The notes under the pieces are model-generated. The model was not told the DNA's origin, did no database searches, and saw only the letters and a list, made by a program, of their open reading frames with translations. DNA of 63,767 nt, filler included. It is 6 parts of 6 records of this genome, joined end to end, with 100 filler letters (N's around TTAATTAATTAA, not from the genome) between each part and the next. Parts side by side here need not be neighbours in the genome. Positions count along the whole stretch, not along the records: positions 22,291 to 31,449 come from SRR31156797_18505; 5 more parts are not named here. One strand, written 5' to 3'. The position numbers were made by a program, and so were the translations under genes. This document shows, one piece after another, positions 1 through 63,767 of this stretch (positions are counted from its first letter, which is position 1; each line of letters starts with the position of its first letter).

Positions 1-74
1 GTAGTCCCAACGGGAATCGAACCCGTGTCTCCGGCGTGAGAGGCCGGTATCCTGAACCGCTAGACGATGGGACC
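1..74 (-). tRNA. tRNA-Glu (anticodon CTC); final CA of the CCA end lies outside the window
   Basis: Reverse complement GGTCCCATCGTCTAGCGGTTCAGGATACCGGCCT-CTC-ACGCCGGAGACACGGGTTCGATTCCCGTTGGGACTAC folds as a cloverleaf; T-loop GTTCGATTC; anticodon stem CCGGC/GCCGG. Confidence 0.96.
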
Positions 75-81
75 TGATTGG

Positions 82-155
82 TGGCTGGGGGACGAGGATT
101 CGAACCTCGGTTAACGGGGCCAGAACCCGTCGTATTACCCCTATACGATCCCCCA
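82..155 (-). tRNA. tRNA-Gln (anticodon CTG)
   Basis: Reverse complement TGGGGGATCGTATAGGGGTAATACGACGGGTT-CTG-GCCCCGTTAACCGAGGTTCGAATCCTCGTCCCCCAGCCA; encoded CCA; T-loop GGTTCGAATCC. Confidence 0.96.
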
Positions 156-167
156 GCAGAAACGGGA

Positions 168-195
168 ATCCTATCAGGTTTTTCGTAAAAGTCAA
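168..195 (-). promoter_or_regulatory. sigma70-type promoter for the tRNA-Gln/tRNA-Glu pair
   Basis: Minus strand TTGACT-N16-TAGGAT with TG of an extended -10, about 12 nt upstream of tRNA-Gln. Confidence 0.65.
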
Positions 196-247
196 GCCAA
201 AAAATCAGTATGCGTGGGGGGTAAATTACGCCTGCCATAATGGGGGG

Positions 248-1237
248 TTATGGCCTTACTTTCCAGCATCTCACCCAATGATCGCCGTCAAACCGGGTAA
301 ATTTGATTCTCTCATTTCTGCACCTTTCTTCCACCTCGGGACACCTTCCCTGAAATTTACACCCCGGCGGCGGATCCAAAGGGCTCGGCACGTCTCCACT
401 AAGCGGGTTAAATGCCATGGAAGGGCCGTCCACCTCAATTTTCGGAACAGCCGAAAGCAACGCGAGGGTGTAGGGGTGAAGCGGTCTTTCAAAAAGATCC
501 TCCGTCGCGGCGTACTCCATGATGTGCCCCAAATACATGACGGCCACCCGGTCACTGAGATACCCCACCACATTGAGATCATGGGATATAAAGAGATAGC
601 TGAGGTTCAGCTGGTCCTGCAGGTCTTTGAGTAGATTGATGATCTGGGCCTGTATGGACACATCCAGGGCCGACACCGGCTCATCGCAGATGACAAGGGA
701 CGGGTTGACGCTCAAGGACCGGGCCACCCCTACCCGCTGGCGTTGCCCCCCGCTGAATTCATGGGGGAATCGGTCCGCGCTACCGGGCCATATGCCCACC
801 ATCTCCAGCAGTTCATCGCGACGGGTTTTGCGCATACCCCTTGAAAGACCGATACAGCGAAGCCCTTCGTCAATACTCTGGCCGATGGTCATTCGAGGGT
901 TAAGGGAGCCGTAGGGGTCCTGGAAGACAATCTGGATCTCTTTCCTTAATGGACGCATCTCCTTTGCCGAAACATGACTGATATCCCGGTCCTTGTAGAT
1001 GATTTTCCCGGCATCCGGTTCCAGTAATTTGAGTATGAGCCGGCCCACCGTCGATTTTCCGCACCCGCTTTCACCCACGAGCCCCAGACTTTTCCCCGGC
1101 TCAATTTCAAAGTCAACCCCATCCACGGCCTTGACCCAGGCGGTCACCCTTTGAAAAAAGCCCCTGTGAACGGGGAAGTATTTCTTAAGATTCTCCACCT
1201 TCAGGGTTAAAGAATTGTCTCTGGCTGTTTTCTCCAT
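248..1237 (-). CDS. oppF: Oligopeptide/dipeptide ABC transporter ATP-binding subunit (OppF/DppF-like); start uncertain, ORF open to 1300
   Basis: Walker A GESGCGKST, FSGGQRQR, ICDEPVSALD, C-terminal HPYT..PSP..PPGCKF..RC domain. Confidence 0.92.
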   Translation of the reverse strand: MEKTARDNSLTLKVENLKKYFPVHRGFFQRVTAWVKAVDGVDFEIEPGKSLGLVGESGCGKSTVGRLILKLLEPDAGKIIYKDRDISHVSAKEMRPLRKEIQIVFQDPYGSLNPRMTIGQSIDEGLRCIGLSRGMRKTRRDELLEMVGIWPGSADRFPHEFSGGQRQRVGVARSLSVNPSLVICDEPVSALDVSIQAQIINLLKDLQDQLNLSYLFISHDLNVVGYLSDRVAVMYLGHIMEYAATEDLFERPLHPYTLALLSAVPKIEVDGPSMAFNPLSGDVPSPLDPPPGCKFQGRCPEVEERCRNERIKFTRFDGDHWVRCWKVRP

Positions 1238-1281
1238 CTTCTCTGTCTCAATCGATGTGCTGTTTCCCCAAAAGACCGCTT

Positions 1282-2271
1282 CTAAGCCAAAACCGGACAA
1301 CGAGTAAAGTGCCCCTTTCCCAAGGGTATCATTTCCGGCAGCACGGTTTTACAGTCCCCCACCGCATGGGAGCACCTGGGATGAAAGGGGCACCCTTCCG
1401 GCTTGTGGGCGGGATTGGGTACTGTTCCGGGAATATTATGGAGCCGCCGACCCCGTTTTTTTCGGTTGGGAAGTGAGGCCAGAAGCCCCCGGGTGTAGGG
1501 ATGAAGGGCATTGCCGAAAACCTGACGCGTATCCCCTTCCTCCACAATGAGCCCCGCATACATGACGTACACGCGGTCCGCAATGCCGGATACCACGCCC
1601 AGATCGTGGGTGATATAGAGGATGGACATGGCGGCCTTTTCCTGAATGGATTTGAGCAGGTTCAGGATCTGCGCCTGCACGGTGACGTCAAGAGCGGTTG
1701 TGGGTTCGTCTGCAATGATCAAATCCGGGTTGCAGGCCAGTGCCATGGCAATCATGACCCTTTGCCGCTGTCCTCCGCTCAACTGGTGGGGATAATCCTT
1801 CAGTTGCTGCTCCGGTGACGGCATTCCCATGCCTCTTAATAGCTGAACGCATCTTTTATCCAGCGCATCCTGCCCGATGATTTCGTGTGTGCTGATGGCC
1901 TCGCCGATTTGGTCTCCGATGGTGAAAACAGGGTTCAGGGAGGTCAGCGGCTCCTGAAAAACCATGGATATGTGGTTGCCTCTGATTTTCTGAATGGCGG
2001 CATCATCGAGGGCCAAAAGGTCCCGACCCTTAAAAAGAATGCGGCCCCCCACAATTTTTCCGGGTGGGCTGGGAATCAGCCCCAATGCGGACAGGGCCGA
2101 TACCGTCTTTCCGCACCCCGATTCTCCCACCAGGCAGACAGTTTCTCCGGCATGAATATGGTAGCTCACCCCGTCAACGGCCCGTGAGATCTTATCCCGG
2201 CCGTAAAAATAGACTTTCAGGTCTTGCGTTGACAGTAATGGTGTTTCAGATGGCATCAATTCAGATTCCAA
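1282..2271 (-). CDS. oppD: Oligopeptide/dipeptide ABC transporter ATP-binding subunit (OppD/DppD-like)
   Basis: [48 protein letters not shown]. Confidence 0.93.
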
Positions 2272-2287
2272 GATTCAAAAAAGGCGT

Positions 2288-3445
2288 TTATTCTTGTCTC
2301 AACTTGGGGTTCAACGCATCCTTCAGCCCTTCGCCAAAAAGGTTGAAACAGAGAACCACAATCAAAATGGCCACGCCCGGCACAAAAGTCAGCCAGGGTG
2401 CATCAAAAATGAAGCGTTTGCCGTCGGAAAGGATATTCCCCCATGTGGCATACGGCGGAGGGACACCGAACCCCAGAAAACTGAGGCCCGCCTCGGTTAA
2501 AATGGCAGTGGCAATGCCGATGGTGGAGGAGACCAGGACCGGGGCAATGGCGTTGGGCATCATGTGCCTGAATATGATGCGAAAATTGCCCACCCCCAAA
2601 GCCTTGGCGGCACTGACGAAATCCTGTTCCCTCAGAGACAGAAACTCGGCCCGCACAAAACGGGTGGTTCCCATCCAGCTGGTGAGTCCGATCACAATCA
2701 TGATATTGTAGATACTGGCAGGGAGTAGGGCCACCACCGTAAGGATGAGAAAAAAGCTCGGAAAACAGAGCATGATGTCCACCATGCGCATGATGAGGGT
2801 GTCAAAGGAAAAGGCGGTTTTTCGAAGCCAACCCGGCATGAGACGGCTTTTCTTGGAACGTCCGGCAATGAAAGATAAAAGGAGGGTGAAAATCCCCACC
2901 CCAAGGAAGCCGCAGCCGAACTTTACCCATCCCAGAAGAAAAAGAACGATTCCCCATAAGAGCAGCAACACGGTCAGGATTTGATCATAGCGGATCCCGC
3001 CCTGGCCGTAATACCCTGCCAATCCTCCCATGAAGATGCCCACGATGACGGCGATGCCCACGGCCACAAACCCCACCGTCAAGGAAACCCAGGCGCCTTG
3101 AAGCATCCTTGCAAATACATCCCGGCCCAGGTCGTCGGTTCCCAGCAGGTATATGCCTAAGGTAGGCGCCTCATGGGATTTAAGGGTTTCAAGGTTGGGC
3201 AGGCTCAAGGGCGGCAGCAGTTTTTCCTGAAGTCGAACCAGAGCCGGATTAAAGACGGGGTCCTGTCCGGAAGTCAAAACAACGCCTGCCACGGCGGTCA
3301 CAAAAAAGATGACGAAAATCACCAGACCCACAATGGCCATGCGGTTCTGGTTGAACAAGTGAAACCCTTGTATAAATCTGGATTGCTTCGGCGCCTGGGG
3401 AGCGTCCAGGATATGGGTGTTTTCGGTCAAGGGTTTTTCCATCAC
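2288..3445 (-). CDS. oppC: Peptide ABC transporter permease (OppC-like) with an extra hydrophobic insert
   Basis: LGTDDLGRDVFAR, EAA-type loop DFVSAAKALG, EAGLSFLGFG, FNLFGEGLKDALNPK. Confidence 0.92.
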   Translation of the reverse strand: MMEKPLTENTHILDAPQAPKQSRFIQGFHLFNQNRMAIVGLVIFVIFFVTAVAGVVLTSGQDPVFNPALVRLQEKLLPPLSLPNLETLKSHEAPTLGIYLLGTDDLGRDVFARMLQGAWVSLTVGFVAVGIAVIVGIFMGGLAGYYGQGGIRYDQILTVLLLLWGIVLFLLGWVKFGCGFLGVGIFTLLLSFIAGRSKKSRLMPGWLRKTAFSFDTLIMRMVDIMLCFPSFFLILTVVALLPASIYNIMIVIGLTSWMGTTRFVRAEFLSLREQDFVSAAKALGVGNFRIIFRHMMPNAIAPVLVSSTIGIATAILTEAGLSFLGFGVPPPYATWGNILSDGKRFIFDAPWLTFVPGVAILIVVLCFNLFGEGLKDALNPKLRQE

Positions 3446-4401
3446 AGACGTATCCTTGGGTCTACTGTCAGGTAAAGGAGATCCGAAATAAAGGTCCCCA
3501 CCAGAACCAGGACCGCCGACAGAAAGTTAACGGTCAAAATGATGGGGTAATCCCTGGCCAGAATGGCCTCATAAGCCATTCTCCCCATACCCGGCCAGGA
3601 GAAGATACTCTCGATGATAACGGACCCGCCGATGAGGCCCGGCAGAATCAGTCCGAACATGGTGACAAAGGGAAGGAGTGCATTCCGAAGGGCGTGTTTG
3701 TAATGGACCTGGTCCGGCGGAAGCCCTTTGGCCTTGGCCGTTCGAACATAGTCTTGCCCTTCCACTTCAAGCATCTGGCTGCGCACATATCGTGAGAGGA
3801 CCGCGATTCCGCCGGTGGCGCCCAGTACGGAGGGAATGAGAAGATGCCAGATTCGATCCATAAAAAGGTTGGGCCAGGGCGCATCCCCCATACCGTACGT
3901 TTCCATGCCGATGACCGGTACGTGAAAAACGGTCACCACCAGAATGATCAGGATATAGGCAAAAAAGAATCCGGGGATTGAAATGAGAAAATAGGAAAAA
4001 AACGTGGCACTGCGGTCGTAAATGCCGCCCCGGTGAATGGCCGACCGGATGCCCACCGGAAACGAAAGGGTCCAGGTCAGAAGGGTCCCCACGATAAAGA
4101 GGGGAAGGCTGTTTAAGAACCGCTCCCATATTTTACCGAGTACCGACTGGTTGTCTTTCCAGGAGACGATTTTACCCGTAAAAAGATCCCGGTAAAAATA
4201 GACATATTGCACATACAAAGGCTCATCCAGGTGAAATTCCTTCTGAAACCGTTCCACCATTTCCGGTGTAAATTTCGGGTTCATGGGATCAATCTGGCTC
4301 GGTTCCCCCGGCGCCAGATGGATAATCAAAAACGACACCACGGATACGAAGAAAAGGGTAATGGTTTTTTGAACGATGCTTCGTCCGATGAATGAAAACA
4401 T
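3442..4401 (-). CDS. oppB: Peptide ABC transporter permease (OppB-like)
   Basis: HLAPGEP, DYVRTAKAKGL, KHALRNA, IESIFSWPGMG, DLLYLTVDPRIR; likely start is the ATG at 4401. Confidence 0.93.
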   Translation of the reverse strand: MFSFIGRSIVQKTITLFFVSVVSFLIIHLAPGEPSQIDPMNPKFTPEMVERFQKEFHLDEPLYVQYVYFYRDLFTGKIVSWKDNQSVLGKIWERFLNSLPLFIVGTLLTWTLSFPVGIRSAIHRGGIYDRSATFFSYFLISIPGFFFAYILIILVVTVFHVPVIGMETYGMGDAPWPNLFMDRIWHLLIPSVLGATGGIAVLSRYVRSQMLEVEGQDYVRTAKAKGLPPDQVHYKHALRNALLPFVTMFGLILPGLIGGSVIIESIFSWPGMGRMAYEAILARDYPIILTVNFLSAVLVLVGTFISDLLYLTVDPRIRL

Positions 4402-4406
4402 GAAAT

Positions 4407-6545
4407 CTACCACCCCTCCGTCGACAGTTGGGGCATTTCCGGGACCTTGATCCATTTGTTGAAATGGAAGGTATAGGACCCCGTTTTGGTGGGCTTGATC
4501 TTCTTATAGAGCATGACCCCGTCCTCATCAAGATCTTTGATGACGACGCGTCTGTCCAGAACAGCCGTCCATTTACCCACATATAAAAACGTATAGGGCT
4601 GTTCCCGGGCGATGATTTTGTGAAGGGCATGGCAATAGGCCACCTGTTTTTCATGGTCATATTCCCTGCGAATCTTGATGATTAAATCATCGGCTTCCTT
4701 GTTCTTGAAGCTCACGAAATTGAGTTGATAGGGGTGGGTCTGGCTGGAATGCCAGATTTGATAAAGGTCCGGATCGATGCCCATGACCCAGCCGAGCACC
4801 AGGGCATCAAAGTCCCGCTTGTCCACACGCTCCTGGATAAAAACGGACCATTCCAACAGGTCCGTCCGCACATCAATGCCGATCTGCTTCCACGCGTCCT
4901 GGGCGATGGCCAGGATGGCCTTGCGGATGTCATTGCCGCTGTTGCTGATGAGGGTGAATTGAAACGGTTTTCCGTTCTTTTCCAGCCACCCGTCCTTATT
5001 CCGTTCGTAACCGGCTTCCCGGAGCAGATTCAACGCCCCTTCCGGATCGTACGGCAACGGCGGAATTTGGTGGTCATAGTAGTCGGTCTGCTTCACAAAA
5101 GGGCCCGTGATATTCTCACCCTGGCCATACAGCACATAATCGATTATTTTTTTCACATCAATGGCCATGCCGAGGGCTTTTCGTACCCTCACATCATCAA
5201 AGGGGGGTCTCAGCATATTATAGCCGATAAAGGAATAACCGAAGGATGTTCCGGAGAAGCTCTGAAACCGTGGGTCTTCCTTCAGGCGCTTGACCTGGTG
5301 GGGTTGCACATTATAGGAGTCAAGGGTTCCGGCATAGAATTCCATTTCCTGGGTCAGAAGATCGGGTATGATGCGCATCACATATTTTTTATAATTGGGA
5401 GGGCCTTCCCAATATTCTTCAAAAGCGTTGAGGCTGATAAATTGGTCCGACTTCCATTCCCGGAAGGTGAAGGGACCGCAACCGATGGGTTGCCGATTGA
5501 AGCGACTTTGGCGCATGGAATAGGTTTCGGGATCTTTACCCAGGGCCAGCGCCTCTTTTTTGAGGGCCGGGGAATTCAGCAGATGTTCCGGCAGAACGCC
5601 CATGCTCCAGGTTCCGAATGCCGGTGAATAGAGCCTCTTGTACACGATTCGAACCGTCAAGGGATCCACCTCTTCCACCGATTTTACCGGTTCATAATCG
5701 GAAACCCGTGGTGAGAGATTCTTGGGGTCCATGATGGCCTCATAGGTAAACCGCACATCACCTGAATCAAAACCGTGGCCGTCATGGAACATCACATGGG
5801 GCCGAAGATGAAAGAGCAGTACGGGGTTATGTTCCGTTGCCGGCAAAATCTCTTTTGCCCAGGCCGAAAGGGTCTTTTCATCCACCGTCGATTCGGGTGC
5901 AAGATGTTTTGCGGAATCAAAAGATGTAAAATAGTCCTCTCCGAGAATGACGGAAAGGTTTTCAAACAGATCCTGATCCACTTCCGAAAGAACCAGCTTG
6001 ATACGGGCTGGAGCACTCACCCGGATCTTTACGGAATTTATTTTTTCACCGGTTTTCGGGGGTTTCAGCTCTTTGGCGACCACCGAATCCCCGGGCGGCA
6101 GGGGAATAATAGATTGTATCCGGTCCAGGCTTACTTTTACTTTCGGTGGAAATTTCCCGCTGTTTTTCTTGGCATCTTCCAGGAAACGGGCCAGAAGGGC
6201 GGCATCCGGCATTGCCTTTCCGGATATTGTTGCCTGTGGGTTCACATAAAAATAGGCTTCTTCGGAAACGTCCCAAGAAGTGGCCAATCGACCCCTGAAC
6301 CGAAGTTCTTCATCATAATCGATCAATCCTTCAAACACCATCGACTCAATCTGGCTGCTGGAGGTATTGGCCGAGAGGATCGGGTTCAGCAAGGTTGCAT
6401 CCCCCAGGGAGGCGGTCACATATTCTTGCAGGCGGTTGGGGTTCCCTTTGGTCTGCTCCTCATAGGTGGGGACCCACAGGTAAGACTGGAGTAGAAAGAG
6501 GGTGATAATGGTGGGTACAAGAATCAGAAAACGTTTGGTGGTCAT
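4407..6545 (-). CDS. oppA: Family 5 peptide-binding protein (OppA/AppA-like), N-terminally anchored, with an inserted domain of about 140 aa
   Basis: LNPILS, FEGL..LATSW, FHDGH.F...DV.FTY, PIGCGPF, DVRVRKAL; first gene of the opp operon. Confidence 0.9.
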   Translation of the reverse strand: MTTKRFLILVPTIITLFLLQSYLWVPTYEEQTKGNPNRLQEYVTASLGDATLLNPILSANTSSSQIESMVFEGLIDYDEELRFRGRLATSWDVSEEAYFYVNPQATISGKAMPDAALLARFLEDAKKNSGKFPPKVKVSLDRIQSIIPLPPGDSVVAKELKPPKTGEKINSVKIRVSAPARIKLVLSEVDQDLFENLSVILGEDYFTSFDSAKHLAPESTVDEKTLSAWAKEILPATEHNPVLLFHLRPHVMFHDGHGFDSGDVRFTYEAIMDPKNLSPRVSDYEPVKSVEEVDPLTVRIVYKRLYSPAFGTWSMGVLPEHLLNSPALKKEALALGKDPETYSMRQSRFNRQPIGCGPFTFREWKSDQFISLNAFEEYWEGPPNYKKYVMRIIPDLLTQEMEFYAGTLDSYNVQPHQVKRLKEDPRFQSFSGTSFGYSFIGYNMLRPPFDDVRVRKALGMAIDVKKIIDYVLYGQGENITGPFVKQTDYYDHQIPPLPYDPEGALNLLREAGYERNKDGWLEKNGKPFQFTLISNSGNDIRKAILAIAQDAWKQIGIDVRTDLLEWSVFIQERVDKRDFDALVLGWVMGIDPDLYQIWHSSQTHPYQLNFVSFKNKEADDLIIKIRREYDHEKQVAYCHALHKIIAREQPYTFLYVGKWTAVLDRRVVIKDLDEDGVMLYKKIKPTKTGSYTFHFNKWIKVPEMPQLSTEGW

Positions 6546-6623
6546 GGAAATCAACGGGTCATGCAAACGGATTGAAAATATCGCTAACTTGTCGGTTTCA
6601 TATGCAATTCATTTTGATGACCG

Positions 6624-6652
6624 AGGATAGAGAATTGCAGGTGCCACGTCAA
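6624..6652 (-). promoter_or_regulatory. sigma70-type promoter of the opp operon
   Basis: Minus strand TTGACG-N17-TATCCT upstream of oppA. Confidence 0.6.
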
Positions 6653-6833
6653 GGAAAAAGGATTGGGTTCATATGCTCCATTGCTTTCTCCCCGGGGGAA
6701 TTATTGCATCATGATTCGCCATTCACAAGAACGCGTGATAGTATGCCTGGACTGTGAATGTGATAGATGGCATAATTGTTTTTTTACTACAGCAGATAGA
6801 AAGGCGATTCCTGTTGCTTTTGAAGAGGGAGAC

Positions 6834-8006
6834 ATGAATAGTAAGGTCTATGTGATTGAATGTGCCGATTACAACCAGGTTGAAGAGAGGCTGCAGGACC
6901 TTCTTGGATTAATGGGTGGGATTGAGCGTTTCGTTTCCCGGGGAGAGCGGTTGGCACTCAAGGTAAATCTTTTGCTTGAGGCAGCTCCGGAACGGGCCGT
7001 CACCACGCACCCAAGGGTGGTTTCCACCATGGGACGACTGGTCAGGAAAGCCGGCGCCGAAGGCGTGATCGTAGACAGCCCCGGTTCCGGATTTCGCTAC
7101 ACCGCAAAGGTTTTGGAGAGCATCTACCAAACCAGCGGCATGGTTCAGGCCGCCCTGAAATCGGGAGTGCAGCTCAATACGGACACCACCTTTGAAACCA
7201 TCTCCTATCCGGAAGGAAAATTCATCAAACGCTTTGAAGTGATTACCCCTGTTCTTAAAGCGGATGGGGTCCTGAATCTCTGTAAACTCAAGAGTCATTG
7301 TTTTACCTGCATGACCGGCGCCGTGAAAAATAACTTCGGGGTCATCCCCGGCCGGGCAAAACCCGGGTATCACCAGAAGTTGAGCCATAAAGGGCGTTTC
7401 GTCAGGATGCTCCTGGACCTGGCAGGCTTCGTGGCGCCCCGGCTTTCCATCATGGACGCGGTGGTCGCCATGGAAGGAGATGGCCCCAGTGCCGGAAACC
7501 CCAGGCCGGTGGGTCTGATCCTTGGGGCCGAAAACCCTTTGGCCCTGGATGTGGTTGCCGGAGAAATCATCGGTCTTCCCAGGGAAAAGAATCCTTTTCT
7601 TCTGGAGGCGGAACGGATGGGGCTCTTTCCCCATCACATGAATCAAGTGGAACTGGTGGGTGCGGACATCTCACAACTTCGAATTCCTGATTTTAAATTC
7701 CCCCCCACCCTCCATGAAGGCACCGGTTTCGGCGGACACCTGAAGTGGTGGCAACGCCTTCTGGAGCCGGTGTTCAAGGATGCCCTTACCCTCAAACCCC
7801 GCATATCAAAAACCATGTGCCAGGCCTGCGGGGTCTGTCACGGAGCCTGTCCGGCAGACGCCATTAAACTTCAACATCATGGGAAGAAACCGTATGCGGA
7901 GATCGATGACAACAAATGTATTCGCTGCTACTGCTGCCATGAAATGTGTCAGGAGAAGGCGGTCTATCTCCACAGGTCCCTCCTGTACCGGTTTTCCAAT
8001 CGGTGA
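6834..8006 (+). CDS. DUF362-domain protein with C-terminal 2x[4Fe-4S] ferredoxin domain
   Basis: LKVNLL..AVTTHP, KLKSH..MTGAVKN.FG, MDAVVAMEGDGP; CQACGVCHGACP and CIRCYCCHEMC; RBS GAGGGAG before ATG 6834. Confidence 0.88.
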   Translation: MNSKVYVIECADYNQVEERLQDLLGLMGGIERFVSRGERLALKVNLLLEAAPERAVTTHPRVVSTMGRLVRKAGAEGVIVDSPGSGFRYTAKVLESIYQTSGMVQAALKSGVQLNTDTTFETISYPEGKFIKRFEVITPVLKADGVLNLCKLKSHCFTCMTGAVKNNFGVIPGRAKPGYHQKLSHKGRFVRMLLDLAGFVAPRLSIMDAVVAMEGDGPSAGNPRPVGLILGAENPLALDVVAGEIIGLPREKNPFLLEAERMGLFPHHMNQVELVGADISQLRIPDFKFPPTLHEGTGFGGHLKWWQRLLEPVFKDALTLKPRISKTMCQACGVCHGACPADAIKLQHHGKKPYAEIDDNKCIRCYCCHEMCQEKAVYLHRSLLYRFSNR

Positions 8007-8262
8007 AGATGAATGTTCTGAAAATACCATATACGGCGGGCGGATTAAGCCGCCGATGAAAATGCCGTGAGATCGGCCGCCGAATAGGTTTCAGCAAAAA
8101 AATCTTGCGGTTTGGAAAATAATATTATACTTGAGAAAATTATCTTTGAGAATAATTTAACAGCGACCCATGCCGGTCTGAATTATAAGGGAAATTCGCC
8201 GGGGGTTTAGAACCCTGGCTCCCATTCTGGCGACTTCAGCGAATCAAGGGAGGTAAACACAA

Positions 8263-8850
8263 ATGGCCGAGTTTAAAAAAGTGGAAGATATTATGGCACC
8301 CATTGAGGATTACGACAGGGTGAATATCAATGCCAAGTTTTGCGATGCCATGAGCATACTGAAAAGAAACTATGAGCGTCTGAAAGCCGGTGAATCGGGC
8401 AATTATCACAAAACCCTTCTGGTTGTGGAGGGGAACGGCAACATTGTGGGCAAACTGTCCATGTACGACCTGATTCGAGGGCTGGTCCCGGAACCGGCAA
8501 AGAAGCCGGAGGTATCCAAAGCCTATAATGCCATGCGTTCCGGTCGGGCGAGGGATGTGGCGGCCCAGGTGGGGGATGCCCAGGAACATTTCAATTGGTT
8601 GAGTTCCAGCTTTGCGGATCTGATCAAGCGGGAAGCCCATAAAAGCGTCAAGGATGTCATGTCGACCATTCCGGAATCAAGCTTGAAGGCGGAAGATAAG
8701 GTCACTCACGGTATTTATACGCTTTTTAAAGACAATGTCCGGCAACAGTTTGTTCAACGTGAGGGAAAAATTGTCGGTGTGGTCAATCTCAATGTCATTT
8801 TTATCGAACTCCTCGAAGTTGCAAGCCCCGAGTGCCACATCAACTGGTAA
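8263..8850 (+). CDS. CBS-domain-containing protein
   Basis: KVEDIM, LLVV....IVGKLSMYDLI, VKDVM, GKIVGVV tandem CBS pattern; strong RBS AGGGAGG. Confidence 0.78.
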   Translation: MAEFKKVEDIMAPIEDYDRVNINAKFCDAMSILKRNYERLKAGESGNYHKTLLVVEGNGNIVGKLSMYDLIRGLVPEPAKKPEVSKAYNAMRSGRARDVAAQVGDAQEHFNWLSSSFADLIKREAHKSVKDVMSTIPESSLKAEDKVTHGIYTLFKDNVRQQFVQREGKIVGVVNLNVIFIELLEVASPECHINW

Positions 8851-8864
8851 CGGATTCCAAGATC

Positions 8865-8935
8865 TCACGCAAAGCCGCAAGCTCACAAAGTTATAATATA
8901 AATAGATGTTTCTCTGATTTTGCGGTTTTGCGTGA
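8865..8935. repeat. Intergenic inverted repeat, REP/terminator-like
   Basis: TCACGCAAAGCCGCAA ... TTGCGGTTTTGCGTGA arms around an AT-rich loop, just after the CBS gene stop. Confidence 0.55.
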
Positions 8936-9015
8936 TGAATCAATTCCCCTCCCCTGAAATCATCTGAATTCCGCGCAATCTGCGCTTTTTTTGTTTTTAA
9001 TATGCCAAAAAAAGC

Positions 9016-9044
9016 TTGACTTCAACTCTCAACCATATTAGCTT
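9016..9044 (+). promoter_or_regulatory. sigma70-type promoter of the fad operon
   Basis: TTGACT-N17-TAGCTT directly upstream of the palindromic operator. Confidence 0.6.
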
Positions 9045-9051
9045 TTCAAAA

Positions 9052-9071
9052 ATGAATGACAGTTCATTCAT
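9052..9071. promoter_or_regulatory. TetR-family FadR(YsiA)-type operator
   Basis: Perfect 8-bp arms ATGAATGA-CAGT-TCATTCAT; fits the TGAATGA-N4-TCATTCA form of Bacillus FadR boxes; overlaps the predicted +1. Confidence 0.75.
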
Positions 9072-9149
9072 GTTTTCTCGAGGCAGCTTTTTTCGGGAAA
9101 TCCGTTAAAGCGCGACTTTCATATATTCGAACACGTTAAGGAGGTGTCT

Positions 9150-11582
9150 ATGGACAGAAGAATGAATAGGGCCGGTGTCATTGGTGCAGGGGTAATGGGG
9201 GCCACCATCGCCGCCCAGTTAGCCAATGTGGGCATCGAAACCGTTTTGCTCGACATTGTTCCCCCGGAACTCACGGACGACGACAAGAAAAAGGGGCTAA
9301 CCCCCGAAAGTAAGGGCTTCAGGAACAAATTCGGCAATAACGGACTGAACATTGCGTTAAAATCCAAACCCGCCTCCTTTTATATTCCGAAAAACGCCAA
9401 ACTGATCACCATCGGCAACATGGAAGACGATCTCGCCCTGTTAAAGGACGTGGACTGGATCATTGAAGTGGTGGTTGAACGGCTGGACATCAAGCAAAAG
9501 GTTTTTGAGAAGATTGAATCCGTCTTAACACCCGGCACCATTATTACATCCAACACCTCCGGAATACCGGCCAAAGAGATGTGCGAAGGCCGTGTCGAAG
9601 ACTTCAAAAAGCATTTTGCCATCACACATTTTTTTAATCCCCCGCGCTACATGAAACTTCTGGAAATCGTACCGGGTCCGGATACCCTTCCCCATGTGGT
9701 GGAAATGCTGGCGGAGGTCTGCGAAAAAAAATTGGGCAAGGGTATTGTTTATGCCAAGGATACTCCCAATTTCGTGGCCAACCGGGTGGGCACCTTCAGT
9801 ATGTTCGCGGTCATGAATGCCATGATGGAGCTGGGGCTCAGTGTGGAGGCTGTGGACAAGCTGACGGGTCCCATCGTGGGAAACCCCAAGAGTGCTTCTT
9901 TCAGAACCGCCGACCTGGTGGGCCTGGATACCCTGCTTCATGTGGCCGACAATGTGTATGATGGATCTCCCCATGATGAAAAACGGGAAGTGTTTCAGCC
10001 CCCCGAATTCATCAAAAAGATGCTCGAAAAGGGCTTGTTGGGTGAAAAGACCAGGGCTGGATTCTACAAAAAAAGCAAGGATGCGGACGGTAAACGGGTG
10101 ATCCTCTCCCTGGATTACAATACCTTGGAGCACACCCCCCAGGAAAAAGTAAAAATGGCGTCGCTGGAGGCGGCCAAGAACGCTTCCGGGGTCGGCAATA
10201 AAATAAAAGCCCTCTATTACGCCAAGGATCAGGCGGGTCAATTTACCTTCAAAACGCTCAGTGAAACCCTCATCTACGCCGCCAACCGCATTCCTGAAAT
10301 TGCCGATGACATCATAAATGTGGACAATGCCATGAAATGGGGTTTTGCCCGCAAGCTGGGTCCCTTTGAAGCATGGGACGTCATCGGTCTGGGTAAATCC
10401 GTGGCCAAAATGAAAGAGGCCGGTTATGGGATCCCCCCATGGGTTTTGGAGATGCTGGAGAGCGGCAAAGAAACCTTCTACAAGAAGGAAGCCGGCAATC
10501 TCTACTTCTATGATATTACGTCAAAGGATTACCGGGAAGTCCCGGTGAAACCCGGTATTATTCTCCTCCCCTCGCTGAAAGAGCAGAACAGAATCGTTGA
10601 GGAAAATACGGGGGCATCTCTCATCGATCTGGGCGACGGTGTGGCCTGCCTGGAATTCCACACCAAAATGAATGCCATGGGCGACGACATTGTCAGCATG
10701 GTCATGAAATCGGTCGATATTGTGAGCAACGACTTTGAGGGCTTAGTCATTGCCAATCACGGCACCAATTTTTCCGCCGGCGCCAATCTGCCGCTGATCC
10801 TGTTTACGGCCCAGGAAGAAGAATGGGACGATCTGGATTGGATGATCAAGGTCTTTCAAGATTCCTTCATGAAATTGAAATACATGGATAAACCGGTGGT
10901 GGCAGCCCCTGCGGGCCTGGCCCTGGGGGGTGGATGTGAAATTTGTCTGGCCTCCGACCGGGTACGCTTTGCCGCGGAAACCTACATGGGCCTCGTGGAA
11001 GCGGGCGTAGGGCTGGTTCCGGCAGGCGGGGGGACCAAGGAGCTGTTCTTGAGAAATACGGATCATCTCTTTGAAGTGCAAAGGGGCGGCCTGTACCCCA
11101 AGCAGATTGAAATGATGCCCTTTATCGCCAGGGCTTTTGAAACCATCGCCATGGCCAAAGTGGCCACCTCCGGACCGGAGGCCGTACAATTGGGCCTTCT
11201 TAAGGATACGGACAAAATGACGGTGAATCGCGATTACCAGATCCAGGACGCCAAAAACACGGTGAAAGCCATGAGCCTGGAGGGTTATACGCCTTCACGA
11301 CCGAGGGATGATCTGCGGGTGCCCGGAGAAAACACCTATGCCATGATCAAACTGGGCCTTTGGACCATGCATGAACAGAATTATATCACGGACCACGATG
11401 TCACCGTATCCAAAAAGATCGGATACATCCTTTGCGGCGGCGCCGTCCAGGAAAATACGGTGGTCACGGAGCAGTACCTGCTTGATTTGGAACGGGAGGC
11501 CTTTCTGAGCCTTTTGGGCGATCCCAAAACCCAGGCCCGGATACAGCATATGCTGACCACCGGGAAACCGCTCAGGAACTAA
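9150..11582 (+). CDS. fadN: 3-hydroxyacyl-CoA dehydrogenase / enoyl-CoA hydratase fusion (FadN-like)
   Basis: GAGVMG Rossmann motif, SNTSG, HFFNPPRYM, KDTPNFVANR; C-terminal crotonase domain (ALGGGCE, MGLVEAGVG); ends GKPLRN; RBS AAGGAGG. Confidence 0.93.
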   Translation: MDRRMNRAGVIGAGVMGATIAAQLANVGIETVLLDIVPPELTDDDKKKGLTPESKGFRNKFGNNGLNIALKSKPASFYIPKNAKLITIGNMEDDLALLKDVDWIIEVVVERLDIKQKVFEKIESVLTPGTIITSNTSGIPAKEMCEGRVEDFKKHFAITHFFNPPRYMKLLEIVPGPDTLPHVVEMLAEVCEKKLGKGIVYAKDTPNFVANRVGTFSMFAVMNAMMELGLSVEAVDKLTGPIVGNPKSASFRTADLVGLDTLLHVADNVYDGSPHDEKREVFQPPEFIKKMLEKGLLGEKTRAGFYKKSKDADGKRVILSLDYNTLEHTPQEKVKMASLEAAKNASGVGNKIKALYYAKDQAGQFTFKTLSETLIYAANRIPEIADDIINVDNAMKWGFARKLGPFEAWDVIGLGKSVAKMKEAGYGIPPWVLEMLESGKETFYKKEAGNLYFYDITSKDYREVPVKPGIILLPSLKEQNRIVEENTGASLIDLGDGVACLEFHTKMNAMGDDIVSMVMKSVDIVSNDFEGLVIANHGTNFSAGANLPLILFTAQEEEWDDLDWMIKVFQDSFMKLKYMDKPVVAAPAGLALGGGCEICLASDRVRFAAETYMGLVEAGVGLVPAGGGTKELFLRNTDHLFEVQRGGLYPKQIEMMPFIARAFETIAMAKVATSGPEAVQLGLLKDTDKMTVNRDYQIQDAKNTVKAMSLEGYTPSRPRDDLRVPGENTYAMIKLGLWTMHEQNYITDHDVTVSKKIGYILCGGAVQENTVVTEQYLLDLEREAFLSLLGDPKTQARIQHMLTTGKPLRN

Positions 11583-11657
11583 ATGCTGCTGATGAAACTT
11601 TAATCCGATAAGCGATATTAAACAGCTGATAACTGATCAATGACAGGGGAGGAAAAT

Positions 11658-12845
11658 ATGATGAAAGAAGCCGTAGTGGTTGCCGCCTGCAGGACGGCAG
11701 CGGGAAAGGCCCCTCGAGGAATATTGAAGCATACGCGTCCCGAAGCCATGGGGTGCGCCGTACTGGAAGATTTGATGAAACGGGCCGATGACCTGGACCC
11801 GATGGTGATTGACGACGTGGTGATCGGATGTACATTCCCTGAAGCCGTACAGGGATTGAACCTGGGCCGTGTCCTGGTCATGAGCATGGGCTGGCCGGAC
11901 CGTATTCCCGGCATGACCGTCAACCGCTTCTGTTCTTCCGGGCTTCAGGCCATCGCCATTGCCGCCGAAAAAATCATGTGTGGTTTTGCCGATGTGGTGG
12001 TTGCCGGCGGTGTTGAGAGCATGAGCCAGATCCCCATGGGGGGGAGCATGATGTATCCCAACCCGGCCCTGGTGGACATGCGGCCGGGAGCGTTTACCGG
12101 CATGGGGCTCACCGCTGAAAATGTGGCGGAACGGTTCAATATCGGTCGGGATGAACAGGACGCGTTTGGCGCCAAAAGCCAGCAAAAGGCTGAAATGGCC
12201 GTTAAGGAAGGGCGTTTCAAAAGCCAGATCGTCCCCATGAAAATCAAGAACCAGAAACAATTGCCCAACGGCAGGTTTGAATTTGAAGAGACGGTCTTTG
12301 ACCGGGACGAAGGGGTCCGTTTCGGAACAACAAAGGAGGGTATCAGCAGAATTCCGGCAGCCTTCAAACCGGGTGGAAGTGTTACCGCCGGCAATTCTTC
12401 CCAGACCAGTGATGCGGCGGCCGCGGTGTTGCTCATGAGCAAGGAAAAGGCAAAGGAACTGGGCCTTAAACCCATGGCCACCTTCCGGTATCATGCGGTG
12501 GAAGGATGTGAACCCGAAGTCATGGGTGTGGGCCCCGCGGTTGCCATTCCGAGGGTACTCAAGCTGGCCGGCATGGATTTGGACCGGATTGACCTGATCG
12601 AATTGAACGAAGCTTTTGCGGCCCAGGCCATCTACTGTATCAATGAATTGGGCATCAACCAAGATATCACCAATGTCAACGGCGGCGCCATTGCCCTGGG
12701 ACACCCTCTGGGATGTACGGGAGCCAAACTGACCACCCAGTTGATCTATGAAATGCAGGAGAGAAAAGCCCGATGGGGCCTGGTGTCCATGTGTATCGGT
12801 TTCGGAATGGGAGCCGCGGGCATCTTTGAGATTGAAGATTACTAA
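11658..12845 (+). CDS. fadA: Acetyl-CoA C-acyltransferase (3-ketoacyl-CoA thiolase)
   Basis: [34 protein letters not shown]. Confidence 0.95.
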
Positions 12846-12889
12846 AATCCACATTTGACAATCACAAAAATGGTGAAAGGAGCAAAATA

Positions 12890-14674
12890 ATGGCCGAAGA
12901 AAAGATTTTTGTCGGCGGAGAATTCCTGATTACGGATGCAACCCCCGAAGAAGTATTTACGCCTGAGGATTTCAGTGATGAACATCGCATGATCATGGAT
13001 ATGGCGAAGGATTTTGTGGAAAAAGAGATCAGACCCATCGATGATCAACTGGAAGAAAAGAATCACGAGCTTACCCTTTCTCTTCTGGCAAAAGCAGGCG
13101 AACTGGGTCTTTTGGGAACGGATGTCCCGGAGGAATACGGCGGCATGGGGCTGGATAAGGTGAGTACCACGGTGGTCACCGAGGCCTTGGGAACGGCCGG
13201 TTCCTTTGCCGTGGTCTACGGCGCTCACTCGGGCATCGGCAGCTTGCCCATCGTCTATTTCGGAAATGAGGAACAGAAACAGAAATACCTGCCCAAACTG
13301 GCATCCGGCGAGTGGTGCGGAGCCTACTGCCTCACGGAACCCGGGGCGGGATCGGACGCCCTGAACGCCAAAACCAAGGCTGTCCTCTCAGAAGATGGAA
13401 AAAACTATCATATCAACGGCGAAAAGATGTTTATCACCAACGCCGGATGGGCCAGCAGCTTTATTGTCTATGCCAAAGTGGATGGAGAGCAGTTCACCGG
13501 TTTTATCGTGGAAAAGGATTTTAAGGGTGTCTCAACAGGCAAGGAAGAAAAAAAGATGGGGGCCCATGGCTCCTCAACGCGCCCTGTGATCCTGGAGGAT
13601 GCGGAAGTTCCGGCGGAAAACGTCCTTTTTGAAATCGGAAAAGGCCACAAAATCGCTTTTAACATTTTAAACATCGGGCGCTGGAAATTGGGTGCTGCCT
13701 CGGTGGGCGGCTGCAAGGGCTGCGTTACGGAATCGGTCAAGTATGCCAACGGCCGCATTCAGTTCAAGGTCCCCATCAGTAGTTTCGGTCTCATCAAAAC
13801 CAAACTGACCGACATGGCGGTCAAGGGCTATATGAGTGAAAGCGTCATGTACCGCCTGGCCGGCATGTTTGACGATAAACTGGGTACTCTCTCTGCCGAA
13901 GCCAAGAAAAGCGGCGCGGAAAACGCCAAAGCCATCGAAGAATACGCGGCGGAATGCTCCATCGCCAAGGTTTACGGTTCCGAGACCCTTGATTTCTGCG
14001 TGGATGAATATGTCCAGATCCTGGGCGGATACGGCTTTTGTGCTGAATATCCCGCGGAACGGTATTACCGGGATTCCAGAATCAACCGCATCTGGGAAGG
14101 GACCAATGAAATCAATCGCATGCTGATCCCCGGAACCTTGATGCAGCGGGCCATGAAAGGGAGACTGAACCTGTTGCAGGCGGCCCAGGGTATTGCAGGG
14201 GAACTCATGACTTATTCGCCCCTTTCCGTACAATTACCCGATACCCCCCTTGCACTTCAGGAACACATGATTAAAATGGCCAAAAAGATCGCGCTGATGG
14301 TGGCCGGCGGCGCCGCCATGAAATTCCAGCAGAACCTGGCCAAAGAGCAGGAAGTGCTCGGAAAGGTGGCCGATATCATCATCGAGATATTCGCCATGGA
14401 AAGCGGTCTTTTAAGGACCCTTAAGATCATTGACAAAGAGGGAGAAGAAAAGGCAAAATATCAAATTGACGCCGTCAAAGTGTATGTAGACGAGGCGATT
14501 CCTAAAATTGAAAGCTGGGCCAAACAGGTAATTGCCTATGTGGAAGAGGGCGACATGCTCAGGACACAGCTGGCAGGCATCAAGAAGCTGGCCCGTTACC
14601 AACCCATCGACGCCGTGAGTTTGAAAAGGGAGATTGCAGATCGGATCATCGACCTGGAGGCCTATCCCTTCTAA
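12890..14674 (+). CDS. fadE: Acyl-CoA dehydrogenase (FadE/YusJ-like, 594 aa)
   Basis: [35 protein letters not shown], long C-terminal extension. Confidence 0.93.
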
Positions 14675-14700
14675 ATTTTCAAACCGGAACGTGACACGGA

Positions 14701-14738
14701 AAAGGGGGTCTGCGGGAGCAGATCCTCTTTTTTATTTT
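14701..14738 (+). terminator. Rho-independent terminator of the fad operon
   Basis: AAAGGGGGTCTGC-GGGA-GCAGATCCTCTTT hairpin followed by a T run. Confidence 0.75.
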
Positions 14739-14756
14739 CGAACAACGAGGTTTCTC

Positions 14757-16847
14757 GTGAAAAATGAGATTAGCAATTTAAGAAACATCGGTATCAGCGC
14801 CCACATTGATTCAGGTAAAACCACCCTGACCGAAAGAATCCTCTTTTACACCAATCGAATCTTTGCCATACACGAAGTCAAAGGGAAAGACGGTGTTGGC
14901 GCCACCATGGACTCCATGGAACTGGAGAGGGAGAGGGGTATCACCATAGCGTCCGCCGCCACCCATTGCGAATGGCAGGGGCACAAAATCAACATCATCG
15001 ATACCCCCGGGCATGTGGATTTCACCATTGAGGTGGAGCGGGCCTTAAGGGTCATGGACGGTGCCATCCTGATCCTCTGCTCCGTGGGTGGGGTTCAGTC
15101 CCAATCCATCACCGTGGACCGGCAGATGAAACGATACGAAGTGCCTCGAATCGCTTTTATCAACAAGTGCGACCGGTCCGGCGCGGACCCATACAAGGTG
15201 GTGGACCAGCTTCGTCAGAAACTGAGCCAGAATGCCGTTTTGATGCAGATCCCCATCGGTCTGGAATCGAATTTCGTAGGCGTGGTGGATCTCGCTTCCA
15301 TGAAAGCCCTCTATTTTGAAGGCCCGAACGGGGAAAACATCAGGGAAGACCATATTCCGGATCATCTCATGGACGAAGCGGTGGCCCGAAGGGAAGAGTT
15401 GCTGGATGCGGCCTCCATGTTTTCGGACGATCTGATGGAGGCGATTTTTGAAGAAGCGGTCACCGAAGAACTGATTTTTGACGCCGTGCGGAAGGGAACC
15501 ATCTCGCGACTGCTGACCCCGGTGTTCCTGGGAAGCGCTTATAAGAATATCGGCGTTCAATTGGTACTGGACGGTATCAATCGGTATCTTCCCGATCCAG
15601 CGGAAACCAGCAATACGGCCCTTGATCTCGACCGGGACGAAGAAGAGGTGATACTTGAAGCCGACCCGGAAAAGCCCATGGTGGCCATTGCCTTTAAGCT
15701 GGAGGTGACGCCTTACGGTCAGTTGACGTACCTCAGGGTCTATCAGGGCGCCATCAAAAAAGGGGACGACCTGGTCATTACCCGAACCGGCAGGAAGATT
15801 AAAGTGGGACGTCTGGTCAGGATGCATGCGGACCAGATGGAGGATCTCACTTTCGCCCGGGCCGGCGATATCGTGGCCCTGTTCGGGGTTGACTGCTCAA
15901 GTGGAGACACCTTTACCGACGGAAAATTAAACGTCAGCATGAGCTCCATGTTTGTGCCGGAGCCGGTCATATCACTCACCATTACCCCTGAAGACAACAA
16001 GAGCCAGAATAACATGAGCAAGGCCCTGGGTCGCTTCACCCGGGAAGACCCCACCTTTCGGTCCCATGTGGATCCTGAATCGGGTGAAACCATTATCTCC
16101 GGCATGGGGGAACTTCACCTGGAGGTCTATGTGGAGAGGATGAAGCGGGAATTCAAGGCCGGCGTAGAGACCGGCGTTCCCCAGGTGGCCTATCGGGAAG
16201 CCATTACATGCCGGGCGCCCTTTGATTATATCCACAAGAAACAGACGGGTGGATCCGGACAGTTCGGAAGGGTGGCGGGATTCATGGAACCTTCCGAAGC
16301 GGGTGAATACGAATTTATCAACGCCGTCAAAGGCGGCGCGATCCCCACCGAATATATTCCCGCCGTGGACAAGGGGTTACAATCCTGCCTGATTAAAGGG
16401 AAGCTCATCGGTTTTCCGGTGCTGGGAATGAAAATAACCGTCAACGACGGCAAGAGCCACAGCGTGGATTCCTCCGAAATGGCCTTTACCCAGGCCGCCA
16501 AGGGCGCTTTCAGGCAGGCTTACATGAAAGCAAAGCCAGTGGTGCTGGAGCCCATCATGAAGGTATCCGTGGAAGGCCCGTCCGAGTTCCAGGGAAATGT
16601 CATGGGTTCCATCAACCAGCGGCGGGGGATGATTATCAGCAACACGGAAGACGGCGCCGACTCCACCATAGAAGCGGAAGTCCCCCTGGCTGAAATGTTC
16701 GGCTACGCCACGGCCCTTCGCTCCCTGACCCAGGGAAAAGCCGAGTTCACCATGGAATTTTCCAAATACGCCAAACTTCCCGAATCCCTTTCAGAAGAGC
16801 TCATCATAAATGCAAAGAAAAATTTAAAAGGAGGTGGGAAATCGTGA
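14757..16847 (+). CDS. fusA: Elongation factor G, spdEFG1/mtEFG1-like subtype
   Basis: [66 protein letters not shown] start after GAGG. Confidence 0.95.
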
Positions 16848-17539
16848 AAGATTTCATTTCAGTCAGCCCGCTAAAAATACTTGAGCAATCGTCACGCCGG
16901 GGTCTGGGCCCCGGCAACCTGGGGGTTTTGATTGCGCGAGCAGGCGTCGGCAAAACCGCCTGCCTGATTCATATCGCGCTGGATAGAATCTTTCGGGGAG
17001 AAAAACTGATCCACGTTTCTCTTGAAGAGGGTCCGGAAAAGGTAAGCGCCTACTATAATGTCATCTATAATGACCTGTTAAAAGCCTTGAACCGCTCCGA
17101 TGATGACGAGTATCGCATGCGCATTGATCGCAACCGCATGATATTGGCGTACCTGAATCAGAGTTTTGACCTGGACCGGCTCGAAGCCAACCTGAAGAAT
17201 CTGGCCGAACGGCTCGATTTCAGGCCCAACACCCTCATTATCGACGGCCTTGATTTTGAAAAAGCGGGAAGAGATACCCTGGAGGGCTTTAGAAAAACGG
17301 GCCGGGCTTTCGGGGCTGAGATATGGTTTTCGGCCCTGAGCCACCGCCACATCACCGAAACCAATGAACGGGGAATTCCGCATCCTTGTGCCGCCATTGA
17401 TGATCTGTTGAGCATCATTATCCAGCTGGTCCCCGAGTCATCGGGCGTTTTTCTGCGGCTGCTCAAAGACCATGACAAAGCAGGAAATCCCGACATCAAC
17501 GTCAAACTGGATCCCAACACCTTTCTGGCGTTGGATTAG
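16844..17539 (+). CDS. Uncharacterised RecA/DnaB/KaiC-fold P-loop ATPase
   Basis: [19 protein letters not shown] (Walker A), HVSLEE, LIIDG (Walker B); GTGA overlap with the fusA stop. Confidence 0.8.
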
Positions 17540-17548
17540 AAAACAAAT

Positions 17549-17574
17549 GTGGGGACAGACCCCTGTGTCTGCCC
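17549..17574 (+). repeat. REP-like palindrome
   Basis: GTGG tetranucleotide followed by the imperfect hairpin GGACAGAC-CCCTGT-GTCTGCCC; intergenic. Confidence 0.45.
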
Positions 17575-17602
17575 AATAACAGGCCTGTGCCTGCCGGATA
17601 AA

Positions 17603-17749
17603 ATGAAAGTCAATTGCCAGGAACATCGAAAAAGCATGGCGCTGCTGGGTTTGAAGCTGCGCTTAAAGGAAGCGTCGGTCAACGCCAAAGAGCGCGAGGA
17701 GATCGAAAAACAGATTGCCATCCTTGAAAAGGAACTGGACCTGGATTGA
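17603..17749 (+). CDS. Small hypothetical helical protein (48 aa, MKVNCQEHRK...)
   Basis: ATG 17603; charged coiled-coil-like sequence; fills the gap before the convergent dtd. Confidence 0.6.
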   Translation: MKVNCQEHRKSMALLGLKLRLKEASVNAKEREEIEKQIAILEKELDLD

Positions 17750-17755
17750 AGCTCA

Positions 17756-18205
17756 CTAAAAAAACCTGGCGCTGTCCAGCATCAGGGTTACGGGACCGTC
17801 GTTGATCAGATGAACGTCCATCATTTCCTGAAACCTTCCCGTGGCAACTCTCAGTCCCGTTCCCTTGAGCAATTCCACAAAATGTTCGTAAAGTTCCCTG
17901 GCGGTTTCCGGGGGCGCGGCACCAACAAATGAAGGTCTCCGCCCTTTTCGGCAATCTCCCCAGAGGGTAAACTGCGATACCACCAGGGCAGCACCCTTTG
18001 TATCCAGAAGCGAAAGGTTCATGAAACCCTTTTCATCGGAAAAAATTCTCAAATGGGCAATCTTGTTGGCCAGGTATTCACAATCCCTCTTAGTATCGTC
18101 CCGCCCCACACCCAGCAGGATCAGTAATCCCGGGCCAATCCGCCCCACCACCCGTTTCTTGACTTCTACCCTGGACTCCTTTACCCTCTGCACCACTGCT
18201 CTCAT
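17756..18205 (-). CDS. dtd: D-aminoacyl-tRNA deacylase
   Basis: [26 protein letters not shown]. Confidence 0.96.
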
Positions 18206-18256
18206 GGGTTCTATTCTCCTTGGTTAACAAATTTTTAATGGGCTCACGATCCTTTT

Positions 18257-19621
18257 ATGAAACCATCACTGATTCTCATCAACCCCTGGATTTATGATTT
18301 TGCGGCCTACGATCTCTGGAGCAAGCCTTTGGGGCTTCTTTCTCTGGCAACGGATCTCAGGCGAAGGGGGTTTGAGGTCCATCTCATGGACTGCATGGAC
18401 GTGGATCACCCCGCCATGATGGAACGCTCATCGCTAAAGCTACCCAAGAGGCGGCAATACGGCACCGGAAAATTCTGGCGTCAAATCGTCCCGAAACCGA
18501 TTCCCCTCAAAGAAACCGATCGACCTTACAGCCGCTACGGGCTCTTGCCGGAAATATTTGAAGAGGGCCTGAGGCGGGTGAAAAACCCTTCGGCCGTCCT
18601 GGTGACGTCTCTTATGACATACTGGTATCCCGGGGTTTTTGAGGCGATCCGGCGGGTTCGAAAAATACACCCGGAGGTGCCGGTCATTTTAGGCGGTGTA
18701 TATGCCAGGTTGTGCCGGGACCACGCCATCCAATTTTCGGGAGCGGATCGGGTGGTGTCAAAGCAGGGCATTCCCGCCATATATGAAACGTTTCAGGATT
18801 ACGGAATTTCCATTCCCAATGGAACACCCGATGCCGGCATGCCCGGATATCCCGCTTTTGACCTGTTAAGCAAAATTCACTACATCTGCCTCATGACCTC
18901 CACCGGCTGTCCCAATCGCTGCCATTACTGCGCGAGCCATTTCCTCTTCCCTAGGTTTGTTCAGAAAGACCCGGGTGAAGTTCTGGAGGAAATCCTCCAC
19001 TGGCACGGAACTTGGGGTATTCGGGATTTTGCTTTTTACGACGACGCTTTGCTGGTGTCATGGGATAATCACCTGGGGGTGCTCCTTGACCATATTGCCC
19101 GCCTCAATCTTCCCATCAGATTTCATACCCCCAATGCCATTCATGTGAGGGAAATCACGAAATCCGTGGCCGGGCTTCTCCATCAAACCGGGTTTCAAAC
19201 CATTCGACTGGGTCTGGAGGTTTCCGACGGCAGCAAACGCTGGAACCTGGACCATAAACTCTCAAAAGGTGATTTTGCAAATGCCATGGAACATCTGCTA
19301 AATGCCGGATTCGACCCCAGGCAGATCGGCGCTTACATCATGATGGGACTGCCGGGGCAATCCCCGGATGTGGTCGCTGAAACCATTCATCATGCGGATC
19401 GTTGCGGCAGCATCCCCTACCTTGCGGAATACTCCCCCATTCCCCACACCCGGCTCTGGGAAAAGGCCGTGGCCCACTCGACCCATGATCTTTCATCGGA
19501 ACCCCTGTTTCATAATAATTCGCTTCTGCCCTGCTGGGACAATGCTCAGAAAAGCCAGGTTCCCCGCCTGAAACGGCTGGTTTCCCGGGTTCGGGAAAAG
19601 TACCGCAAAAAAAATATATAA
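18257..19621 (+). CDS. B12-binding-domain radical SAM protein of unknown function
   Basis: INPWIYDFAAYDLWSKPLGLL, TSLMTYWYPG, ILGGVYA; GCPNRCHYC; FYDDA, HTPNA. Confidence 0.85.
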   Translation: MKPSLILINPWIYDFAAYDLWSKPLGLLSLATDLRRRGFEVHLMDCMDVDHPAMMERSSLKLPKRRQYGTGKFWRQIVPKPIPLKETDRPYSRYGLLPEIFEEGLRRVKNPSAVLVTSLMTYWYPGVFEAIRRVRKIHPEVPVILGGVYARLCRDHAIQFSGADRVVSKQGIPAIYETFQDYGISIPNGTPDAGMPGYPAFDLLSKIHYICLMTSTGCPNRCHYCASHFLFPRFVQKDPGEVLEEILHWHGTWGIRDFAFYDDALLVSWDNHLGVLLDHIARLNLPIRFHTPNAIHVREITKSVAGLLHQTGFQTIRLGLEVSDGSKRWNLDHKLSKGDFANAMEHLLNAGFDPRQIGAYIMMGLPGQSPDVVAETIHHADRCGSIPYLAEYSPIPHTRLWEKAVAHSTHDLSSEPLFHNNSLLPCWDNAQKSQVPRLKRLVSRVREKYRKKNI

Positions 19622-19662
19622 AAAATATATTTGAAGTTTTCCTGAACCGTGAACGGTGATGT

Positions 19663-20019
19663 TTAAAGAAGCCCCTTCTCCTTCAGGGCCGACATGGAAC
19701 GATGCCCGATACTCGTGACCCGGCTCAAGGCCTGGGTGAGATGAACCACTGATTCAGGGGCCACACCGGAATCGATCATGACAACGGCTCTGCCGATGCT
19801 TTTTTCAATCTCATCCCAAGATTCATCTCCCGAAAGGTTTCTTGCCAACTGAATTTCCTGGCGCATCATCTCGATATTCATCCTGATCACTTTCTGTGCC
19901 CCTTCATTTTCGGGAAAAGGGAGCCCGGCAAGCAGTTCGAGGGATTGAGACGCGCAGATAAGGCTGGTTTTCACCTTTTCACTCTGGGAAAAGGCCATAA
20001 TTGCCTGACTTGTTTCCAT
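19663..20019 (-). CDS. Hypothetical helical protein (118 aa)
   Basis: Clean ORF with RBS AAGGAG; no recognisable motif. Confidence 0.7.
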   Translation of the reverse strand: METSQAIMAFSQSEKVKTSLICASQSLELLAGLPFPENEGAQKVIRMNIEMMRQEIQLARNLSGDESWDEIEKSIGRAVVMIDSGVAPESVVHLTQALSRVTSIGHRSMSALKEKGLL

Positions 20020-20222
20020 TAAAGAATTTCTCCTTATATATACAGAGGAGTGTTGCCGAAATATATATGTTTTTGGAAAATACCGATGCTCTTCTTTGTA
20101 CAGGATAGGGGGAAATTTGTCACACCTTTCTTCGCATGCGCTGAAAAGTCCATAAATTTATTGACATGCTCATAAACCTGTGATAATGGCTATGATTTTT
20201 TCATTATTTATGGGGTTCTGTT

Positions 20223-20771
20223 ATGAAAGCAGGAACGATTCTGAATAGAAATGAAATTGTCCAGCATATTCAGGAAATTGCAGATCAGATCATCGCAAGA
20301 CACGGATCGAACAAAGAAATTGCACTGATCGGCATCCGCACGGGCGGCGCTTTCCTAGCGGCACGGCTACGGAAAACCCTGGTCGAATCCGGTGTGCCGA
20401 CCCCGTCCCTGGGCATTCTGGATATTACCCTTTACCGGGACGACTGGACAAAGATCAGTTCCATCCCCATCGTGGGAAAAACCGAATTGCCCTTTTCCAT
20501 TGACGATAAACTATTGATTCTGGTGGATGATGTGCTTTATACGGGGAGAACCGTCCGAGCAGCCATGGATGCCCTCATGGATTACGGTCGCCCCAAAAAG
20601 ATCGAACTGGCCATTCTGGCGGACCGGGGAGCGGAAAACCGGGAACTTCCCATTGCCCCGGATTATAAGGGCGGCACATGGACCACATCCGCGGAGCAAA
20701 CCATCAATGTGTATTTGGAAGAAGCGGGGTTTGAGGATCATGCGGCCATTGAAAAGAAAAAGGCTGCATAA
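20223..20771 (+). CDS. pyrR: PyrR-family pyrimidine regulator / uracil phosphoribosyltransferase
   Basis: IGIRTGG, LDITLYRDD, LVDDVLYTGRTVRAA, DRG...RELPI. Confidence 0.92.
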   Translation: MKAGTILNRNEIVQHIQEIADQIIARHGSNKEIALIGIRTGGAFLAARLRKTLVESGVPTPSLGILDITLYRDDWTKISSIPIVGKTELPFSIDDKLLILVDDVLYTGRTVRAAMDALMDYGRPKKIELAILADRGAENRELPIAPDYKGGTWTTSAEQTINVYLEEAGFEDHAAIEKKKAA

Positions 20772-20858
20772 ATTATTTATCTTTCACCGTGCCCTTCCCT
20801 CCCTTTTCCTGGACGAATCAGCCAAAGCAACACTCCAAGATATTGAAAGGAGATTCCC

Positions 20859-21257
20859 ATGCCCATTACGGTTTCCGTAAAAACCACAGCCCGCGTGGAT
20901 ATGGTGGACATCACACATCTGGTGCGGCGGGAAGTCGAAAAATCAGGTGTCACCGAAGGCCTTTGCGTGGTTTATGTTCCCCACACCACCTCCGGTGTGA
21001 CCATCAACGAAGGTGCTGATCCGGCGGTCTGTTCGGATATCATCCAGAAACTGAAACAGTTGGTGCCGCCCAATGACGGCTACCGGCACATGGAAGGAAA
21101 TTCCGACAGCCACATCAAGGCATCCCTCATGGGCAGTTCGGTTACGGTGCTGGTGGAAGGAGGGCATTTGGTTCTGGGCACCTGGCAAAAAGTTTTTTAC
21201 TGTGAATTCGATGGTCCCCGATCCCGCAAGTTTTTTATAAAAACGGTTAATTGCTAA
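20859..21257 (+). CDS. yjbQ: YjbQ/UPF0047 family protein
   Basis: PHTT.GVTINEGADP, H.EGNSDSHIK, LGTWQ, EFDGPR. Confidence 0.92.
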   Translation: MPITVSVKTTARVDMVDITHLVRREVEKSGVTEGLCVVYVPHTTSGVTINEGADPAVCSDIIQKLKQLVPPNDGYRHMEGNSDSHIKASLMGSSVTVLVEGGHLVLGTWQKVFYCEFDGPRSRKFFIKTVNC

Positions 21258-21942
21258 AGCCCTGTGGCTGAGTCTGGATTTTCAGCTCCTCTTTTCGATG
21301 CCGGAAGATCTTCCCTTCAATCATGTAGATCACTTCTTCAGCAATATTGGTTGCATGATCCGCAATTCGCTCCAGATGGCGCGCAATCAATAGAAGGTTG
21401 AGCAGATACGCAACCCGGTCAGGTTGCTGTTTGATGGCCGTCTTGACTTGGTCATAGATCTTGTGGTTCATCCGGTCCACCTCATCGTCGTCAAGGCACA
21501 CCTTGTAGGCCAAATCCACATCCTGGTTTACCAGGGCGTCAAGACTGTTTTTGAGCATGGACTCCGCTTTTTCCGCCATGGCGGCAAAATCAAATGGAAA
21601 GGAGAGGGGCAGGCGTTTTGATATGTTCTCCACACGCTCGGCGATGTTGACCGCCTCATCCCCCACACGTTCCAGATCGTTGTTGATTTTGATAACAATA
21701 TTAATAAACCGCAAATCCACTGCCACCGGCTGGTGAAGGGCGATAATTTTGAGGCATTCCTCTTCCACTTCCACTTCAGCCTCGTCAATATCCCTGTCGG
21801 ATTCGATAACCTTTCGTGCAAGCTCACCGTCCTTTTTCTCAAAAGCCCTGATGGCCATGCGGACCCGCTCCTCGGCCATGGCGCCGAGAGAAAGGATCCG
21901 CCTTTTTAAGCCCGACAGTTCTTTTTGCAAATGCCTTTTCAT
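21247..21942 (-). CDS. phoU: Phosphate signalling complex protein PhoU
   Basis: QPVAVDLR, DLERVGD, DDEVD, LERIADHATNIAE; downstream of pstB. Confidence 0.95.
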   Translation of the reverse strand: MKRHLQKELSGLKRRILSLGAMAEERVRMAIRAFEKKDGELARKVIESDRDIDEAEVEVEEECLKIIALHQPVAVDLRFINIVIKINNDLERVGDEAVNIAERVENISKRLPLSFPFDFAAMAEKAESMLKNSLDALVNQDVDLAYKVCLDDDEVDRMNHKIYDQVKTAIKQQPDRVAYLLNLLLIARHLERIADHATNIAEEVIYMIEGKIFRHRKEELKIQTQPQGFSN

Positions 21943-21973
21943 GGAAATCTCCTGGCGGATCATTCACACCGGT

Positions 21974-22190
21974 TTAACCAAACCGTCCGGTGATATAATC
22001 CGATGTCTGCTGTAATTTCGGCCTGGTAAAGAGGTTCTCGGTCAGGTCCGCCTCGATGAGCTTGCCCAGATAAAAAAAGGCCGTCACATCAGATACCCTT
22101 GCGGCCTGCTGCATGTTGTGGGTTACAATAATAATGGTGTAGGTTTCTTTTAATTGGTGTATCAATTCCTCGATCTTCTGGGTGGCAATG
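21974..22190 (-). CDS. pstB: Phosphate ABC transporter ATPase PstB, 3' fragment (contig edge)
   Basis: [16 protein letters not shown]...YITGRFG. Confidence 0.92.
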
Positions 22191-22290
22191 NNNNNNNNNN
22201 NNNNNNNNNNNNNNNNNNNNNNNNNNNNNNNNNNTTAATTAATTAANNNNNNNNNNNNNNNNNNNNNNNNNNNNNNNNNNNNNNNNNNNN
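22191..22290. other. Artificial contig spacer
   Basis: N44-TTAATTAATTAA-N44; stop codons in all six frames. Confidence 0.98.
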
Positions 22291-22824
22291 GAAGGATTTA
22301 TTGCTAATATTGCCACCCCTGTCAGCGATCTTTATGCCCTGGAAAGCATCCGGTTGTTAACACAATATCTGCCCGTTGCAATAAAAAACGAGGATGATAT
22401 AGAGGCCCGGGGATATGTAGCCCTGGCAAATACTCTGTCCGGGATGGTGGAGTCCACCTCAAGCTGCACGTCAGAACACTCCCTGGAGCATGCTTTAAGT
22501 GCCTTCCACCACAACCTGCCCCACGGTGCCGGCCTAATTATGCTTTCGCAAGCTTATTTCAGCCATTTTGCTAACAAGGTGCCGGCCCGTTTTGAAAGGA
22601 TGGCCACAGCCATGGGAGCTAAAGATTTTGTACAGGCCCTGATTAAACTTCAGGAGGCATGCGGCGTTAATAATCTTAAAATGTCGGACTATGGCATAAC
22701 AGAAGGGGAATTGGGAGACGTTGCAAAGAACGCCCGTAAAACCATGGGTTTCCTGTATACCCTGGACCCTGTTCCGTTGTCGGATGAGGATGCTGAAGCA
22801 ATTTTACGGGCATCCTTTAAATAA
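22291..22824 (+). CDS. Iron-containing alcohol dehydrogenase, 3' fragment
   Basis: Frame open from the contig edge; EHSLEHALS..LPHGAGL metal-ligand motif. Confidence 0.88.
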   Translation, partial: EGFIANIATPVSDLYALESIRLLTQYLPVAIKNEDDIEARGYVALANTLSGMVESTSSCTSEHSLEHALSAFHHNLPHGAGLIMLSQAYFSHFANKVPARFERMATAMGAKDFVQALIKLQEACGVNNLKMSDYGITEGELGDVAKNARKTMGFLYTLDPVPLSDEDAEAILRASFK

Positions 22825-22848
22825 ACAATATGTAATATAGTAGGTGAT

Positions 22849-23481
22849 TTAAAGCGTATCCGGATAAAGCCGGCCCCTATCAAGGGTAAAAAGGGCATGG
22901 GTCCCGGGCAAAAGCTCCTGTTTTGAATGGGTGACATGAATCACGCAGGCCTTTGTTTTCGCCACCATGACCCGGACCTGTTCCCTGACCCGGTCTTTCA
23001 GGGCGGGGTCAAGACCGGTAAAGGGTTCATCCAGGAGCAAAAGTTCAGGGGAGACGGAAAGGGCTCTGGCAATGGAAATCCGCTGGTTCATGCCCCCGGA
23101 CAATTCCCGGGGATAGTGGGCTTCAAATCCGGCCAGATCCAGATCCTTAAGAAACCTTAAAGCCGTTTGTTTGGCAATGTCTCCTGGCATGCCGGTCGCC
23201 TCCAGGGCCAGGCTGATATTTTTTCGGGCCGTGTACCACCCAAGCAACCTGGGTTCCTGGAACACATATCCCAAGGGGTTTGCATGGATCAGAACCCGGC
23301 CGTTAACAGGCCGGATCAACCCTGCCGCCATCTTCAGTAAAGTGGATTTTCCGGCCCCGCTCGGGCCCTGGATACCCACCACCTGTCCCGGGGCGATCTC
23401 AAGGCTTAAATTTTTAAAAAGAATATGGCGGCCAAAGGCCATGGAGACATTCTCAAATACCACTGCAGATTTTACCGTCAT
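22849..23481 (-). CDS. NitT/TauT-family ABC transporter ATP-binding protein
   Basis: GPSGAGKST, VFQEPRLL, LSGGMNQR, LLDEPF; ATGA overlap with the permease. Confidence 0.9.
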   Translation of the reverse strand: MTVKSAVVFENVSMAFGRHILFKNLSLEIAPGQVVGIQGPSGAGKSTLLKMAAGLIRPVNGRVLIHANPLGYVFQEPRLLGWYTARKNISLALEATGMPGDIAKQTALRFLKDLDLAGFEAHYPRELSGGMNQRISIARALSVSPELLLLDEPFTGLDPALKDRVREQVRVMVAKTKACVIHVTHSKQELLPGTHALFTLDRGRLYPDTL

Positions 23482-24248
23482 GGACACCGGCCTTTCATCC
23501 GCCGTTCCAGGGGGCGGAAAATAAAGAATTCCACGGCACCGGCCACACACATGCTGATCAGGGCCAGGGCGTAAAGAACCGGGGTGTCCAGTTGGGTCCG
23601 TGCCAGGGACATGCAGTGACCAATGCCTTTGTCGGCACCCATGACCTCGGCCAGGACCGACACCCGCACAATATTGCCCCCGGCAATGACCAGGGCCGAA
23701 AAAAATGGACCGGCCGCAGCCATGGCATACACCTTAACCAGCCTCATTTTAAGGCTGAACCGGTAGACCCGGGCCATCTCCAGAAGATGATGGTCCACCC
23801 GGCCCAGGGCATCGGCCAGATTGACAAAGATGATGGGGGCACCCATGCTGGCCGCAATGGAGATGACCATCGCATCCCCCATGCCGAACCAGAGCATAAA
23901 CACAATGACAATCACCACCCCCGGCACAGTGGTCAGTATCCAGCGCACCGGCTCCACCAGGGCTCGGACCTGGGGCACCAACCCGGCCACAAGCCCCAAT
24001 GTTCCCCCGGCAAGTATACCGGCCCCCAGGGCCAGGCCCATGCGCCGGAGGCTCACCCAGAAATGATCGGCCCAGAACCCGACGTCGAACAAAAGCCTTG
24101 CCGCTGCTGTCAAGGTCTCCCGGGGCGCGGGCACCACCAGGCCGGAAAAGGCGCAGGACGCCTGATGCCAGGCCAGGAACAGTCCAAGAATACCCAGCCC
24201 ACCAAATATGTATGTCCCCCTGAACCGGAAACGCAAAAACCATTTCAT
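23478..24248 (-). CDS. NitT/TauT-family ABC permease
   Basis: About six TM segments, SLRR, LLEMARVY loop, AEVMG; ATGA-coupled. Confidence 0.87.
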   Translation of the reverse strand: MKWFLRFRFRGTYIFGGLGILGLFLAWHQASCAFSGLVVPAPRETLTAAARLLFDVGFWADHFWVSLRRMGLALGAGILAGGTLGLVAGLVPQVRALVEPVRWILTTVPGVVIVIVFMLWFGMGDAMVISIAASMGAPIIFVNLADALGRVDHHLLEMARVYRFSLKMRLVKVYAMAAAGPFFSALVIAGGNIVRVSVLAEVMGADKGIGHCMSLARTQLDTPVLYALALISMCVAGAVEFFIFRPLERRMKGRCP

Positions 24249-25183
24249 GGATATACCGTGAACAGTTCCGGCCCAGGCAGGGCTTTCCCCACCGCCCCGG
24301 GATCCCGGTGATAAATTTTTTCCAGGAACAACCGGGCAGCATCAAAGGCGCCCTGTCCCGTGAGAATCGGGGTGCCGGAAAGGGTTACGCCGGGGCTTGC
24401 CAAGGCCGGTGCTGTTTTCTTTGCAATGGCCCGGGTTTGATTAGGATGCGCCTTTATCCAGTCAAGTGCATGCCCGTATCCTTTGATAATGGCCACGATC
24501 TGTCCCGGCTTTTCTACGGCATCACCGAACACGGCAAAGGCGGATACGCACAAAGGTCGGCCGTTGAATCGATTTTCCCAAAGGGTTCGCATATCCAGGT
24601 GTTTGGTCAGTGCCGGCCCGGTCATATTCTTAGAACGGTTCACGGCCAGGGATGCGGCAGGTTCGGCCAGCAACGCATGGTTTGCCCGGCCCATGAGCAG
24701 CAGGTTCATCGCCTCCAGTGCCCCGCCGGTGTGCCGGGTTTCAAGGTGCGGCAACCCTTTTTGCATAACAATGTGAAATAAAATTTCGGGCATTTCCCCG
24801 GGGCCAAAGGGAAACAGCAGTGTGCCCTGTAACGGGCCCTGGGGAACAGGCCGGGTACTGACAATCCACAACGGCGAGGCAAACACCCCGGCCACGGTTG
24901 TTTTAACCCCTTTGTTGAAAAAGGTGGCTGCCGCAGACGTAGTCACCACTGATCCCTGGATTTTACCTGCCGCGATCATGGCCCTTGCCTGGTCCGGGGA
25001 GTGCCAGGTTATAAATTTTACGGATTCCCCGGAAAGTCCCTGGTCCGCCATCACGGCAAAAACCAGGCTTTCGGCCACAGGCGGCCCTGAGATGACAAAG
25101 GACTGGGACTTAAGGGGGGCGGCGCCAAGGAGTTCCGGCAACCATATGATCAGACCGCCCAAAAACGCAACAATTTGTTTCAT
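24245..25183 (-). CDS. ABC substrate-binding protein (SsuA/NMT1-like fold)
   Basis: Signal peptide MKQIVAFLGGLII; WHSPDQARA, ALLAEPAAS, ALDWIKAHP; coupled to the permease. Confidence 0.75.
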   Translation of the reverse strand: MKQIVAFLGGLIIWLPELLGAAPLKSQSFVISGPPVAESLVFAVMADQGLSGESVKFITWHSPDQARAMIAAGKIQGSVVTTSAAATFFNKGVKTTVAGVFASPLWIVSTRPVPQGPLQGTLLFPFGPGEMPEILFHIVMQKGLPHLETRHTGGALEAMNLLLMGRANHALLAEPAASLAVNRSKNMTGPALTKHLDMRTLWENRFNGRPLCVSAFAVFGDAVEKPGQIVAIIKGYGHALDWIKAHPNQTRAIAKKTAPALASPGVTLSGTPILTGQGAFDAARLFLEKIYHRDPGAVGKALPGPELFTVYP

Positions 25184-26208
25184 GTTGTTTTCCTGGCCGT
25201 GACCAGCTCCCATTCATCCACACCAAGATTGACGGTTTGGCTTTCCACCCGGGCAAAGCCGGCCTCCTTTAGATATCGTGCAATCTGCCCCTGTTCAAAG
25301 GAGACATCCTGCCCCTCCAAAGCCAGGGAGAGCCTGGACAGGACAATGCCGGCCGGTCGGGTCCGTTCCCGGGTCAACCCTTCGTGCAGGCAGACCACCA
25401 CGCCTTTATCCGTAATCGCCTGTCTAAGGCGGGTGTAAAATTGTTGGGGATCACGCACATAATAAAGGTTGTGGCTGGCCCAGACAATATCATATCCATG
25501 GCCGAAATCCGTTTCATTATAATCCCCCTGGATAAAAGAAATCCGCTGCTCCAATCCCTCTTTTCGGATCTCTTTTTCAGCCAAGCGAACGATGGCGACC
25601 TGGTCCAGGAGCACACCTTTAAGATTTGGGTGCCGACGAACCATTTCTGCACCCATAAGGCCCGGGCCGCCCCCAAGATCCAGTAGCTTTTTTGCTTTTT
25701 TGAACTCCGGCAGGGCCTGGACCAGGTCCGCGGCCCGGTGGGCCATACCGGACCGCTGGTAGGCCGCCAGATGGGCCACGGCCTTTTCCCATTTCACTTC
25801 AGAGGCCAAGGCCTCACTTTTTTCAACTTCAGGCGAACCGTTTCGGACGATATCAGCGATCCGGTCCAAATGTTTGTGCTGCATACCCTTCATCCGGACG
25901 ACAAAATTGTTCATGTATAAAGGACTTTTAGAATAAAGGTAACGCAGTGCAAAGCCTGTGTTCCGGTATGTTCCGTTTTGTTTTTCCAAAAATCCCAGCG
26001 CAGCCATGCTGTCCAGAAATAGTCCCAGGCATTTGGGGTCAATACGGATATCCATGGCCCGGGCAATTGCCTGCACCGTCATGCCGCCTTCCAGGACATC
26101 GGCAACTTTCAATTCCAGGGCCGCGTCCAAAACCGCCATTTTAACCGGCCCCACCAGAATATCGAACAAGAGGTCCATGGGCACCTCATTATCATTTTGT
26201 TTCATCAT
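25180..26208 (-). CDS. SAM-dependent O-methyltransferase (Methyltransf_2 type with N-terminal dimerisation domain)
   Basis: AALELKVAD, LLDLGGGPG, GVLLD, IQGDY, YDIV; TAATG overlap with the TonB receptor stop. Confidence 0.88.
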   Translation of the reverse strand: MMKQNDNEVPMDLLFDILVGPVKMAVLDAALELKVADVLEGGMTVQAIARAMDIRIDPKCLGLFLDSMAALGFLEKQNGTYRNTGFALRYLYSKSPLYMNNFVVRMKGMQHKHLDRIADIVRNGSPEVEKSEALASEVKWEKAVAHLAAYQRSGMAHRAADLVQALPEFKKAKKLLDLGGGPGLMGAEMVRRHPNLKGVLLDQVAIVRLAEKEIRKEGLEQRISFIQGDYNETDFGHGYDIVWASHNLYYVRDPQQFYTRLRQAITDKGVVVCLHEGLTRERTRPAGIVLSRLSLALEGQDVSFEQGQIARYLKEAGFARVESQTVNLGVDEWELVTARKTT

Positions 26209-28328
26209 TACCACCTCCAGTTAAGGGTAACACCCAGGGTTCTGGGCGCGCCGTCTTCCACCAGGGTTGACCCGGCGGATGCCACCATTTTTTGGGCATA
26301 TTCCTCGTCAAACAAATTTTTGCACCAAACTACAATATCCCAGCGGTCCCATCTGTAACCGGCCTTGAAATTAACCAGGGCATACCCGTCATCCTTTAAC
26401 GTATTAGCGGCATCAAAATATTGCCGTCCGGCCCAGAACACGTTGGCCGTGCCGTACCAGCCGCTTCCATGGATATAGGAGAATCCGGCGTTGGCTGTCA
26501 GATCCGGAGCCCAAGGCATGGTGCAGCCACTGTAATCCTTGGCACTGCCGTTCAGGGTCCCGGTCCAGTCATCAATTTCTGCCTCGACGTATCCCAGGGC
26601 GGCAAAGAGCTCCAGGCCCTGGACGGGCAAAGCCCGCAGTTCCAGTTCCACCCCCTGGGTATGGGCATTGGCTGCATTGGTGATCTTCCAGGCTCCGATG
26701 CCGCCGCCGGCCACCTCTTCCCTGATTTGCTTGTCCGTGATGTCTGTGTAGAACACTGAAACATCGGCTCTCAGACGATTATCAAAAAACGCAGTTTTGA
26801 TCCCGGCTTCATAATTTCTGGTGTATTCGGGGTCATAGGCAAAATTCTGCTGATTTGTGGCGGTGTAGATATCATAGCCGCCGGCCATCCAGCCCGTGGA
26901 AAAAGTCAGGTACCCCATGGTATCGTGGGAAAATTTCCAGGACAAAGAGGCCATGGGCAGCACTTGGGTGTCTGTGATCTCCTGGGCATACAATGTGGTG
27001 CCTGTGCTTTTGGTATAGACCTGGGAACCCGATGCGGATGCATGGTCCAGACGGAGGCCAGCCGTGGCGGTCAGTTTTTCGGTCAGGGCTTTTGAGACCC
27101 GGCCAAACAAGGCCAGGCGGTCCGTGTCCGCTTCGGTGACCCGAATGTTGGCCAAAGATGCCCTGACATGATCAAGGGTCCAGGTATTGTCCAGGTTCTC
27201 TGTGGATGCATAGGCTCCCAAAAGCCAAGAAGAAAAAAATCTTCCCGAAGACGAAGACAGACGCAGCTCCTGGGTCCAGGATTTCCGGTCGATATCAATG
27301 TGAGACACGCCCAGGGGCATGGCGCTCCTGTCCGAATCCATGATATGCTTCCGGTTAAAGTCCTGGTGGGAGGTTACGGAGATAAGATCCATGCCGTAAA
27401 ATGCATACTTGATGTTCAGGGACTGGCCAAAGCTGTCCTGGTCTGCCCCGGAGACCTGGTTGTTCAGCACCGTATAAGTATCCGTAGCAGAGGCACCATC
27501 CAGATACCTGAGATCGTCAAGCCCCGTTTCCCGGCCTGTGCCGTCCAGGGCCAGGGTAATGTCCAAGTCCTGACTGGGCGTGTACCGCAAACTGACCCGC
27601 CCCGTAAAAATGTCGTTGTCAGACGCGGTATCAGAATCAAGGGTGATGTTTTCCATATATCCGTTTGTCACGCTTTTTAACGCGGAAACCGTATAAAACA
27701 ACATATCCTTTTTGAGCGCCCCGCCCACCATGGCTCCGGCTGTAAAAGTATCATAGGACCCTGCTTCCAGCAGTACACGGGCCCGGGACTCATTGCCCTG
27801 GGGCGCTGTCACCATATTGATCACACCTGAAGAACTGTTTTGCCCGTAAAGGGTGGACTGCGGCCCTTTGAGTACCTCAATGCGCTCAATGTCAAAAAGA
27901 AATTGCGACTGCATATAACTTAAGGGATAGGCCACATCATCAATGTAAAACCCCATGGGTGAGAACAAAGAGGTATCAATGGTGGAGATCCCACGGCTGA
28001 CAAAAGCATCGCCCGACGTTGCTGTTTTAAAAAACAGGTTGGGCACAAGCCTTGTCATCTCTTCGGTGGTCCTGATGTTCTGCTCATCTATGATCTGGGC
28101 ATCCACCACCGATATACTGCCGGGAGTGTCTTTGGCCAGAATCTCCTGTTTTTGAGCAGTTACCACGACACTGCCGAGGTCAACCGCCGTTGAGGCCTGT
28201 CCGCCCCACACGGCTTTTGCCGGCATCACCAGGCATGCTGCGACCATTATAGCCATAACCAGGCCGACCAGCTGATGTTCCCCGGATATGCACATCTTTC
28301 TCTCCTTTATAATTTTTCGTTTCAGCAA
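26208..28328 (-). CDS. TonB-dependent outer-membrane receptor (FyuA-like)
   Basis: Signal peptide, TonB box SVVVTAQK, plug IERIEVLKGPQSTLYG..SSGVIN, KNLFD, C-terminal aromatic W; alternative ATG at 28295. Confidence 0.92.
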   Translation of the reverse strand: MLKRKIIKERKMCISGEHQLVGLVMAIMVAACLVMPAKAVWGGQASTAVDLGSVVVTAQKQEILAKDTPGSISVVDAQIIDEQNIRTTEEMTRLVPNLFFKTATSGDAFVSRGISTIDTSLFSPMGFYIDDVAYPLSYMQSQFLFDIERIEVLKGPQSTLYGQNSSSGVINMVTAPQGNESRARVLLEAGSYDTFTAGAMVGGALKKDMLFYTVSALKSVTNGYMENITLDSDTASDNDIFTGRVSLRYTPSQDLDITLALDGTGRETGLDDLRYLDGASATDTYTVLNNQVSGADQDSFGQSLNIKYAFYGMDLISVTSHQDFNRKHIMDSDRSAMPLGVSHIDIDRKSWTQELRLSSSSGRFFSSWLLGAYASTENLDNTWTLDHVRASLANIRVTEADTDRLALFGRVSKALTEKLTATAGLRLDHASASGSQVYTKSTGTTLYAQEITDTQVLPMASLSWKFSHDTMGYLTFSTGWMAGGYDIYTATNQQNFAYDPEYTRNYEAGIKTAFFDNRLRADVSVFYTDITDKQIREEVAGGGIGAWKITNAANAHTQGVELELRALPVQGLELFAALGYVEAEIDDWTGTLNGSAKDYSGCTMPWAPDLTANAGFSYIHGSGWYGTANVFWAGRQYFDAANTLKDDGYALVNFKAGYRWDRWDIVVWCKNLFDEEYAQKMVASAGSTLVEDGAPRTLGVTLNWRW

Positions 28329-28568
28329 GTTATTTCCTCCACGTTTTTTACCCTCAAACAGGCCGGATAGATATAATTTGCCGAACAGATTTGGATATAT
28401 TAAGAGCGGGCTTGGACTGGGTCTATGTTGTGAAACTGCAGAAAATCCCTTGCCTTGTTATATAATTGTTACGCTTATCAAAAAGAAATTGAAAAAAATC
28501 TTAGAATATGATTTATTAATTAGTCATGCATAACTATAAACAAAATATCAATATATTTAGGCGATATC

Positions 28569-29540
28569 TTGAGTGCCAAGGTAACCATAAAAAATTCGGA
28601 AGGCAAATTTATCCGATTTTCCCAAGAGCAGGCGCTTACCAAGCCTGACCGGGAGATCGTGCGGTCTGTACCCACCGGATTGGGCCAGGGCCGGTTCCTG
28701 AACCTGGATTGCCGGTCAGGCATGGATATATGCATGAGTCGCTGCCGGTTTACCAGGGATTACCTGGCCAGGATCGCCTGGCCTGCGCCCAGGCTCACCT
28801 TTGTATTTTGCCTGTCCGGAACCACCCAGACCTTGAACTCCTGCAGCACATCCCCTTTGGGAATAACTGCCGGGCAGGCGCATCTTCACTATTTTGAAGA
28901 CCCGGTCCTGGAGCGGCGAACCGCCGGAGAAAAGGAGATCCGGGCTGTGGTGATCCGGTTTCCTTCTGAAAAAATTGCCGACCTCTTGGGGCCGACCCAA
29001 GAACCCGGCCCCCAAAAGGCGCTTGCAAAGGCCATTCACCAGGGCCATTTTTTTCATTCCCAAACCATGAATTTTACCGTGCAATCCGTGCTTCACCAGA
29101 TGTATGCCTGCCCCCACCAGGGACTGGTCAGGCAGATCTTTCTGGAGAGCAAGGCCATGGAGCTTGTGGCCTATACCCTGGAACAGGCCTTTGACGCCGC
29201 CCTGCCGGGTCCTCCCCTCCGGACTGATGAACGGGACCGGATTGTTGCGGCCCGGGATATCCTGGTCTCCCGGCTGAAATACCCGCCTTCCCTCACCAAC
29301 CTGGCCCGGCAGGTGGACATGAGCCACACCCGCCTGACCCGGGGATTTAAAAAGGTATTTGGATGCACCGTGTTTGAGTATCTTAGAAAGGAGCGTCTGG
29401 CCTATGCCGGAATGCTGCTTTCGGAAAACAGACTGAGTATCACCGATGCTGCCTTTGAAGCCGGGTTCTGCAGCTCCAGCCACTTTGCCAAAGCCTTTCG
29501 CAAACAGTTCGGGATCTCTCCTTCGGAGTTCACATCCTGA
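28569..29540 (+). CDS. AraC-family regulator (PchR/YbtA-like)
   Basis: LESKAMEL, ARDIL..PPSL..LARQV, GFKKVFGCTVF, GFCSSSHFAKAFRKQFG; divergent from the TonB operon. Confidence 0.9.
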   Translation: MSAKVTIKNSEGKFIRFSQEQALTKPDREIVRSVPTGLGQGRFLNLDCRSGMDICMSRCRFTRDYLARIAWPAPRLTFVFCLSGTTQTLNSCSTSPLGITAGQAHLHYFEDPVLERRTAGEKEIRAVVIRFPSEKIADLLGPTQEPGPQKALAKAIHQGHFFHSQTMNFTVQSVLHQMYACPHQGLVRQIFLESKAMELVAYTLEQAFDAALPGPPLRTDERDRIVAARDILVSRLKYPPSLTNLARQVDMSHTRLTRGFKKVFGCTVFEYLRKERLAYAGMLLSENRLSITDAAFEAGFCSSSHFAKAFRKQFGISPSEFTS

Positions 29541-29603
29541 AAATAAGCGCCATGGATACAATGACCATGACAAACAATACGCGTATAAACCAAGGAGATA
29601 CTT

Positions 29604-30620
29604 ATGGAATTACCTGCTATCACAATGACGCCAAAACCGCTTTTCGATTTTCTTTGTGGAACGACAAAATCGTGGATAATGATTACTGCAATAGAACTGA
29701 AGGTATTTAACCTGACGGTTGAAAACAAAACTGCCTCTGAAATTGCGTCATCCCTCAAAACCCATGAGGAAAATACAACCCTTTTTTTAAATGCCCTGTG
29801 CGCAATTCAACTTCTTGAAAAGGAAAACGGAACGTATCGCAATACTGAACTGTCAAACCTCTTCCTTGTTGAAGAAAAAGATTGCTATCTGGGTAAACTT
29901 CTTATGTTTTCCGATCAATGGAATTTTCAAACCAGGGAGCAGATGGCAAATGCCATTAAAAACGGCCCCGGGCCCCAGGTGGACAACGTTGATGATATGG
30001 GAAAAATGTTTGCGTCCCATGTGAACTCCATGAAAAATTATTCCCGGACCGGCATTTCACAATTGATGGCAAAGGAAATCGGCAAATTGCCCGAATTTTC
30101 CGGGATGAAAAAAATGCTCGAACTCGGGGGTGCCCACGGTATGGATTGCATTGCCGTTACCCAAAAAAATAAGTCTTTAAAAGGCGTTGTTTTTGATAAC
30201 CCCGCAGTGATAAAAATTACCAGGAAAATCATCGCCGAATATGGCATGGAAAAAAGGGTTACCGTCATGGAAGGAGATTATGCAACAGACCCCATTGGCA
30301 GCGGCTATGATCTTATTTATGCAAAAGCAACGTTGAATTTTTCCAAAGATAATTTGCAGCCTTTATTCGCAAAGATCTATGATGCCCTGAATCCCGGAGG
30401 CGTTTTCATATCTGTTCATGACGGACTCACAGAAGAACGCACAAAACCTGCTGGTATGGTGATCAGTTGGTTGCCGACCGGACTTTCTTCCCGGGATTTA
30501 TCTTTTGGCCGGGATATTATACCCGATGCCATGCTTCAAGCAGGATTCAAAACCGTAAAAGTTAAACCCCTCCCCTTTTCCATGTGTGAATCCATGGATA
30601 TGTGCATCGGAAGAAAATAG
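29604..30620 (+). CDS. Second SAM-dependent O-methyltransferase, paralogous to 25180-26208
   Basis: TAIELKVF, MLELGGAHG, GVVFD, EGDY, YDLI, HDGLTEERTKP (the paralog has HEGLTRERTRP). Confidence 0.88.
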   Translation: MELPAITMTPKPLFDFLCGTTKSWIMITAIELKVFNLTVENKTASEIASSLKTHEENTTLFLNALCAIQLLEKENGTYRNTELSNLFLVEEKDCYLGKLLMFSDQWNFQTREQMANAIKNGPGPQVDNVDDMGKMFASHVNSMKNYSRTGISQLMAKEIGKLPEFSGMKKMLELGGAHGMDCIAVTQKNKSLKGVVFDNPAVIKITRKIIAEYGMEKRVTVMEGDYATDPIGSGYDLIYAKATLNFSKDNLQPLFAKIYDALNPGGVFISVHDGLTEERTKPAGMVISWLPTGLSSRDLSFGRDIIPDAMLQAGFKTVKVKPLPFSMCESMDMCIGRK

Positions 30621-30752
30621 GGGCAGTGTTTTTATTTTTTCAACTCTCCAAGCCAAGCCCCTCTCCCAAAGGGTATCGGCCAAAACCATAAATCAGCCGT
30701 AATGCCGATGTGAGTCAAGGGGAAAATTTTGCTTGACCCGGGCCCGAATTCT

Positions 30753-30786
30753 TTGTTAACCACTATGCACTATGCAAGTTAACCAA
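30753..30786. promoter_or_regulatory. Candidate BirA operator (autoregulation)
   Basis: TTGTTAACC-N15-AGTTAACCAA resembles the TTGTnAACC-N14/15-GGTTnACAA BirA site and overlaps the birA start. Confidence 0.5.
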
Positions 30787-31449
30787 GTATTGCCGGATAA
30801 AAGGCAAAAGATTCTTAAGATTTTATACCAGTCGGATGGCGTACCTGTGTCCGGGGTCAAAATCAGTGAAGCAGCCGGAATTTCCCGGGTGGCCGTCTGG
30901 AAACACATTAAGGCATTAAAACTGGCCGGTGTGGATATTGAGGCCATGCCAACGGGGTATAAACTTCAGGATACCGATAACCTGCTGTATCCTTTTTGTT
31001 TCCCAGCGCACCTTCAGGACAGAATTTTCCACTTTCCGGAACTTGACTCTACCATGGACCAGGCCCGGAAGATGGTCCGGCAAGATCTGCCCCATGTCAG
31101 CTGCGTGATTGCCGAAGTCCAGACAGCCTCCAGGGGGAGGTTAAACAGGCCGTGGACCTCTGACCGGGGTGGACTCTGGTTTACCCTGATCCTTAAACCC
31201 GATTTGCCGCCTCCCCTGGCATGGACCATAAATTTTGCCGCGTCCGCCTGCATGTCCGAAGTGCTGGCCGATTTATTTGACCTGGATGTCCGCGTTAAAT
31301 GGCCCAATGATCTGCTGCTCAAGGGCCGCAAGCTATCGGGCATGCTGGCGGAAATAGAAACCCGGGCGGATATGGTGAATGTCCTGTTTCTGGGCATTGG
31401 CCTAAATGTGAACAATAAACCGGAATCAGATCAATACCAGGCCATTTCC
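30772..31449 (+). CDS. birA: Bifunctional biotin ligase/repressor BirA, 3' truncated by contig edge
   Basis: HTH SG..IS...GISRVAVWKHI, DSTM, QTASRGR, KWPNDLL, KLSGML. Confidence 0.93.
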
Positions 31450-31549
31450 NNNNNNNNNNNNNNNNNNNNNNNNNNNNNNNNNNNNNNNNNNNNTTAATTA
31501 ATTAANNNNNNNNNNNNNNNNNNNNNNNNNNNNNNNNNNNNNNNNNNNN
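31450..31549. other. Artificial contig spacer
   Basis: N run with TTAATTAATTAA. Confidence 0.98.
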
Positions 31550-34448
31550 TGGCTCTATAAAATACCTCTTCAATAGTTTTTGCTTTTTTCAAATAGGTCA
31601 TCATAATGATCCCATCATTGATAACAACTCCTGCTAGTCCTAAGGTTCCTATCATACTAGGCATAGAGAGGTTTTGTCCCATAATCATATGACCTATAAG
31701 CATCCCTAGAATAGAAAATGGGATCACGGACATTAAGATAAAGGTTTCTCTAAATGAGTTAAAGAGATAGAGCATTGAGAGCATGATAAGGAGTATTGCT
31801 AGTCCTGAAGCGATCATCATATCATGTTTAAGCTCTTTTTTCTTTTCAGCTTCCCCTTTAAAAGTGAGCTTGATTCCATTTTTTTCTATCTCATCTAAAA
31901 GAGGTTTTATTCTCTCAACTGCTTCAGTGGAAGTGATGATTTTTGGATCAACATTTGAGTAGATATAAAAGTTTTTTACCCCTCCATCTTTGGTAACTTG
32001 CTCAAAAGATTTGATCTCTTGGAACTCTACTATTTCATTGAGTCTTACATATTGTCCATTTGATAATGGGATTTGAGAGTTTTTAAAGCTTTCAAAATCA
32101 TCTTTATTGAGAGACTCTACTTTAATATCTAGCATACTTGTTTGATCAAAGGAAACCGCTTTTTTCTTTAAAAGATAGAGATTTGAAAGGTATGTTCCTA
32201 GGTAAGATTCATCGATACCTAGTTGCTCTCCATAGGAGTTTATTTTAAGTTTGATCTCATCTATACCAAAGCTTATAGAGTTGGCAACAGTTTTTACCCC
32301 TTCTAGTTCTCTAAGAGCAGTCATGATCTTATCTGTAGCTTTAATTACTGCTTGGTTATCATTTGAAACAAGACCAATTTTAATATCAGATTTTACAGGA
32401 CCCACCCGTCTTTCTAATACACTGATCTCATTGAGCTTGAATTTTTCTTTATAGTTTTTATTTTCTATAAATTTTTTAAGTTTTTTTGCGATTTGTTGAG
32501 AAGTCTCAGTTCTGGTTCGCCCCTCATCATCATAGTAAAAACTCAAGTATGGCGTAATATATTGATCTAAAATATTTGTAGGTTTTGATTTTGCAAGCTC
32601 CACGGTCATATACATCACATAAGGAAATCTCTCCGTATTACTTCCACTATCCCTTCTATACCCTGCAACAGAATCAATACTTCTAATAGAAAACTCTTTT
32701 TCTTTTTTCATAAGATCAGCTTCAATAGATTGAACTATTTTATAGGCATCTTCAAGTTTTGTATTTGGATTTGCTTTTATAGAGATTTTTACATCTGTTC
32801 CATCAAATTTTGGAAACATTTGAAATTTACTATTTTTGATCATGGTAACAGTAAGGACAGGAACACCTATAATAAAGATCACTAAAAAGAGCTTTTTCCA
32901 TCTCATACAAAAGTGGATGATACTGCTATATATTTTATTTGGTATCTCCCATGAGGTTACTTTTGAACCATTTTTTAAGGTATGACAGGCATGGATTGGT
33001 AAAAATAAAAATGATTCTATAAGTGAAGCCACAACTAAAGCTGATACTGCAATAGGAATCAACTTCATAACTTCTCCCATGGTTCCACTGATCATTAAAA
33101 TTGGGATAAAAGAGAATAGGGTGGTGATACTAGCAATGGTTACAGGCTTTGCCATCTCTTTTGCACCCATAATAGCAGCCTCTTTTGGTGGATATCCCTC
33201 TTCGATATGTTGTTGGATATTTTCACTGACAACGATAGCATCATCTACAACTATACCAATGGCGATAAGTACTCCAACTAAAGAGATCATATTGATACTA
33301 TATCCTGCTAGATAGATATAAAGAGCTCCTATGACAAATGATGTGGGGATCCCAATAGCGATAATAAGTGCCATTCTACTATTAATAAGAAGCGCTACAA
33401 ATATGGTGATCAAAACAATTCCAAGCATAATATTTGAAATAACGATATTTAATCTATCTCGAATCCTTTCACTATTGTCATCACTAATAGAGATATCGAT
33501 ATTTTTTACTTTTTCCTGCATTGAAGCGATCAGTTTTTTTACATCATCACTTACTTGAAGGGCATCTGCTGTATCAGATTGTTTTAAAGCTAAGGAGAGG
33601 GCATTTTTCCCATTAAATGAGTAAAGCGTAGAGGAGTCTTCATATTTTTTTGAGATCTTTGCCACATCACTTAAAGTGATATAGTTATCACCTAGTTTTA
33701 ATTTTGTATTAGCAAACTCTATAGCTGTTTTTTTCCCATTAAAAGTTGAGATATAGTAGTGCTTTTTACTATCTTCTATTTTCCCTACAGGAAAGATATA
33801 AGAAAGGGTTGAAATGGCATTGAATATATTTTGTTTATTCAGTCCATATGCTTCTATCTTTGAATCATCAATTAATACTTCAAAATATTTATCACTCTCT
33901 CCAAAGATACTTACTTCACTTACCCCTTTGACAGTCATAAGTTTGCTTTTAAACTCATCTGCAAAGTTTTTCATTTGATCCACTTCAAGTTCTTTTGAAG
34001 TAAGGGTGATATCTATAAGGTCTCTTGTACGATCTTGTACTACAACTGAAGGATCATCCATATCACTTGGAAGATTACTTTTTGTAAGATCAACTGCATC
34101 TTTTACTTTATTGAGCATGTTATATCGATTGAGCCCTTTTTTAAGCTCCAATACAATTGTAAACTTTCCTGGGCTGATCACTGTAGTAATATCTGTGATA
34201 CCATCGATATTTTTTACTTCATCTTCTATCTCAGTTACAGCCATACGATCTAATATATCTACACTTGCTCCACTATAACTTCCACTGATAGTGACCATAT
34301 CAAGCTCAAATGTAGGGAAGATCTCTTTTGGGGTTTTTGTATATGCCCAGATACCAATAGCAAAGATCAAAATAAAAAGGGTATAGTTCATCCTTGCATT
34401 TTCTACAAAGAAACGTAAAAATTTTTCAAAAGTGCCTTGGGTCTGCAT
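31550..34448 (-). CDS. RND efflux permease (AcrB/AcrD/AcrF family), 3' truncated
   Basis: KEIFP, GIVVDDAIVVSENI, second TM repeat with GVVINDGII. Confidence 0.92.
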
Positions 34449-34451
34449 GGG

Positions 34452-35780
34452 TTATTGTATCTTTTCTAATATGCTTTCTTCATTGGTTTGATCAAAATTA
34501 TATTTGATCACTATGATGTTTTCTGTATTGTTGATATACCATTCTTTTATCCCCTCAGCTGAATCTAAAGAGTTGAACTTGTTTTCATCTACATTCGCTA
34601 TAGGGATATAAAGATTTTTTTCTTTCATTGGATTTGTCATTAAAAACATAATGATTAGCCAAACAACAGATATCACAAGTAAGATCACTGATATATCATG
34701 TAAACTACTAATAAAACTTCCATCAAGCTCTTTAAAATAGACGCCACCGATAAATCCACCTAAAAAAGTTCCAAGATATCCAAAGGAGTTAAATACTCCA
34801 AGAACTTTTCCACGTTCATGTACTTTTGCATATTTTGCTGTTAAACTTTGCATAATAGGTTCATGCATATTAAATCCTATAAAAAAGAGGATAATCGCAA
34901 TTAAAAAAAGAGTCTCAGAGCTACTATTTCCAAAAGTAAGATATGATAGGGCAAAAAAGATGATCCCTAAGCTCATCACCTCTTTATATCTTCCTTTTTT
35001 TTGTGCCATCATTGCAGCTGGCCCCATTGCTAATACTCCTGCAATCATTGCAGGGATATAGATTTTCCAAAGCTCACTAAGTTCCCATCCATAGGTTTTG
35101 GTTAAAACAATAGGGATAATCATAAAAGCAAAGGTCATAAATGATTTTTGTAAGAAGTTAGAGATATTCATAATATTGATCTCTTTACTTTTTAGAAATT
35201 CGATTTTACTGTTATTATGATAGGTATGGGTCACTTTTGGAGAATCAGGCACAAATTTTACTATAATATAAATGGATGAGAGTGCTAAAAGTGTACTGAT
35301 CCAAAATAAAGAGTTAATTCCAGCAAACCCACCAATAAGTGGACCAAATACCATCGCAAGTGCAAAACTTCCTGCAATAAATCCACCCATAATAGCCATA
35401 GCTTTAGGCCGCTCCTCTTCACGTACATGATCACTGATCATAGCACTAATTACTGCTGCTATTGCTCCAGCTCCTTGTAAAAAACGACCAAGTAATAAAG
35501 TTAAAATATCAGTTGATATGGCACAAAGAATTGATCCAATAGCAAAAAGCACAAGTCCAGTGATAATGGTGCCTTTACGTCCAAGCATATCACTCATCAT
35601 TCCAAATGGAACTTGAAAGATCATTTGAGTTAAAGCAAATCCACCAATGACAATACCAACTAAAGCTGGAGTAGCACCTGGAAGGGAGAGAGCATAGACG
35701 GAGAGAACAGGGAGGACTATAAAAAGTCCAAGAAACCTAAAAGAGATAATAAGACTGAGTGGTAAGACCTTTTTAAACAT
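34452..35780 (-). CDS. MFS transporter (YajR-like)
   Basis: RFLGLFIVLPV, GMMSDMLGRK, GRFLQGAGA, 12 TM segments plus a small C-terminal domain. Confidence 0.9.
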   Translation of the reverse strand: MFKKVLPLSLIISFRFLGLFIVLPVLSVYALSLPGATPALVGIVIGGFALTQMIFQVPFGMMSDMLGRKGTIITGLVLFAIGSILCAISTDILTLLLGRFLQGAGAIAAVISAMISDHVREEERPKAMAIMGGFIAGSFALAMVFGPLIGGFAGINSLFWISTLLALSSIYIIVKFVPDSPKVTHTYHNNSKIEFLKSKEINIMNISNFLQKSFMTFAFMIIPIVLTKTYGWELSELWKIYIPAMIAGVLAMGPAAMMAQKKGRYKEVMSLGIIFFALSYLTFGNSSSETLFLIAIILFFIGFNMHEPIMQSLTAKYAKVHERGKVLGVFNSFGYLGTFLGGFIGGVYFKELDGSFISSLHDISVILLVISVVWLIIMFLMTNPMKEKNLYIPIANVDENKFNSLDSAEGIKEWYINNTENIIVIKYNFDQTNEESILEKIQ

Positions 35781-35898
35781 TGATTACCTTCGAAAAAAAT
35801 TTTGAGGATTATATCTAAAAATATGTAAAGTGTTATAAATGTAAATTTATTATGTTAATATTTTAAAAAATAATTTATAATTTACACAAAGGGACGAG

Positions 35899-36501
35899 AT
35901 GAAAATAGTTTTAGCAACATCTAATAAAGGAAAAATCAAAGAGATAAAAAAGCTATTACCTGATCATGAGGTAGTAGCATATAGTGATATTTTAGAGCCA
36001 TTTGAGATTATTGAAGATGGGAAAAGCTTTAAAGAAAATGCAATTATAAAAGCAAAAGCAGTAAATGAAAAACTAAAAAACACAAATGAAACAGAGTATA
36101 TTGTAATTAGTGATGATAGTGGGATAACAGTGCCAGTCCTTAATAATGAACCAGGAATTTATAGTGCAAGATATGCAGGTGAGAATGCAACAGATGAGCA
36201 GAATAATCAAAAACTGATTGAAAAGATACACGCTTTAGGTTTACAAGAAGCAAAGGCATTTTACACGGCGTGTTTAGCTGTGTCTTATAAAGATGAGGTT
36301 TATACAACCCATGGATGGATGTATGGAAAGGTGATCGATAAACAGCTTGGAACAAATGGATTTGGATATGATCCTATGTTTATCCCTAAGGGGCATGAGC
36401 AAACTTTAGGAGAGCTTGATGAGGAGCTTAAAAAAAAGTTGGGTCATCGAGCCAAAGGATTAAAACTTGCAATGTTGATCATTAAAAAACTATTAAAATA
36501 A
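35899..36501 (+). CDS. rdgB: RdgB/HAM1 non-canonical purine NTP pyrophosphatase
   Basis: ATSNKGKIKE, DDSG, PGIYSARYAG, GFGYDPMF, GHR. Confidence 0.94.
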   Translation: MKIVLATSNKGKIKEIKKLLPDHEVVAYSDILEPFEIIEDGKSFKENAIIKAKAVNEKLKNTNETEYIVISDDSGITVPVLNNEPGIYSARYAGENATDEQNNQKLIEKIHALGLQEAKAFYTACLAVSYKDEVYTTHGWMYGKVIDKQLGTNGFGYDPMFIPKGHEQTLGELDEELKKKLGHRAKGLKLAMLIIKKLLK

Positions 36502-36582
36502 AAAGCTTATTTTTTTTTAGATACAATCACGAAAAATAAGATTAAAAGTTTTGATAATTATAGAATATAGGGTATAAGACGA

Positions 36583-37029
36583 GTGAAAAAAGCAACAAAA
36601 AAAGATATAGAGTTTATAAAAGAGAAGTTTTTAGCTACATATGATAATGCTGTAACTGAACTAGCTTATAAAAATGATTATGAACTTTTAATTGCAATTA
36701 TTCTCTCCGCTCAATGTACTGATAAAAGAGTCAATATAATAACTCCTTCACTTTTTGAAAAGTACCCAACACCCAAAGAGCTAGCTTGTGCTGAGCTTGA
36801 AGAGGTAAAAGAGCTTTTAAAAAGTTGTAGTTTTTTTAATAATAAAGCAAAAAATATTATCGCAATGGCACAAAGTGTCAATGAACTTCATAATGGAGAG
36901 ATTCCTCATGATACAAAAGCTTTAATAAAACTAGCTGGAGTGGGGAATAAAACAGCCAACGTTTTTATGATAGAAGCTGAGGGTGCAAACCTGATGGCAG
37001 TAGATACTCATGTATTTAGAGTTTCTCAT
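36583..37029 (+). CDS. nth: Endonuclease III, 3' truncated
   Basis: LSAQCTDKRVN, HhH LAGVGNKTA, AVDTHVFR. Confidence 0.94.
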
Positions 37030-37129
37030 NNNNNNNNNNNNNNNNNNNNNNNNNNNNNNNNNNNNNNNNNNNNTTAATTAATTAANNNNNNNNNNNNNNN
37101 NNNNNNNNNNNNNNNNNNNNNNNNNNNNN
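37030..37129. other. Artificial contig spacer
   Basis: N run with TTAATTAATTAA. Confidence 0.98.
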
Positions 37130-37178
37130 TAAGAAACTAATTAAAATTTATATAGTTTAAATTATTTTAGAATTATAG

Positions 37179-38039
37179 TTAACTATAAAATGCAGATTTT
37201 AATACCGGATATGTAAAGAAGAAAAAATGTATAATATTCAGGAAATAATGAACTAATATAGCATACTCAATTTTTTTAGTTGATTGATATATGTATCCAT
37301 ATGCCAAACCGGAAAGTGTTGCCAGAATGATATATTTAATTCCACCTGCAAAATGAGCAAGTCCAAATAAAACACTTGCTAAAATTAATCCAATCCAATT
37401 GCTGTATGAAAATTTGCTAAACAAATTTACTAATTTCGATTGAATTAATTTCCTAAAAATAATCTCTTCGGGAATACATGTGAAAAATAAATTTGCAAAT
37501 AAAAATGGGATGGTGATATTAGGTATTTTAGGATCAAATCTAACATACCCAAGTAAGTAAGAGCATAATATAATGAGCAGGATACTAAAAAAACTGTAAA
37601 ATATAACTTTTCTAAAGTTTCTCTTTATATTATCAAAATTTTTAATAAGATCATTGGAGAAAAAGAGTATAAAAAAACCGATAACAGCTTTATCAAAATT
37701 AAAATAAAGCGAATACGGGAGAGCATCTTTACTTATAATAATTTTATTTGCAATGTTAAAATTATTAAATCCCGGAATGATATGCAACATGTACGCGATG
37801 GACAAAATCAGAATACTTATAAATGTTATATTTTTATATTTAGTGAGTTCGAAATAGGAGTAACTTAGAATTCCGAATAATATTATAGAAATTATTCCAA
37901 GTAATCCAATGAAATTGAATATGAATGCGAGTATAATAGAGATAGCAAAAGTGCCTAAAGAGATTTGCTTTTTCCATTTAGAATTGAACCATAAAGATAT
38001 TATAGATAAAATTAAAGTACCATAAATTACTAAAACCAT
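37179..38039 (-). CDS. CPBP (CAAX protease/Abi-like) intramembrane metalloprotease
   Basis: EEIIFR, FGLAH, H...N motifs in a polytopic membrane protein. Confidence 0.87.
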   Translation of the reverse strand: MVLVIYGTLILSIISLWFNSKWKKQISLGTFAISIILAFIFNFIGLLGIISIILFGILSYSYFELTKYKNITFISILILSIAYMLHIIPGFNNFNIANKIIISKDALPYSLYFNFDKAVIGFFILFFSNDLIKNFDNIKRNFRKVIFYSFFSILLIILCSYLLGYVRFDPKIPNITIPFLFANLFFTCIPEEIIFRKLIQSKLVNLFSKFSYSNWIGLILASVLFGLAHFAGGIKYIILATLSGLAYGYIYQSTKKIEYAILVHYFLNIIHFFFFTYPVLKSAFYS

Positions 38040-38145
38040 ATTAAGAACCTCCAGATGAATTGAGTACTTTATTATACTATAAATTGTATTTTATGACTAA
38101 TCAAGCTATAATTACATGGAAGTAAAACAAAAGGAGGAGAAAAGA

Positions 38146-38985
38146 ATGCTTAAATTAATAAAACTAATCGTACTTTCAATGTTATTACTTACATTTAGCA
38201 TAATCTATGCGAACGAAGACTCTGTAGGTGATGAGATAGGAGTATGGTATATAAGTAATGGAAAATTAATAAGTAATGATGTCAAAGAGGATAAATTAGC
38301 ACACGCTAATTGGAATGAGGCTTACAAGATACTTCCAAAGGAATTAATAGATGAATATGTGAGGTCACTTCGACTATACACTGATGGTAAAGGTAACGAT
38401 CTGGGAGGAATGAATCAGTTAGATGATAGTAATAGTAACTGGCAGTTTGATCTGGATGTTAAGGATATGAAACTGCTGGGGAAAAAAAGAAAAGAGATAA
38501 TTGACTCTACTCACACTCTTATACATGAATTTGGTCATCTGTTAACTTTAAATATTGATCAAATTATACCGTATGATAGTGATCCAGATGCGGAATTGGG
38601 AGATTATTTTACAAGTGAAGGAGATGCCTTAAAATCAAGTTATATGGAAAAATTTATAAATAAATTTTGGAATGAAGATCTTTTAGATGAATGGTTTGAG
38701 ATTGATGAGAATTCGGATGAAGATGAAAGACTGGATATGTTATATGAATTTTATCTTGATAATGAACTAGATTTTGTAAGTGATTATGCTGCCGAAAGTC
38801 CTGAAGAAGATATCGCAGAGTCATGGACGTTTTTTGTACTGACTGATAAACCACGAGGGAGATATATTAAGGAGCAAAAAGTTAGATTTTTTTATAGATT
38901 TCCTGAGTTAGTAGAGTATCGAGACCATATTAGAAAAAATATCAGGTTTATTCCTGAAAATTATCTAGAAACATTTGGTGAATAA
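38146..38985 (+). CDS. Secreted acidic zincin-like metallopeptidase of unknown function
   Basis: Signal peptide; HTLIHEFGH; FVSDYAAESPEEDIAES; RBS AAGGAGG. Confidence 0.75.
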   Translation: MLKLIKLIVLSMLLLTFSIIYANEDSVGDEIGVWYISNGKLISNDVKEDKLAHANWNEAYKILPKELIDEYVRSLRLYTDGKGNDLGGMNQLDDSNSNWQFDLDVKDMKLLGKKRKEIIDSTHTLIHEFGHLLTLNIDQIIPYDSDPDAELGDYFTSEGDALKSSYMEKFINKFWNEDLLDEWFEIDENSDEDERLDMLYEFYLDNELDFVSDYAAESPEEDIAESWTFFVLTDKPRGRYIKEQKVRFFYRFPELVEYRDHIRKNIRFIPENYLETFGE

Positions 38986-39000
38986 AACAAATAAAATTTT

Positions 39001-39034
39001 AGCCTTCCATGAATTATTCGTGGAAGGCTTTTTT
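39001..39034 (+). terminator. Rho-independent terminator
   Basis: AGCCTTCCATGAAT-T-ATTCGTGGAAGGCT followed by a T run. Confidence 0.8.
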
Positions 39035-39231
39035 GGTGTTTTTGTTTGCAAAAAAACAATGTTTTAAGTTAAAAAATGCGAAAAAAACATCTGAAGATAT
39101 GAAATTGAAAGAAAATGATTTTATTTAATTAAAAGGAAAAAATATCTCTTTAACGAATAACTATTTTGGAAAAAGTATTTTTATTTGGAAGAGGATTTGC
39201 CAGGAAATATTTACTTAAATTTGAATAGTCA

Positions 39232-42200
39232 TTGGGGATGATGAAGATGCAGTATTTTGAAAAAAGAAAAAAATCTTCGTGTTTAATACTATTATTAATT
39301 TTTGGAATATCATTATTAATTTCAATCCCTATTTTTGCTAAACAAAAAGTTAGCCTTCAATTAAAGTGGAAACATCAATTTCAATTTGCAGGGTACTATA
39401 TAGCGAAAGAAATGGGATATTACGATGAAGTAGAGCTTGATGTTGATATAAGAGAGTATGATTTTGGAATGAATATTACTGATAAAGTATTGAGTGGAGA
39501 AGTTGATTTTGGAATAGGTTTATCCTCGATTATAAATGAGAAAATGAACGGTAAAGATATCTACATGATATTAGCTGCATATCAAAATTCACCCTTTGTT
39601 TTACTAACAAAAGATAGAGATGATATTAAAACAGTTAATGATTTTCAGAATAAAAAATTAATGGTTACCAAGGATTTGAAGGAAACACCGGAGCTACATG
39701 CAATGCTAATCTCTAATAATGTTCATATAGATGATTATATTCAACAAACACCATCATATAATGTTGATGACCTAATAAATGAAAAGACTGATGCTATGGC
39801 AGTTTATGTGTCTAACGAGCCATATCAAATGCAAAAAAAAGATGTAAAATATAAAATTTTCTCCCCAACCGAGCATGGTTATAATTTTTATAGTGATATA
39901 TTATTTACTTCGAAAAAATTAAGTGTTGAAAATCCGGAGTTAATTGATAAATTTAGAAGCGCAAGTTTGAAAGGTTGGAAATATGCTTTTGAAAATATCG
40001 ATGAAACTGCTGACTTGATATACAAAAAATATAATACTCAAAATAAAAGTAAAGAAGCTCTGAAATTTGAAGGAGAAGTTTTAAAAGTTCTTGCATATGA
40101 AGAAGATATTCCTTTTGGTGATATTGATATTAATAGACTGAATCAAATTGCCCAAGCATATTTATTATTAAATTTTAGCGGAAATCATGTTCAATTTGAG
40201 GGTTGCTATTATAAAGCAAAAAATAGAATTATTTTAGCTGAAGATGAAATGAGTAAATATACTGAATTAAACGTATTATGGAATGAATTAGGTTTGAATA
40301 AAGAAGAAAAACAGTGGATTATGGATAATTCAACAATTCGCGTTAATAGCGAAGTAGATTGGGCACCATATAACTTCATAGAAGGAAAAGAACATAAGGG
40401 TTATTCTATTGAAATAATGAGTTTAATTGCCGAAAAACTAGGTTTAAACGTAGAGTATGTGGCAAATGAAAGTTGGGAGCAAAGTTTAAAAAGTATTAAA
40501 AATAATGAAGCTGATGTAATTATGGGAATAATAAAAACTAAAGAAAGAGAGGAGTTCTTAGAATTTACCCAAGCATATGTGACAATTTCTCCAAGAATTG
40601 CTTATCTTGATACTAAGGGAAAGTTTAAAAGTATTGAAAAACTAAAAGTTAAAACAGTAGCGACAATAAAAGATTATCATTCCGTTTCTTTAATAGTGGA
40701 AAAATATCCAAATGTTAAAATTAAATTATATTCCACTAATTCTGAAGCTATTAATGCAGTTTCTAAAGGTGAGGCCGATGTTATTGCAGAAGATTATAAT
40801 GTTTTAAACTATCTGATTAGAAAGAAAAATATAAATAATTTAACGATATCACCTGAATTAGATGAAGTGATAGATTTAGAGCTTAATCTTAGATTTGCTG
40901 TGAGAAAAGATAAAAAAATACTTGCGAGTATATTTAATAAAGCCATTATGAATATATCTTCTCAGGAGTATTCAAATGAAAAACTAAAATGGTTTGAAGC
41001 TGAGAATAAAGTTATTGCATATGAGGAAAGTGAAAAGGGTGAAATTTGGCTGGTTGCAGCTGCGATTTTAATTTTAATTTTCGCATTAATTGGAGTATTT
41101 TTGTTGTTTAGATCATTTTCAAATAATTTTCTAACGCATCATTTTGGTTCTTTAAAATTTAGAATAATCGCAATTTCAGGAATGACTATGATGATTGTGA
41201 TGGTTAATTTATTAGTAATTTATACCCTTGATAGAAATAAAAAAATAACACTGAATACAGTTAGTCATGAACTACGCCTGATAGTGCAAAATACTATGGA
41301 AAATAATGATTTGTGGATACATGAACATCTTAACTTATTAAGTCAGTTAGGTCGTGACCCGGAATTGGTAGCGATTACTAAAAGATTGCTAAAAGTTGAA
41401 CCTGAAAAAGATATTTTGTTGAAATCACAAGAATTAGCAGATGTTAGAGAGTTTATGTCAAAAAGAGAGGATGAACTGGGAGAAATAGGATTTTTTATTA
41501 TAAATACGAATAATATAAGTATAGCTTCAAGACGTGATTCAAATGTTGGAAGTGTTAATTTGATAGCTCAACAAAAGCCCAAATTATTGAAGCAGACATT
41601 TAGAGGCAATGCAACTTTTATTCCACCAATTATTAGTGATGTTGATATTCAAACAAAAAAGAGAAATCTGATAGATACAAGTGGAAAACCGTTAACAATG
41701 TTTTTTGCAGCGCCAATTAGAGATCAAGGTGGAAAAGTAATAGCGGTTCTAACTCAACGTTTACTTCCAAAAGAGAAATTAACTAAAAATATGCTTTTGG
41801 GTCGTTTGGGTTTAACAGGAGAAACATATTTTGTAAATTCTAAAGGTCAAATGGTTACAGAAAGCAGGTTTCAGAATCAGCTCTTTGATATTGGTTTGCT
41901 TAATGCTAAAGAATCAAGAAGTCGTGTTCTGGAGATACGTGATCCGGGAGGAAACCTATTAAAAGGCTTTAAGCCACATTTACCTAGAGATTCACAGCAA
42001 TTTACCGAGGCAGTAAGTGACCTGATAGCAAAATCAGAAGAATTGGAATCTGGAGATGTCTGGTTAGATCATAGTGAAGTAGAAGTAAATCTTGATGGTT
42101 ATCGTGATTATCGCGGTGTTCCTGTATATGGGGCATGGATATGGGAGAAACATCTGGAATTAGGTATTTTAACTGAAATTGATATTGAAGAAGCCTTATC

Positions 42201-45200
42201 AGGTTATCATACATTACGTTTTTTCCTGTTAGTGATAACCGGAATAACTTTATTACTGGCAATAATAGCTGTATCGATAACACTTATATTAGGTGAACGT
42301 GCAACAAATGTGATGCGTCAAACACAGAATCAACTAAAACAAAGAGTGGATGAGCGTACATTAGAATTAAAAGAAGCACAGGAACATGTTCAAAAACTCC
42401 TGGAGGCAGCACCTGATGGTTTCTTAGTAATTGATTCTAAGAATATCATTACATTAGTAAATGCCCAATCAGAAAAAATATTTGGATATACTCGGGAGCA
42501 AATGATAGGTCAAAGAATACTAAAATTAATATCAGATGATTTGTGTAAGGATGATATAGATAATTGTAAAGATTTATTAGCAAGACATAAAAGTGGAAGG
42601 CTTTTTCCGATAGAAATGAATTTTAGCCCTGTTGATACTAAAGGTGAAACTATAACAATTGCAGCTATAAGAGATATTACCAAGAGAAAAAATGATGAAA
42701 GGGAACTTCGGAAATTATCAAGTGCAGTTGAGGAAAGCCCCGTTGTAATAATAATTACAAATAAAAAAGGTGAAATAGAATATGTAAATAAATATTTCTC
42801 TACTGTAACAGGTTATAACAGAGAGGAAGTAATAGGAGAAAAACCAAGCATACTTAATTCAGGTTATCATCCAAAAGAGTTTTATAAAGAGATGTGGACA
42901 ACTGTTATATCCGGCAAAAGCTGGAAAGGAGAGATATATAATAAAAAGAAAAACGGAGGTTATTTTTGGGAATCAACGACTATTTCTCCTATATTTGATT
43001 CAAAAAGAGAAATAATAAATTTTGTAGCAATTAAGAGAGATATAACTGAGAGTAAAAGATTGGAAGAGGAGTTAATAAGAGCAAAAGAGAAAGCTGAAGT
43101 TGCAACACTGGCAAAATCTAATTTTTTAGCCAATATGAGTCATGAAATTCGAACACCGATGAATGCGATACTTGGTATGAGTCACCTAGCATTAAAAACA
43201 GATTTAACAGCAAAGCAATATGATTATATAGATAAAATTGACACCTCAGCGAAATCATTACTTGGAATAATCAATGATATTCTGGATTTTTCCAAAATAG
43301 AAGCAGGGAAAATGAATATTGAAATTATTGATTTTGATCTTAGCCGTGTTATAGCTAATCTGTCAACTATAGTAACTAATAAAGCTCAAGAGAAAAAATT
43401 AGAGTTAATATTTGCTATTGATCCAAATGTACCAAAACATTTGAAGGGAGATCCTCTTAGACTTGGGCAAATTTTATTAAATTTTGTTAATAATGCAATT
43501 AAATTTACAGAAGAAGGTGAAATAGTAGTTTCTATTAAAATCTTAGAAAGAAGCAAAAAAGATGTATTACTTAAATTTTCTGTTCGTGATACAGGTATTG
43601 GATTAAGCGAGCAGCAACAGGATAAACTTTTTCAATCATTCCAACAGGCTGATGTTTCAACAACCAGAAAATATGGAGGAACGGGCCTAGGGCTTGCTAT
43701 ATCAAAACGTTTAGTTGAGATGATGAATGGTTCAATAGGAGTTAAAAGTAAACTGAAATCCGGAAGTACTTTTTACTTTGATGCTAAATTTGAGATAAAC
43801 GAAGAGAGCAATAATACAGAGAACTTTATTCCGGAAACATTAAATGGGCTCAAAGTAATGCTTGTAGATAATAATAGAGTTTTTAGAAATGTAATGAAAG
43901 AGTTTCTGATAGATTTTGGTTTTATTGTGAAGACATATAAATTAGGAGAATTAGCATTAGAGGCTTTAAAGAAAACAGTATCTGAAAAGCATAAGCCATT
44001 TAACCTAGTTATTATTGATTTTCAAATAAACAATATAGAAACTATCAAAGCTATAGAGGAGATGCAGAACTTAGCAATAAAACCTAAAATAATATTAACT
44101 ACTGGTTTTGATTATGAAAATGCCCAGAAAAAAATGGAGGAATTAAATCTTGATGGTTTATTAACTAAACCGATAATTCAATCACAACTGTTTGATGCCA
44201 TAATGGATTCATTTGGTCAAAATGTACCGCGTCGATCAAGAGTTGAGAGAGATGTAACATATAGAGTTGATGGATTTTCAAAAGTGAGAGGAGCATCGAT
44301 TTTATTGGTTGAAGACAATGTGGTTAATCAGCAGGTTGCATTAGAGTTACTGGAAGCAGAGGGCTTTTATATAACTATTGCCGGAAATGGCCAGATTGCA
44401 ATTGATACACTTCTTTCCATGGAGAATAAAAATAAATTTGATATTGTGTTAATGGATCTGCAAATGCCGGTAATGGATGGTTACACAGCGGTGAAATTAA
44501 TAAGAGAAAATGATGAATTTACGAAACTCCCTATTATAGCGATGACTGCTGATGCTATGAGTGGTGTCAAAGAAAAAGTTGCTCAGTTTGGAATGAATGA
44601 TTATGTAACCAAACCAATCAGTCCGGAGAATTTATTTAAAACTTTAACTAAGTGGATTGAGCATAAAAAGCGTAAATTACCGCAAAAATATCTTGAGTTA
44701 TCTGGAAAAAAAGAGAGTAAAGAGAAAGAAGAAACTATTGAATTAGAAGGTTTTGATATTTCCAGTGCAATAGAGAGAGTGGGAGGAAGTGTTAAAGCAT
44801 ATAAAAAAACATTAAAAAAAGTAGTTGAAGCAGAGAAGGATGCGATGGAGAGACTTAGTATAAGTCTGGATAAGAATGATAGAGAAACTGCGATTCGTAT
44901 AGCTCATACATTAAAAGGAGTTGCAGGGAATATAGGAGCAAACTCACTATATGAAAACTCACTTAAGCTGGAAAGAGAGTTAAATGATAATTCAGATTAT
45001 CCGTCAGAGGAACTCCTAAATGATGTATCAACTGCTTTAATCAAAACAATAAATATAATAGAAACTGCTTTAGACAAAGTAACAAGTGAGAGTATAAAAG
45101 AGATAATTAATTTTGATCTATCTAGCGCAAAACAACTAATAGGGGTACTTAATGAGCAGATTGATAATTTTGATTCATTTGCATCAGATACTTGTGAGGA

Positions 45201-45348
45201 GTTAATCCCAAAAGTAAAGGGAACTGCATTTGAAGAGAAAGTTATAGAACTTGGAAAAGCGCTAGAAGTTTATGACTTTGATCAAGCTGAAATCTTGCTG
45301 AAAGATGTGGTAGAGAAGATAGGGGAATATGAAAGGGGAATTAAATGA
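39232..45348 (+). CDS. Hybrid sensor histidine kinase: NMT1-like SBP, family-3 SBP, Cache-like domain, 2 PAS, HisKA/HATPase, 2 REC, Hpt; exact start uncertain
   Basis: [51 protein letters not shown] boxes DTGIG and [30 protein letters not shown]. Confidence 0.93.
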
Positions 45349-45719
45349 TCGATAATACTATGAAAACTGTTTTGGTGATTGATGACACACCTTCAAATAT
45401 TGATATAGTGAAATGTACTTTGTCAAAATGTTATCTTGTACAAGCTGCAGTAAATGGTTCAATGGCACTAAGAATACTTGAAAAGAAAAAACCGGATCTA
45501 ATACTTTTGGATGTGATGATGCCGGATATGGATGGTTATGAAGTATGTAAACGAATAAAAGCTAAGGAAAATCTAAAAGAGATTCCAATAATATTTTTGA
45601 CAGGAAAAGCTGAAATAGAGTCTGAAGCAAAGGACATGAACCTAGATGTAGTTGACTGTATAATGAAACCAATTAATCCACCATTATTAATGGACAGAGT
45701 TAATACCTATCTGAAATAG
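45345..45719 (+). CDS. Single-domain response regulator (REC)
   Basis: VIDD, LLDVMMPDMDG, FLT, KP; ATGA overlap with the kinase. Confidence 0.9.
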   Translation: MIDNTMKTVLVIDDTPSNIDIVKCTLSKCYLVQAAVNGSMALRILEKKKPDLILLDVMMPDMDGYEVCKRIKAKENLKEIPIIFLTGKAEIESEAKDMNLDVVDCIMKPINPPLLMDRVNTYLK

Positions 45720-45727
45720 TTTTTTTT

Positions 45728-45759
45728 AAAAAGAAACGAAAAATCATTCGTTTCTTTTT
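45728..45759 (+). terminator. Terminator-like hairpin
   Basis: AAAAGAAACGAA-AAATCA-TTCGTTTCTTTT. Confidence 0.6.
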
Positions 45760-45853
45760 ATATTTTTAATAAACTGATATAATAGATAAATAATTCATAT
45801 TTTCTACATATTATCAATATATAATATAAAAAATATTTTAAGAGGAGAAAAAA

Positions 45854-48544
45854 GTGATTAGAGGATTAAAGAAGTATTTTCTATTAATTATTTTATTAAT
45901 ATTATTTGTAATTTTTACTGGTCAAAGTATAATTTTGATTAGAAATAGAGAAGGAAACTCATCTGGAACTATGCAATTAATCTATCCATATAAGGCGATT
46001 AATGATAATCATGGAAATATTTATTATATTGATAATTACTTCAAAAGAGTAGTGAAAATAAATAAAGATGCAGAGTTGATATTTGAGTTAAATGGAGGAA
46101 CAGAGGAGCGAGATTTTTTTTACAGCGGTGGAATATTTTATGATAATGCGAACAGTACTCTATATCTGTTAAATTACCAAAATTTCTCAGATGAAGCTCA
46201 TAATAATCCTAGCAGTATTTTAGCTTATAACGAAAAAGGAAAATTAATTAAAAATATTGAAACGAATTCGTTTGCAAGTGAAGACTCTGAAATAATAAAA
46301 ATACTAGATAATGATATATATTATATAGAAGCAAATGAAGAGGATACTAAAAAAATATTATATAGAATTAATTTTCATGACCTAAGTAAAAAAGAACTAT
46401 TACTTGAATTTGATAAAAAAAGCTGGGCGATTATAACAGCTTTTGATCTGCTGGAAGATAAGATGATAGTAATTCAAAAGGGAAATCAATTATTTGAGAT
46501 AATTTATGGTGAGGATACTAAAAAAAGAATAGCGGGAATATCTCAGGAAGAATTTTTAGCAGGAGATATAATAGGTGAAAAATCTGGAAGGATATACCTG
46601 CTGAATAAGCTGCAAACACGAGTAGCTTTTTTTGAGAATCAAGAATTAGAGATATATTTGAATAGAAAAATTATAGAAAACAGTGGTCATATTAATGATA
46701 GAATATTTTTTCGAGATTCATTTATAGATGATACAGCTAATTTCATAACAATTGATGATAAACACGAAACTATTTTGGTGTTTGATGAAAATGGAAACAA
46801 AACTAAAAGTATAGCAGAAGTGAAATTGAATTTCTATCAAATAATAAAAAAGAATATTTTACTTTTTAGCATCACAGCACAAATATTTATTCTACTATAT
46901 ATTATTTACTATATTTATACGAAGCTTCTGAATAGAAGAGTAACTTTTATATTAAAACTTCTAATAGCAGTAATCCCGTTGAGTATGGTATTAGTTGCTA
47001 TGATTTCCTATGAAATATATCAGGAGAATTATTTGCGTTATCAGGATTTGCTTAACAGCAAACTTTTATCACTGGCTGAAACTTATGCTGACCAAATAGA
47101 TGGTGATACCATTGAGGAGATATTTGGTGAGAGTTACTATTCAGAGGAGGAACTGACTCATAATTTTAAAGAACTTAATAAAGAAAATACTGAGAAATAT
47201 AAAAGTTTTAAGAATGAGATAATGACTTTAACAGAGGAAAAATTCTCAAAATGGAATCATAATATTTATCCGGCATTGGGCCTCATACATGGACGGGATA
47301 TTTATGAAATAGTTATGAGAGGTACTTCATATGCTCTTTCGCCACATCCGGAACTATATACTAGTTATGAAAATGCTATACGAGATGGAATTAGTGGTTT
47401 TTACTCTTATGATAATCAGTTTGGAGAAAGAATGGGAGCAGTATCAGCTGTTAGGAATTCCAATGATAAAGTCGTTGGCATATTCGAAGTATATTCTGAT
47501 GAATTTTTACTCAGAACAATAACAGAAAAATTTAGAATAAGATTATTTAGAAACTTATTAATATTATTATTCGTTTATATTTTAGTATTAATATTTTTCT
47601 CGAAGCAATTAGTAAAACCAATTAAAGAATTAAGTGATGTAACAGAGAAAATCACAGAAGGAAATTTTTCTACTAAAGCGGAAATAAAATCAAAAGATGA
47701 AATCGGTGATTTGAGTAAACATTTTAATAAAATGACAAATCACATTAATCGATATATTGATGCACAGAGTAAGTTTGTCCCAAATGAATTTCTTAAAATA
47801 TTAAACAAAACTGATTTGAGAGAGTTAAAGTTGGGAAATCAGATTAAAAAGGAGATGACAATTTTATTTTGCGATATTAGATCATTTACTTCAATGTCTG
47901 AAAAAATGACAGCGCAAGAAAACTTTGATTTTATAAATGAATATTTAAGTAAAACAGTTCCGGCAATTAATAAATATAATGGATTTATAGATAAATTCAT
48001 AGGAGATGCAATTATGGCTCTGTTTTACACCGATGATTCAGCGGTAGATGCATCACTAGAGATGCTAAAGAATTTGGAAGAGTATAACAAAGAAAGAGTG
48101 AATAATAATCTCGATGAAATCAAAATAGGGATAGGCCTTCATACAGGTGATGTTATGATGGGAATAGTTGGAGAGGAAAGCAGATATAATGTGACTGTTA
48201 TTTCTGATAATGTAAATCTGGCGTCCAGAATAGAAAGTATGACCAAACAATATGGAGTTGAAATATTAATATCTGATAAAACAAAGGATATTATTAATCA
48301 AGAGAAGTATGTTATAAGAATAATAGATAAAGTAGTAGCACGAGGCAGAACGGAAGAAACAATATTATATGAAGTAATAAGAGACGATAGATTTTCAGAA
48401 GAGTGGTTAGTTAAATATCAATCAGCAATTGAGAGTTATTTTGCAAAAGACTTTGAAATAGCACTTGAAAAATTTAGAGAGTTAGATTTAATAATTAATG
48501 ACAAAGTTGTAAATCTTTATATTAATAGATGCTCCAATTCTTAA
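45854..48544 (+). CDS. Membrane-bound class III adenylate cyclase with extracellular repeat (propeller-like) region and HAMP domain
   Basis: HAMP PIKEL..DEIGDL..FN.M; LFCDIRSFT, DKFIGDAIMA, GIGLHTG, DNVNLASRIES. Confidence 0.9.
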   Translation: MIRGLKKYFLLIILLILFVIFTGQSIILIRNREGNSSGTMQLIYPYKAINDNHGNIYYIDNYFKRVVKINKDAELIFELNGGTEERDFFYSGGIFYDNANSTLYLLNYQNFSDEAHNNPSSILAYNEKGKLIKNIETNSFASEDSEIIKILDNDIYYIEANEEDTKKILYRINFHDLSKKELLLEFDKKSWAIITAFDLLEDKMIVIQKGNQLFEIIYGEDTKKRIAGISQEEFLAGDIIGEKSGRIYLLNKLQTRVAFFENQELEIYLNRKIIENSGHINDRIFFRDSFIDDTANFITIDDKHETILVFDENGNKTKSIAEVKLNFYQIIKKNILLFSITAQIFILLYIIYYIYTKLLNRRVTFILKLLIAVIPLSMVLVAMISYEIYQENYLRYQDLLNSKLLSLAETYADQIDGDTIEEIFGESYYSEEELTHNFKELNKENTEKYKSFKNEIMTLTEEKFSKWNHNIYPALGLIHGRDIYEIVMRGTSYALSPHPELYTSYENAIRDGISGFYSYDNQFGERMGAVSAVRNSNDKVVGIFEVYSDEFLLRTITEKFRIRLFRNLLILLFVYILVLIFFSKQLVKPIKELSDVTEKITEGNFSTKAEIKSKDEIGDLSKHFNKMTNHINRYIDAQSKFVPNEFLKILNKTDLRELKLGNQIKKEMTILFCDIRSFTSMSEKMTAQENFDFINEYLSKTVPAINKYNGFIDKFIGDAIMALFYTDDSAVDASLEMLKNLEEYNKERVNNNLDEIKIGIGLHTGDVMMGIVGEESRYNVTVISDNVNLASRIESMTKQYGVEILISDKTKDIINQEKYVIRIIDKVVARGRTEETILYEVIRDDRFSEEWLVKYQSAIESYFAKDFEIALEKFRELDLIINDKVVNLYINRCSNS

Positions 48545-48563
48545 GTGAATTATAATTAATTAA

Positions 48564-48605
48564 AAAAAGATAGCGATACTGTTAATTCAGTCGCTATTTT
48601 TTTTA
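48564..48605 (+). terminator. Rho-independent terminator
   Basis: ATAGCGA..CTG / CAG.TCGCTAT stem followed by a long T run. Confidence 0.65.
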
Positions 48606-48841
48606 TTTTCCCTAATTGCTAAAATACTGAGTAAATATTAGCGATAGAAAGGTTATCAAAAGACTAAAGAAAGTGTATAGTTCAAAAAGGACTTTTCAAA
48701 TACTTTATTTAGTGATACTATACATTAAAAATATAATATATTAAGAATTTCATATATTAAATGTATGGTTAGTGTGGGGAAATGAGTTTTATTTAAATGT
48801 GGATTTAGTTTAGGGAGAAAAAGTTTAAAGGAGGCAGAAGA

Positions 48842-50704
48842 ATGGAAAGGGAAAAAATCAAAAAGACAATTGGTATCAGGCACAAAATTATTATAGGAGT
48901 TATAGCGATATTTTTAATCAATGCAATAATTAGTTTAGGAATATTAAGAAATTCACTTCATAAATCCATGGAAGCCGGAGTTGAAGGAATAAAAAATATG
49001 GCTGCATATAATGCACGTGATAATTTAAACTCTATGCAAAGAATATTGGAGCTGAAAAAAGATTATCAAGGTGGCTGGCAACTAAGAGATGGTGAACTCT
49101 ATAAAGGGGATATCAAAATAAATGGTAATAACAAATTAGTTGATGAATTTGGCTCTCTATATAAAGGAAGTACAGTTACTATCTTTCAGGGAGACATGAG
49201 GGTTGCAACGAATGTTTTAAAAGATGGAAAAAGAGCTATAGGGACAAAGGTTTCTGAAGTAGTAAGTGAGTCAGTTCTAAATAACGGAATACCTTATTAT
49301 GGTGAAGCTAATGTAGTTGGTCATAATTATGTAACAGCGTATCATCCTATAAAAGATATCAGAACGGGCAAAACTATTGGTATCTTCTACACAGGTGTAC
49401 CTGCTGCAGAAATAGTTGAACATGAGGAAAAATTAATTAAAACATCATTGAAAATAACAATTGGGAGTACAATTGTTACAATTATCATTTTAATTGTTGC
49501 AATAATTATGGTTTCGATTATAAGTAGAAAATCACTAAAACCTCTAAAAGAGATGTCTGCTTCATTTGAAGAATTAGCCAGTGGACACGGGGACTTAACT
49601 CAGAGAGTTGAAGTAAAATCCAAAGATGAAATAGGTGGACTTGGAGAGATAATCAATAGATTTATTGAATCATTAGACGGAATAATGACAAGAACAAAGA
49701 GAGTTTCTTATTCATTAAATGAAGGAACTAAGAGTGTATCTCATAATTTAAGCGGTGTTGTTAAAAACGTAGATGAAATATTTGAAGCTGTTAAAAGTTC
49801 GGAAACTCAAATGACAGAAAATTCAGCATCTATAGAAGAGATATCGGCAACAGTGGAAGAGATATCAGTAAACGTAAATAAGCAGTTAGAGCAAGCTCTT
49901 GAAGCAAATCAATTATCGAAAAAAGTGTATACCGACTCTGAAATAGGAGAAGTAAAATTAAAAGAGTTAATTAAAAGTTTTAAAAGAATATCCGAAGCAA
50001 CTAATAAAACAATAAAAGATAACGAAATGATGAAAGTTCATTCAAAAGAAATACTGAAAATAGTAGCTGCAATAGAGGAAATAGCAAATAAAACAAATTT
50101 ATTATCTTTAAATGCAAGTATTGAAGCATCAAGAGCCGGAGAAGCAGGGAAAGGATTTTCTGTAGTTGCTGAGGAGATCAGAGCGCTTGCAGCGAGTTCG
50201 CAAGAAGCAGTAGACGGTGTTAAAAAAGTTGCATCAGATATATTTAGTACAACTAATGAAACATTTGAAAATCTGCAAGAGTCAGAGACTGCTACTGATG
50301 AAGGTATGGAGAAAGTTATGGAAGTAGATGAAATCATCGGTAATACTCTGGTTAGAGTCAAAGAGGTTACTGAAAAAGTAGAAGATATAACTTTTAGTTC
50401 GGAAAATAACACTAGTAGTTTCGAAGAGATATCAGCGGCGATTATGAGTTCGGCAGAGAATACTTCTGAAACAAGTCTGTATATTTCTAATATTGCTGAA
50501 TCTTCAAAAGACCTGAAATTAGGAACAGAAGATATGTTTACAGAGACAAAATTCATGATTGAGAAAGTAGAAGAGTTATACAGAATGATTAAGCAATTTA
50601 AAACAAGTGAGAATCTTAATTCTAGCGTGAAATCAAATTCATTATATAATGATTCTAGAAATCAAAGAAAAGCAAAAGCAGTAATTGCAAATAGCAGAGT
50701 ATAA
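48842..50704 (+). CDS. Methyl-accepting chemotaxis protein with a Cache-type sensor
   Basis: [65 protein letters not shown]. Confidence 0.93.
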
Positions 50705-50723
50705 AAAAATATCAAAAAAGACT

Positions 50724-50760
50724 AAGGCCGCGATCCTGTTCACTGAATCGCGGCCTTTTT
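50724..50760 (+). terminator. Rho-independent terminator, possibly bidirectional
   Basis: AAGGCCGCGAT...ATCGCGGCCTT followed by a T run; lies between convergent genes. Confidence 0.8.
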
Positions 50761-50807
50761 ATATAAAGGATGATGTTTAAGACAATTTTATTATTTACTA
50801 TTTATTA

Positions 50808-50872
50808 CTAGAAAGTTTGAGTTATAACTCCCGATGTTTCAGCAACAGACCAGTTAGAACTACCATTTCCGA
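50808..50872 (-). CDS. C-terminal fragment of an unidentified gene (..GNGSSNWSVAETSGVITQTF*)
   Basis: Open minus frame from the contig edge ending in consecutive TAG TAA TAA stops, convergent on the terminator. Confidence 0.4.
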
Positions 50873-50972
50873 NNNNNNNNNNNNNNNNNNNNNNNNNNNN
50901 NNNNNNNNNNNNNNNNTTAATTAATTAANNNNNNNNNNNNNNNNNNNNNNNNNNNNNNNNNNNNNNNNNNNN
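50873..50972. other. Artificial contig spacer
   Basis: N run with TTAATTAATTAA. Confidence 0.98.
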
Positions 50973-51190
50973 AATGAAGAGCCCGTCGGCTTGAGACAAA
51001 TTATTATATAATAACACAATCCAAATACTCATTATATAAAATGCACTAAAATATTAAACGCCATTGTACTCAAAGAACATATTACAATTTTCACAGAAGT
51101 TAATAAAAACATGGATGACATAAATTAAATCATTCTGAAATCCGTTCTATTCGCATTCAATTAATAAAACCAATCTTGAATACGCATTTA

Positions 51191-51832
51191 TTAAAAATAT
51201 ATTTCTGTTATAATATTATTAAAACCAACCCCTCTTCGAATTAACAATTCACGCACATCCATTACCATTCTTGTGCTGCCGCATATATAGAAATTAATAT
51301 TCGCAGGTATAGACTCCATTTCACTGATAAATTTCGTAAGCCTCCCTTCAAACATATTATCACCTGCATCTTGTGAAGCGCATCTTACATAATCGCTTAA
51401 AGCGTTAAATTCATCACTAAAATACATGTCCGTTTTTAAGCGCCCACCCTGAATTAATCTTAAAGGCTTCTGCCCACTTTTAAACATGCTGTGAAAGGGC
51501 GCAATACCCGTTCCGGTTGCAATCCACCAGGCAGGTTCGTTATTGAAAATAAACTTCCCGTGCACTTTGGATACTAGTATTTTATCTCCAATATTAACAT
51601 CTGCTAATGAAGGGGTTAGCAAACCATCTTCCTTCACATTAAAAAGTATAGCAACATTCTTTTCAATATTTCCGCTACAAATACTATATAAACGAGCATC
51701 CTTCATCGATGGCATTTTAATACCTATAATTTGCCCCGGTTTGAAATCAAACTCCCGCTTAAATTCAATCACAAATACCTTAGGTGCAATTTCAGTTTTA
51801 CCAAGTATTGTAGATTCAAAAAACTTACTCAT
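51191..51832 (-). CDS. Ferredoxin-NADP reductase-like FAD/NAD(P)-binding oxidoreductase
   Basis: FKPGQ, RLYSI, IATGTGIAPF, FYICG, C-terminal EIYF. Confidence 0.88.
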   Translation of the reverse strand: MSKFFESTILGKTEIAPKVFVIEFKREFDFKPGQIIGIKMPSMKDARLYSICSGNIEKNVAILFNVKEDGLLTPSLADVNIGDKILVSKVHGKFIFNNEPAWWIATGTGIAPFHSMFKSGQKPLRLIQGGRLKTDMYFSDEFNALSDYVRCASQDAGDNMFEGRLTKFISEMESIPANINFYICGSTRMVMDVRELLIRRGVGFNNIITEIYF

Positions 51833-51876
51833 TTAAAAGGTTTTGTTCTAATACAATTAAGTCAGTTTAAGGTTTA
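51826..51876. repeat. Direct repeat copy 1 (start and upstream region of the FNR-like gene)
   Basis: TACTCATTTAAAAGGTTTTGTTCTAATACAATTAA-N8-AAGGTTTA. Confidence 0.85.
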
Positions 51877-52009
51877 GATTATCTATACAAGAACTTAATT
51901 AAAAAGTGATTCAGCCAACAAATTGATTATTACAGAATAATTTCAATAAAGATCAAAATATCATAGAAAAATATATATTTTTATCCATCCAAATAAAAAA
52001 AGCAGCAAT

Positions 52010-53065
52010 ATGAAACTAATCCCAACATTCTTGATTTTAATAGCATTATTTCAACTTTTTTCATCGTGTAAAGAGAAAAATGAAATTGAAGAAACGCAAA
52101 TACATCACGATTCCATAAACAGTTTTGGAGGTGCACTTTGGAGTATTTATAAACCGGGTATTGATGAACAAGACCAATGCTATTTCCCCTCCACTTATTC
52201 TTATAGAGCGTTTGAATTTGAAGGTGAAATATTTGCTTCCACAAGCCATCATATTTCAAAATTGAATAATGAATGTTGGGAATCAATTGAACTCGGATAC
52301 GATAATGTATTTGGAACTATAAACTCCGAATTATATATGTGCCCTAGACATGCAGAAACGGGTAAGAAGATTTTTAAATATACTAATGGATATTGGCAAT
52401 TAGCCCCTTTGTTTAATGATTCTATTTGCATGTATTACACTTCTAATAACGGAGTAACAGATTTTATTCAATTTGAAAACAGTGTTTTTTTCGCATTTCA
52501 AGGTACTGATCCAAGTGTTATAGAATATAGAGACCATAAGTTTCAATGGAGGCATGATTTAAAAAAATACACTAGCAGATTTAAAATTGATAACGAGGAC
52601 AGGCTTTGGTTTCTAAGCTGGCAAACTAATATGGGAGATACAAGTACAATTACAGAATATCTATATTACATTAAAAATGAAAATCTGGATTCAATACTTT
52701 TGCCTAATTCTCTTCAAAAAAACGATATAAATGCCATAAATGACAATAATGGTATTATTGTGGGCACAGAAGACAATGGCGTTTTCAAACTTACAGAATC
52801 AGGGTGGATTGATATTTCCAATGAATACCCTTCAGAAAGAATAGTTGATATTACATTTGATAAAAATGGAGAAATGTGGCTTACAACTTTTGATATTGGT
52901 ATAGCACATCTAACTCAAAATGGTTGGGAGATTTTTGATGAAACAACTCCACTTAATGAATACTTCATTAATCCTGGTAAAATGTTTATTGACTCAAAAA
53001 ATAATATCTGGATATCTACATGGTATAATGGCCTGGTAAAATACAAGGGTGTGGCTTTTGATTAA
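52010..53065 (+). CDS. Lipoprotein with beta-propeller (two-component regulator propeller-like) repeats
   Basis: Lipobox LFSSC; repeats IDNEDRLWF, FDKNGEMWLTT..GI, IDSKNNIWIST..GLVKY. Confidence 0.78.
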   Translation: MKLIPTFLILIALFQLFSSCKEKNEIEETQIHHDSINSFGGALWSIYKPGIDEQDQCYFPSTYSYRAFEFEGEIFASTSHHISKLNNECWESIELGYDNVFGTINSELYMCPRHAETGKKIFKYTNGYWQLAPLFNDSICMYYTSNNGVTDFIQFENSVFFAFQGTDPSVIEYRDHKFQWRHDLKKYTSRFKIDNEDRLWFLSWQTNMGDTSTITEYLYYIKNENLDSILLPNSLQKNDINAINDNNGIIVGTEDNGVFKLTESGWIDISNEYPSERIVDITFDKNGEMWLTTFDIGIAHLTQNGWEIFDETTPLNEYFINPGKMFIDSKNNIWISTWYNGLVKYKGVAFD

Positions 53066-53073
53066 TTATAAAC

Positions 53074-53124
53074 TACTCATTTAAAAGGCTTTGTTCTAAT
53101 ACAATTAAATGCTAGGAAGGTTTA
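53074..53124. repeat. Direct repeat copy 2
   Basis: TACTCATTTAAAAGGCTTTGTTCTAATACAATTAA-N8-AAGGTTTA; 34 of 35 nt identical to copy 1 in the first block. Confidence 0.85.
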
Positions 53125-53166
53125 ATTTGTTTTTGCCAGAAAATCCTTATGAAAAGGATAAGGGTC

Positions 53167-53196
53167 AAAAAAATGAGCGGACTCCCCCCGCTCATT
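53167..53196 (-). terminator. Rho-independent terminator of the blaI/blaR1-like operon
   Basis: Minus strand AATGAGCGG-GGGGAGT-CCGCTCATT followed by a T run. Confidence 0.8.
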
Positions 53197-53277
53197 GGCC
53201 TTTCTTGTGTATATAGTTTTATATTATGATTCAAACCGCCTCACGCCCAATCACACAAAACACTAATATACAAACAC

Positions 53278-55044
53278 TTACTTCTTTCTCTTTTTATTAG
53301 CGTCTTCTAATTCTTTAAGTCTTTTTTCAAGCTCAACTTGCTTTTTCTTAAGTTCTTCGTTTTCCTTTTCAAGCTGCTTTGTTCTTGAATTATCATTGCT
53401 ATTGTATGTAGTATTAGAGCCTGGGGAATCAACTTCAATATTACCAAAAGCACTAAACCCTGCAGATGCACCGCCCAAAGCCGTAGAAACAATCCCCTCA
53501 ACATTGAGGTTCCCAACAACAAATGAGGCCACATCCATTCCTGCTTTTGCTGCATTCACAGACGATTCAATAATGGCAGGATCAACTCCGTCAGCTTCCA
53601 TTTCACGTCGCATTTCAATTTCCATTTCCTTGCGAGCCTCTTGTATTTCGAGGGCGGCTTTTTTCATTTCATCATTTATGCCTTCCTTTTTAATTTCCTC
53701 GGAAGCTTCTTTCATTGCTTTAGCTGCTTCTTGCATGGCTACATTAAGAATACCATTCAAGTTTATTCCATTAATGCTTTTATTAATCTCCTGCATCATC
53801 TGTGAGGAGAACTGCGAGTTGGTTTCAGACATAGCTATTTCAATTGCTTTCTCAATAGCTTCTTGTTGCTCCGGCTGAAGTTTTTCGGTGTTTTTAACCG
53901 CCACATTCATTAAACTGTCACGGTTTTGATTCGTATTTTGCTGCAGAACAGTATCATTAGCATGCATTAACGAATGGGTTGGGTTGTTTGAAGTAAACGA
54001 TGCGAGCATAAGGCCTCCCGCAATTATACCTGCTGCGATAATTCCTTCAATAAAATTTGTTTTCATAGTTTTTTCTTTTTGTAATCGGTTAATACGTTGT
54101 AATACACTACCTCTTTTTGCCGAAAATGCCATGGCAAGCCCGGCGGGTTCTGTTTGTTTAATTTGCATTGCTGCAAGGGTTTTTATATACTCAATTTTAT
54201 TACCAGTTGCATCTACCGCAATATTATCGCAACTATTTTCGCGTTCGGAGCGCACCTGAGCCGATATGAGCCATACAGCAGGATGGTAAAAGAACAGCAT
54301 TTCTACCATTGATTGCAGTAGGTTGAATAAATAGTCATTGCGCATTATATGAGCCAGTTCGTGGGCAATAACAGCTTCAAACTCTTTTGGTGTTAATCCG
54401 GTTAAAGCGCTTATGGGGAATAGCACAACAGGCTTTATGGCTCCTAAAGTTACGGGTACCCTGGTCAGTGGTGAAAAGAACGCTTCCACCTTTCGTTTTA
54501 TCCCCAGTTTATGTACAAGGTTTTTGACGATTTCCTCCCACTCATCGCTAATTGGAGACAGTTTTTGGGTTCGCAATCTATAGGTGTAAATAAGCCCTCC
54601 TGTAAACCTTATCATCATAAATAACATTCCCACAAACCAAATCAGGCAAATAACATTGAAGTTTCGCTGGAAAAATGCACGAAACTTTATTGTGTTTGGG
54701 TTAATAACTGATGCGTGTTGGTTACTTTTCTTGTTTGAATGAGCATTGTCCATGGAAAGTATATTCTTGAGGTAATCAGGGTTATTTAGCATTTCTGTTT
54801 TTAAAGCCTGCTTTTCCGAGGCGTACTGATAGGCATTGATAAATGTGATGCCTGCCCAAACCATTATACCCACAAGGGCTACAAACGAAAGAAAATATTT
54901 GATTTGCGCGCTCTTTTTCTTTATAAAATACAAAACGAGAAAAAGTAAAATGGCTATTATTGCGCCTTGCCAGAGCGAGTGAATTAGCATCCACCCTAGA
55001 GCTTCTGTTAATTCTGCGGAGAATATTGCTGCTATTATATTCAT
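53278..55044 (-). CDS. BlaR1-like M56 family membrane metallopeptidase with a helical, non-penicillin-binding C-terminus
   Basis: LIHSLWQG, KPVVLFP, AHELAH, FYHPAVW, ERENSCD, LQRINRL. Confidence 0.9.
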   Translation of the reverse strand: MNIIAAIFSAELTEALGWMLIHSLWQGAIIAILLFLVLYFIKKKSAQIKYFLSFVALVGIMVWAGITFINAYQYASEKQALKTEMLNNPDYLKNILSMDNAHSNKKSNQHASVINPNTIKFRAFFQRNFNVICLIWFVGMLFMMIRFTGGLIYTYRLRTQKLSPISDEWEEIVKNLVHKLGIKRKVEAFFSPLTRVPVTLGAIKPVVLFPISALTGLTPKEFEAVIAHELAHIMRNDYLFNLLQSMVEMLFFYHPAVWLISAQVRSERENSCDNIAVDATGNKIEYIKTLAAMQIKQTEPAGLAMAFSAKRGSVLQRINRLQKEKTMKTNFIEGIIAAGIIAGGLMLASFTSNNPTHSLMHANDTVLQQNTNQNRDSLMNVAVKNTEKLQPEQQEAIEKAIEIAMSETNSQFSSQMMQEINKSINGINLNGILNVAMQEAAKAMKEASEEIKKEGINDEMKKAALEIQEARKEMEIEMRREMEADGVDPAIIESSVNAAKAGMDVASFVVGNLNVEGIVSTALGGASAGFSAFGNIEVDSPGSNTTYNSNDNSRTKQLEKENEELKKKQVELEKRLKELEDANKKRKK

Positions 55045-55430
55045 TACTGTTCCGATTTATCGATCTCATTAATAATACGCTTGATCTCTTCAAGTTCTTT
55101 TGCGCTTGTTTTCTTATTGCCCAACAATTGCATAAGCAACCCGGAAGCCGACCCGGCAAATGTGGTATCTAAAAAGCGGTCCAATAGTTTTCCACGAGTT
55201 TCCTCCTTTTTGATATTTGAGAAATAGAGATGACTTTTCCCGTTTGGCTCCCTGCGCAGTAAACCTTTGGCCGTCATGTTCTGCATAATTTTTAAGGCTG
55301 TAGTGTAACCCACATCTTTTTTTTCTACCAATTTTTCATGTATTTCTTTTACCGTGAGCGGTTCCTTTTTCCAAAGAATGTTTAGGATTTCCAGCTCTGC
55401 CGCAGTAGGCATATTTGTATTTTTGTCCAT
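55044..55430 (-). CDS. BlaI/MecI/CopY family repressor
   Basis: PTAAELEILNILW, GYTT.LK.MQ, KGLL.R, FAGSA..L; TAATG coupling to the M56 gene. Confidence 0.93.
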   Translation of the reverse strand: MDKNTNMPTAAELEILNILWKKEPLTVKEIHEKLVEKKDVGYTTALKIMQNMTAKGLLRREPNGKSHLYFSNIKKEETRGKLLDRFLDTTFAGSASGLLMQLLGNKKTSAKELEEIKRIINEIDKSEQ

Positions 55431-55442
55431 ATACAATCGAAT

Positions 55443-55490
55443 TACGATGTTTGTCGTACAAATATATACGACAATTGTCGTAATAACAAA
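55443..55490 (-). promoter_or_regulatory. Bacteroidota sigmaA promoter interleaved with two BlaI-type palindromic operators
   Basis: Operators TACGA-TGTTTG-TCGTA (55443-55458) and the perfect palindrome TACGACAATTGTCGTA (55467-55482); minus-strand TTTG-N20-TATATTTG (-33/-7). Confidence 0.8.
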
Positions 55491-55808
55491 ATATTTTTGC
55501 ATTTAATTCTAGAAAAGGGGCTAATTGCCTAATAATCATGTACCATACTGCTCCTTACAAATATTATTTGAAATTAACCATATGAGATTTTATTGTGTGA
55601 TTTAGCAAAATTCAAGAAAGGCATTTTTATCACGTTGATTTGACAAAAAAGGCATTTCAGTAATTTCATTTAGTCTATCCTTAAAATCATTAAGTATGTC
55701 ATTTTAAGTACCTGTATTTTTGTAGTGTTGTTTGATAAATCACTTTTATAAACTATAAAAATAAATTTCGAATTAATCTAAAACACAAATAATAAAAATA
55801 CTAAAGAA

Positions 55809-56624
55809 ATGAGTAAAAAAGTTGCAATTATTACAGGTGCTAGTTCAGGAATGGGAAAATCTGCTGCATTTAATCTTCATGAAAAAGGATATAAGGTTTA
55901 TGGTATGGCAAGACGAACCGAAAAAATGAACGCCCTTAAAGAAAACGGAATGGAAATTCTACCACTAGATCTTACCATAGATGAATCCATCGTAAAGGCT
56001 GTAGACACAGTTCTGGAAAAAGAAGGTAGAATAGATGTGTTAATCAACAATGCTGGTTATGGTTCTTATGGTTCTGTTGAAGAAGTGCCAATTGAGGAAG
56101 CAAAACGCCAGTTCGAAGTGAATTTATTTGGTTTATCGCGTATTACGCAATTGGTATTGCCCACTATGCGAAAGCAAAAATCCGGTAGAATTGTCAATAT
56201 TTCTTCAATGGGTGGGAAAATGTACACGCCATTTGGAGCATGGTATCACGCTACAAAATTTGCATTGGAAGGATGGAGCGATTGTTTAAGAATTGAAGTG
56301 AAGCAATTTGGTATTGATGTAGTTATTGTAGAACCTGGAGGCATACAAACTGAATGGGGCGATATTGCAATGTATAATTTGGATAAAGTATCAGGTGATG
56401 GCCCTTATGCTACTTTGGCAAAGAAAGTAATAGCTTCTTCAGATAAGAATAAAAACAAACTAACCCCGGTTGACGTATTAGGTAAAGAAATAGCAAAAGC
56501 AGCTTCCGTAAAGAAACCCAAAACAAGATACCTCAAAGGTTATTTAGCCAAACCACTAGTAGGGATGAGAAAATGGTTGAGCGACCGTACGTTTGATAAA
56601 ATGCTAATGAGTCAAGTAAAATAA
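55809..56624 (+). CDS. Short-chain dehydrogenase/reductase
   Basis: TGASSGMG, NNAG, ISS, YHATK, VEPG. Confidence 0.93.
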   Translation: MSKKVAIITGASSGMGKSAAFNLHEKGYKVYGMARRTEKMNALKENGMEILPLDLTIDESIVKAVDTVLEKEGRIDVLINNAGYGSYGSVEEVPIEEAKRQFEVNLFGLSRITQLVLPTMRKQKSGRIVNISSMGGKMYTPFGAWYHATKFALEGWSDCLRIEVKQFGIDVVIVEPGGIQTEWGDIAMYNLDKVSGDGPYATLAKKVIASSDKNKNKLTPVDVLGKEIAKAASVKKPKTRYLKGYLAKPLVGMRKWLSDRTFDKMLMSQVK

Positions 56625-56642
56625 TATTAGTACCTTTCCATT

Positions 56643-57557
56643 ATGACAAAAGAATTTGTAATAAACTCAATTAGTCAAGCACACCAATCTGTTGGACTTC
56701 CAGCGCCCAAACATCCATTGGTTTCAGTTGTGAAGCCGACAGATTACAGGCCTAAAATAGATTTTAGAGGACTGAAAGTGATCAATAATCTATATCAGGT
56801 TACACTTAAGCAATTGGGGTGTGGAAATTTATTGTACGGAAAGAACTCATATGATTATGAGGAAGGTACTTTGGTGTTTACTGCCCCGGGACAAGTCACA
56901 ATTTTTGATGGTGAAATACCAACAGAAAGAGAATCGGATAAAGGCTGGACACTGGCTTTTCATCCCGATTTGATAAGAAAATCTAGTTTGGCAGACAAAA
57001 TGAGTCAATATTCATTTTTCAACTATGAGGTGAATGAAGCCCTTCATCTCTCAGAAGAAGAGTTAAAAACAATTGAAGAGCTCTTAAATAAAATAGTTAA
57101 GGAGTACAGCCAAAACTTAGATAAACACAGTCAAAATCTTATCATTTCGAATATTGAACTGTTGCTTGACTACTGCACCAGGTTTTACGATCGGCAGTTT
57201 TATACACGTTCTAATTTGAATCTTGATTATGTCTCAAAGTTTGAGAAGTTGTTGAAGAGATATTACGAAACAGAAGATATTGTTGAAAAGGGATTACCTA
57301 ATGTGCAATATCTGGCAAGAGAATTAAACTTCTCTTCTAACTACTTAAGTGATTTATTAAAAAAGGAAACCGGAAAAACAGCACAAGAGCACATACATCT
57401 TTTTGTAATTGAAAAAGCAAAAAACAAGCTGTTAAATTCTAAAAGTTCAATAAGTGAAATCGGGTACTCACTTGGTTTTGAATATCCGCAACATTTTAGC
57501 AATTTGTTTAAATTAAAAACAGGATTTAGCCCCAGTGAATACCGGAGTTTAAATTGA
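56643..57557 (+). CDS. AraC-family transcriptional regulator (Bacteroidota type)
   Basis: YGKNSYDYEEG, FHPDL, RFYDRQF, YLSDLLKKETGK, GFEYPQHFS.LFK. Confidence 0.92.
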   Translation: MTKEFVINSISQAHQSVGLPAPKHPLVSVVKPTDYRPKIDFRGLKVINNLYQVTLKQLGCGNLLYGKNSYDYEEGTLVFTAPGQVTIFDGEIPTERESDKGWTLAFHPDLIRKSSLADKMSQYSFFNYEVNEALHLSEEELKTIEELLNKIVKEYSQNLDKHSQNLIISNIELLLDYCTRFYDRQFYTRSNLNLDYVSKFEKLLKRYYETEDIVEKGLPNVQYLARELNFSSNYLSDLLKKETGKTAQEHIHLFVIEKAKNKLLNSKSSISEIGYSLGFEYPQHFSNLFKLKTGFSPSEYRSLN

Positions 57558-57676
57558 GTATTCTTTATCCAAGTTATAAAAGCCAAAACGGTTCAGGTTA
57601 GTACTTGAACCTTTTTGCATTTATTTACTATATTGTTATCCGACAATAAAGTAGAATTCCCTCATCTCCCCATGCT

Positions 57677-57703
57677 CGCGCTGAATTGCATTCAGTGCGT
57701 TAC
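57677..57703 (-). repeat. REP-like palindrome
   Basis: Minus strand GTAA followed by CGCACTGAAT-GCA-ATTCAGCGCG. Confidence 0.45.
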
Positions 57704-57856
57704 ACTCTTTTTCTTTCAACGAATTCCAACAGCCGTTTGTGCTGTTTAATAATCACAAGTGAGCACACAAGAAAACCCCGTAACTGTTGTTTTAGCAACT
57801 AAATTTATCTACCTTTAAATGCTAAACGTATTAATAAACGTTTATAAAAAAATAAA

Positions 57857-57938
57857 TAACCGTACCTCAAAGGTACGCATAGCCACCCAACGGTGGTTGG
57901 CTATTGGGAATAGGTGCGGATATTTACTAGTTGTGCCG
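57857..57938 (+). mobile_element. Structured att-like site ending in the core G|TTGTGCCG (left cassette boundary)
   Basis: Hairpins CGTACCT-CAA-AGGTACG and ATAGCCA..TGGCTAT, then TTTACTA-GTTGTGCCG; the core is the exact reverse complement of CGGCACAAC at 58582-58590. Confidence 0.6.
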
Positions 57939-57978
57939 CATGCAAGAACCAAAGTACTAAAATAAGGATTTAGAATAA

Positions 57979-58248
57979 GTGAAAAAGATTCATAAAGATA
58001 AAAACGGGCATGAATTCATAAAGGAATCTTACTTTGTTGGAGGGAAAATGAAATTCCGTAGAATTTATATAATTGATGGTATTCCTGCAGATGAATTTTA
58101 TGAGAAAAATGCGACTGACTTGGATTTCTATATGAATGGAGATTATCATTTAATGAGTGAGAATGAATCATATGAAGATGACGATGAGCAAATCAAAACA
58201 AAAATCGATCCATCTGATAACGAACATGATAAAGATTTACCTTTTTAG
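57979..58248 (+). CDS. Small hypothetical protein with acidic C-terminus ending DLPF (cassette cargo 1)
   Basis: 89-aa ORF starting about 50 nt after the GTT core; tail SYEDDDEQ...DNEHDKDLPF. Confidence 0.7.
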   Translation: MKKIHKDKNGHEFIKESYFVGGKMKFRRIYIIDGIPADEFYEKNATDLDFYMNGDYHLMSENESYEDDDEQIKTKIDPSDNEHDKDLPF

Positions 58249-58310
58249 ATTAAAACAATCTCTAAATATATTGATTTTGGATGTGAATAAAGTACGAAAA
58301 GCAATAACGA

Positions 58311-58571
58311 ATGGATGATAAACAAATAGAACAGGTTAAAATAATACTTTCAGACTGGAACCCTCTTGGAGACCAAGCTTCAAAAGTTGATGATTTAAAT
58401 AATTATGAGACTGAGGCAGTTGATATTTTATTTCACATTGACAAAAAAAGTCCACTTACCAGGATTAATAAAATAATGACTGAAGTAATTTATCAAGCAT
58501 TTGATGTTTATCATGAACCAAAAGATACGGTAAAATACGCGGAACGAATTCGAAATACATTTAATAAATAA
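58311..58571 (+). CDS. Small helical protein, DUF1871/YugE-like (cassette cargo 2)
   Basis: L.DWNPLG...YETEAVDI motif, 86 aa. Confidence 0.65.
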   Translation: MDDKQIEQVKIILSDWNPLGDQASKVDDLNNYETEAVDILFHIDKKSPLTRINKIMTEVIYQAFDVYHEPKDTVKYAERIRNTFNK

Positions 58572-58574
58572 AAA

Positions 58575-58607
58575 TGCACGACGGCACAACAATGTGTATA
58601 GTGCATA
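58575..58607 (+). mobile_element. Left arm of an attC-like site (inverse core CGGCACAAC), truncated by the contig end
   Basis: TGCACGACGGCACAAC-AATGTGTATAGTGCATA; the core lies 10 nt after the cargo stop codon and the assembly breaks inside the site. Confidence 0.62.
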
Positions 58608-58707
58608 NNNNNNNNNNNNNNNNNNNNNNNNNNNNNNNNNNNNNNNNNNNNTTAATTAATTAANNNNNNNNNNNNNNNNNNNNNNNNNNNNNNNNNNNNN
58701 NNNNNNN
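58608..58707. other. Artificial contig spacer
   Basis: N run with TTAATTAATTAA. Confidence 0.98.
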
Positions 58708-61140
58708 TTCACCACAACCTGCACAAGCTCCGGAGAATTCGAAGAGAGGTTGTTTGAACTGTGAACCCTTAACTGAGTATAGACGGCTATTTCCAAGAAC
58801 ATCGTTAGAAAGTTCGTGAAAGAACTTTTCATTTTCATTTTCGCCTGCATCGCGTTCATCTTGAATAGGTTTCATTTCGAGTGCATCAACAGGACATTCG
58901 TTAACACATACTGAACAACCCTGGCAGTCTTCGACATAAACCTGGATCTTGAATTTCTTGTCAGCGTCTTTACCTTTAACATCCAAAACCTTGAATGTTT
59001 CAGGAGCGCCTTCAAGTTCAGCGGGATCGATCAGTTTTGCGCGGATCGAAGCATGAGGACAAACGAATGTACATTGGTTACACTGGATACATTTGTCAGC
59101 GATCCAATGAGGTACTGTCGGAGCAACACCACGTTTTTCAAGAGCTGCTGTACCTGTTGGGACATAACCGTCGATCGGCATATCAGAAACAGGGATGTCA
59201 TCACCCTTTTCACGCATGATGGGTTCAATAATGTTCTTAACGAATTCAGGGGCATCGTCTGCAACAAGCTTTGCAGGTTCAGCTGCAACTTCGGGAAGTT
59301 CAGCAGGAACAGCAATTTCCTGAAGAGCAGCTTCAGTAGCATCCACAGCTTTCCAGTTCATTTCAACAATGTTCATACCTTTTTTCTTGTATGATTTTTC
59401 AATTGCGCCCTTGATCAATGCAATAGCTTCTTCTTTGGGAAGAACACCGGAGATGATAAAGAAAGCAGCCTGCATAACGGTGTTGATACGACCGCCCAGT
59501 CCAACTGCTTTAGCAATTTCAAGTGCATTGACATTATATACTTTAACGTTATTTTTAATGATCTCTTCTTGCATTTCTTTTGTGAAATGTGAGAAGACTT
59601 CTTCAGTTTTCCAGTTTGAGTTCAGAAGGAAAACGCCATTTTCTTTAATTCCTTCAACAACGTCATAACGGCCGATAAAAGCTTGGTTGTGACATGCGAT
59701 GAAATTAGCGTTTTGAACCAAGTATTCAGACTGGATCTTAGCTGTACCGAAACGAAGATGTGAGCGAGTGATACCGCCTGATTTCTTGGAATCGTACTGG
59801 AAGTAACCCTGAGCGTTCATGTCAGTGTTATCACCAATGATCTTAATGGAGTTTTTATTGGCGCCAACAGTACCATCGGAACCCAATCCCCAGAACTTAG
59901 CTGAGAAAGTGCCTTCTGGCAGGGTGTTGATCATATCGGTAACTTCCAAGGATAGATTGGAAACATTATCGTTTATACCAACGGTGAAACCATGAGTATC
60001 AGCTTTATCATAAACAGCTTTAACCATAGAAGGTGTGAATTCTTTAGAAGAAAGACCGTAGCGACCACCGATGATCTTAACATCTTTATCTTTTAGAGCA
60101 GCTACAACGTCCAAGTACAGAGGTTCGCCCAGTGAACCGGGTTCTTTTGTTCTGTCAAGAACGATGATCTCTTTAGCTGTTTCAGGAATTGCATCAATAA
60201 AAGCTTCAGCTGAGAAAGGACGGTAAACGCGAACTTTGACGAGTCCAAGTTTTTCGCCTTTGGCATTCAGTGAATTAATGGTTTCTTCAATGGTGTCACA
60301 ACCTGAGCCCATAGCGATGATAACTTTTTCGGCATCTTTAGCACCAACATAATCGAAGAGGTGATACTGGCGGCCGAGAACCTTAGCAACCTTATCCATA
60401 TATTCCTGGATAACGGCAGGGGTTTCATCGTACATCAAGTTAGTTGTTTCGCGGCCTTGGAAATAAACATCAGGATTTTGAGCACCGACTTTGAGGCGCG
60501 GATTTTCAGGATTCATTGCACGGGCGCGGAAGTCTTCAATGTATTTTTCTTCTACAAGACCCTTGATCGTATCATAGTCGATAATTTCAGTTTTTTGAAT
60601 TTCGTGAGAGTTACGGAAACCGTCAAAGAAGTTCAAAAAAGGAACTTTGGATTTCAGTGTTGCCAAATGAGAAACGATAGCGAGATCCATGATCTCTTGA
60701 AGATTTGAAGCGGCAACTAAAGCATAGCCGGTGTTACGTGCAGACATAACGTCTGAGTGGTCACCAAAAATTGATAATGACTGTGCAGCCAAAGAACGTG
60801 CTGAAACATGGAAAACCGTGGGAAGCATTTCGCCTGCGATCTTGTGCATGTTCGGAAGCATTAGCATCAAACCCTGTGATGCCGTGAAAGTGGTGGTAAA
60901 AGCACCTGCTGAGAGTGAACCGTGAACGGCACCGGCAGCACCGGCCTCTGATTGCATTTCTACGATATCAACGACTTCGCCAAAGATGTTCTTACGGCCG
61001 TTTGCAGCCCAAACATCAGCATATTGACCCATATCTGATGACGGTGTGATCGGGTAGATCGCAGCAACATCAGAGAAGGCATAAGCAACATGCGCAGCGG
61101 CGGTATTTCCGTCGATCGTCTGTTTTTTGAATTTACTCAT
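58708..61140 (-). CDS. nifJ: Pyruvate:ferredoxin (flavodoxin) oxidoreductase, single-chain NifJ type, 3' truncated
   Basis: IYPITPSS, MQSEAGAAG, GLGSDGTVGANKN, YDSKKSGG, CIQCNQC..VCP, EFSGACAGCGE. Confidence 0.96.
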
Positions 61141-61327
61141 TTTTACTCCTAATGTATTCAATTTTCAATTGTGTCCGACAAGCCAAAAGATACAATGAAA
61201 AAGGTTCGAGGTAAAGTGAAATTTTAGGAAAATAATCACATAAAAAGTAAAAATATTATTCATAATTGTTTTTCGTATTTGCATAATAATTGATAAAATA
61301 GACGAATTAATAAAAAGGTATAGTCGA

Positions 61328-61648
61328 GTGAAAATAATTATTGATGATATCTCAATTCAAGTAAAAAATGAAGAACATAATATTGTTGAAGTGGCTCGAA
61401 CTGCAGGTATAGGAATTCCGGCCCCATGTTATGCCGATGACAGAAAAAGCGGCTGTTGCAAAGTATGTTTGATCGAAGTAAATGGAGAAGATAAATATGC
61501 ATGCTGTACCAAACCAGAAGATGGAATGAAGATTATTTTTAAGCGTGATGACCTGGATAAGCTCAGAAAGAATAGAATGATAAAGTATCTTGAGGGTGAA
61601 AGTGAACCTTGTAACTGTAACTGTGGTTCAGATAGCGATTGCTGTTAA
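61328..61648 (+). CDS. Stand-alone 2Fe-2S cluster-binding protein (NuoG/FeFe-hydrogenase N-terminal-like) with a Cys-rich tail
   Basis: GIGIPAPC..GCCKVCLIEV..ACC..GMKI; tail PCNCNCGSDSDCC. Confidence 0.8.
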   Translation: MKIIIDDISIQVKNEEHNIVEVARTAGIGIPAPCYADDRKSGCCKVCLIEVNGEDKYACCTKPEDGMKIIFKRDDLDKLRKNRMIKYLEGESEPCNCNCGSDSDCC

Positions 61649-61669
61649 ACCCGGAATTTGGAGTCAAAC

Positions 61670-62089
61670 ATGAAAAAAGCATTAATTGTTTTATTATTGA
61701 TCAGTATGCTAACCGTTCTTTTTGGGGTAGGCCATGAGGGCAAAACAGAAGTAAAAGTATTGGCGAAAACATCCAAAAGCTGGAATGGCGCTGAATTGCC
61801 ACGATATTCATGGGGTAAGCCCGAGGTGACAGTTTTAAGGATTTCTATTCCTCCTCATACCGACCTAGCATGGCACAAACATCCGGTGATCAATGCCGGA
61901 GTGGTGATCTCAGGTGAATTGACCGTTATAACAGATCAAGGCGACACACTATATTTAAAAGCCGGTGATCCGATCGTGGAAGTGGTTGAAATCTGGCATT
62001 TCGGTAAAAATGAAGGTGAAGAAACCGTTGATATTATTGTTTTTTATGCCGGTGTGAAAAATAAAAAGATCACGATCCTGGAAAAATGA
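61670..62089 (+). CDS. Exported cupin-domain protein
   Basis: Signal peptide; SWNG..LP.Y..G.PE, WHKHP, SGEL, EVVE.WH.G.N. Confidence 0.85.
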   Translation: MKKALIVLLLISMLTVLFGVGHEGKTEVKVLAKTSKSWNGAELPRYSWGKPEVTVLRISIPPHTDLAWHKHPVINAGVVISGELTVITDQGDTLYLKAGDPIVEVVEIWHFGKNEGEETVDIIVFYAGVKNKKITILEK

Positions 62090-62162
62090 TACTTTATGAC
62101 GATCGTCACAGATCGGATAAAGTACTTGAGACAAAATTCTAAACTTCTTACATTATTATATT

Positions 62163-63503
62163 ATGGCTAAACACAAAGATCAATTCAAATGCACAGCCTG
62201 TGAAGGTCTGACCGCAAAATGGGCGGGACAATGTCCTCATTGTGGTGAATGGAATACACTTGAAGCTTATGATGCTCCACAAAGTTCATCCAAAAGGGTA
62301 AAAGCCGGCTCCCCGCCGCCCTTTTATTCATTATCCAATCCCCAACAACCCCGACGCTATGGAAGTGGGATCGAAGAATTCGACCGTGTTGTCGGCGGCG
62401 GCCTGATGGAAGGCAGTATTGTTCTTCTGGGTGGTGACCCGGGAGTAGGGAAGTCTACATTGGCATTACAACTATGTAAGGAATATGTAGGAAAGAAAAT
62501 AAAGACCTGTTATTTCTCCGGAGAAGAATCGGTAGGACAGCTTGCACTGCGTGCCAAACGTTTGGGCTTGAAGAGTGATGAACTAAAGATCAGCAATGAA
62601 GTTGAATTGAGCAGGGTGATCGCGGGACTTGAGGATGAAAAACCACAAGTGGCTATTATTGATTCGATACAAACTGCGTATTCACCTAATTCAGATTCGC
62701 TCCCCGGTTCTATCACTCAAGTTCGCGAATGTGCTTCCGAACTTATGGCCTTGGGTAAAAAGAACAATATCACGATCATATTAATAGGGCACATCACAAA
62801 AAGCGGTGTGATCGCCGGTCCGAAATTATTGGAACATATTGTTGATACGGTTCTGTATCTTGAGGGCGACAAACAGCATTATTTCAGGATACTGCGTTCC
62901 GTCAAGAACCGTTTCGGAGCGACGCATGAGATCGGTATTTTCGAAATGAAGACCGAAGGATTGATCGGGATCGAGAATCCCGGTGATATTTTTCTGAGCG
63001 AACGTAAAAAAGGTGCAACAGGTTCGGTTGTGACCTGTGGTATGGAAGGAAGCAGGCCATTATTGGTTGAGATCCAGGCATTGGCGGCTCGGGCAGCGTA
63101 CGGAACTCCTCAGCGTCACGCCAGCGGCATCGACCAGAAAAGATTGCAGCTATTGCTTGCCGTGATCGAACGAAAATTGAACATTCCGGTCTCTCAGTAT
63201 GATATTTTTGTAAATGTTGTGGGGGGACTTACTTTAAAAGAGCCTGCCATGGACTTGCCCGTGATCGCGGCGATCTATTCCTCGATCAAAGATATTCCCG
63301 TTTCAGATAATACGGTTATCATGGGAGAAGTTGGGTTGACTGGAGAAACCCGCTCAGTGCAACGAGTGGAGCAACGTGTAAAAGAATCCGTAAGAATGGG
63401 GTTCGATCATTTGATCTTGCCGTCATCGGCAAAAAAGAAGATCGGCGTAAAAGATAATGTTATATTCATAAATGATATTCTGCAACTCACCGGTACACTT
63501 TAA
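62163..63503 (+). CDS. radA: DNA repair protein RadA/Sms
   Basis: C4 zinc finger, GDPGVGKST, IDSIQT, KNRFG, Lon-like C-terminus GEVGLTGE. Confidence 0.96.
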   Translation: MAKHKDQFKCTACEGLTAKWAGQCPHCGEWNTLEAYDAPQSSSKRVKAGSPPPFYSLSNPQQPRRYGSGIEEFDRVVGGGLMEGSIVLLGGDPGVGKSTLALQLCKEYVGKKIKTCYFSGEESVGQLALRAKRLGLKSDELKISNEVELSRVIAGLEDEKPQVAIIDSIQTAYSPNSDSLPGSITQVRECASELMALGKKNNITIILIGHITKSGVIAGPKLLEHIVDTVLYLEGDKQHYFRILRSVKNRFGATHEIGIFEMKTEGLIGIENPGDIFLSERKKGATGSVVTCGMEGSRPLLVEIQALAARAAYGTPQRHASGIDQKRLQLLLAVIERKLNIPVSQYDIFVNVVGGLTLKEPAMDLPVIAAIYSSIKDIPVSDNTVIMGEVGLTGETRSVQRVEQRVKESVRMGFDHLILPSSAKKKIGVKDNVIFINDILQLTGTL

Positions 63504-63516
63504 GGAGATTCGGATC

Positions 63517-63767
63517 ATGAAAAAAACCATCATTCTGTTGTTATTTATTGCATTACTATTGATATCATGTATACCTATTGAAGAAGATGATAGCGCTGAT
63601 GCTGCGGATTTCTATCTTACAGACTCAACAGGATTCCCCATGAGCATTTTCTCACCCGGAGAATCTTTTTATATGCAATTCTATTTTGTAAATACAACTA
63701 CCGATACCATTGATTACACTGTATCGGACTCACGACCTGCCGTCATATTTTATATTGAAGAAAATGG
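63517..63767 (+). CDS. Putative lipoprotein, 5' fragment (not in the ORF track)
   Basis: RBS AAGGAG; MKKTIILLLFIALLLISC lipobox; frame open to the window end. Confidence 0.7.
   Translation, partial: MKKTIILLLFIALLLISCIPIEEDDSADAADFYLTDSTGFPMSIFSPGESFYMQFYFVNTTTDTIDYTVSDSRPAVIFYIEEN

Follow-up and report, generated by a model that had tools for sequence, protein, structure and literature searches.

Gene organization of the locus

The window analysed here (63,767 nucleotides) joins six parts of one genome. The locus lies on its own contig of 9,159 bp (22291-31449), with unrelated contigs on either side beyond the N spacers (N44-TTAATTAATTAA-N44). The following features were annotated on this contig:

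22291..22824, plus strand, C-terminal fragment of an Fe-ADH, covering ADH_Fe_C profile positions 36-193 of 194 only
22849..23481, minus strand, ABC transporter ATPase (ABC_tran, E 1.5e-29), its ATG start overlapping the permease stop (ATGA)
23478..24248, minus strand, ABC permease of the NitT/TauT kind, type I importer (BPD_transp_1, E 3.2e-18)
24245..25183, minus strand, periplasmic substrate-binding protein with a signal peptide and a NitT/TauT-type fold (family profile, AlphaFold2 model)
25180..26208, minus strand, class I SAM-dependent methyltransferase, MT1 (Methyltransf_2, PF00891, and N-terminal Dimerisation, PF08100, above cut-offs)
26208..28295, minus strand, TonB-dependent receptor, plug and barrel only, without N-terminal signalling domain
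28370..28406, no strand assigned, conserved intergenic block in the divergent promoter region, GATATAATTTGCCGAACAGATTTGGATATATTAAGAG, the best-conserved stretch among the window and five orthologous loci
28569..29540, plus strand, AraC-family regulator with a TTG start (HTH_18/HTH_AraC on residues 245-321), divergent from the receptor operon
29604..30620, plus strand, second methyltransferase, MT2 (Methyltransf_2 and Dimerisation), 63 bp after the AraC gene
30772..31449, plus strand, birA (biotin ligase/repressor), C-terminus missing (TIGR00121, 125 bits; HTH_11)

The genes for the receptor, MT1, the binding protein, the permease and the ATPase follow one another in this order on the minus strand, with the AraC gene divergent from them and followed by MT2. 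On that strand, the junction sequence between receptor and MT1 is TAATG, and ATGA overlaps were found at the three junctions MT1/binding protein, binding protein/permease and permease/ATPase. Given these overlaps, the true gene starts lie downstream of those of the initial ORF calls, and the ATG after GGAGAG is the likely start of the receptor. The seven genes, their strands and the tight coupling (TAATG/ATGA overlaps) reported in the first-pass annotation were all found.

The same annotation had described the locus as bounded by Fe-ADH and birA genes, which did not hold, both being stumps at the contig ends. The Fe-ADH frame is open up to the first base past the N spacer and is therefore cut by the contig start, and translation of birA continues into the N spacer at the contig end. 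Since the flanks are cut in this way, both the stated borders and the statement that the locus contains no biosynthetic gene covered just 9 kb of assembly. An Fe-ADH gene was not found beside the orthologous loci of related genomes; birA is a conserved right-hand neighbour, with birA-bioY-ECF genes after MT2 in G228, G247 and G267. Both genes are outside the cassette. The closest named relatives are labelled 'uncultured Desulfobacter sp.', in agreement with the probable sulfate reducer suggested before, and the host appears to be a Desulfobacter-like bacterium.

Conservation of the cassette

The receptor operon and its divergent AraC gene were present in all five related complete genomes examined (L081, L126, L128, L129 and L130), and, given this recurrence of the five-gene string at 76-89% protein identity, its order and overlaps are not due to chance. 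The core gene set was also found in more distant Desulfobacterales, and the receptor-methyltransferase-binding protein-permease-ATPase string in a Spirochaetia MAG (L002), in G111 and G060, and on plasmid pRCB133 of Rhodobacter capsulatus SB1003, where the annotated genes overlap. In an order-level sample of 151 genomes, matches to MT1 at E<=1e-70 had a receptor in the same string at six of six places, and the proposed linkage of the methyltransferase with receptor and importer held in every close and mid-distance relative examined.

Pseudomonas and Azospirillum are among the organisms in which the trio of AraC, receptor and methyltransferase is again present, combined with different inner-membrane importers. 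This step is replaced by a FecCD/Peripla_BP_2 ABC transporter in L001 and L082, and by an RhtX/FptX-like MFS permease in L084, L085, L087, Pseudomonas L017, Lautropia L014, Billgrantia L079 and Azospirillum L105 and L139. Receptor-linked modules numbered at least seven in a single genome. The idea of a one-off orphan island was thus abandoned: the locus is one of many paralogous modules, with 14 methyltransferase matches in one Desulfobacter genome. Our literature search found no description of receptor-methyltransferase modules; the cassette is widespread but unstudied, and it may reveal a novel means of dealing with chelators after import.

Receptor and ABC importer

The receptor scored 177.6 bits against the TIGR01783 siderophore-receptor subfamily, whose cut-off is 223.5. 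Its best solved relative was FyuA (4epa, E 1.4e-30), matched at full length over residues 48-701, followed by FetA, FptA, FpvA and FhuA, and BtuB was absent from its 29 solved-structure matches, in support of the suspected kinship with FyuA and FptA. The sequence DLGSVVVTA near the mature N-terminus resembles a TonB box, and the lack of a signalling domain fits control by AraC.

The top NCBIfam matches of the ATPase (sulfate, ProV, PhnT and taurine ATPases) were all under cut-off, and those of the permease (SsuC, SaoP, TauC and NtrB) were each under their own. No Pfam or NCBIfam match was obtained for the binding protein; its family profile matched PDB 3hn0 (E 5.2e-20), and an AlphaFold2 model was built with a pLDDT of 90.9. 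Foldseek ranked as neighbours of this model 3hn0, PQQ-bound PqqT (TM 0.69-0.71, 16% identity), 3un6, MqnD, SsuA and Thi5, with TauA and ThiY lower; 3un6 is the crystal structure, with zinc, of a binding protein for ABC import in Staphylococcus aureus. Homologues of the binding protein formed 74 clusters, mostly from Desulfobacterota, some of them labelled NitT/TauT SBP by JGI.

The two methyltransferases

MT1 retains the SAM motif LDLGGGPG, its translation has no signal peptide and its dN/dS against orthologues was 0.12-0.17, so that it looks like a working cytoplasmic enzyme. MT2 shares 30% identity with MT1 and carries the motif I variant LELGGAHG; with a dN/dS of 0.10-0.24, it is predicted to be still functional and is probably now read through from the AraC gene. 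MT2 had been regarded as a partner of this AraC, a view at odds with its context in relatives: in G228, a second AraC (AraC2, 27%) and a second receptor (receptor2, 30%) sit between AraC1 and an 82% MT2 orthologue, and the MT2-like genes of G001 and G222 come after their own receptor. By this comparison, MT2 is the survivor of an adjacent AraC2-receptor2-MT2 module.

The designation 'O-methyltransferase' reflects the Pfam family alone, and the best solved methyltransferase relatives act on varied small molecules. Archaeal methyltransferases of the MT2 branch had no transporter neighbours at the three loci L004, L005 and L010, which indicates that the methyltransferase family is not uptake-specific.

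Regulatory elements

One AraC orthologue has ATG where the window has TTG. The N-terminal 240 residues of AraC matched no family, and the earlier label 'PchR/YbtA-like' is an interpretation. The relatives of AraC that align at full length (30% identity, 99% coverage) are encoded on cyanobacterial plasmids; one cyanobacterial relative that we inspected (H8; 28.9% over 89% of the query) adjoins an annotated ferrichrome receptor, and another relative leads an Azospirillum AraC-MFS-receptor-methyltransferase string. The conserved block at 28370..28406 is a candidate promoter or AraC operator of the receptor operon.

In the window promoter we found no convincing Fur box, as the best match (13/19) does not stand out from the rest of the contig and sits in a stretch absent from the orthologues; no riboswitch was found in the window either. 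Metal-related control was observed in relatives. Both Azospirillum loci have a Fur-like box of 17/19 upstream of the AraC gene, and in L002 and L036 (14/19) and L011 (13/19) the best Fur-like match of the approximately 16-21-kb locus lies in the module promoter. In L017 and L079, the promoter match (13/19) shares the top score with one other site and with five other sites, respectively. At the head of the R. capsulatus copy is a cobalamin riboswitch (71.6 bits), and ZinT, PepSY_TM, FhuF and a DtxR-like repressor are among the neighbours of paralogous or related modules.

Proposed function and alternatives

Of the earlier interpretation, the FyuA-like receptor, the methyltransferase linkage and the absence of nearby biosynthesis stand, whereas the borders, the MT2 partnership and the one-off island do not. 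We propose, as a reading somewhat likelier to be right than wrong, that the cassette serves AraC-controlled, inducible, TonB-dependent uptake of a foreign metal chelate, and that the imported ligand is methylated in the cytoplasm. The FyuA-like receptor would carry the chelate across the outer membrane, the NitT/TauT-type periplasmic binding protein would capture it and the type I ABC importer would bring it into the cytoplasm, where the AraC activator would sense it and switch on the divergent operon. MT1, translationally coupled to receptor and importer, would then methylate the chelate with SAM. Methylation of a donor group (carboxylate, phenolate, thiolate or ring nitrogen) may weaken metal binding, and the metal would be freed, or the emptied ligand would be kept from stripping cellular metals and re-inducing AraC. 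Against a chelate as cargo, the ligands known for the nearest fold neighbours of the binding protein are cofactors or precursors (PQQ, HMP precursor, sulfonates) and not metal chelates, and siderophore import does not usually rely on SBP-dependent type I transporters of the NitT/TauT group.

The fold neighbours of the binding protein (3hn0, PqqT, MqnD, Thi5/ThiY, SsuA and TauA) would suit a different cargo, namely a metal-free cofactor, precursor or aromatic acid (a PQQ-like quinone or a quinone/benzimidazole-type precursor) that the methyltransferase finishes or converts into a usable form. Also in line with such a cargo, which we consider unlikely, YncD/PqqU are the second-rank matches of the receptor, and the riboswitch of the R. 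capsulatus copy is a control typical of cofactor supply genes. However, PqqU and YncD match the receptor over the plug only, and the PqqU model reached 90 bits (cut-off 1200) over part of it, as opposed to the full-length match of FyuA. Moreover, paralogous modules have siderophore-type importers (FecCD, RhtX/FptX-like) and lie near ZinT, FhuF and PepSY_TM, the Azospirillum copies are headed by strong Fur-like boxes, and a single genome has 14 methyltransferase matches, a large number for cofactor salvage.

It is improbable, in our estimation, that the ligand is self-made and MT1 a tailoring or last-step biosynthetic enzyme beside genes for re-uptake, the other pathway steps being encoded elsewhere. 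A single-module NRPS (C-A-T-TE) is conserved in all five related genomes, one of which has further NRPS genes, but it is megabases from the module, adjoining a glycosyltransferase, a chemoreceptor gene and hydrogenase genes, and no receptor or salicylate genes were found near it. IucA/IucC was found in none of the five related genomes. The claimed absence of biosynthetic genes, based on 9 kb in the window, extended to 20-kb stretches round the locus in four of four annotated complete genomes (G001, G228, G247 and G267). Elsewhere, the module of Pseudomonas sp. GM50 (L011) adjoins a ThiF-rhodanese protein and an aminotransferase fusion and that of a Desulfobacterium (L008) a ThiF protein, which would fit self-synthesis, as would the natural occurrence of thiazoline metallophore methyl esters noted in the available part of one report (PMC12210259). 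Against it, the operon has no exporter, MT1 is translationally coupled to import genes, and receptor-linked modules are numerous within one genome.

A tetrapyrrole cargo (haem, porphyrin or corrinoid), with the methyltransferase modifying the ring as BchU methylates bacteriochlorophyllide, is quite improbable. BchU/CrtF (TIGR02716) ranked first among the NCBIfam matches of MT2 and second among those of MT1, yet at 37-44 bits against a cut-off of 276, and the best solved methyltransferase relatives have varied small-molecule substrates. The TonB-hemin subfamily model aligned to receptor residues 51-683, with 76 bits against a cut-off of 317, less than the siderophore subfamily, and the haem receptor PhuR matched over the plug only; iron or B12 control in relatives would both fit. 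Finally, a safeguard that disarms toxic receptor-borne compounds (sideromycin-like or redox-active chelators) with no nutritional role, comparable to Spm, which in the available part of its report counters pyochelin toxicity in S. aureus through methylation (PMC10592502), is very improbable, given that a dedicated high-affinity importer and an uptake activator would be self-defeating for purely harmful cargo and that all loci examined couple the methyltransferase to import genes.

Comparison with known systems

For the favoured uptake and methylation of a foreign chelate, the PchR-FptA-FptX and YbtA-FyuA-YbtPQ systems have the same AraC-type regulator beside a TonB receptor without signalling domain, and FyuA is the best solved relative of the window receptor, with FetA and FptA also matched. 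In these systems the ligand must likewise reach the cytoplasm, and the paralogous modules share RhtX/FptX-like MFS permeases. In contrast, the window cassette has no attached biosynthetic genes and no convincing Fur box, its transport operon contains a methyltransferase, and its inner-membrane step is an SBP-dependent NitT/TauT-type importer.

S. aureus is a Gram-positive bacterium without TonB receptor. Its Spm methylates pyochelin, abolishing siderophore activity (iron binding) and toxicity, and resembles the role proposed for MT1 by function, as SAM-dependent methylation of a foreign siderophore; in the available part of that report, it is not described as part of an uptake operon (PMC10592502). 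Among known systems, FiuA-FiuB-FiuC of P. aeruginosa comes closest in logic to a modifying enzyme linked to transport: there, a cytoplasmic group-transfer enzyme encoded with uptake genes also modifies the imported ligand, acetylation by FiuC taking part in iron release from ferrichrome according to the accessible part of the source (PMC7699141). It differs in the acetyltransferase and hydroxamate ligand, in the unrelated proteins and in its control. PqqU-PqqT likewise pairs a TonB receptor with a periplasmic binding protein of NitT/TauT fold, the ligand being anionic and aromatic, and PqqT ranks second among structural neighbours of the window binding protein despite its low identity; besides the low PqqU score, the available part of the PqqU paper makes no mention of a methyltransferase (PMC12124388).

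The uncharacterised pRCB133 locus (RCAP_RS17755-17780) has the same order of AraC, receptor, methyltransferase, binding protein, permease and ATPase, and its genes overlap. For five of the six window proteins the match (27-37% identity) covered most of the length, and AraC matched only over 87 residues of the HTH end (43%). In this copy, which is plasmid-borne in an alphaproteobacterium, the AraC gene points the same way as the operon and has the cobalamin riboswitch in front of it.

Gene content and contig of the cassette

All seven genes proposed in the first-pass annotation were found on the strands assigned to them. A minus-strand operon runs from a TonB receptor gene through methyltransferase, binding-protein, permease and ATPase genes, and a divergent AraC gene is followed by a second methyltransferase gene. 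The genes referred to by name below are:

25180-26208, minus strand, methyltransferase MT1
28569-29540, plus strand, regulator AraC1
29604-30620, plus strand, methyltransferase MT2

The proposed tight coupling was also borne out, with TAATG at the receptor/MT1 junction and ATGA at the next three junctions, and these overlaps fix the real starts of MT1 (26208), the binding protein (25183) and the ATPase (23481); the receptor most likely starts at 28295, downstream of GGAGAG. MT2 starts 63 bp past AraC1 and has the same Pfam architecture as MT1, to which it is 30% identical. The binding-protein gene encodes a secreted product of 312 residues with a signal peptide and without a Pfam or NCBIfam match. 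Simple promoter and terminator scans returned the same counts as shuffled sequences.

The window is split into six contigs by five spacers, each made up of TTAATTAATTAA flanked by two runs of 44 N:

22191-22290, N44-TTAATTAATTAA-N44 spacer
31450-31549, N44-TTAATTAATTAA-N44 spacer
37030-37129, N44-TTAATTAATTAA-N44 spacer
50873-50972, N44-TTAATTAATTAA-N44 spacer
58608-58707, N44-TTAATTAATTAA-N44 spacer

The G+C of the contigs spans 0.30-0.52 (two at 0.52, three at 0.30-0.35 and one at 0.42), and given these differences the record may contain mixed organisms. The cassette's own contig (22291-31449) has 9,159 bp and a G+C of 0.52. Of the Fe-ADH at its left end only the C-terminal domain is present, starting at profile position 36, and birA at its right end continues into the spacer; both genes, previously taken as borders of an island, are therefore truncated by contig ends or spacers and mark no border. 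The PhoU-side genes and a low-GC RND pump lie on other contigs and are thus uninformative for the cassette locus. The pump gene encodes an AcrB-type RND permease (31550-34448, minus strand), lies on a contig of 33% G+C and has its C-terminus truncated by the spacer. A neighbouring contig encodes a B12-binding radical SAM protein (18257-19621, plus strand) with weak matches to P-methyltransferases, BzaD and HpnJ, all far under cut-off.

Conservation of the operon in related and distant genomes

The orthologous locus was found on the chromosome of a Desulfobacter MAG (G001) and in four other complete genomes from its family, with 76-89% protein and 82-88% DNA identity. The order ATPase-permease-binding protein-MT1-receptor with the divergent AraC gene was conserved in all five (loci L081, L126, L128, L129 and L130; L126 is cut inside the ATPase gene). 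Across 151 sampled genomes of the order, MT1 matched at E<=1e-70 in only four genomes, at six places, and the receptor belonged to the same gene string at each of the six; the full receptor-methyltransferase-binding protein-permease-ATPase order was present at two of them, in genomes G111 and G060. This order was also found in a Spirochaetia MAG (L002) and on plasmid pRCB133 of Rhodobacter capsulatus SB1003 (RCAP_RS17755-17780). The genes annotated on this plasmid overlap; of the six window proteins, five align there over the greater part of their length, with 27-37% identity, and the AraC match covers only 87 residues at the HTH end (43%). The methyltransferase is thus kept with the receptor and ABC genes well beyond the window, as its interpretation as part of one system implied.

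MT1 had 233 relatives at E<=0.001, the closest being labelled 'uncultured Desulfobacter sp.' or Desulfobacterales, and the 74 relatives of the binding protein came from the taxa that have MT1 relatives. For 32 of the 74, the size of the largest contig was the same as that of an MT1 match, several of these contigs measuring only 2.6-7.8 kb, which implies that these lineages carry the two genes next to each other.

Origin of the second methyltransferase gene

Orthologues of MT2 (76-82%) were detected in five genomes of the family. Genome G267 has the AraC1-MT2-birA order of the window, and about 3 kb separates MT2 from birA in G247 and G243, including a chemoreceptor gene in G247. In G228, a second AraC gene (27% to AraC1) and a receptor gene (30%) lie between AraC1 and MT2, all of them co-directional, and DNA alignment showed that these 3.3 kb are simply missing in the window; G234 carries further AraC-receptor pairs at this position. 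The Desulfobacter MAG has no MT2 at its AraC1 site, and the MT2-like genes of that genome (68%) and of G222 (67-71%) each lie behind an AraC-receptor pair of their own. The layout of G228 and these separate pairs indicate that MT2 is the survivor of a neighbouring AraC-receptor-methyltransferase module, the regulator and receptor of which were lost in the window's lineage. MT2 was accordingly not an original partner of AraC1, and in view of this history the idea that the two methyltransferases were designed as a pair under one AraC is rejected.

The dN/dS of MT2 was 0.18-0.24 among lineages without the second receptor and 0.10 between those having it, with 0.12-0.17 for MT1; MT2 is intact and under purifying selection. 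No terminator-like site was found between AraC1 and MT2 on the plus strand, so that transcription of AraC1 likely continues into MT2. An MT2-like gene of G060 (40%; L137:7287-8225, plus strand) lies behind the ATPase gene of a receptor-methyltransferase-binding protein-permease-ATPase operon. Modules with two methyltransferases therefore exist, and a two-enzyme variant of the system is possible.

A family of modules with a constant core and exchangeable importers

MT1 had 14 matches at E<=1e-10 in the Desulfobacter MAG, and 12 loci taking in 13 of them were fetched. At seven (L001, L081, L082, L084, L085, L086 and L087) a receptor gene adjoins the methyltransferase gene with an AraC gene nearby, and five (L083 and L088-L091) lack a receptor; the locus, first described as a single island, is one of many such modules. 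The inner-membrane step differs among them, being a NitT/TauT-type ABC transporter in L081, a Peripla_BP_2/FecCD ABC transporter in L001 and L082 (followed by ZinT in L082), and in L084, L085 and L087 an MFS permease whose top NCBIfam matches, under cut-off, are the RhtX/FptX siderophore transporters and AmpG. RhtX/FptX-like MFS permeases, again under cut-off, were found only in paralogous or distant modules. AraC, receptor, methyltransferase and such a permease occur together in Pseudomonas putida, Pseudomonas sp. GM50 and Lautropia, in Billgrantia (adjoining a second receptor, FecCD and FhuF) and on two Azospirillum plasmids, including p3 of A. brasilense Sp7 (D9621_RS26835-26850). With the window's receptor as probe, a receptor was recognisable in at least nine of the 80 listed loci of a genome scan, a floor and not a rate, as the scan also takes in other Methyltransf_2 branches, archaea and Bacillota without an outer membrane. 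Gene content at GC-rich loci was derived from tblastn frames and Pfam matches, greedy longest-ORF calling being unreliable there.

Judged by gene content, AraC, receptor and methyltransferase form the constant core of these modules, with an exchangeable importer. That the methyltransferase keeps its place between outer-membrane receptor and inner-membrane importer, whichever type of importer is present, points to processing of the ligand. Methyltransferase and receptor identities to the window are unequal (50-56% and 23-30% for L001 and L082; 48-51% and 42-44% for L002, L135 and L136), suggesting that the two genes have been shuffled.

The chromosome of the Desulfobacter MAG contains, at about 105-150 kb (L086, L001 and L087), four methyltransferase matches within about 45 kb, in or beside AraC/receptor modules interspersed with group II intron reverse transcriptase and transposase genes, a stretch that looks like a hotspot of such modules. 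At L081, an ORF directly past a TonB receptor gene (2248-3750, plus strand) joins a COX1-like membrane region (residues 4-202) to Peripla_BP_2 (306-477); it is either an unusual fusion or two genes merged by the gene caller. Directly past the orthologous operon of the same genome (L081:13350-18674, plus strand) lie a second AraC-receptor pair, a 99-residue ORF and PepSY_TM, without a methyltransferase.

Kinship of the receptor, the regulator and the importer

The simplest account fitting all observations is an inducible route by which a foreign metal chelate would be taken up and its ligand methylated once in the cytoplasm. The receptor placement proposed earlier agrees with this kind of cargo: against PDB chains (phmmer), FyuA was the best match over the full length (4epa, E 1.4e-30, 109.5 bits, residues 48-701), followed by YncD and PqqU in the plug region and then by FetA (3qlb, E 3.4e-15), FptA (1xkw, E 5.1e-14), FpvA and FhuA, and BtuB was absent among the 29 matches at E<=1e-5, these being a ranking and not a tree. 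The BtuB model TIGR01779 matched the plug only, with 47 bits against a cut-off of 599.7. The receptor has Plug and barrel domains only, an N-terminal signalling (STN) domain was not found, and a domain search detected no sigma or anti-sigma genes on the contig; the cassette thus lacks both hallmarks of FecA-type TonB-dependent transducers.

No family in Pfam or NCBIfam matched the N-terminal 240 residues of AraC1, and the best 25 of its 30 NCBIfam matches all fall inside residues 189-322, mainly the HTH end. The plasmid genes related to it over the full length are AraC genes without a name, of which the best, on Leptolyngbya boryana plasmids, have 30% identity over 99%; one on plasmid1 of Leptolyngbya sp. 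NIES-3755 (28.9% over 89%) adjoins an annotated ferrichrome receptor, and another leads an Azospirillum module. The pdt (PDTC) clusters pair AraC, receptor and MFS permease. With its receptor of the FyuA/FptA/FetA group the cassette fits the PchR/FptA and YbtA/FyuA systems, but their inner-membrane step is an FptX-type MFS or a YbtPQ-type ABC transporter, whereas the window has a BPD_transp_1 importer dependent on a binding protein.

The assignment of this importer to the NitT/TauT type was upheld at family level for permease and ATPase and by fold for the binding protein. The permease belongs to BPD_transp_1 with SsuC, SaoP, TauC and NtrB as top NCBIfam matches, and those of the ATPase include taurine, sulfonate and nitrate ATPases, all under the equivalog cut-offs and hence informative at family level only. 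The predicted structure of the binding protein (pLDDT 90.9) has the NitT/TauT fold, its Foldseek matches (E 1e-16 to 4e-10) being headed by 3hn0, a Parabacteroides protein of unknown ligand, followed by PQQ-bound PqqT, 3un6 (a Staphylococcus aureus ABC-import binding protein crystallised with zinc), MqnD, SsuA and Thi5, with TauA and ThiY lower; the family profile also matches 3hn0 (E 5.2e-20). This fold binds small anionic or aromatic ligands and is unusual in siderophore routes. The main rival to chelate uptake, a cofactor-like aromatic compound as cargo, is favoured by these fold neighbours. Compared with PQQ import by PqqU/PqqT, however, the likeness of the binding protein to PqqT is at fold level only (16% identity), and the receptor fails the PqqU equivalog model NF041535 (90.2 bits against 1200).

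Sequence features of the methyltransferases

Both enzymes scored above the gathering scores of PF00891 and PF08100 (MT1, 43.6 and 37.6 bits; MT2, 53.1 and 51.6 bits). MT1 contains LDLGGGPG, LLDQ and GDY, and MT2 LELGGAHG, VFDN and GDY, which we take to be SAM-binding motif I and the acidic residues holding ribose and adenine; these are retained in MT1, and the third glycine is substituted in MT2. The column that presumably corresponds to the catalytic histidine of COMT-type O-methyltransferases is H in MT1, T in MT2 and S in the Pseudomonas-type members. The best solved relatives of MT1 were RedM, two structural-genomics proteins, DsyB, SibL and DnrK-type enzymes, and the named enzymes methylate N, S, C or O. 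The annotation as O-methyltransferases therefore stands as a family name, supported by the Pfam domains, and not as a statement that oxygen is the target. A HEGLTxExTxP motif is common to Desulfobacterota, Azospirillum, Chlorobium, Bacillota and archaeal members and is missing from the Pseudomonas, Lautropia and Billgrantia branch. An ESM Atlas search with MT1 returned only generic 'methyltransferase' clusters. The methyltransferases of the IurV (PMC7600106) and mupirochelin (PMC10080011) papers were rejected as counterparts, since the available parts of these papers concern other methyltransferases.

Biosynthetic genes in and beyond the neighbourhood

Unlike the PchR/FptA and YbtA/FyuA systems, in which the NRPS genes for the ligand are adjacent, the cassette has no biosynthetic genes on its contig, and annotation of 20-kb stretches surrounding the locus revealed none in G001, G228, G247 and G267, where the neighbours are birA-bioY-ECF, chemoreceptors, parts of IS66, DUF4198 and additional AraC-receptor pairs. 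IucA/IucC was absent from the five related genomes, each of which does contain one conserved C-A-T-TE NRPS, megabases from the locus and in G247 adjoining glycosyltransferase, chemoreceptor and hydrogenase genes; G243 has additional NRPS genes. The designation of the locus as an orphan thus holds for its neighbourhood and is not proven genome-wide. A self-made ligand is less likely than a foreign one.

Regulatory inputs

An Rfam search (E<=1) detected no riboswitch or known RNA on the cassette contig except a chance lncRNA match. BtuB/B12 uptake combines a cobalamin riboswitch with a BtuB-type receptor, and the contig has neither. A cobalamin riboswitch stands in front of the R. capsulatus copy (71.6 bits; gathering score 31.5), whereas the scan of the five other module loci showed no riboswitch in this position. 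A tetrapyrrole as cargo is less likely than the chelate favoured here.

The PchR/FptA and YbtA/FyuA promoters are Fur-controlled, but the window promoter has no convincing Fur box, its best match being 13/19 to the 19-nt E. coli consensus (Desulfobacterota may use another motif), the same as at random contig sites and unconserved in the orthologues. Within the divergent promoter region (28296-28568), a 37-nt block at 28370-28406 is almost invariant among six genomes, and we take it as a candidate promoter or operator. Both Azospirillum loci have a 17/19 match upstream of the AraC gene. The best match of the locus also sits in the module promoter in L002 and L036 (14/19) and in Pseudomonas sp. 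GM50 (L011, 13/19); in a further Pseudomonas locus (L017) and in Billgrantia (L079) a promoter match of 13/19 ties with one and five other sites, respectively, Lautropia (L014) has only a tied 12/19, and the R. capsulatus locus has none. Only the 17/19 cases are strong, because in GC-rich genomes the AT-richness of intergenic DNA makes matches of this kind more likely. As far as these sites indicate, the regulatory inputs of the cassette's relatives are metal-related.

A second cobalamin riboswitch (L105:5300-5524, minus strand; 111.7 bits) adjoins the module of Azospirillum argentinense but is directed outwards, to an annotated dihydroneopterin aldolase gene; methylmalonyl-CoA mutase genes are close by.

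Proposed ligand methylation and metal release

The cassette is real and well conserved, and it is a variant of AraC-controlled metallophore utilisation systems that has apparently not been described; our literature search found no description of a receptor-methyltransferase module. To our knowledge, it is established for a few siderophores only how cells strip the metal from a very tight imported chelate (by reduction, ester hydrolysis or acetylation), and for non-reducible metals this step is essentially open. Two precedents exist for the logic of modifying a siderophore ligand: according to the available parts of the sources, FiuC of P. aeruginosa acetylates ferrichrome during iron release (PMC7699141), and Spm of S. 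aureus methylates pyochelin, by which its siderophore activity is abolished (PMC10592502). The cassette enzymes could likewise represent a class able to inactivate siderophores or siderophore-linked compounds; pure detoxification, in a cassette that couples the enzyme to receptor and importer, is less likely than use of the metal.

Methylation of an imported foreign chelate would be most useful where the metal cannot be freed by reduction, and the scattered links to zinc (ZinT) and to cobalt/B12 (riboswitch) would fit metal release without reduction, as would the large number of modules that has arisen in a sulfide-producing organism. That SAM-dependent methylation of the imported ligand might be a general, unrecognised step of TonB-dependent metallophore use, breaking tight chelates and releasing non-reducible metals (Ni, Co and Zn as well as Fe), is a speculative extension that we consider rather doubtful. 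If it were true, sulfide-rich anaerobes such as Desulfobacter would have multiplied receptor-methyltransferase modules, each for a different foreign chelator, and the module would have come under the control of iron in Azospirillum and of B12/cobalt in Rhodobacter. For sulfate reducers, the cassette bears on how trace metals are won out of sulfidic water, and the presence of the module in the genetically tractable R. capsulatus SB1003, A. brasilense Sp7 and Pseudomonas putida makes it directly testable.

Two further gene strings were observed at more distant loci. In a Bacillota MAG (L003:3965-9983, plus strand), two Trep_Strep membrane proteins, CbiQ, a double ECF-type ATPase and a MatE pump precede an MT2-like gene (46%), a string that may be a Gram-positive counterpart of transport-linked methylation. 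In a Myxococcota MAG (L009:6914-11728), two MT2-like genes lie around a TetR gene, near genes for a DtxR-type iron-dependent repressor and an ICMT-family methyltransferase.

Follow-up and report, generated by a model that had tools for sequence, protein, structure and literature searches.

A two-gene cassette between an attI-type site and a truncated attC-like site suggests the start of an integron-like array in a probable Bacteroidales contig

The question raised by this locus is whether two small genes at the end of a low-GC contig, bracketed by a 9-mer and its exact reverse complement, form a mobile cassette of an integron-like system, and if so, of what kind. The window, by which we mean the whole stretch of 63,767 nt that was analysed (1-63767), consists of six contigs with GC contents of 52, 52, 33, 30, 34 and 42%, which need not all come from one source organism. 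Contig 5 (50973-58607; 7.6 kb, 34.5% GC) carries the cassette at its 3' end. The apparent break at 58608 is a spacer joining contigs (58608-58707, no strand; N44-TTAATTAATTAA-N44), that is, an artificial six-frame-stop joint between concatenated contigs and not biology. We read 57839-58607 as the start of an integron-like array, composed of an attI-type site, a two-gene first cassette and a truncated attC-like site, and give this reading a probability of about 0.85. A single cassette is in view, so that the word array stands for something we infer rather than see.

The two ORFs (57979-58248 and 58311-58571) are co-oriented, and GC content is 29-35% over 57850-58599. The 9-mer GTTGTGCCG occupies 57930-57938; its exact reverse complement, at 58582-58590, begins 10 nt past the stop codon of the second ORF (58569-58571), and the pairing extends imperfectly beyond the 9-mers (GTTGTGCCG-CATGCA versus TGCACGA-CGGCACAAC). 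The ORF pair, the inverted 9-mers, the 10-nt distance and the extension had been listed in the initial annotation, and all are present. Taken alone, they would be compatible with an ordinary two-gene operon in which the 9-mers are a product of chance, or with a small transposon or MITE that has the 9-mers as its terminal inverted repeats. The 9-mer has three matches in the window versus 0.20 expected, the third being at 18709 in an unrelated contig of 52% GC, and by our estimate an inverted 9-mer pair is expected by chance about once per 750 nt and is thus not rare; 67 imperfect inverted pairs were counted in 1 kb. The weight of the inverted pair comes from its position and from the relatives, not from the repeat by itself. 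In relatives, base-identical boundaries occur in dozens of unrelated contexts with variable cargo, the right repeat extends into a 130-nt structured site, and a pairing rule between neighbouring sites (below) holds array-wide; a transposase is absent. The operon or transposon reading is already contradicted by these findings, and we consider it extremely improbable.

In the integron-like reading, the left 9-mer contains an R' core, GTTGTGC, which together with its extension GTTGTGCCGCATGCA occupies 57930-57944 (+ strand), and the same 14-16 nt open many cassettes of the first gene (ORF1) behind different attC sites. The crossover is placed at G|TT, so that the cassette would start at 57931 and run to 58607 (+ strand), with the two ORFs followed by the first 24 nt of the attC-like site. 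As had been proposed, the start of the cassette is complementary to its own R'' (9/9 bases, 57930-57938 versus 58582-58590). The claim that the cores are non-canonical proved partly right: GTTGTGC does differ from GTTRRRY, but at one position only, and across the family of sites the GTT is kept in 74 of 81 and the AAC in 73 of 81.

ORF1 (57979-58248, + strand) has a GTG start and encodes a conserved small protein of 89 aa with an acidic, disordered C-terminal tail. Its homologues form 354 clusters at E≤1e-3, with identities of up to 85%. It has no family match in Pfam or NCBIfam, and its matches in the ESM Atlas are unnamed clusters only. In the AlphaFold model, residues 1-40 have a pLDDT of ~80 and most of residues 49-83 one of <50, and a fold search with this low-confidence model returned ribosomal-protein noise alone and no fold match. 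A metagenome scan with ORF1 gave 37 loci. A model-detected attC site ends <140 nt upstream of ORF1 in 17 of these, and the next attC follows after one or two further, variable genes, likewise in 17 of 37; in 14 of those 17 loci, the bases leading into the attC are identical to the gcacgacg-GCACAAC of the window or have one or two differences. The partner genes of ORF1 encode a 498-aa reverse transcriptase, a ParE gene product with its antitoxin, PNPOx-like, GNAT, DinB-like, flavodoxin-like and DUF1871 proteins, and proteins without assignment. One unit with base-identical cuts recurs in many contexts, and it is therefore a mobile cassette by definition. Throughout these loci (L124-L160), ORF1 with a conserved leader of ~50 nt is the first cassette gene, the second gene varies and the ends are constant. 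ORF1 thus looks like a conserved “chassis” gene, whose product may act as a regulator, as an antitoxin-like protein or as an accessory factor of recombination.

ORF2 (58311-58571, + strand) encodes 86 aa and is a relative of DUF1871 (PF08958), modelled as an all-helical bundle with a pLDDT of 92.5; the best fold matches of the model are 3r2x_C and 1u84 (TM 0.58-0.61, E 0.5). It has 35 homologues, one of which is named DUF1871 by NCBI, and 26 of the 35 aligned relatives reach PF08958 at E≤0.01 (best E 8e-6); the ORF2 of the window itself has no match to PF08958 at that threshold. TcpK, the sole match of a sequence search of the PDB (E 0.33), was rejected. A scan of species-representative genomes with ORF2 gave 44 loci. 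In L001 (ORF2 80% identical), the cassette runs from GTTGTGCCGCATGC to GCACGACGGCACAAC, with ends as in the window, and is followed by a full imperfect palindrome of 131 nt that closes on GTTGGGC and scores 86 bits with covariance model R1 (below). A second cassette from the same genome (L055) shares both the start and the end and holds an ORF1 homologue and, in place of the DUF1871 gene, a GNAT gene; its attC-like site is cut by a contig end and scores 59 bits. Many other Bacteroidota homologues of ORF2 have the identical ending directly 3' of the stop codon. A search of related genomes for the motifs had been recommended; the cassette ends recur in L001, in L055 and in many metagenome loci, and the proposed identity as an integron-like cassette is borne out by constant ends, variable cargo and full ~130-nt sites in homologous cassettes. 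Homologues of DUF1871 are found in Proteobacteria, Desulfobacterota and further phyla as well (L037, L040 and L042 in Woeseiaceae, L035, L043 and others), where they have GC-rich palindromes on their 3' side that resemble ordinary attC sites. This suggests that the DUF1871 gene moves between phyla as a cassette.

The right site is the 5' part of an attC-like site (58575-58607, + strand), made up of an extended R'' (TGCACGACGGCACAAC, with its core GCACAAC at 58584-58590) and the start of L'', where the contig end cuts it. Sites of this type were modelled with covariance model R1, which was trained on 23 aligned sites from arrays downstream of recombinases; the RNAalifold consensus of the 23 sites is a 13-pair stem with compensatory changes at 12 of the 13 pairs. 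A custom covariance model had been suggested as a check, and R1 found 100 sites (46 in 23 sources, and 54 in the 37 metagenome ORF1 loci, all of which are outside the training set), every one on the coding strand. Full sites in homologous cassettes score 59-86 bits. Over 57600-58607, R1 has a single match at 58584-58607 (+ strand; model positions 1-24, 3'-cut, 7.7 bits, E 0.085). This match is weak by itself, but the right site lines up in register with six ~130-nt sites, complete or almost so, which close on GTT. With filters off, R1 gave spurious matches only over 50973-58607 (best E 0.87) and missed the truncated right site. A simple finder of AAC...GTT palindromes had false positives and low sensitivity, and R1 was used instead. 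The homogeneity of the ~130-nt sites resembles that of the Vibrio repeats. By analogy with the relatives, the missing right part would be ~105 nt of an imperfect palindrome that closes on GTT, with more cassettes after it. The family of sites is not universal, because three of nine recombinase-downstream stretches gave no match (L119 and L121) or a weak one (L114, 27 bits).

A further regularity of the family concerns neighbouring sites, and was examined in 81 R1 matches from 26 loci with at least two matches (single-match loci and one 5'-truncated match were dropped). In 37 of 55 neighbouring pairs, the four bases after the GTT of one site perfectly complement the four bases before the AAC of the next. 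The mean complementarity of R'(i) and R''(i+1) is 3.29 of 4, versus 1.60 in shuffled pairs, and 0 of 10,000 shuffles attained the observed mean; complementarity of the two cores within one site is at chance level (1.63). We regard this chain rule as an integron signature, which would arise if exchange occurs at G|TT and the hairpin is completed by the cassette's own first bases. The G|TT boundary assumed in the initial annotation is upheld by this rule, and by a sequence from a different study (X2, below) that diverges right after GTT.

The consensus stem has 1x1 mismatches and a longer 3' spacer, and the check for extrahelical bases found no clear bulges; an asymmetry between the strands is nevertheless seen in the R1 matches, 100 of 100 of which share one strand. 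A nearly invariant A lies opposite an invariant A inside the stem (columns 23 and 116 of alignment A2), and the 3' R-L spacer exceeds the 5' one by 2-3 nt. It is possible that the A.A mismatch and the long 3' spacer serve as strand or recognition marks in place of extrahelical bases.

The left element had been described as a multi-hairpin structure preceding the left core. The hairpins are real: outer arms at 57853-57867 and 57912-57926 are 87% complementary and enclose inner hairpins at 57861-57877 and 57879-57904, with fold z-scores of -2.5 (+ strand) and -3.6 (- strand). Their nature was corrected by an nhmmer profile built from 28 sites located 3' of recombinase genes (26 Bacteroidales and two Flavobacteriia loci; the window was excluded, as were 8 of 37 loci that had no core by regular expression, and L045, which duplicates the site of L021). 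Searched against both strands of the 63.8-kb window, the profile has one significant match (E 7.6e-6), which is on the + strand, spans 57839-57937 and covers profile positions 8-108 of 112 with GTT in register. Its 21.8 bits are at the low end of the true sites (17-44 bits). In ~1 Mb of loci, 37 of 37 profile matches lie 3' of recombinase genes, including L074, L088 and L111, which were recovered from among the eight recombinase loci that the regular expression had missed; the left junction of L055 was undetected by the profile. Elsewhere the profile matches only beside recombinase genes, and it matches here; the left multi-hairpin is therefore an attI-type site, not an attC.

The layout shared downstream of the recombinase stop codons is a box, a hairpin, a second box, an A/T-rich run and GTT. 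In the window (all on the + strand), these correspond to box copy 1 (AGGTACGCATA, 57871-57881), the central hairpin (57879-57904), box copy 2 (AGGTGCGGATA, 57912-57922), TTTACTA, and the GTT crossover core. The closest look-alikes by eye are L099, L110 and L095. Read on the minus strand, the hairpin at 57861-57877 and the T-run that follows it score as a terminator, which may be chance or may insulate the array. Within the first 30 nt after the recombinase stop, upstream of attI, the Bacteroidetes -7 motif TAnnTTTG was seen by eye in many of the loci L082-L111, where it may act as the promoter of the array. The + strand of 57558-57978 lacks this motif, and matches to a sigma-70-like promoter upstream of the cassette do not exceed the shuffle frequency, so that no promoter was recognised.

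In the relatives, the attI-type site lies 40-170 nt past the stop codon of a recombinase gene; in the window, an AraC-family gene (56643-57557) is the nearest upstream gene instead, followed on the + strand by a terminator-like hairpin with a T-run (57590-57611) that marks the end of the non-cassette chromosome. Further upstream are an SDR gene and a BlaI/BlaR1-like pair, the latter on the minus strand (53278-55502) and consisting of a BlaR1-like M56 peptidase sensor of 588 aa and a BlaI-like repressor. R1 finds no attC-like site within 50973-57900, and because the upstream genes are not separated by such sites, the cassette is the first of its array. The earlier description of it as the first cassette agrees with this, and with the attI match being confined to 57839-57937. 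Searches of Rfam over 57000-58608 gave only chance-level matches (E ≥ 4). The host chromosome is low in GC and probably of Bacteroidales. The AraC protein was tried as a probe for empty sites, but 62 of 301 Bacteroidales genomes match it at ≤60% identity with many paralogues, which makes synteny unusable. A DNA search with 57560-57975 in five genomes returned the L055 junction as its sole match.

Neither on the 7.6-kb contig nor elsewhere in the window was a recombinase or a remnant of one found (best tblastn E 0.12), as the initial annotation had stated for an integrase. The attI-type site would then either be served in trans or be a relic, that is, a platform whose recombinase was deleted or moved by rearrangement, leaving the attI and its cassette or cassettes frozen and recombination over. 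A relic would account for the missing recombinase, and it fits the exceptional character of the arrangement (all other profile matches adjoin a recombinase) as well as the 290 nt upstream of the site, which have no match in ~1 Mb of loci. The public runs argue against it. In X2, a run from a different study, a contig of 175 nt agrees with 57822-57932 but for three differences (97% identity) and continues with unrelated sequence right after GTT, which points to exchange at the site after the lineages split. Other X2 contigs reach the end of the AraC gene, with 57716-57821 uncovered, so that the linkage between attI and AraC is not bridged by a single contig. Run X1 is the probable source of the window and is not an independent sample. 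Here a 2649-nt contig covers 57300-58104 with 0 differences and joins the SDR/AraC region, the attI site and ORF1; the join is thus not peculiar to one assembler. Other X1 contigs share 57850-57903, and one of them, at a depth of 158.5 versus 163 for the present contig, could hold the site's second copy within one genome, which would also weigh against a relic. The independent X1 assembly likewise stops at 58607, where summed contig depth rises to 4265 versus about 150, as expected for a multicopy repeat and as had been predicted for the right site. Runs X4 and X5 yielded short conserved pieces only, and nothing on locus or habitat. That an orphan attI lies next to ordinary chromosomal genes and has different occupants in two studies suggests that it is served in trans, and we consider the relic unlikely, if well ahead of the other alternatives discussed here.

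A tyrosine recombinase linked to such arrays had been proposed as something to look for, and such recombinases were found. In L021 the layout is complete: a 375-aa tyrosine recombinase directly upstream of the cassettes and co-oriented with them, an attI-like site whose last bases are GTTGTGC, a small ORF with a DUF1871 gene, and an attC. G001 has an array of ≥28 kb with a 379-aa recombinase at its head. Homologues at E≤1e-60 occur in 98 of 301 sampled Bacteroidales genomes, often at contig ends; among the best 120 of 7989 matches to a member of the recombinase family, none carries a Bacteroides name.

The recombinases carry PF00589 and PF13495, and they allow a further alternative to be weighed, namely that the locus is a fragment of a classical integron (a CALIN) served by a true IntI with the IntI-specific domain. 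The AAC/GTT cores, the chain rule and the hairpin covariation are as in attC sites, and the integron integrase model TIGR02249 is the second-best NCBIfam match of the array-associated recombinases. The scores on that model (202-211 bits, matched in two pieces) are nevertheless below its cut-off of 265, and none of five array-bearing genomes has a match above it; scores on NF040815 (XerA/“integron integrase”) are 213-226 bits, with a cut-off of 220. The alignment of the recombinases is unbroken over 269 residues for XerA (5hxy) and over 207 for the XerC-like 4a8e, whereas that to IntI4 (2a3v) falls into two stretches with nothing opposite residues 188-242. By these alignments, the recombinases of the relatives are Xer/XerA-like and lack the IntI-specific insertion, which has been described as essential to integron function (PMC8138268; PMC4792948, in the parts consulted). 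A CALIN is like this locus in having cassettes and no neighbouring integrase, with mobilisation in trans possible, but it requires two or more attC sites, with no attI, and here there is one truncated attC-like site on the contig and a recognisable attI-type site. The label CALIN-like given in the initial annotation is thus not retained. With recombinases that lack the IntI insertion and are co-oriented with their cassettes, the system is better called integron-like than an IntI integron or CALIN, and we rate a classical integron fragment as very improbable. Co-orientation is also known from “inverted integrase” integrons, in which intI points in the direction of the cassettes (PMC4889954, in the portion consulted).

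In several respects the locus and its relatives do behave as classical integrons: cassettes are bounded at G|TT, the attC sites (in relatives) are imperfect palindromes with AAC/GTT cores in which structure is conserved over sequence, the start of a cassette complements its own R'', the attI adjoins the recombinase (in relatives), and the cargo is promoterless and co-oriented and includes toxin-antitoxin pairs. The differences are the recombinases, which lack the IntI-specific insertion, and the symmetric mismatches, including the conserved A.A, with an asymmetric R-L spacer rather than clear bulged bases. Judged from sequence patterns, the cassettes of these little-studied Bacteroidales arrays obey the classical integron rules.

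Among known systems the nearest is rAID-1 (recombinase-associated acquired interbacterial defence) of gut Bacteroidales, whose arrays have been described as “reminiscent of integrons” (Ross et al., 2019, bioRxiv 10.1101/471110). As given in the main text of that preprint, rAID-1 is defined by a 5' XerD-like recombinase >44% identical to BF9343_RS08045 of B. fragilis, at least two co-directional downstream genes with GC ≤41%, orphan immunity cargo, a conserved motif on the 3' side of the recombinase and motifs that recur between the genes, and it is reported from 226 of 423 Bacteroidales genomes. The frequency is thus high in Bacteroidales in both cases (226/423 there by that text, versus 98/301 with a recombinase homologue here). 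GC content at the present locus is within the ≤41% limit, but discriminates poorly, since the flanking chromosome is also <41% GC. The locus differs from rAID-1 in having no recombinase in cis, no recognised immunity gene in its cargo (ORF1 cassettes carry the reverse transcriptase, ParE pair, GNAT, PNPOx-like and other genes named above), and an environmental rather than gut-associated host. A later text notes that rAID-1 members are often on short scaffolds without a recombinase, and this 2025 preprint, in the part available to us, still calls the rAID “biogenesis mechanism” open (PMC12247911). The rAID-1 text gives motifs and not a G|TT boundary, a chain rule or hairpin covariation, which its figures or supplements may contain. 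Set beside rAID-1 by its published description, the present locus is most likely a member of a rAID-like family of Bacteroidales.

The claim that such systems are poorly described in Bacteroidota therefore holds for one literature and not for the other: rAID-1 arrays were described in 2019, while integron surveys report next to none. In the portions consulted, IntegronFinder surveys list hardly any integrons for Bacteroidales or Flavobacteriales, the one complete integron that IntegronFinder 2.0 names for Bacteroidetes proper is in Salinibacter ruber, and a 2024 preprint counts Bacteroidota among clades “previously found without any integrons”; a 2021 review, as far as its accessible part goes, includes Bacteroidota in its integron listing. 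A search of open main texts found no paper that gives the G|TT rule, covariation of attC sites or an attI profile for arrays of this kind.

The homologies of the sites, the cassette boundaries, the pairing rules, the multicopy status and the variable occupancy of the attI-type site are shown by the data above; for the mechanism, we infer the enzyme, single-strand folding and current activity as follows. A Xer/XerA-like tyrosine recombinase, of the family that adjoins arrays upstream and co-oriented in relatives, would excise the cassette at G|TT by attC x attC or attI x attC exchange. In the resulting circle, the first bases of the cassette, TTGTGCCGCATGC, would pair with its own R'' flank, GCACGACGGCACAA, to give a complete folded hairpin site, which could then recombine with attI.

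These results bear on a gap between two fields, in that integron surveys picture Bacteroidota as nearly integron-free, while the type VI secretion field describes recombinase-associated arrays there. The locus and its relatives yield base-precise, testable sites (attI, G|TT, and attC with a covarying stem), which the attI profile and R1 now detect, and complete systems exist in cultured hosts, e.g., L021 and G001. They also raise the mechanistic question of how hairpin sites are handled by a recombinase without the IntI-specific domain. A more far-reaching idea, which we put forward tentatively and at somewhat less than even odds, is that Bacteroidales and Flavobacteriales harbour a second lineage of true integrons, in which a Xer/XerA-like enzyme lacking the IntI insertion recombines ~130-nt folded attC hairpins at G|TT, and that the window holds a detached attI that still exchanges its first cassette in trans. 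If so, the “immunity arrays” of rAID-1 would be one face of a phylum-wide cassette system missed by standard integron tools, and the IntI insertion would be dispensable for structure-specific recombination of attC.

Two further observations concern the organisation of array-bearing genomes. In the complete genome G001, two copies of the recombinase lie 1.25 Mb apart (L015 and L016), each ~20 kb upstream of an identical DUF1871 cassette, and platform and array appear to have been duplicated. In another genome (G002, contig C29, 215659-229849), at least six short frames of 65-113 aa match only the C-terminal part of the integron-integrase model; they lie on one strand, 1.4-4.5 kb apart, and look like repeated recombinase fragments inside an array.
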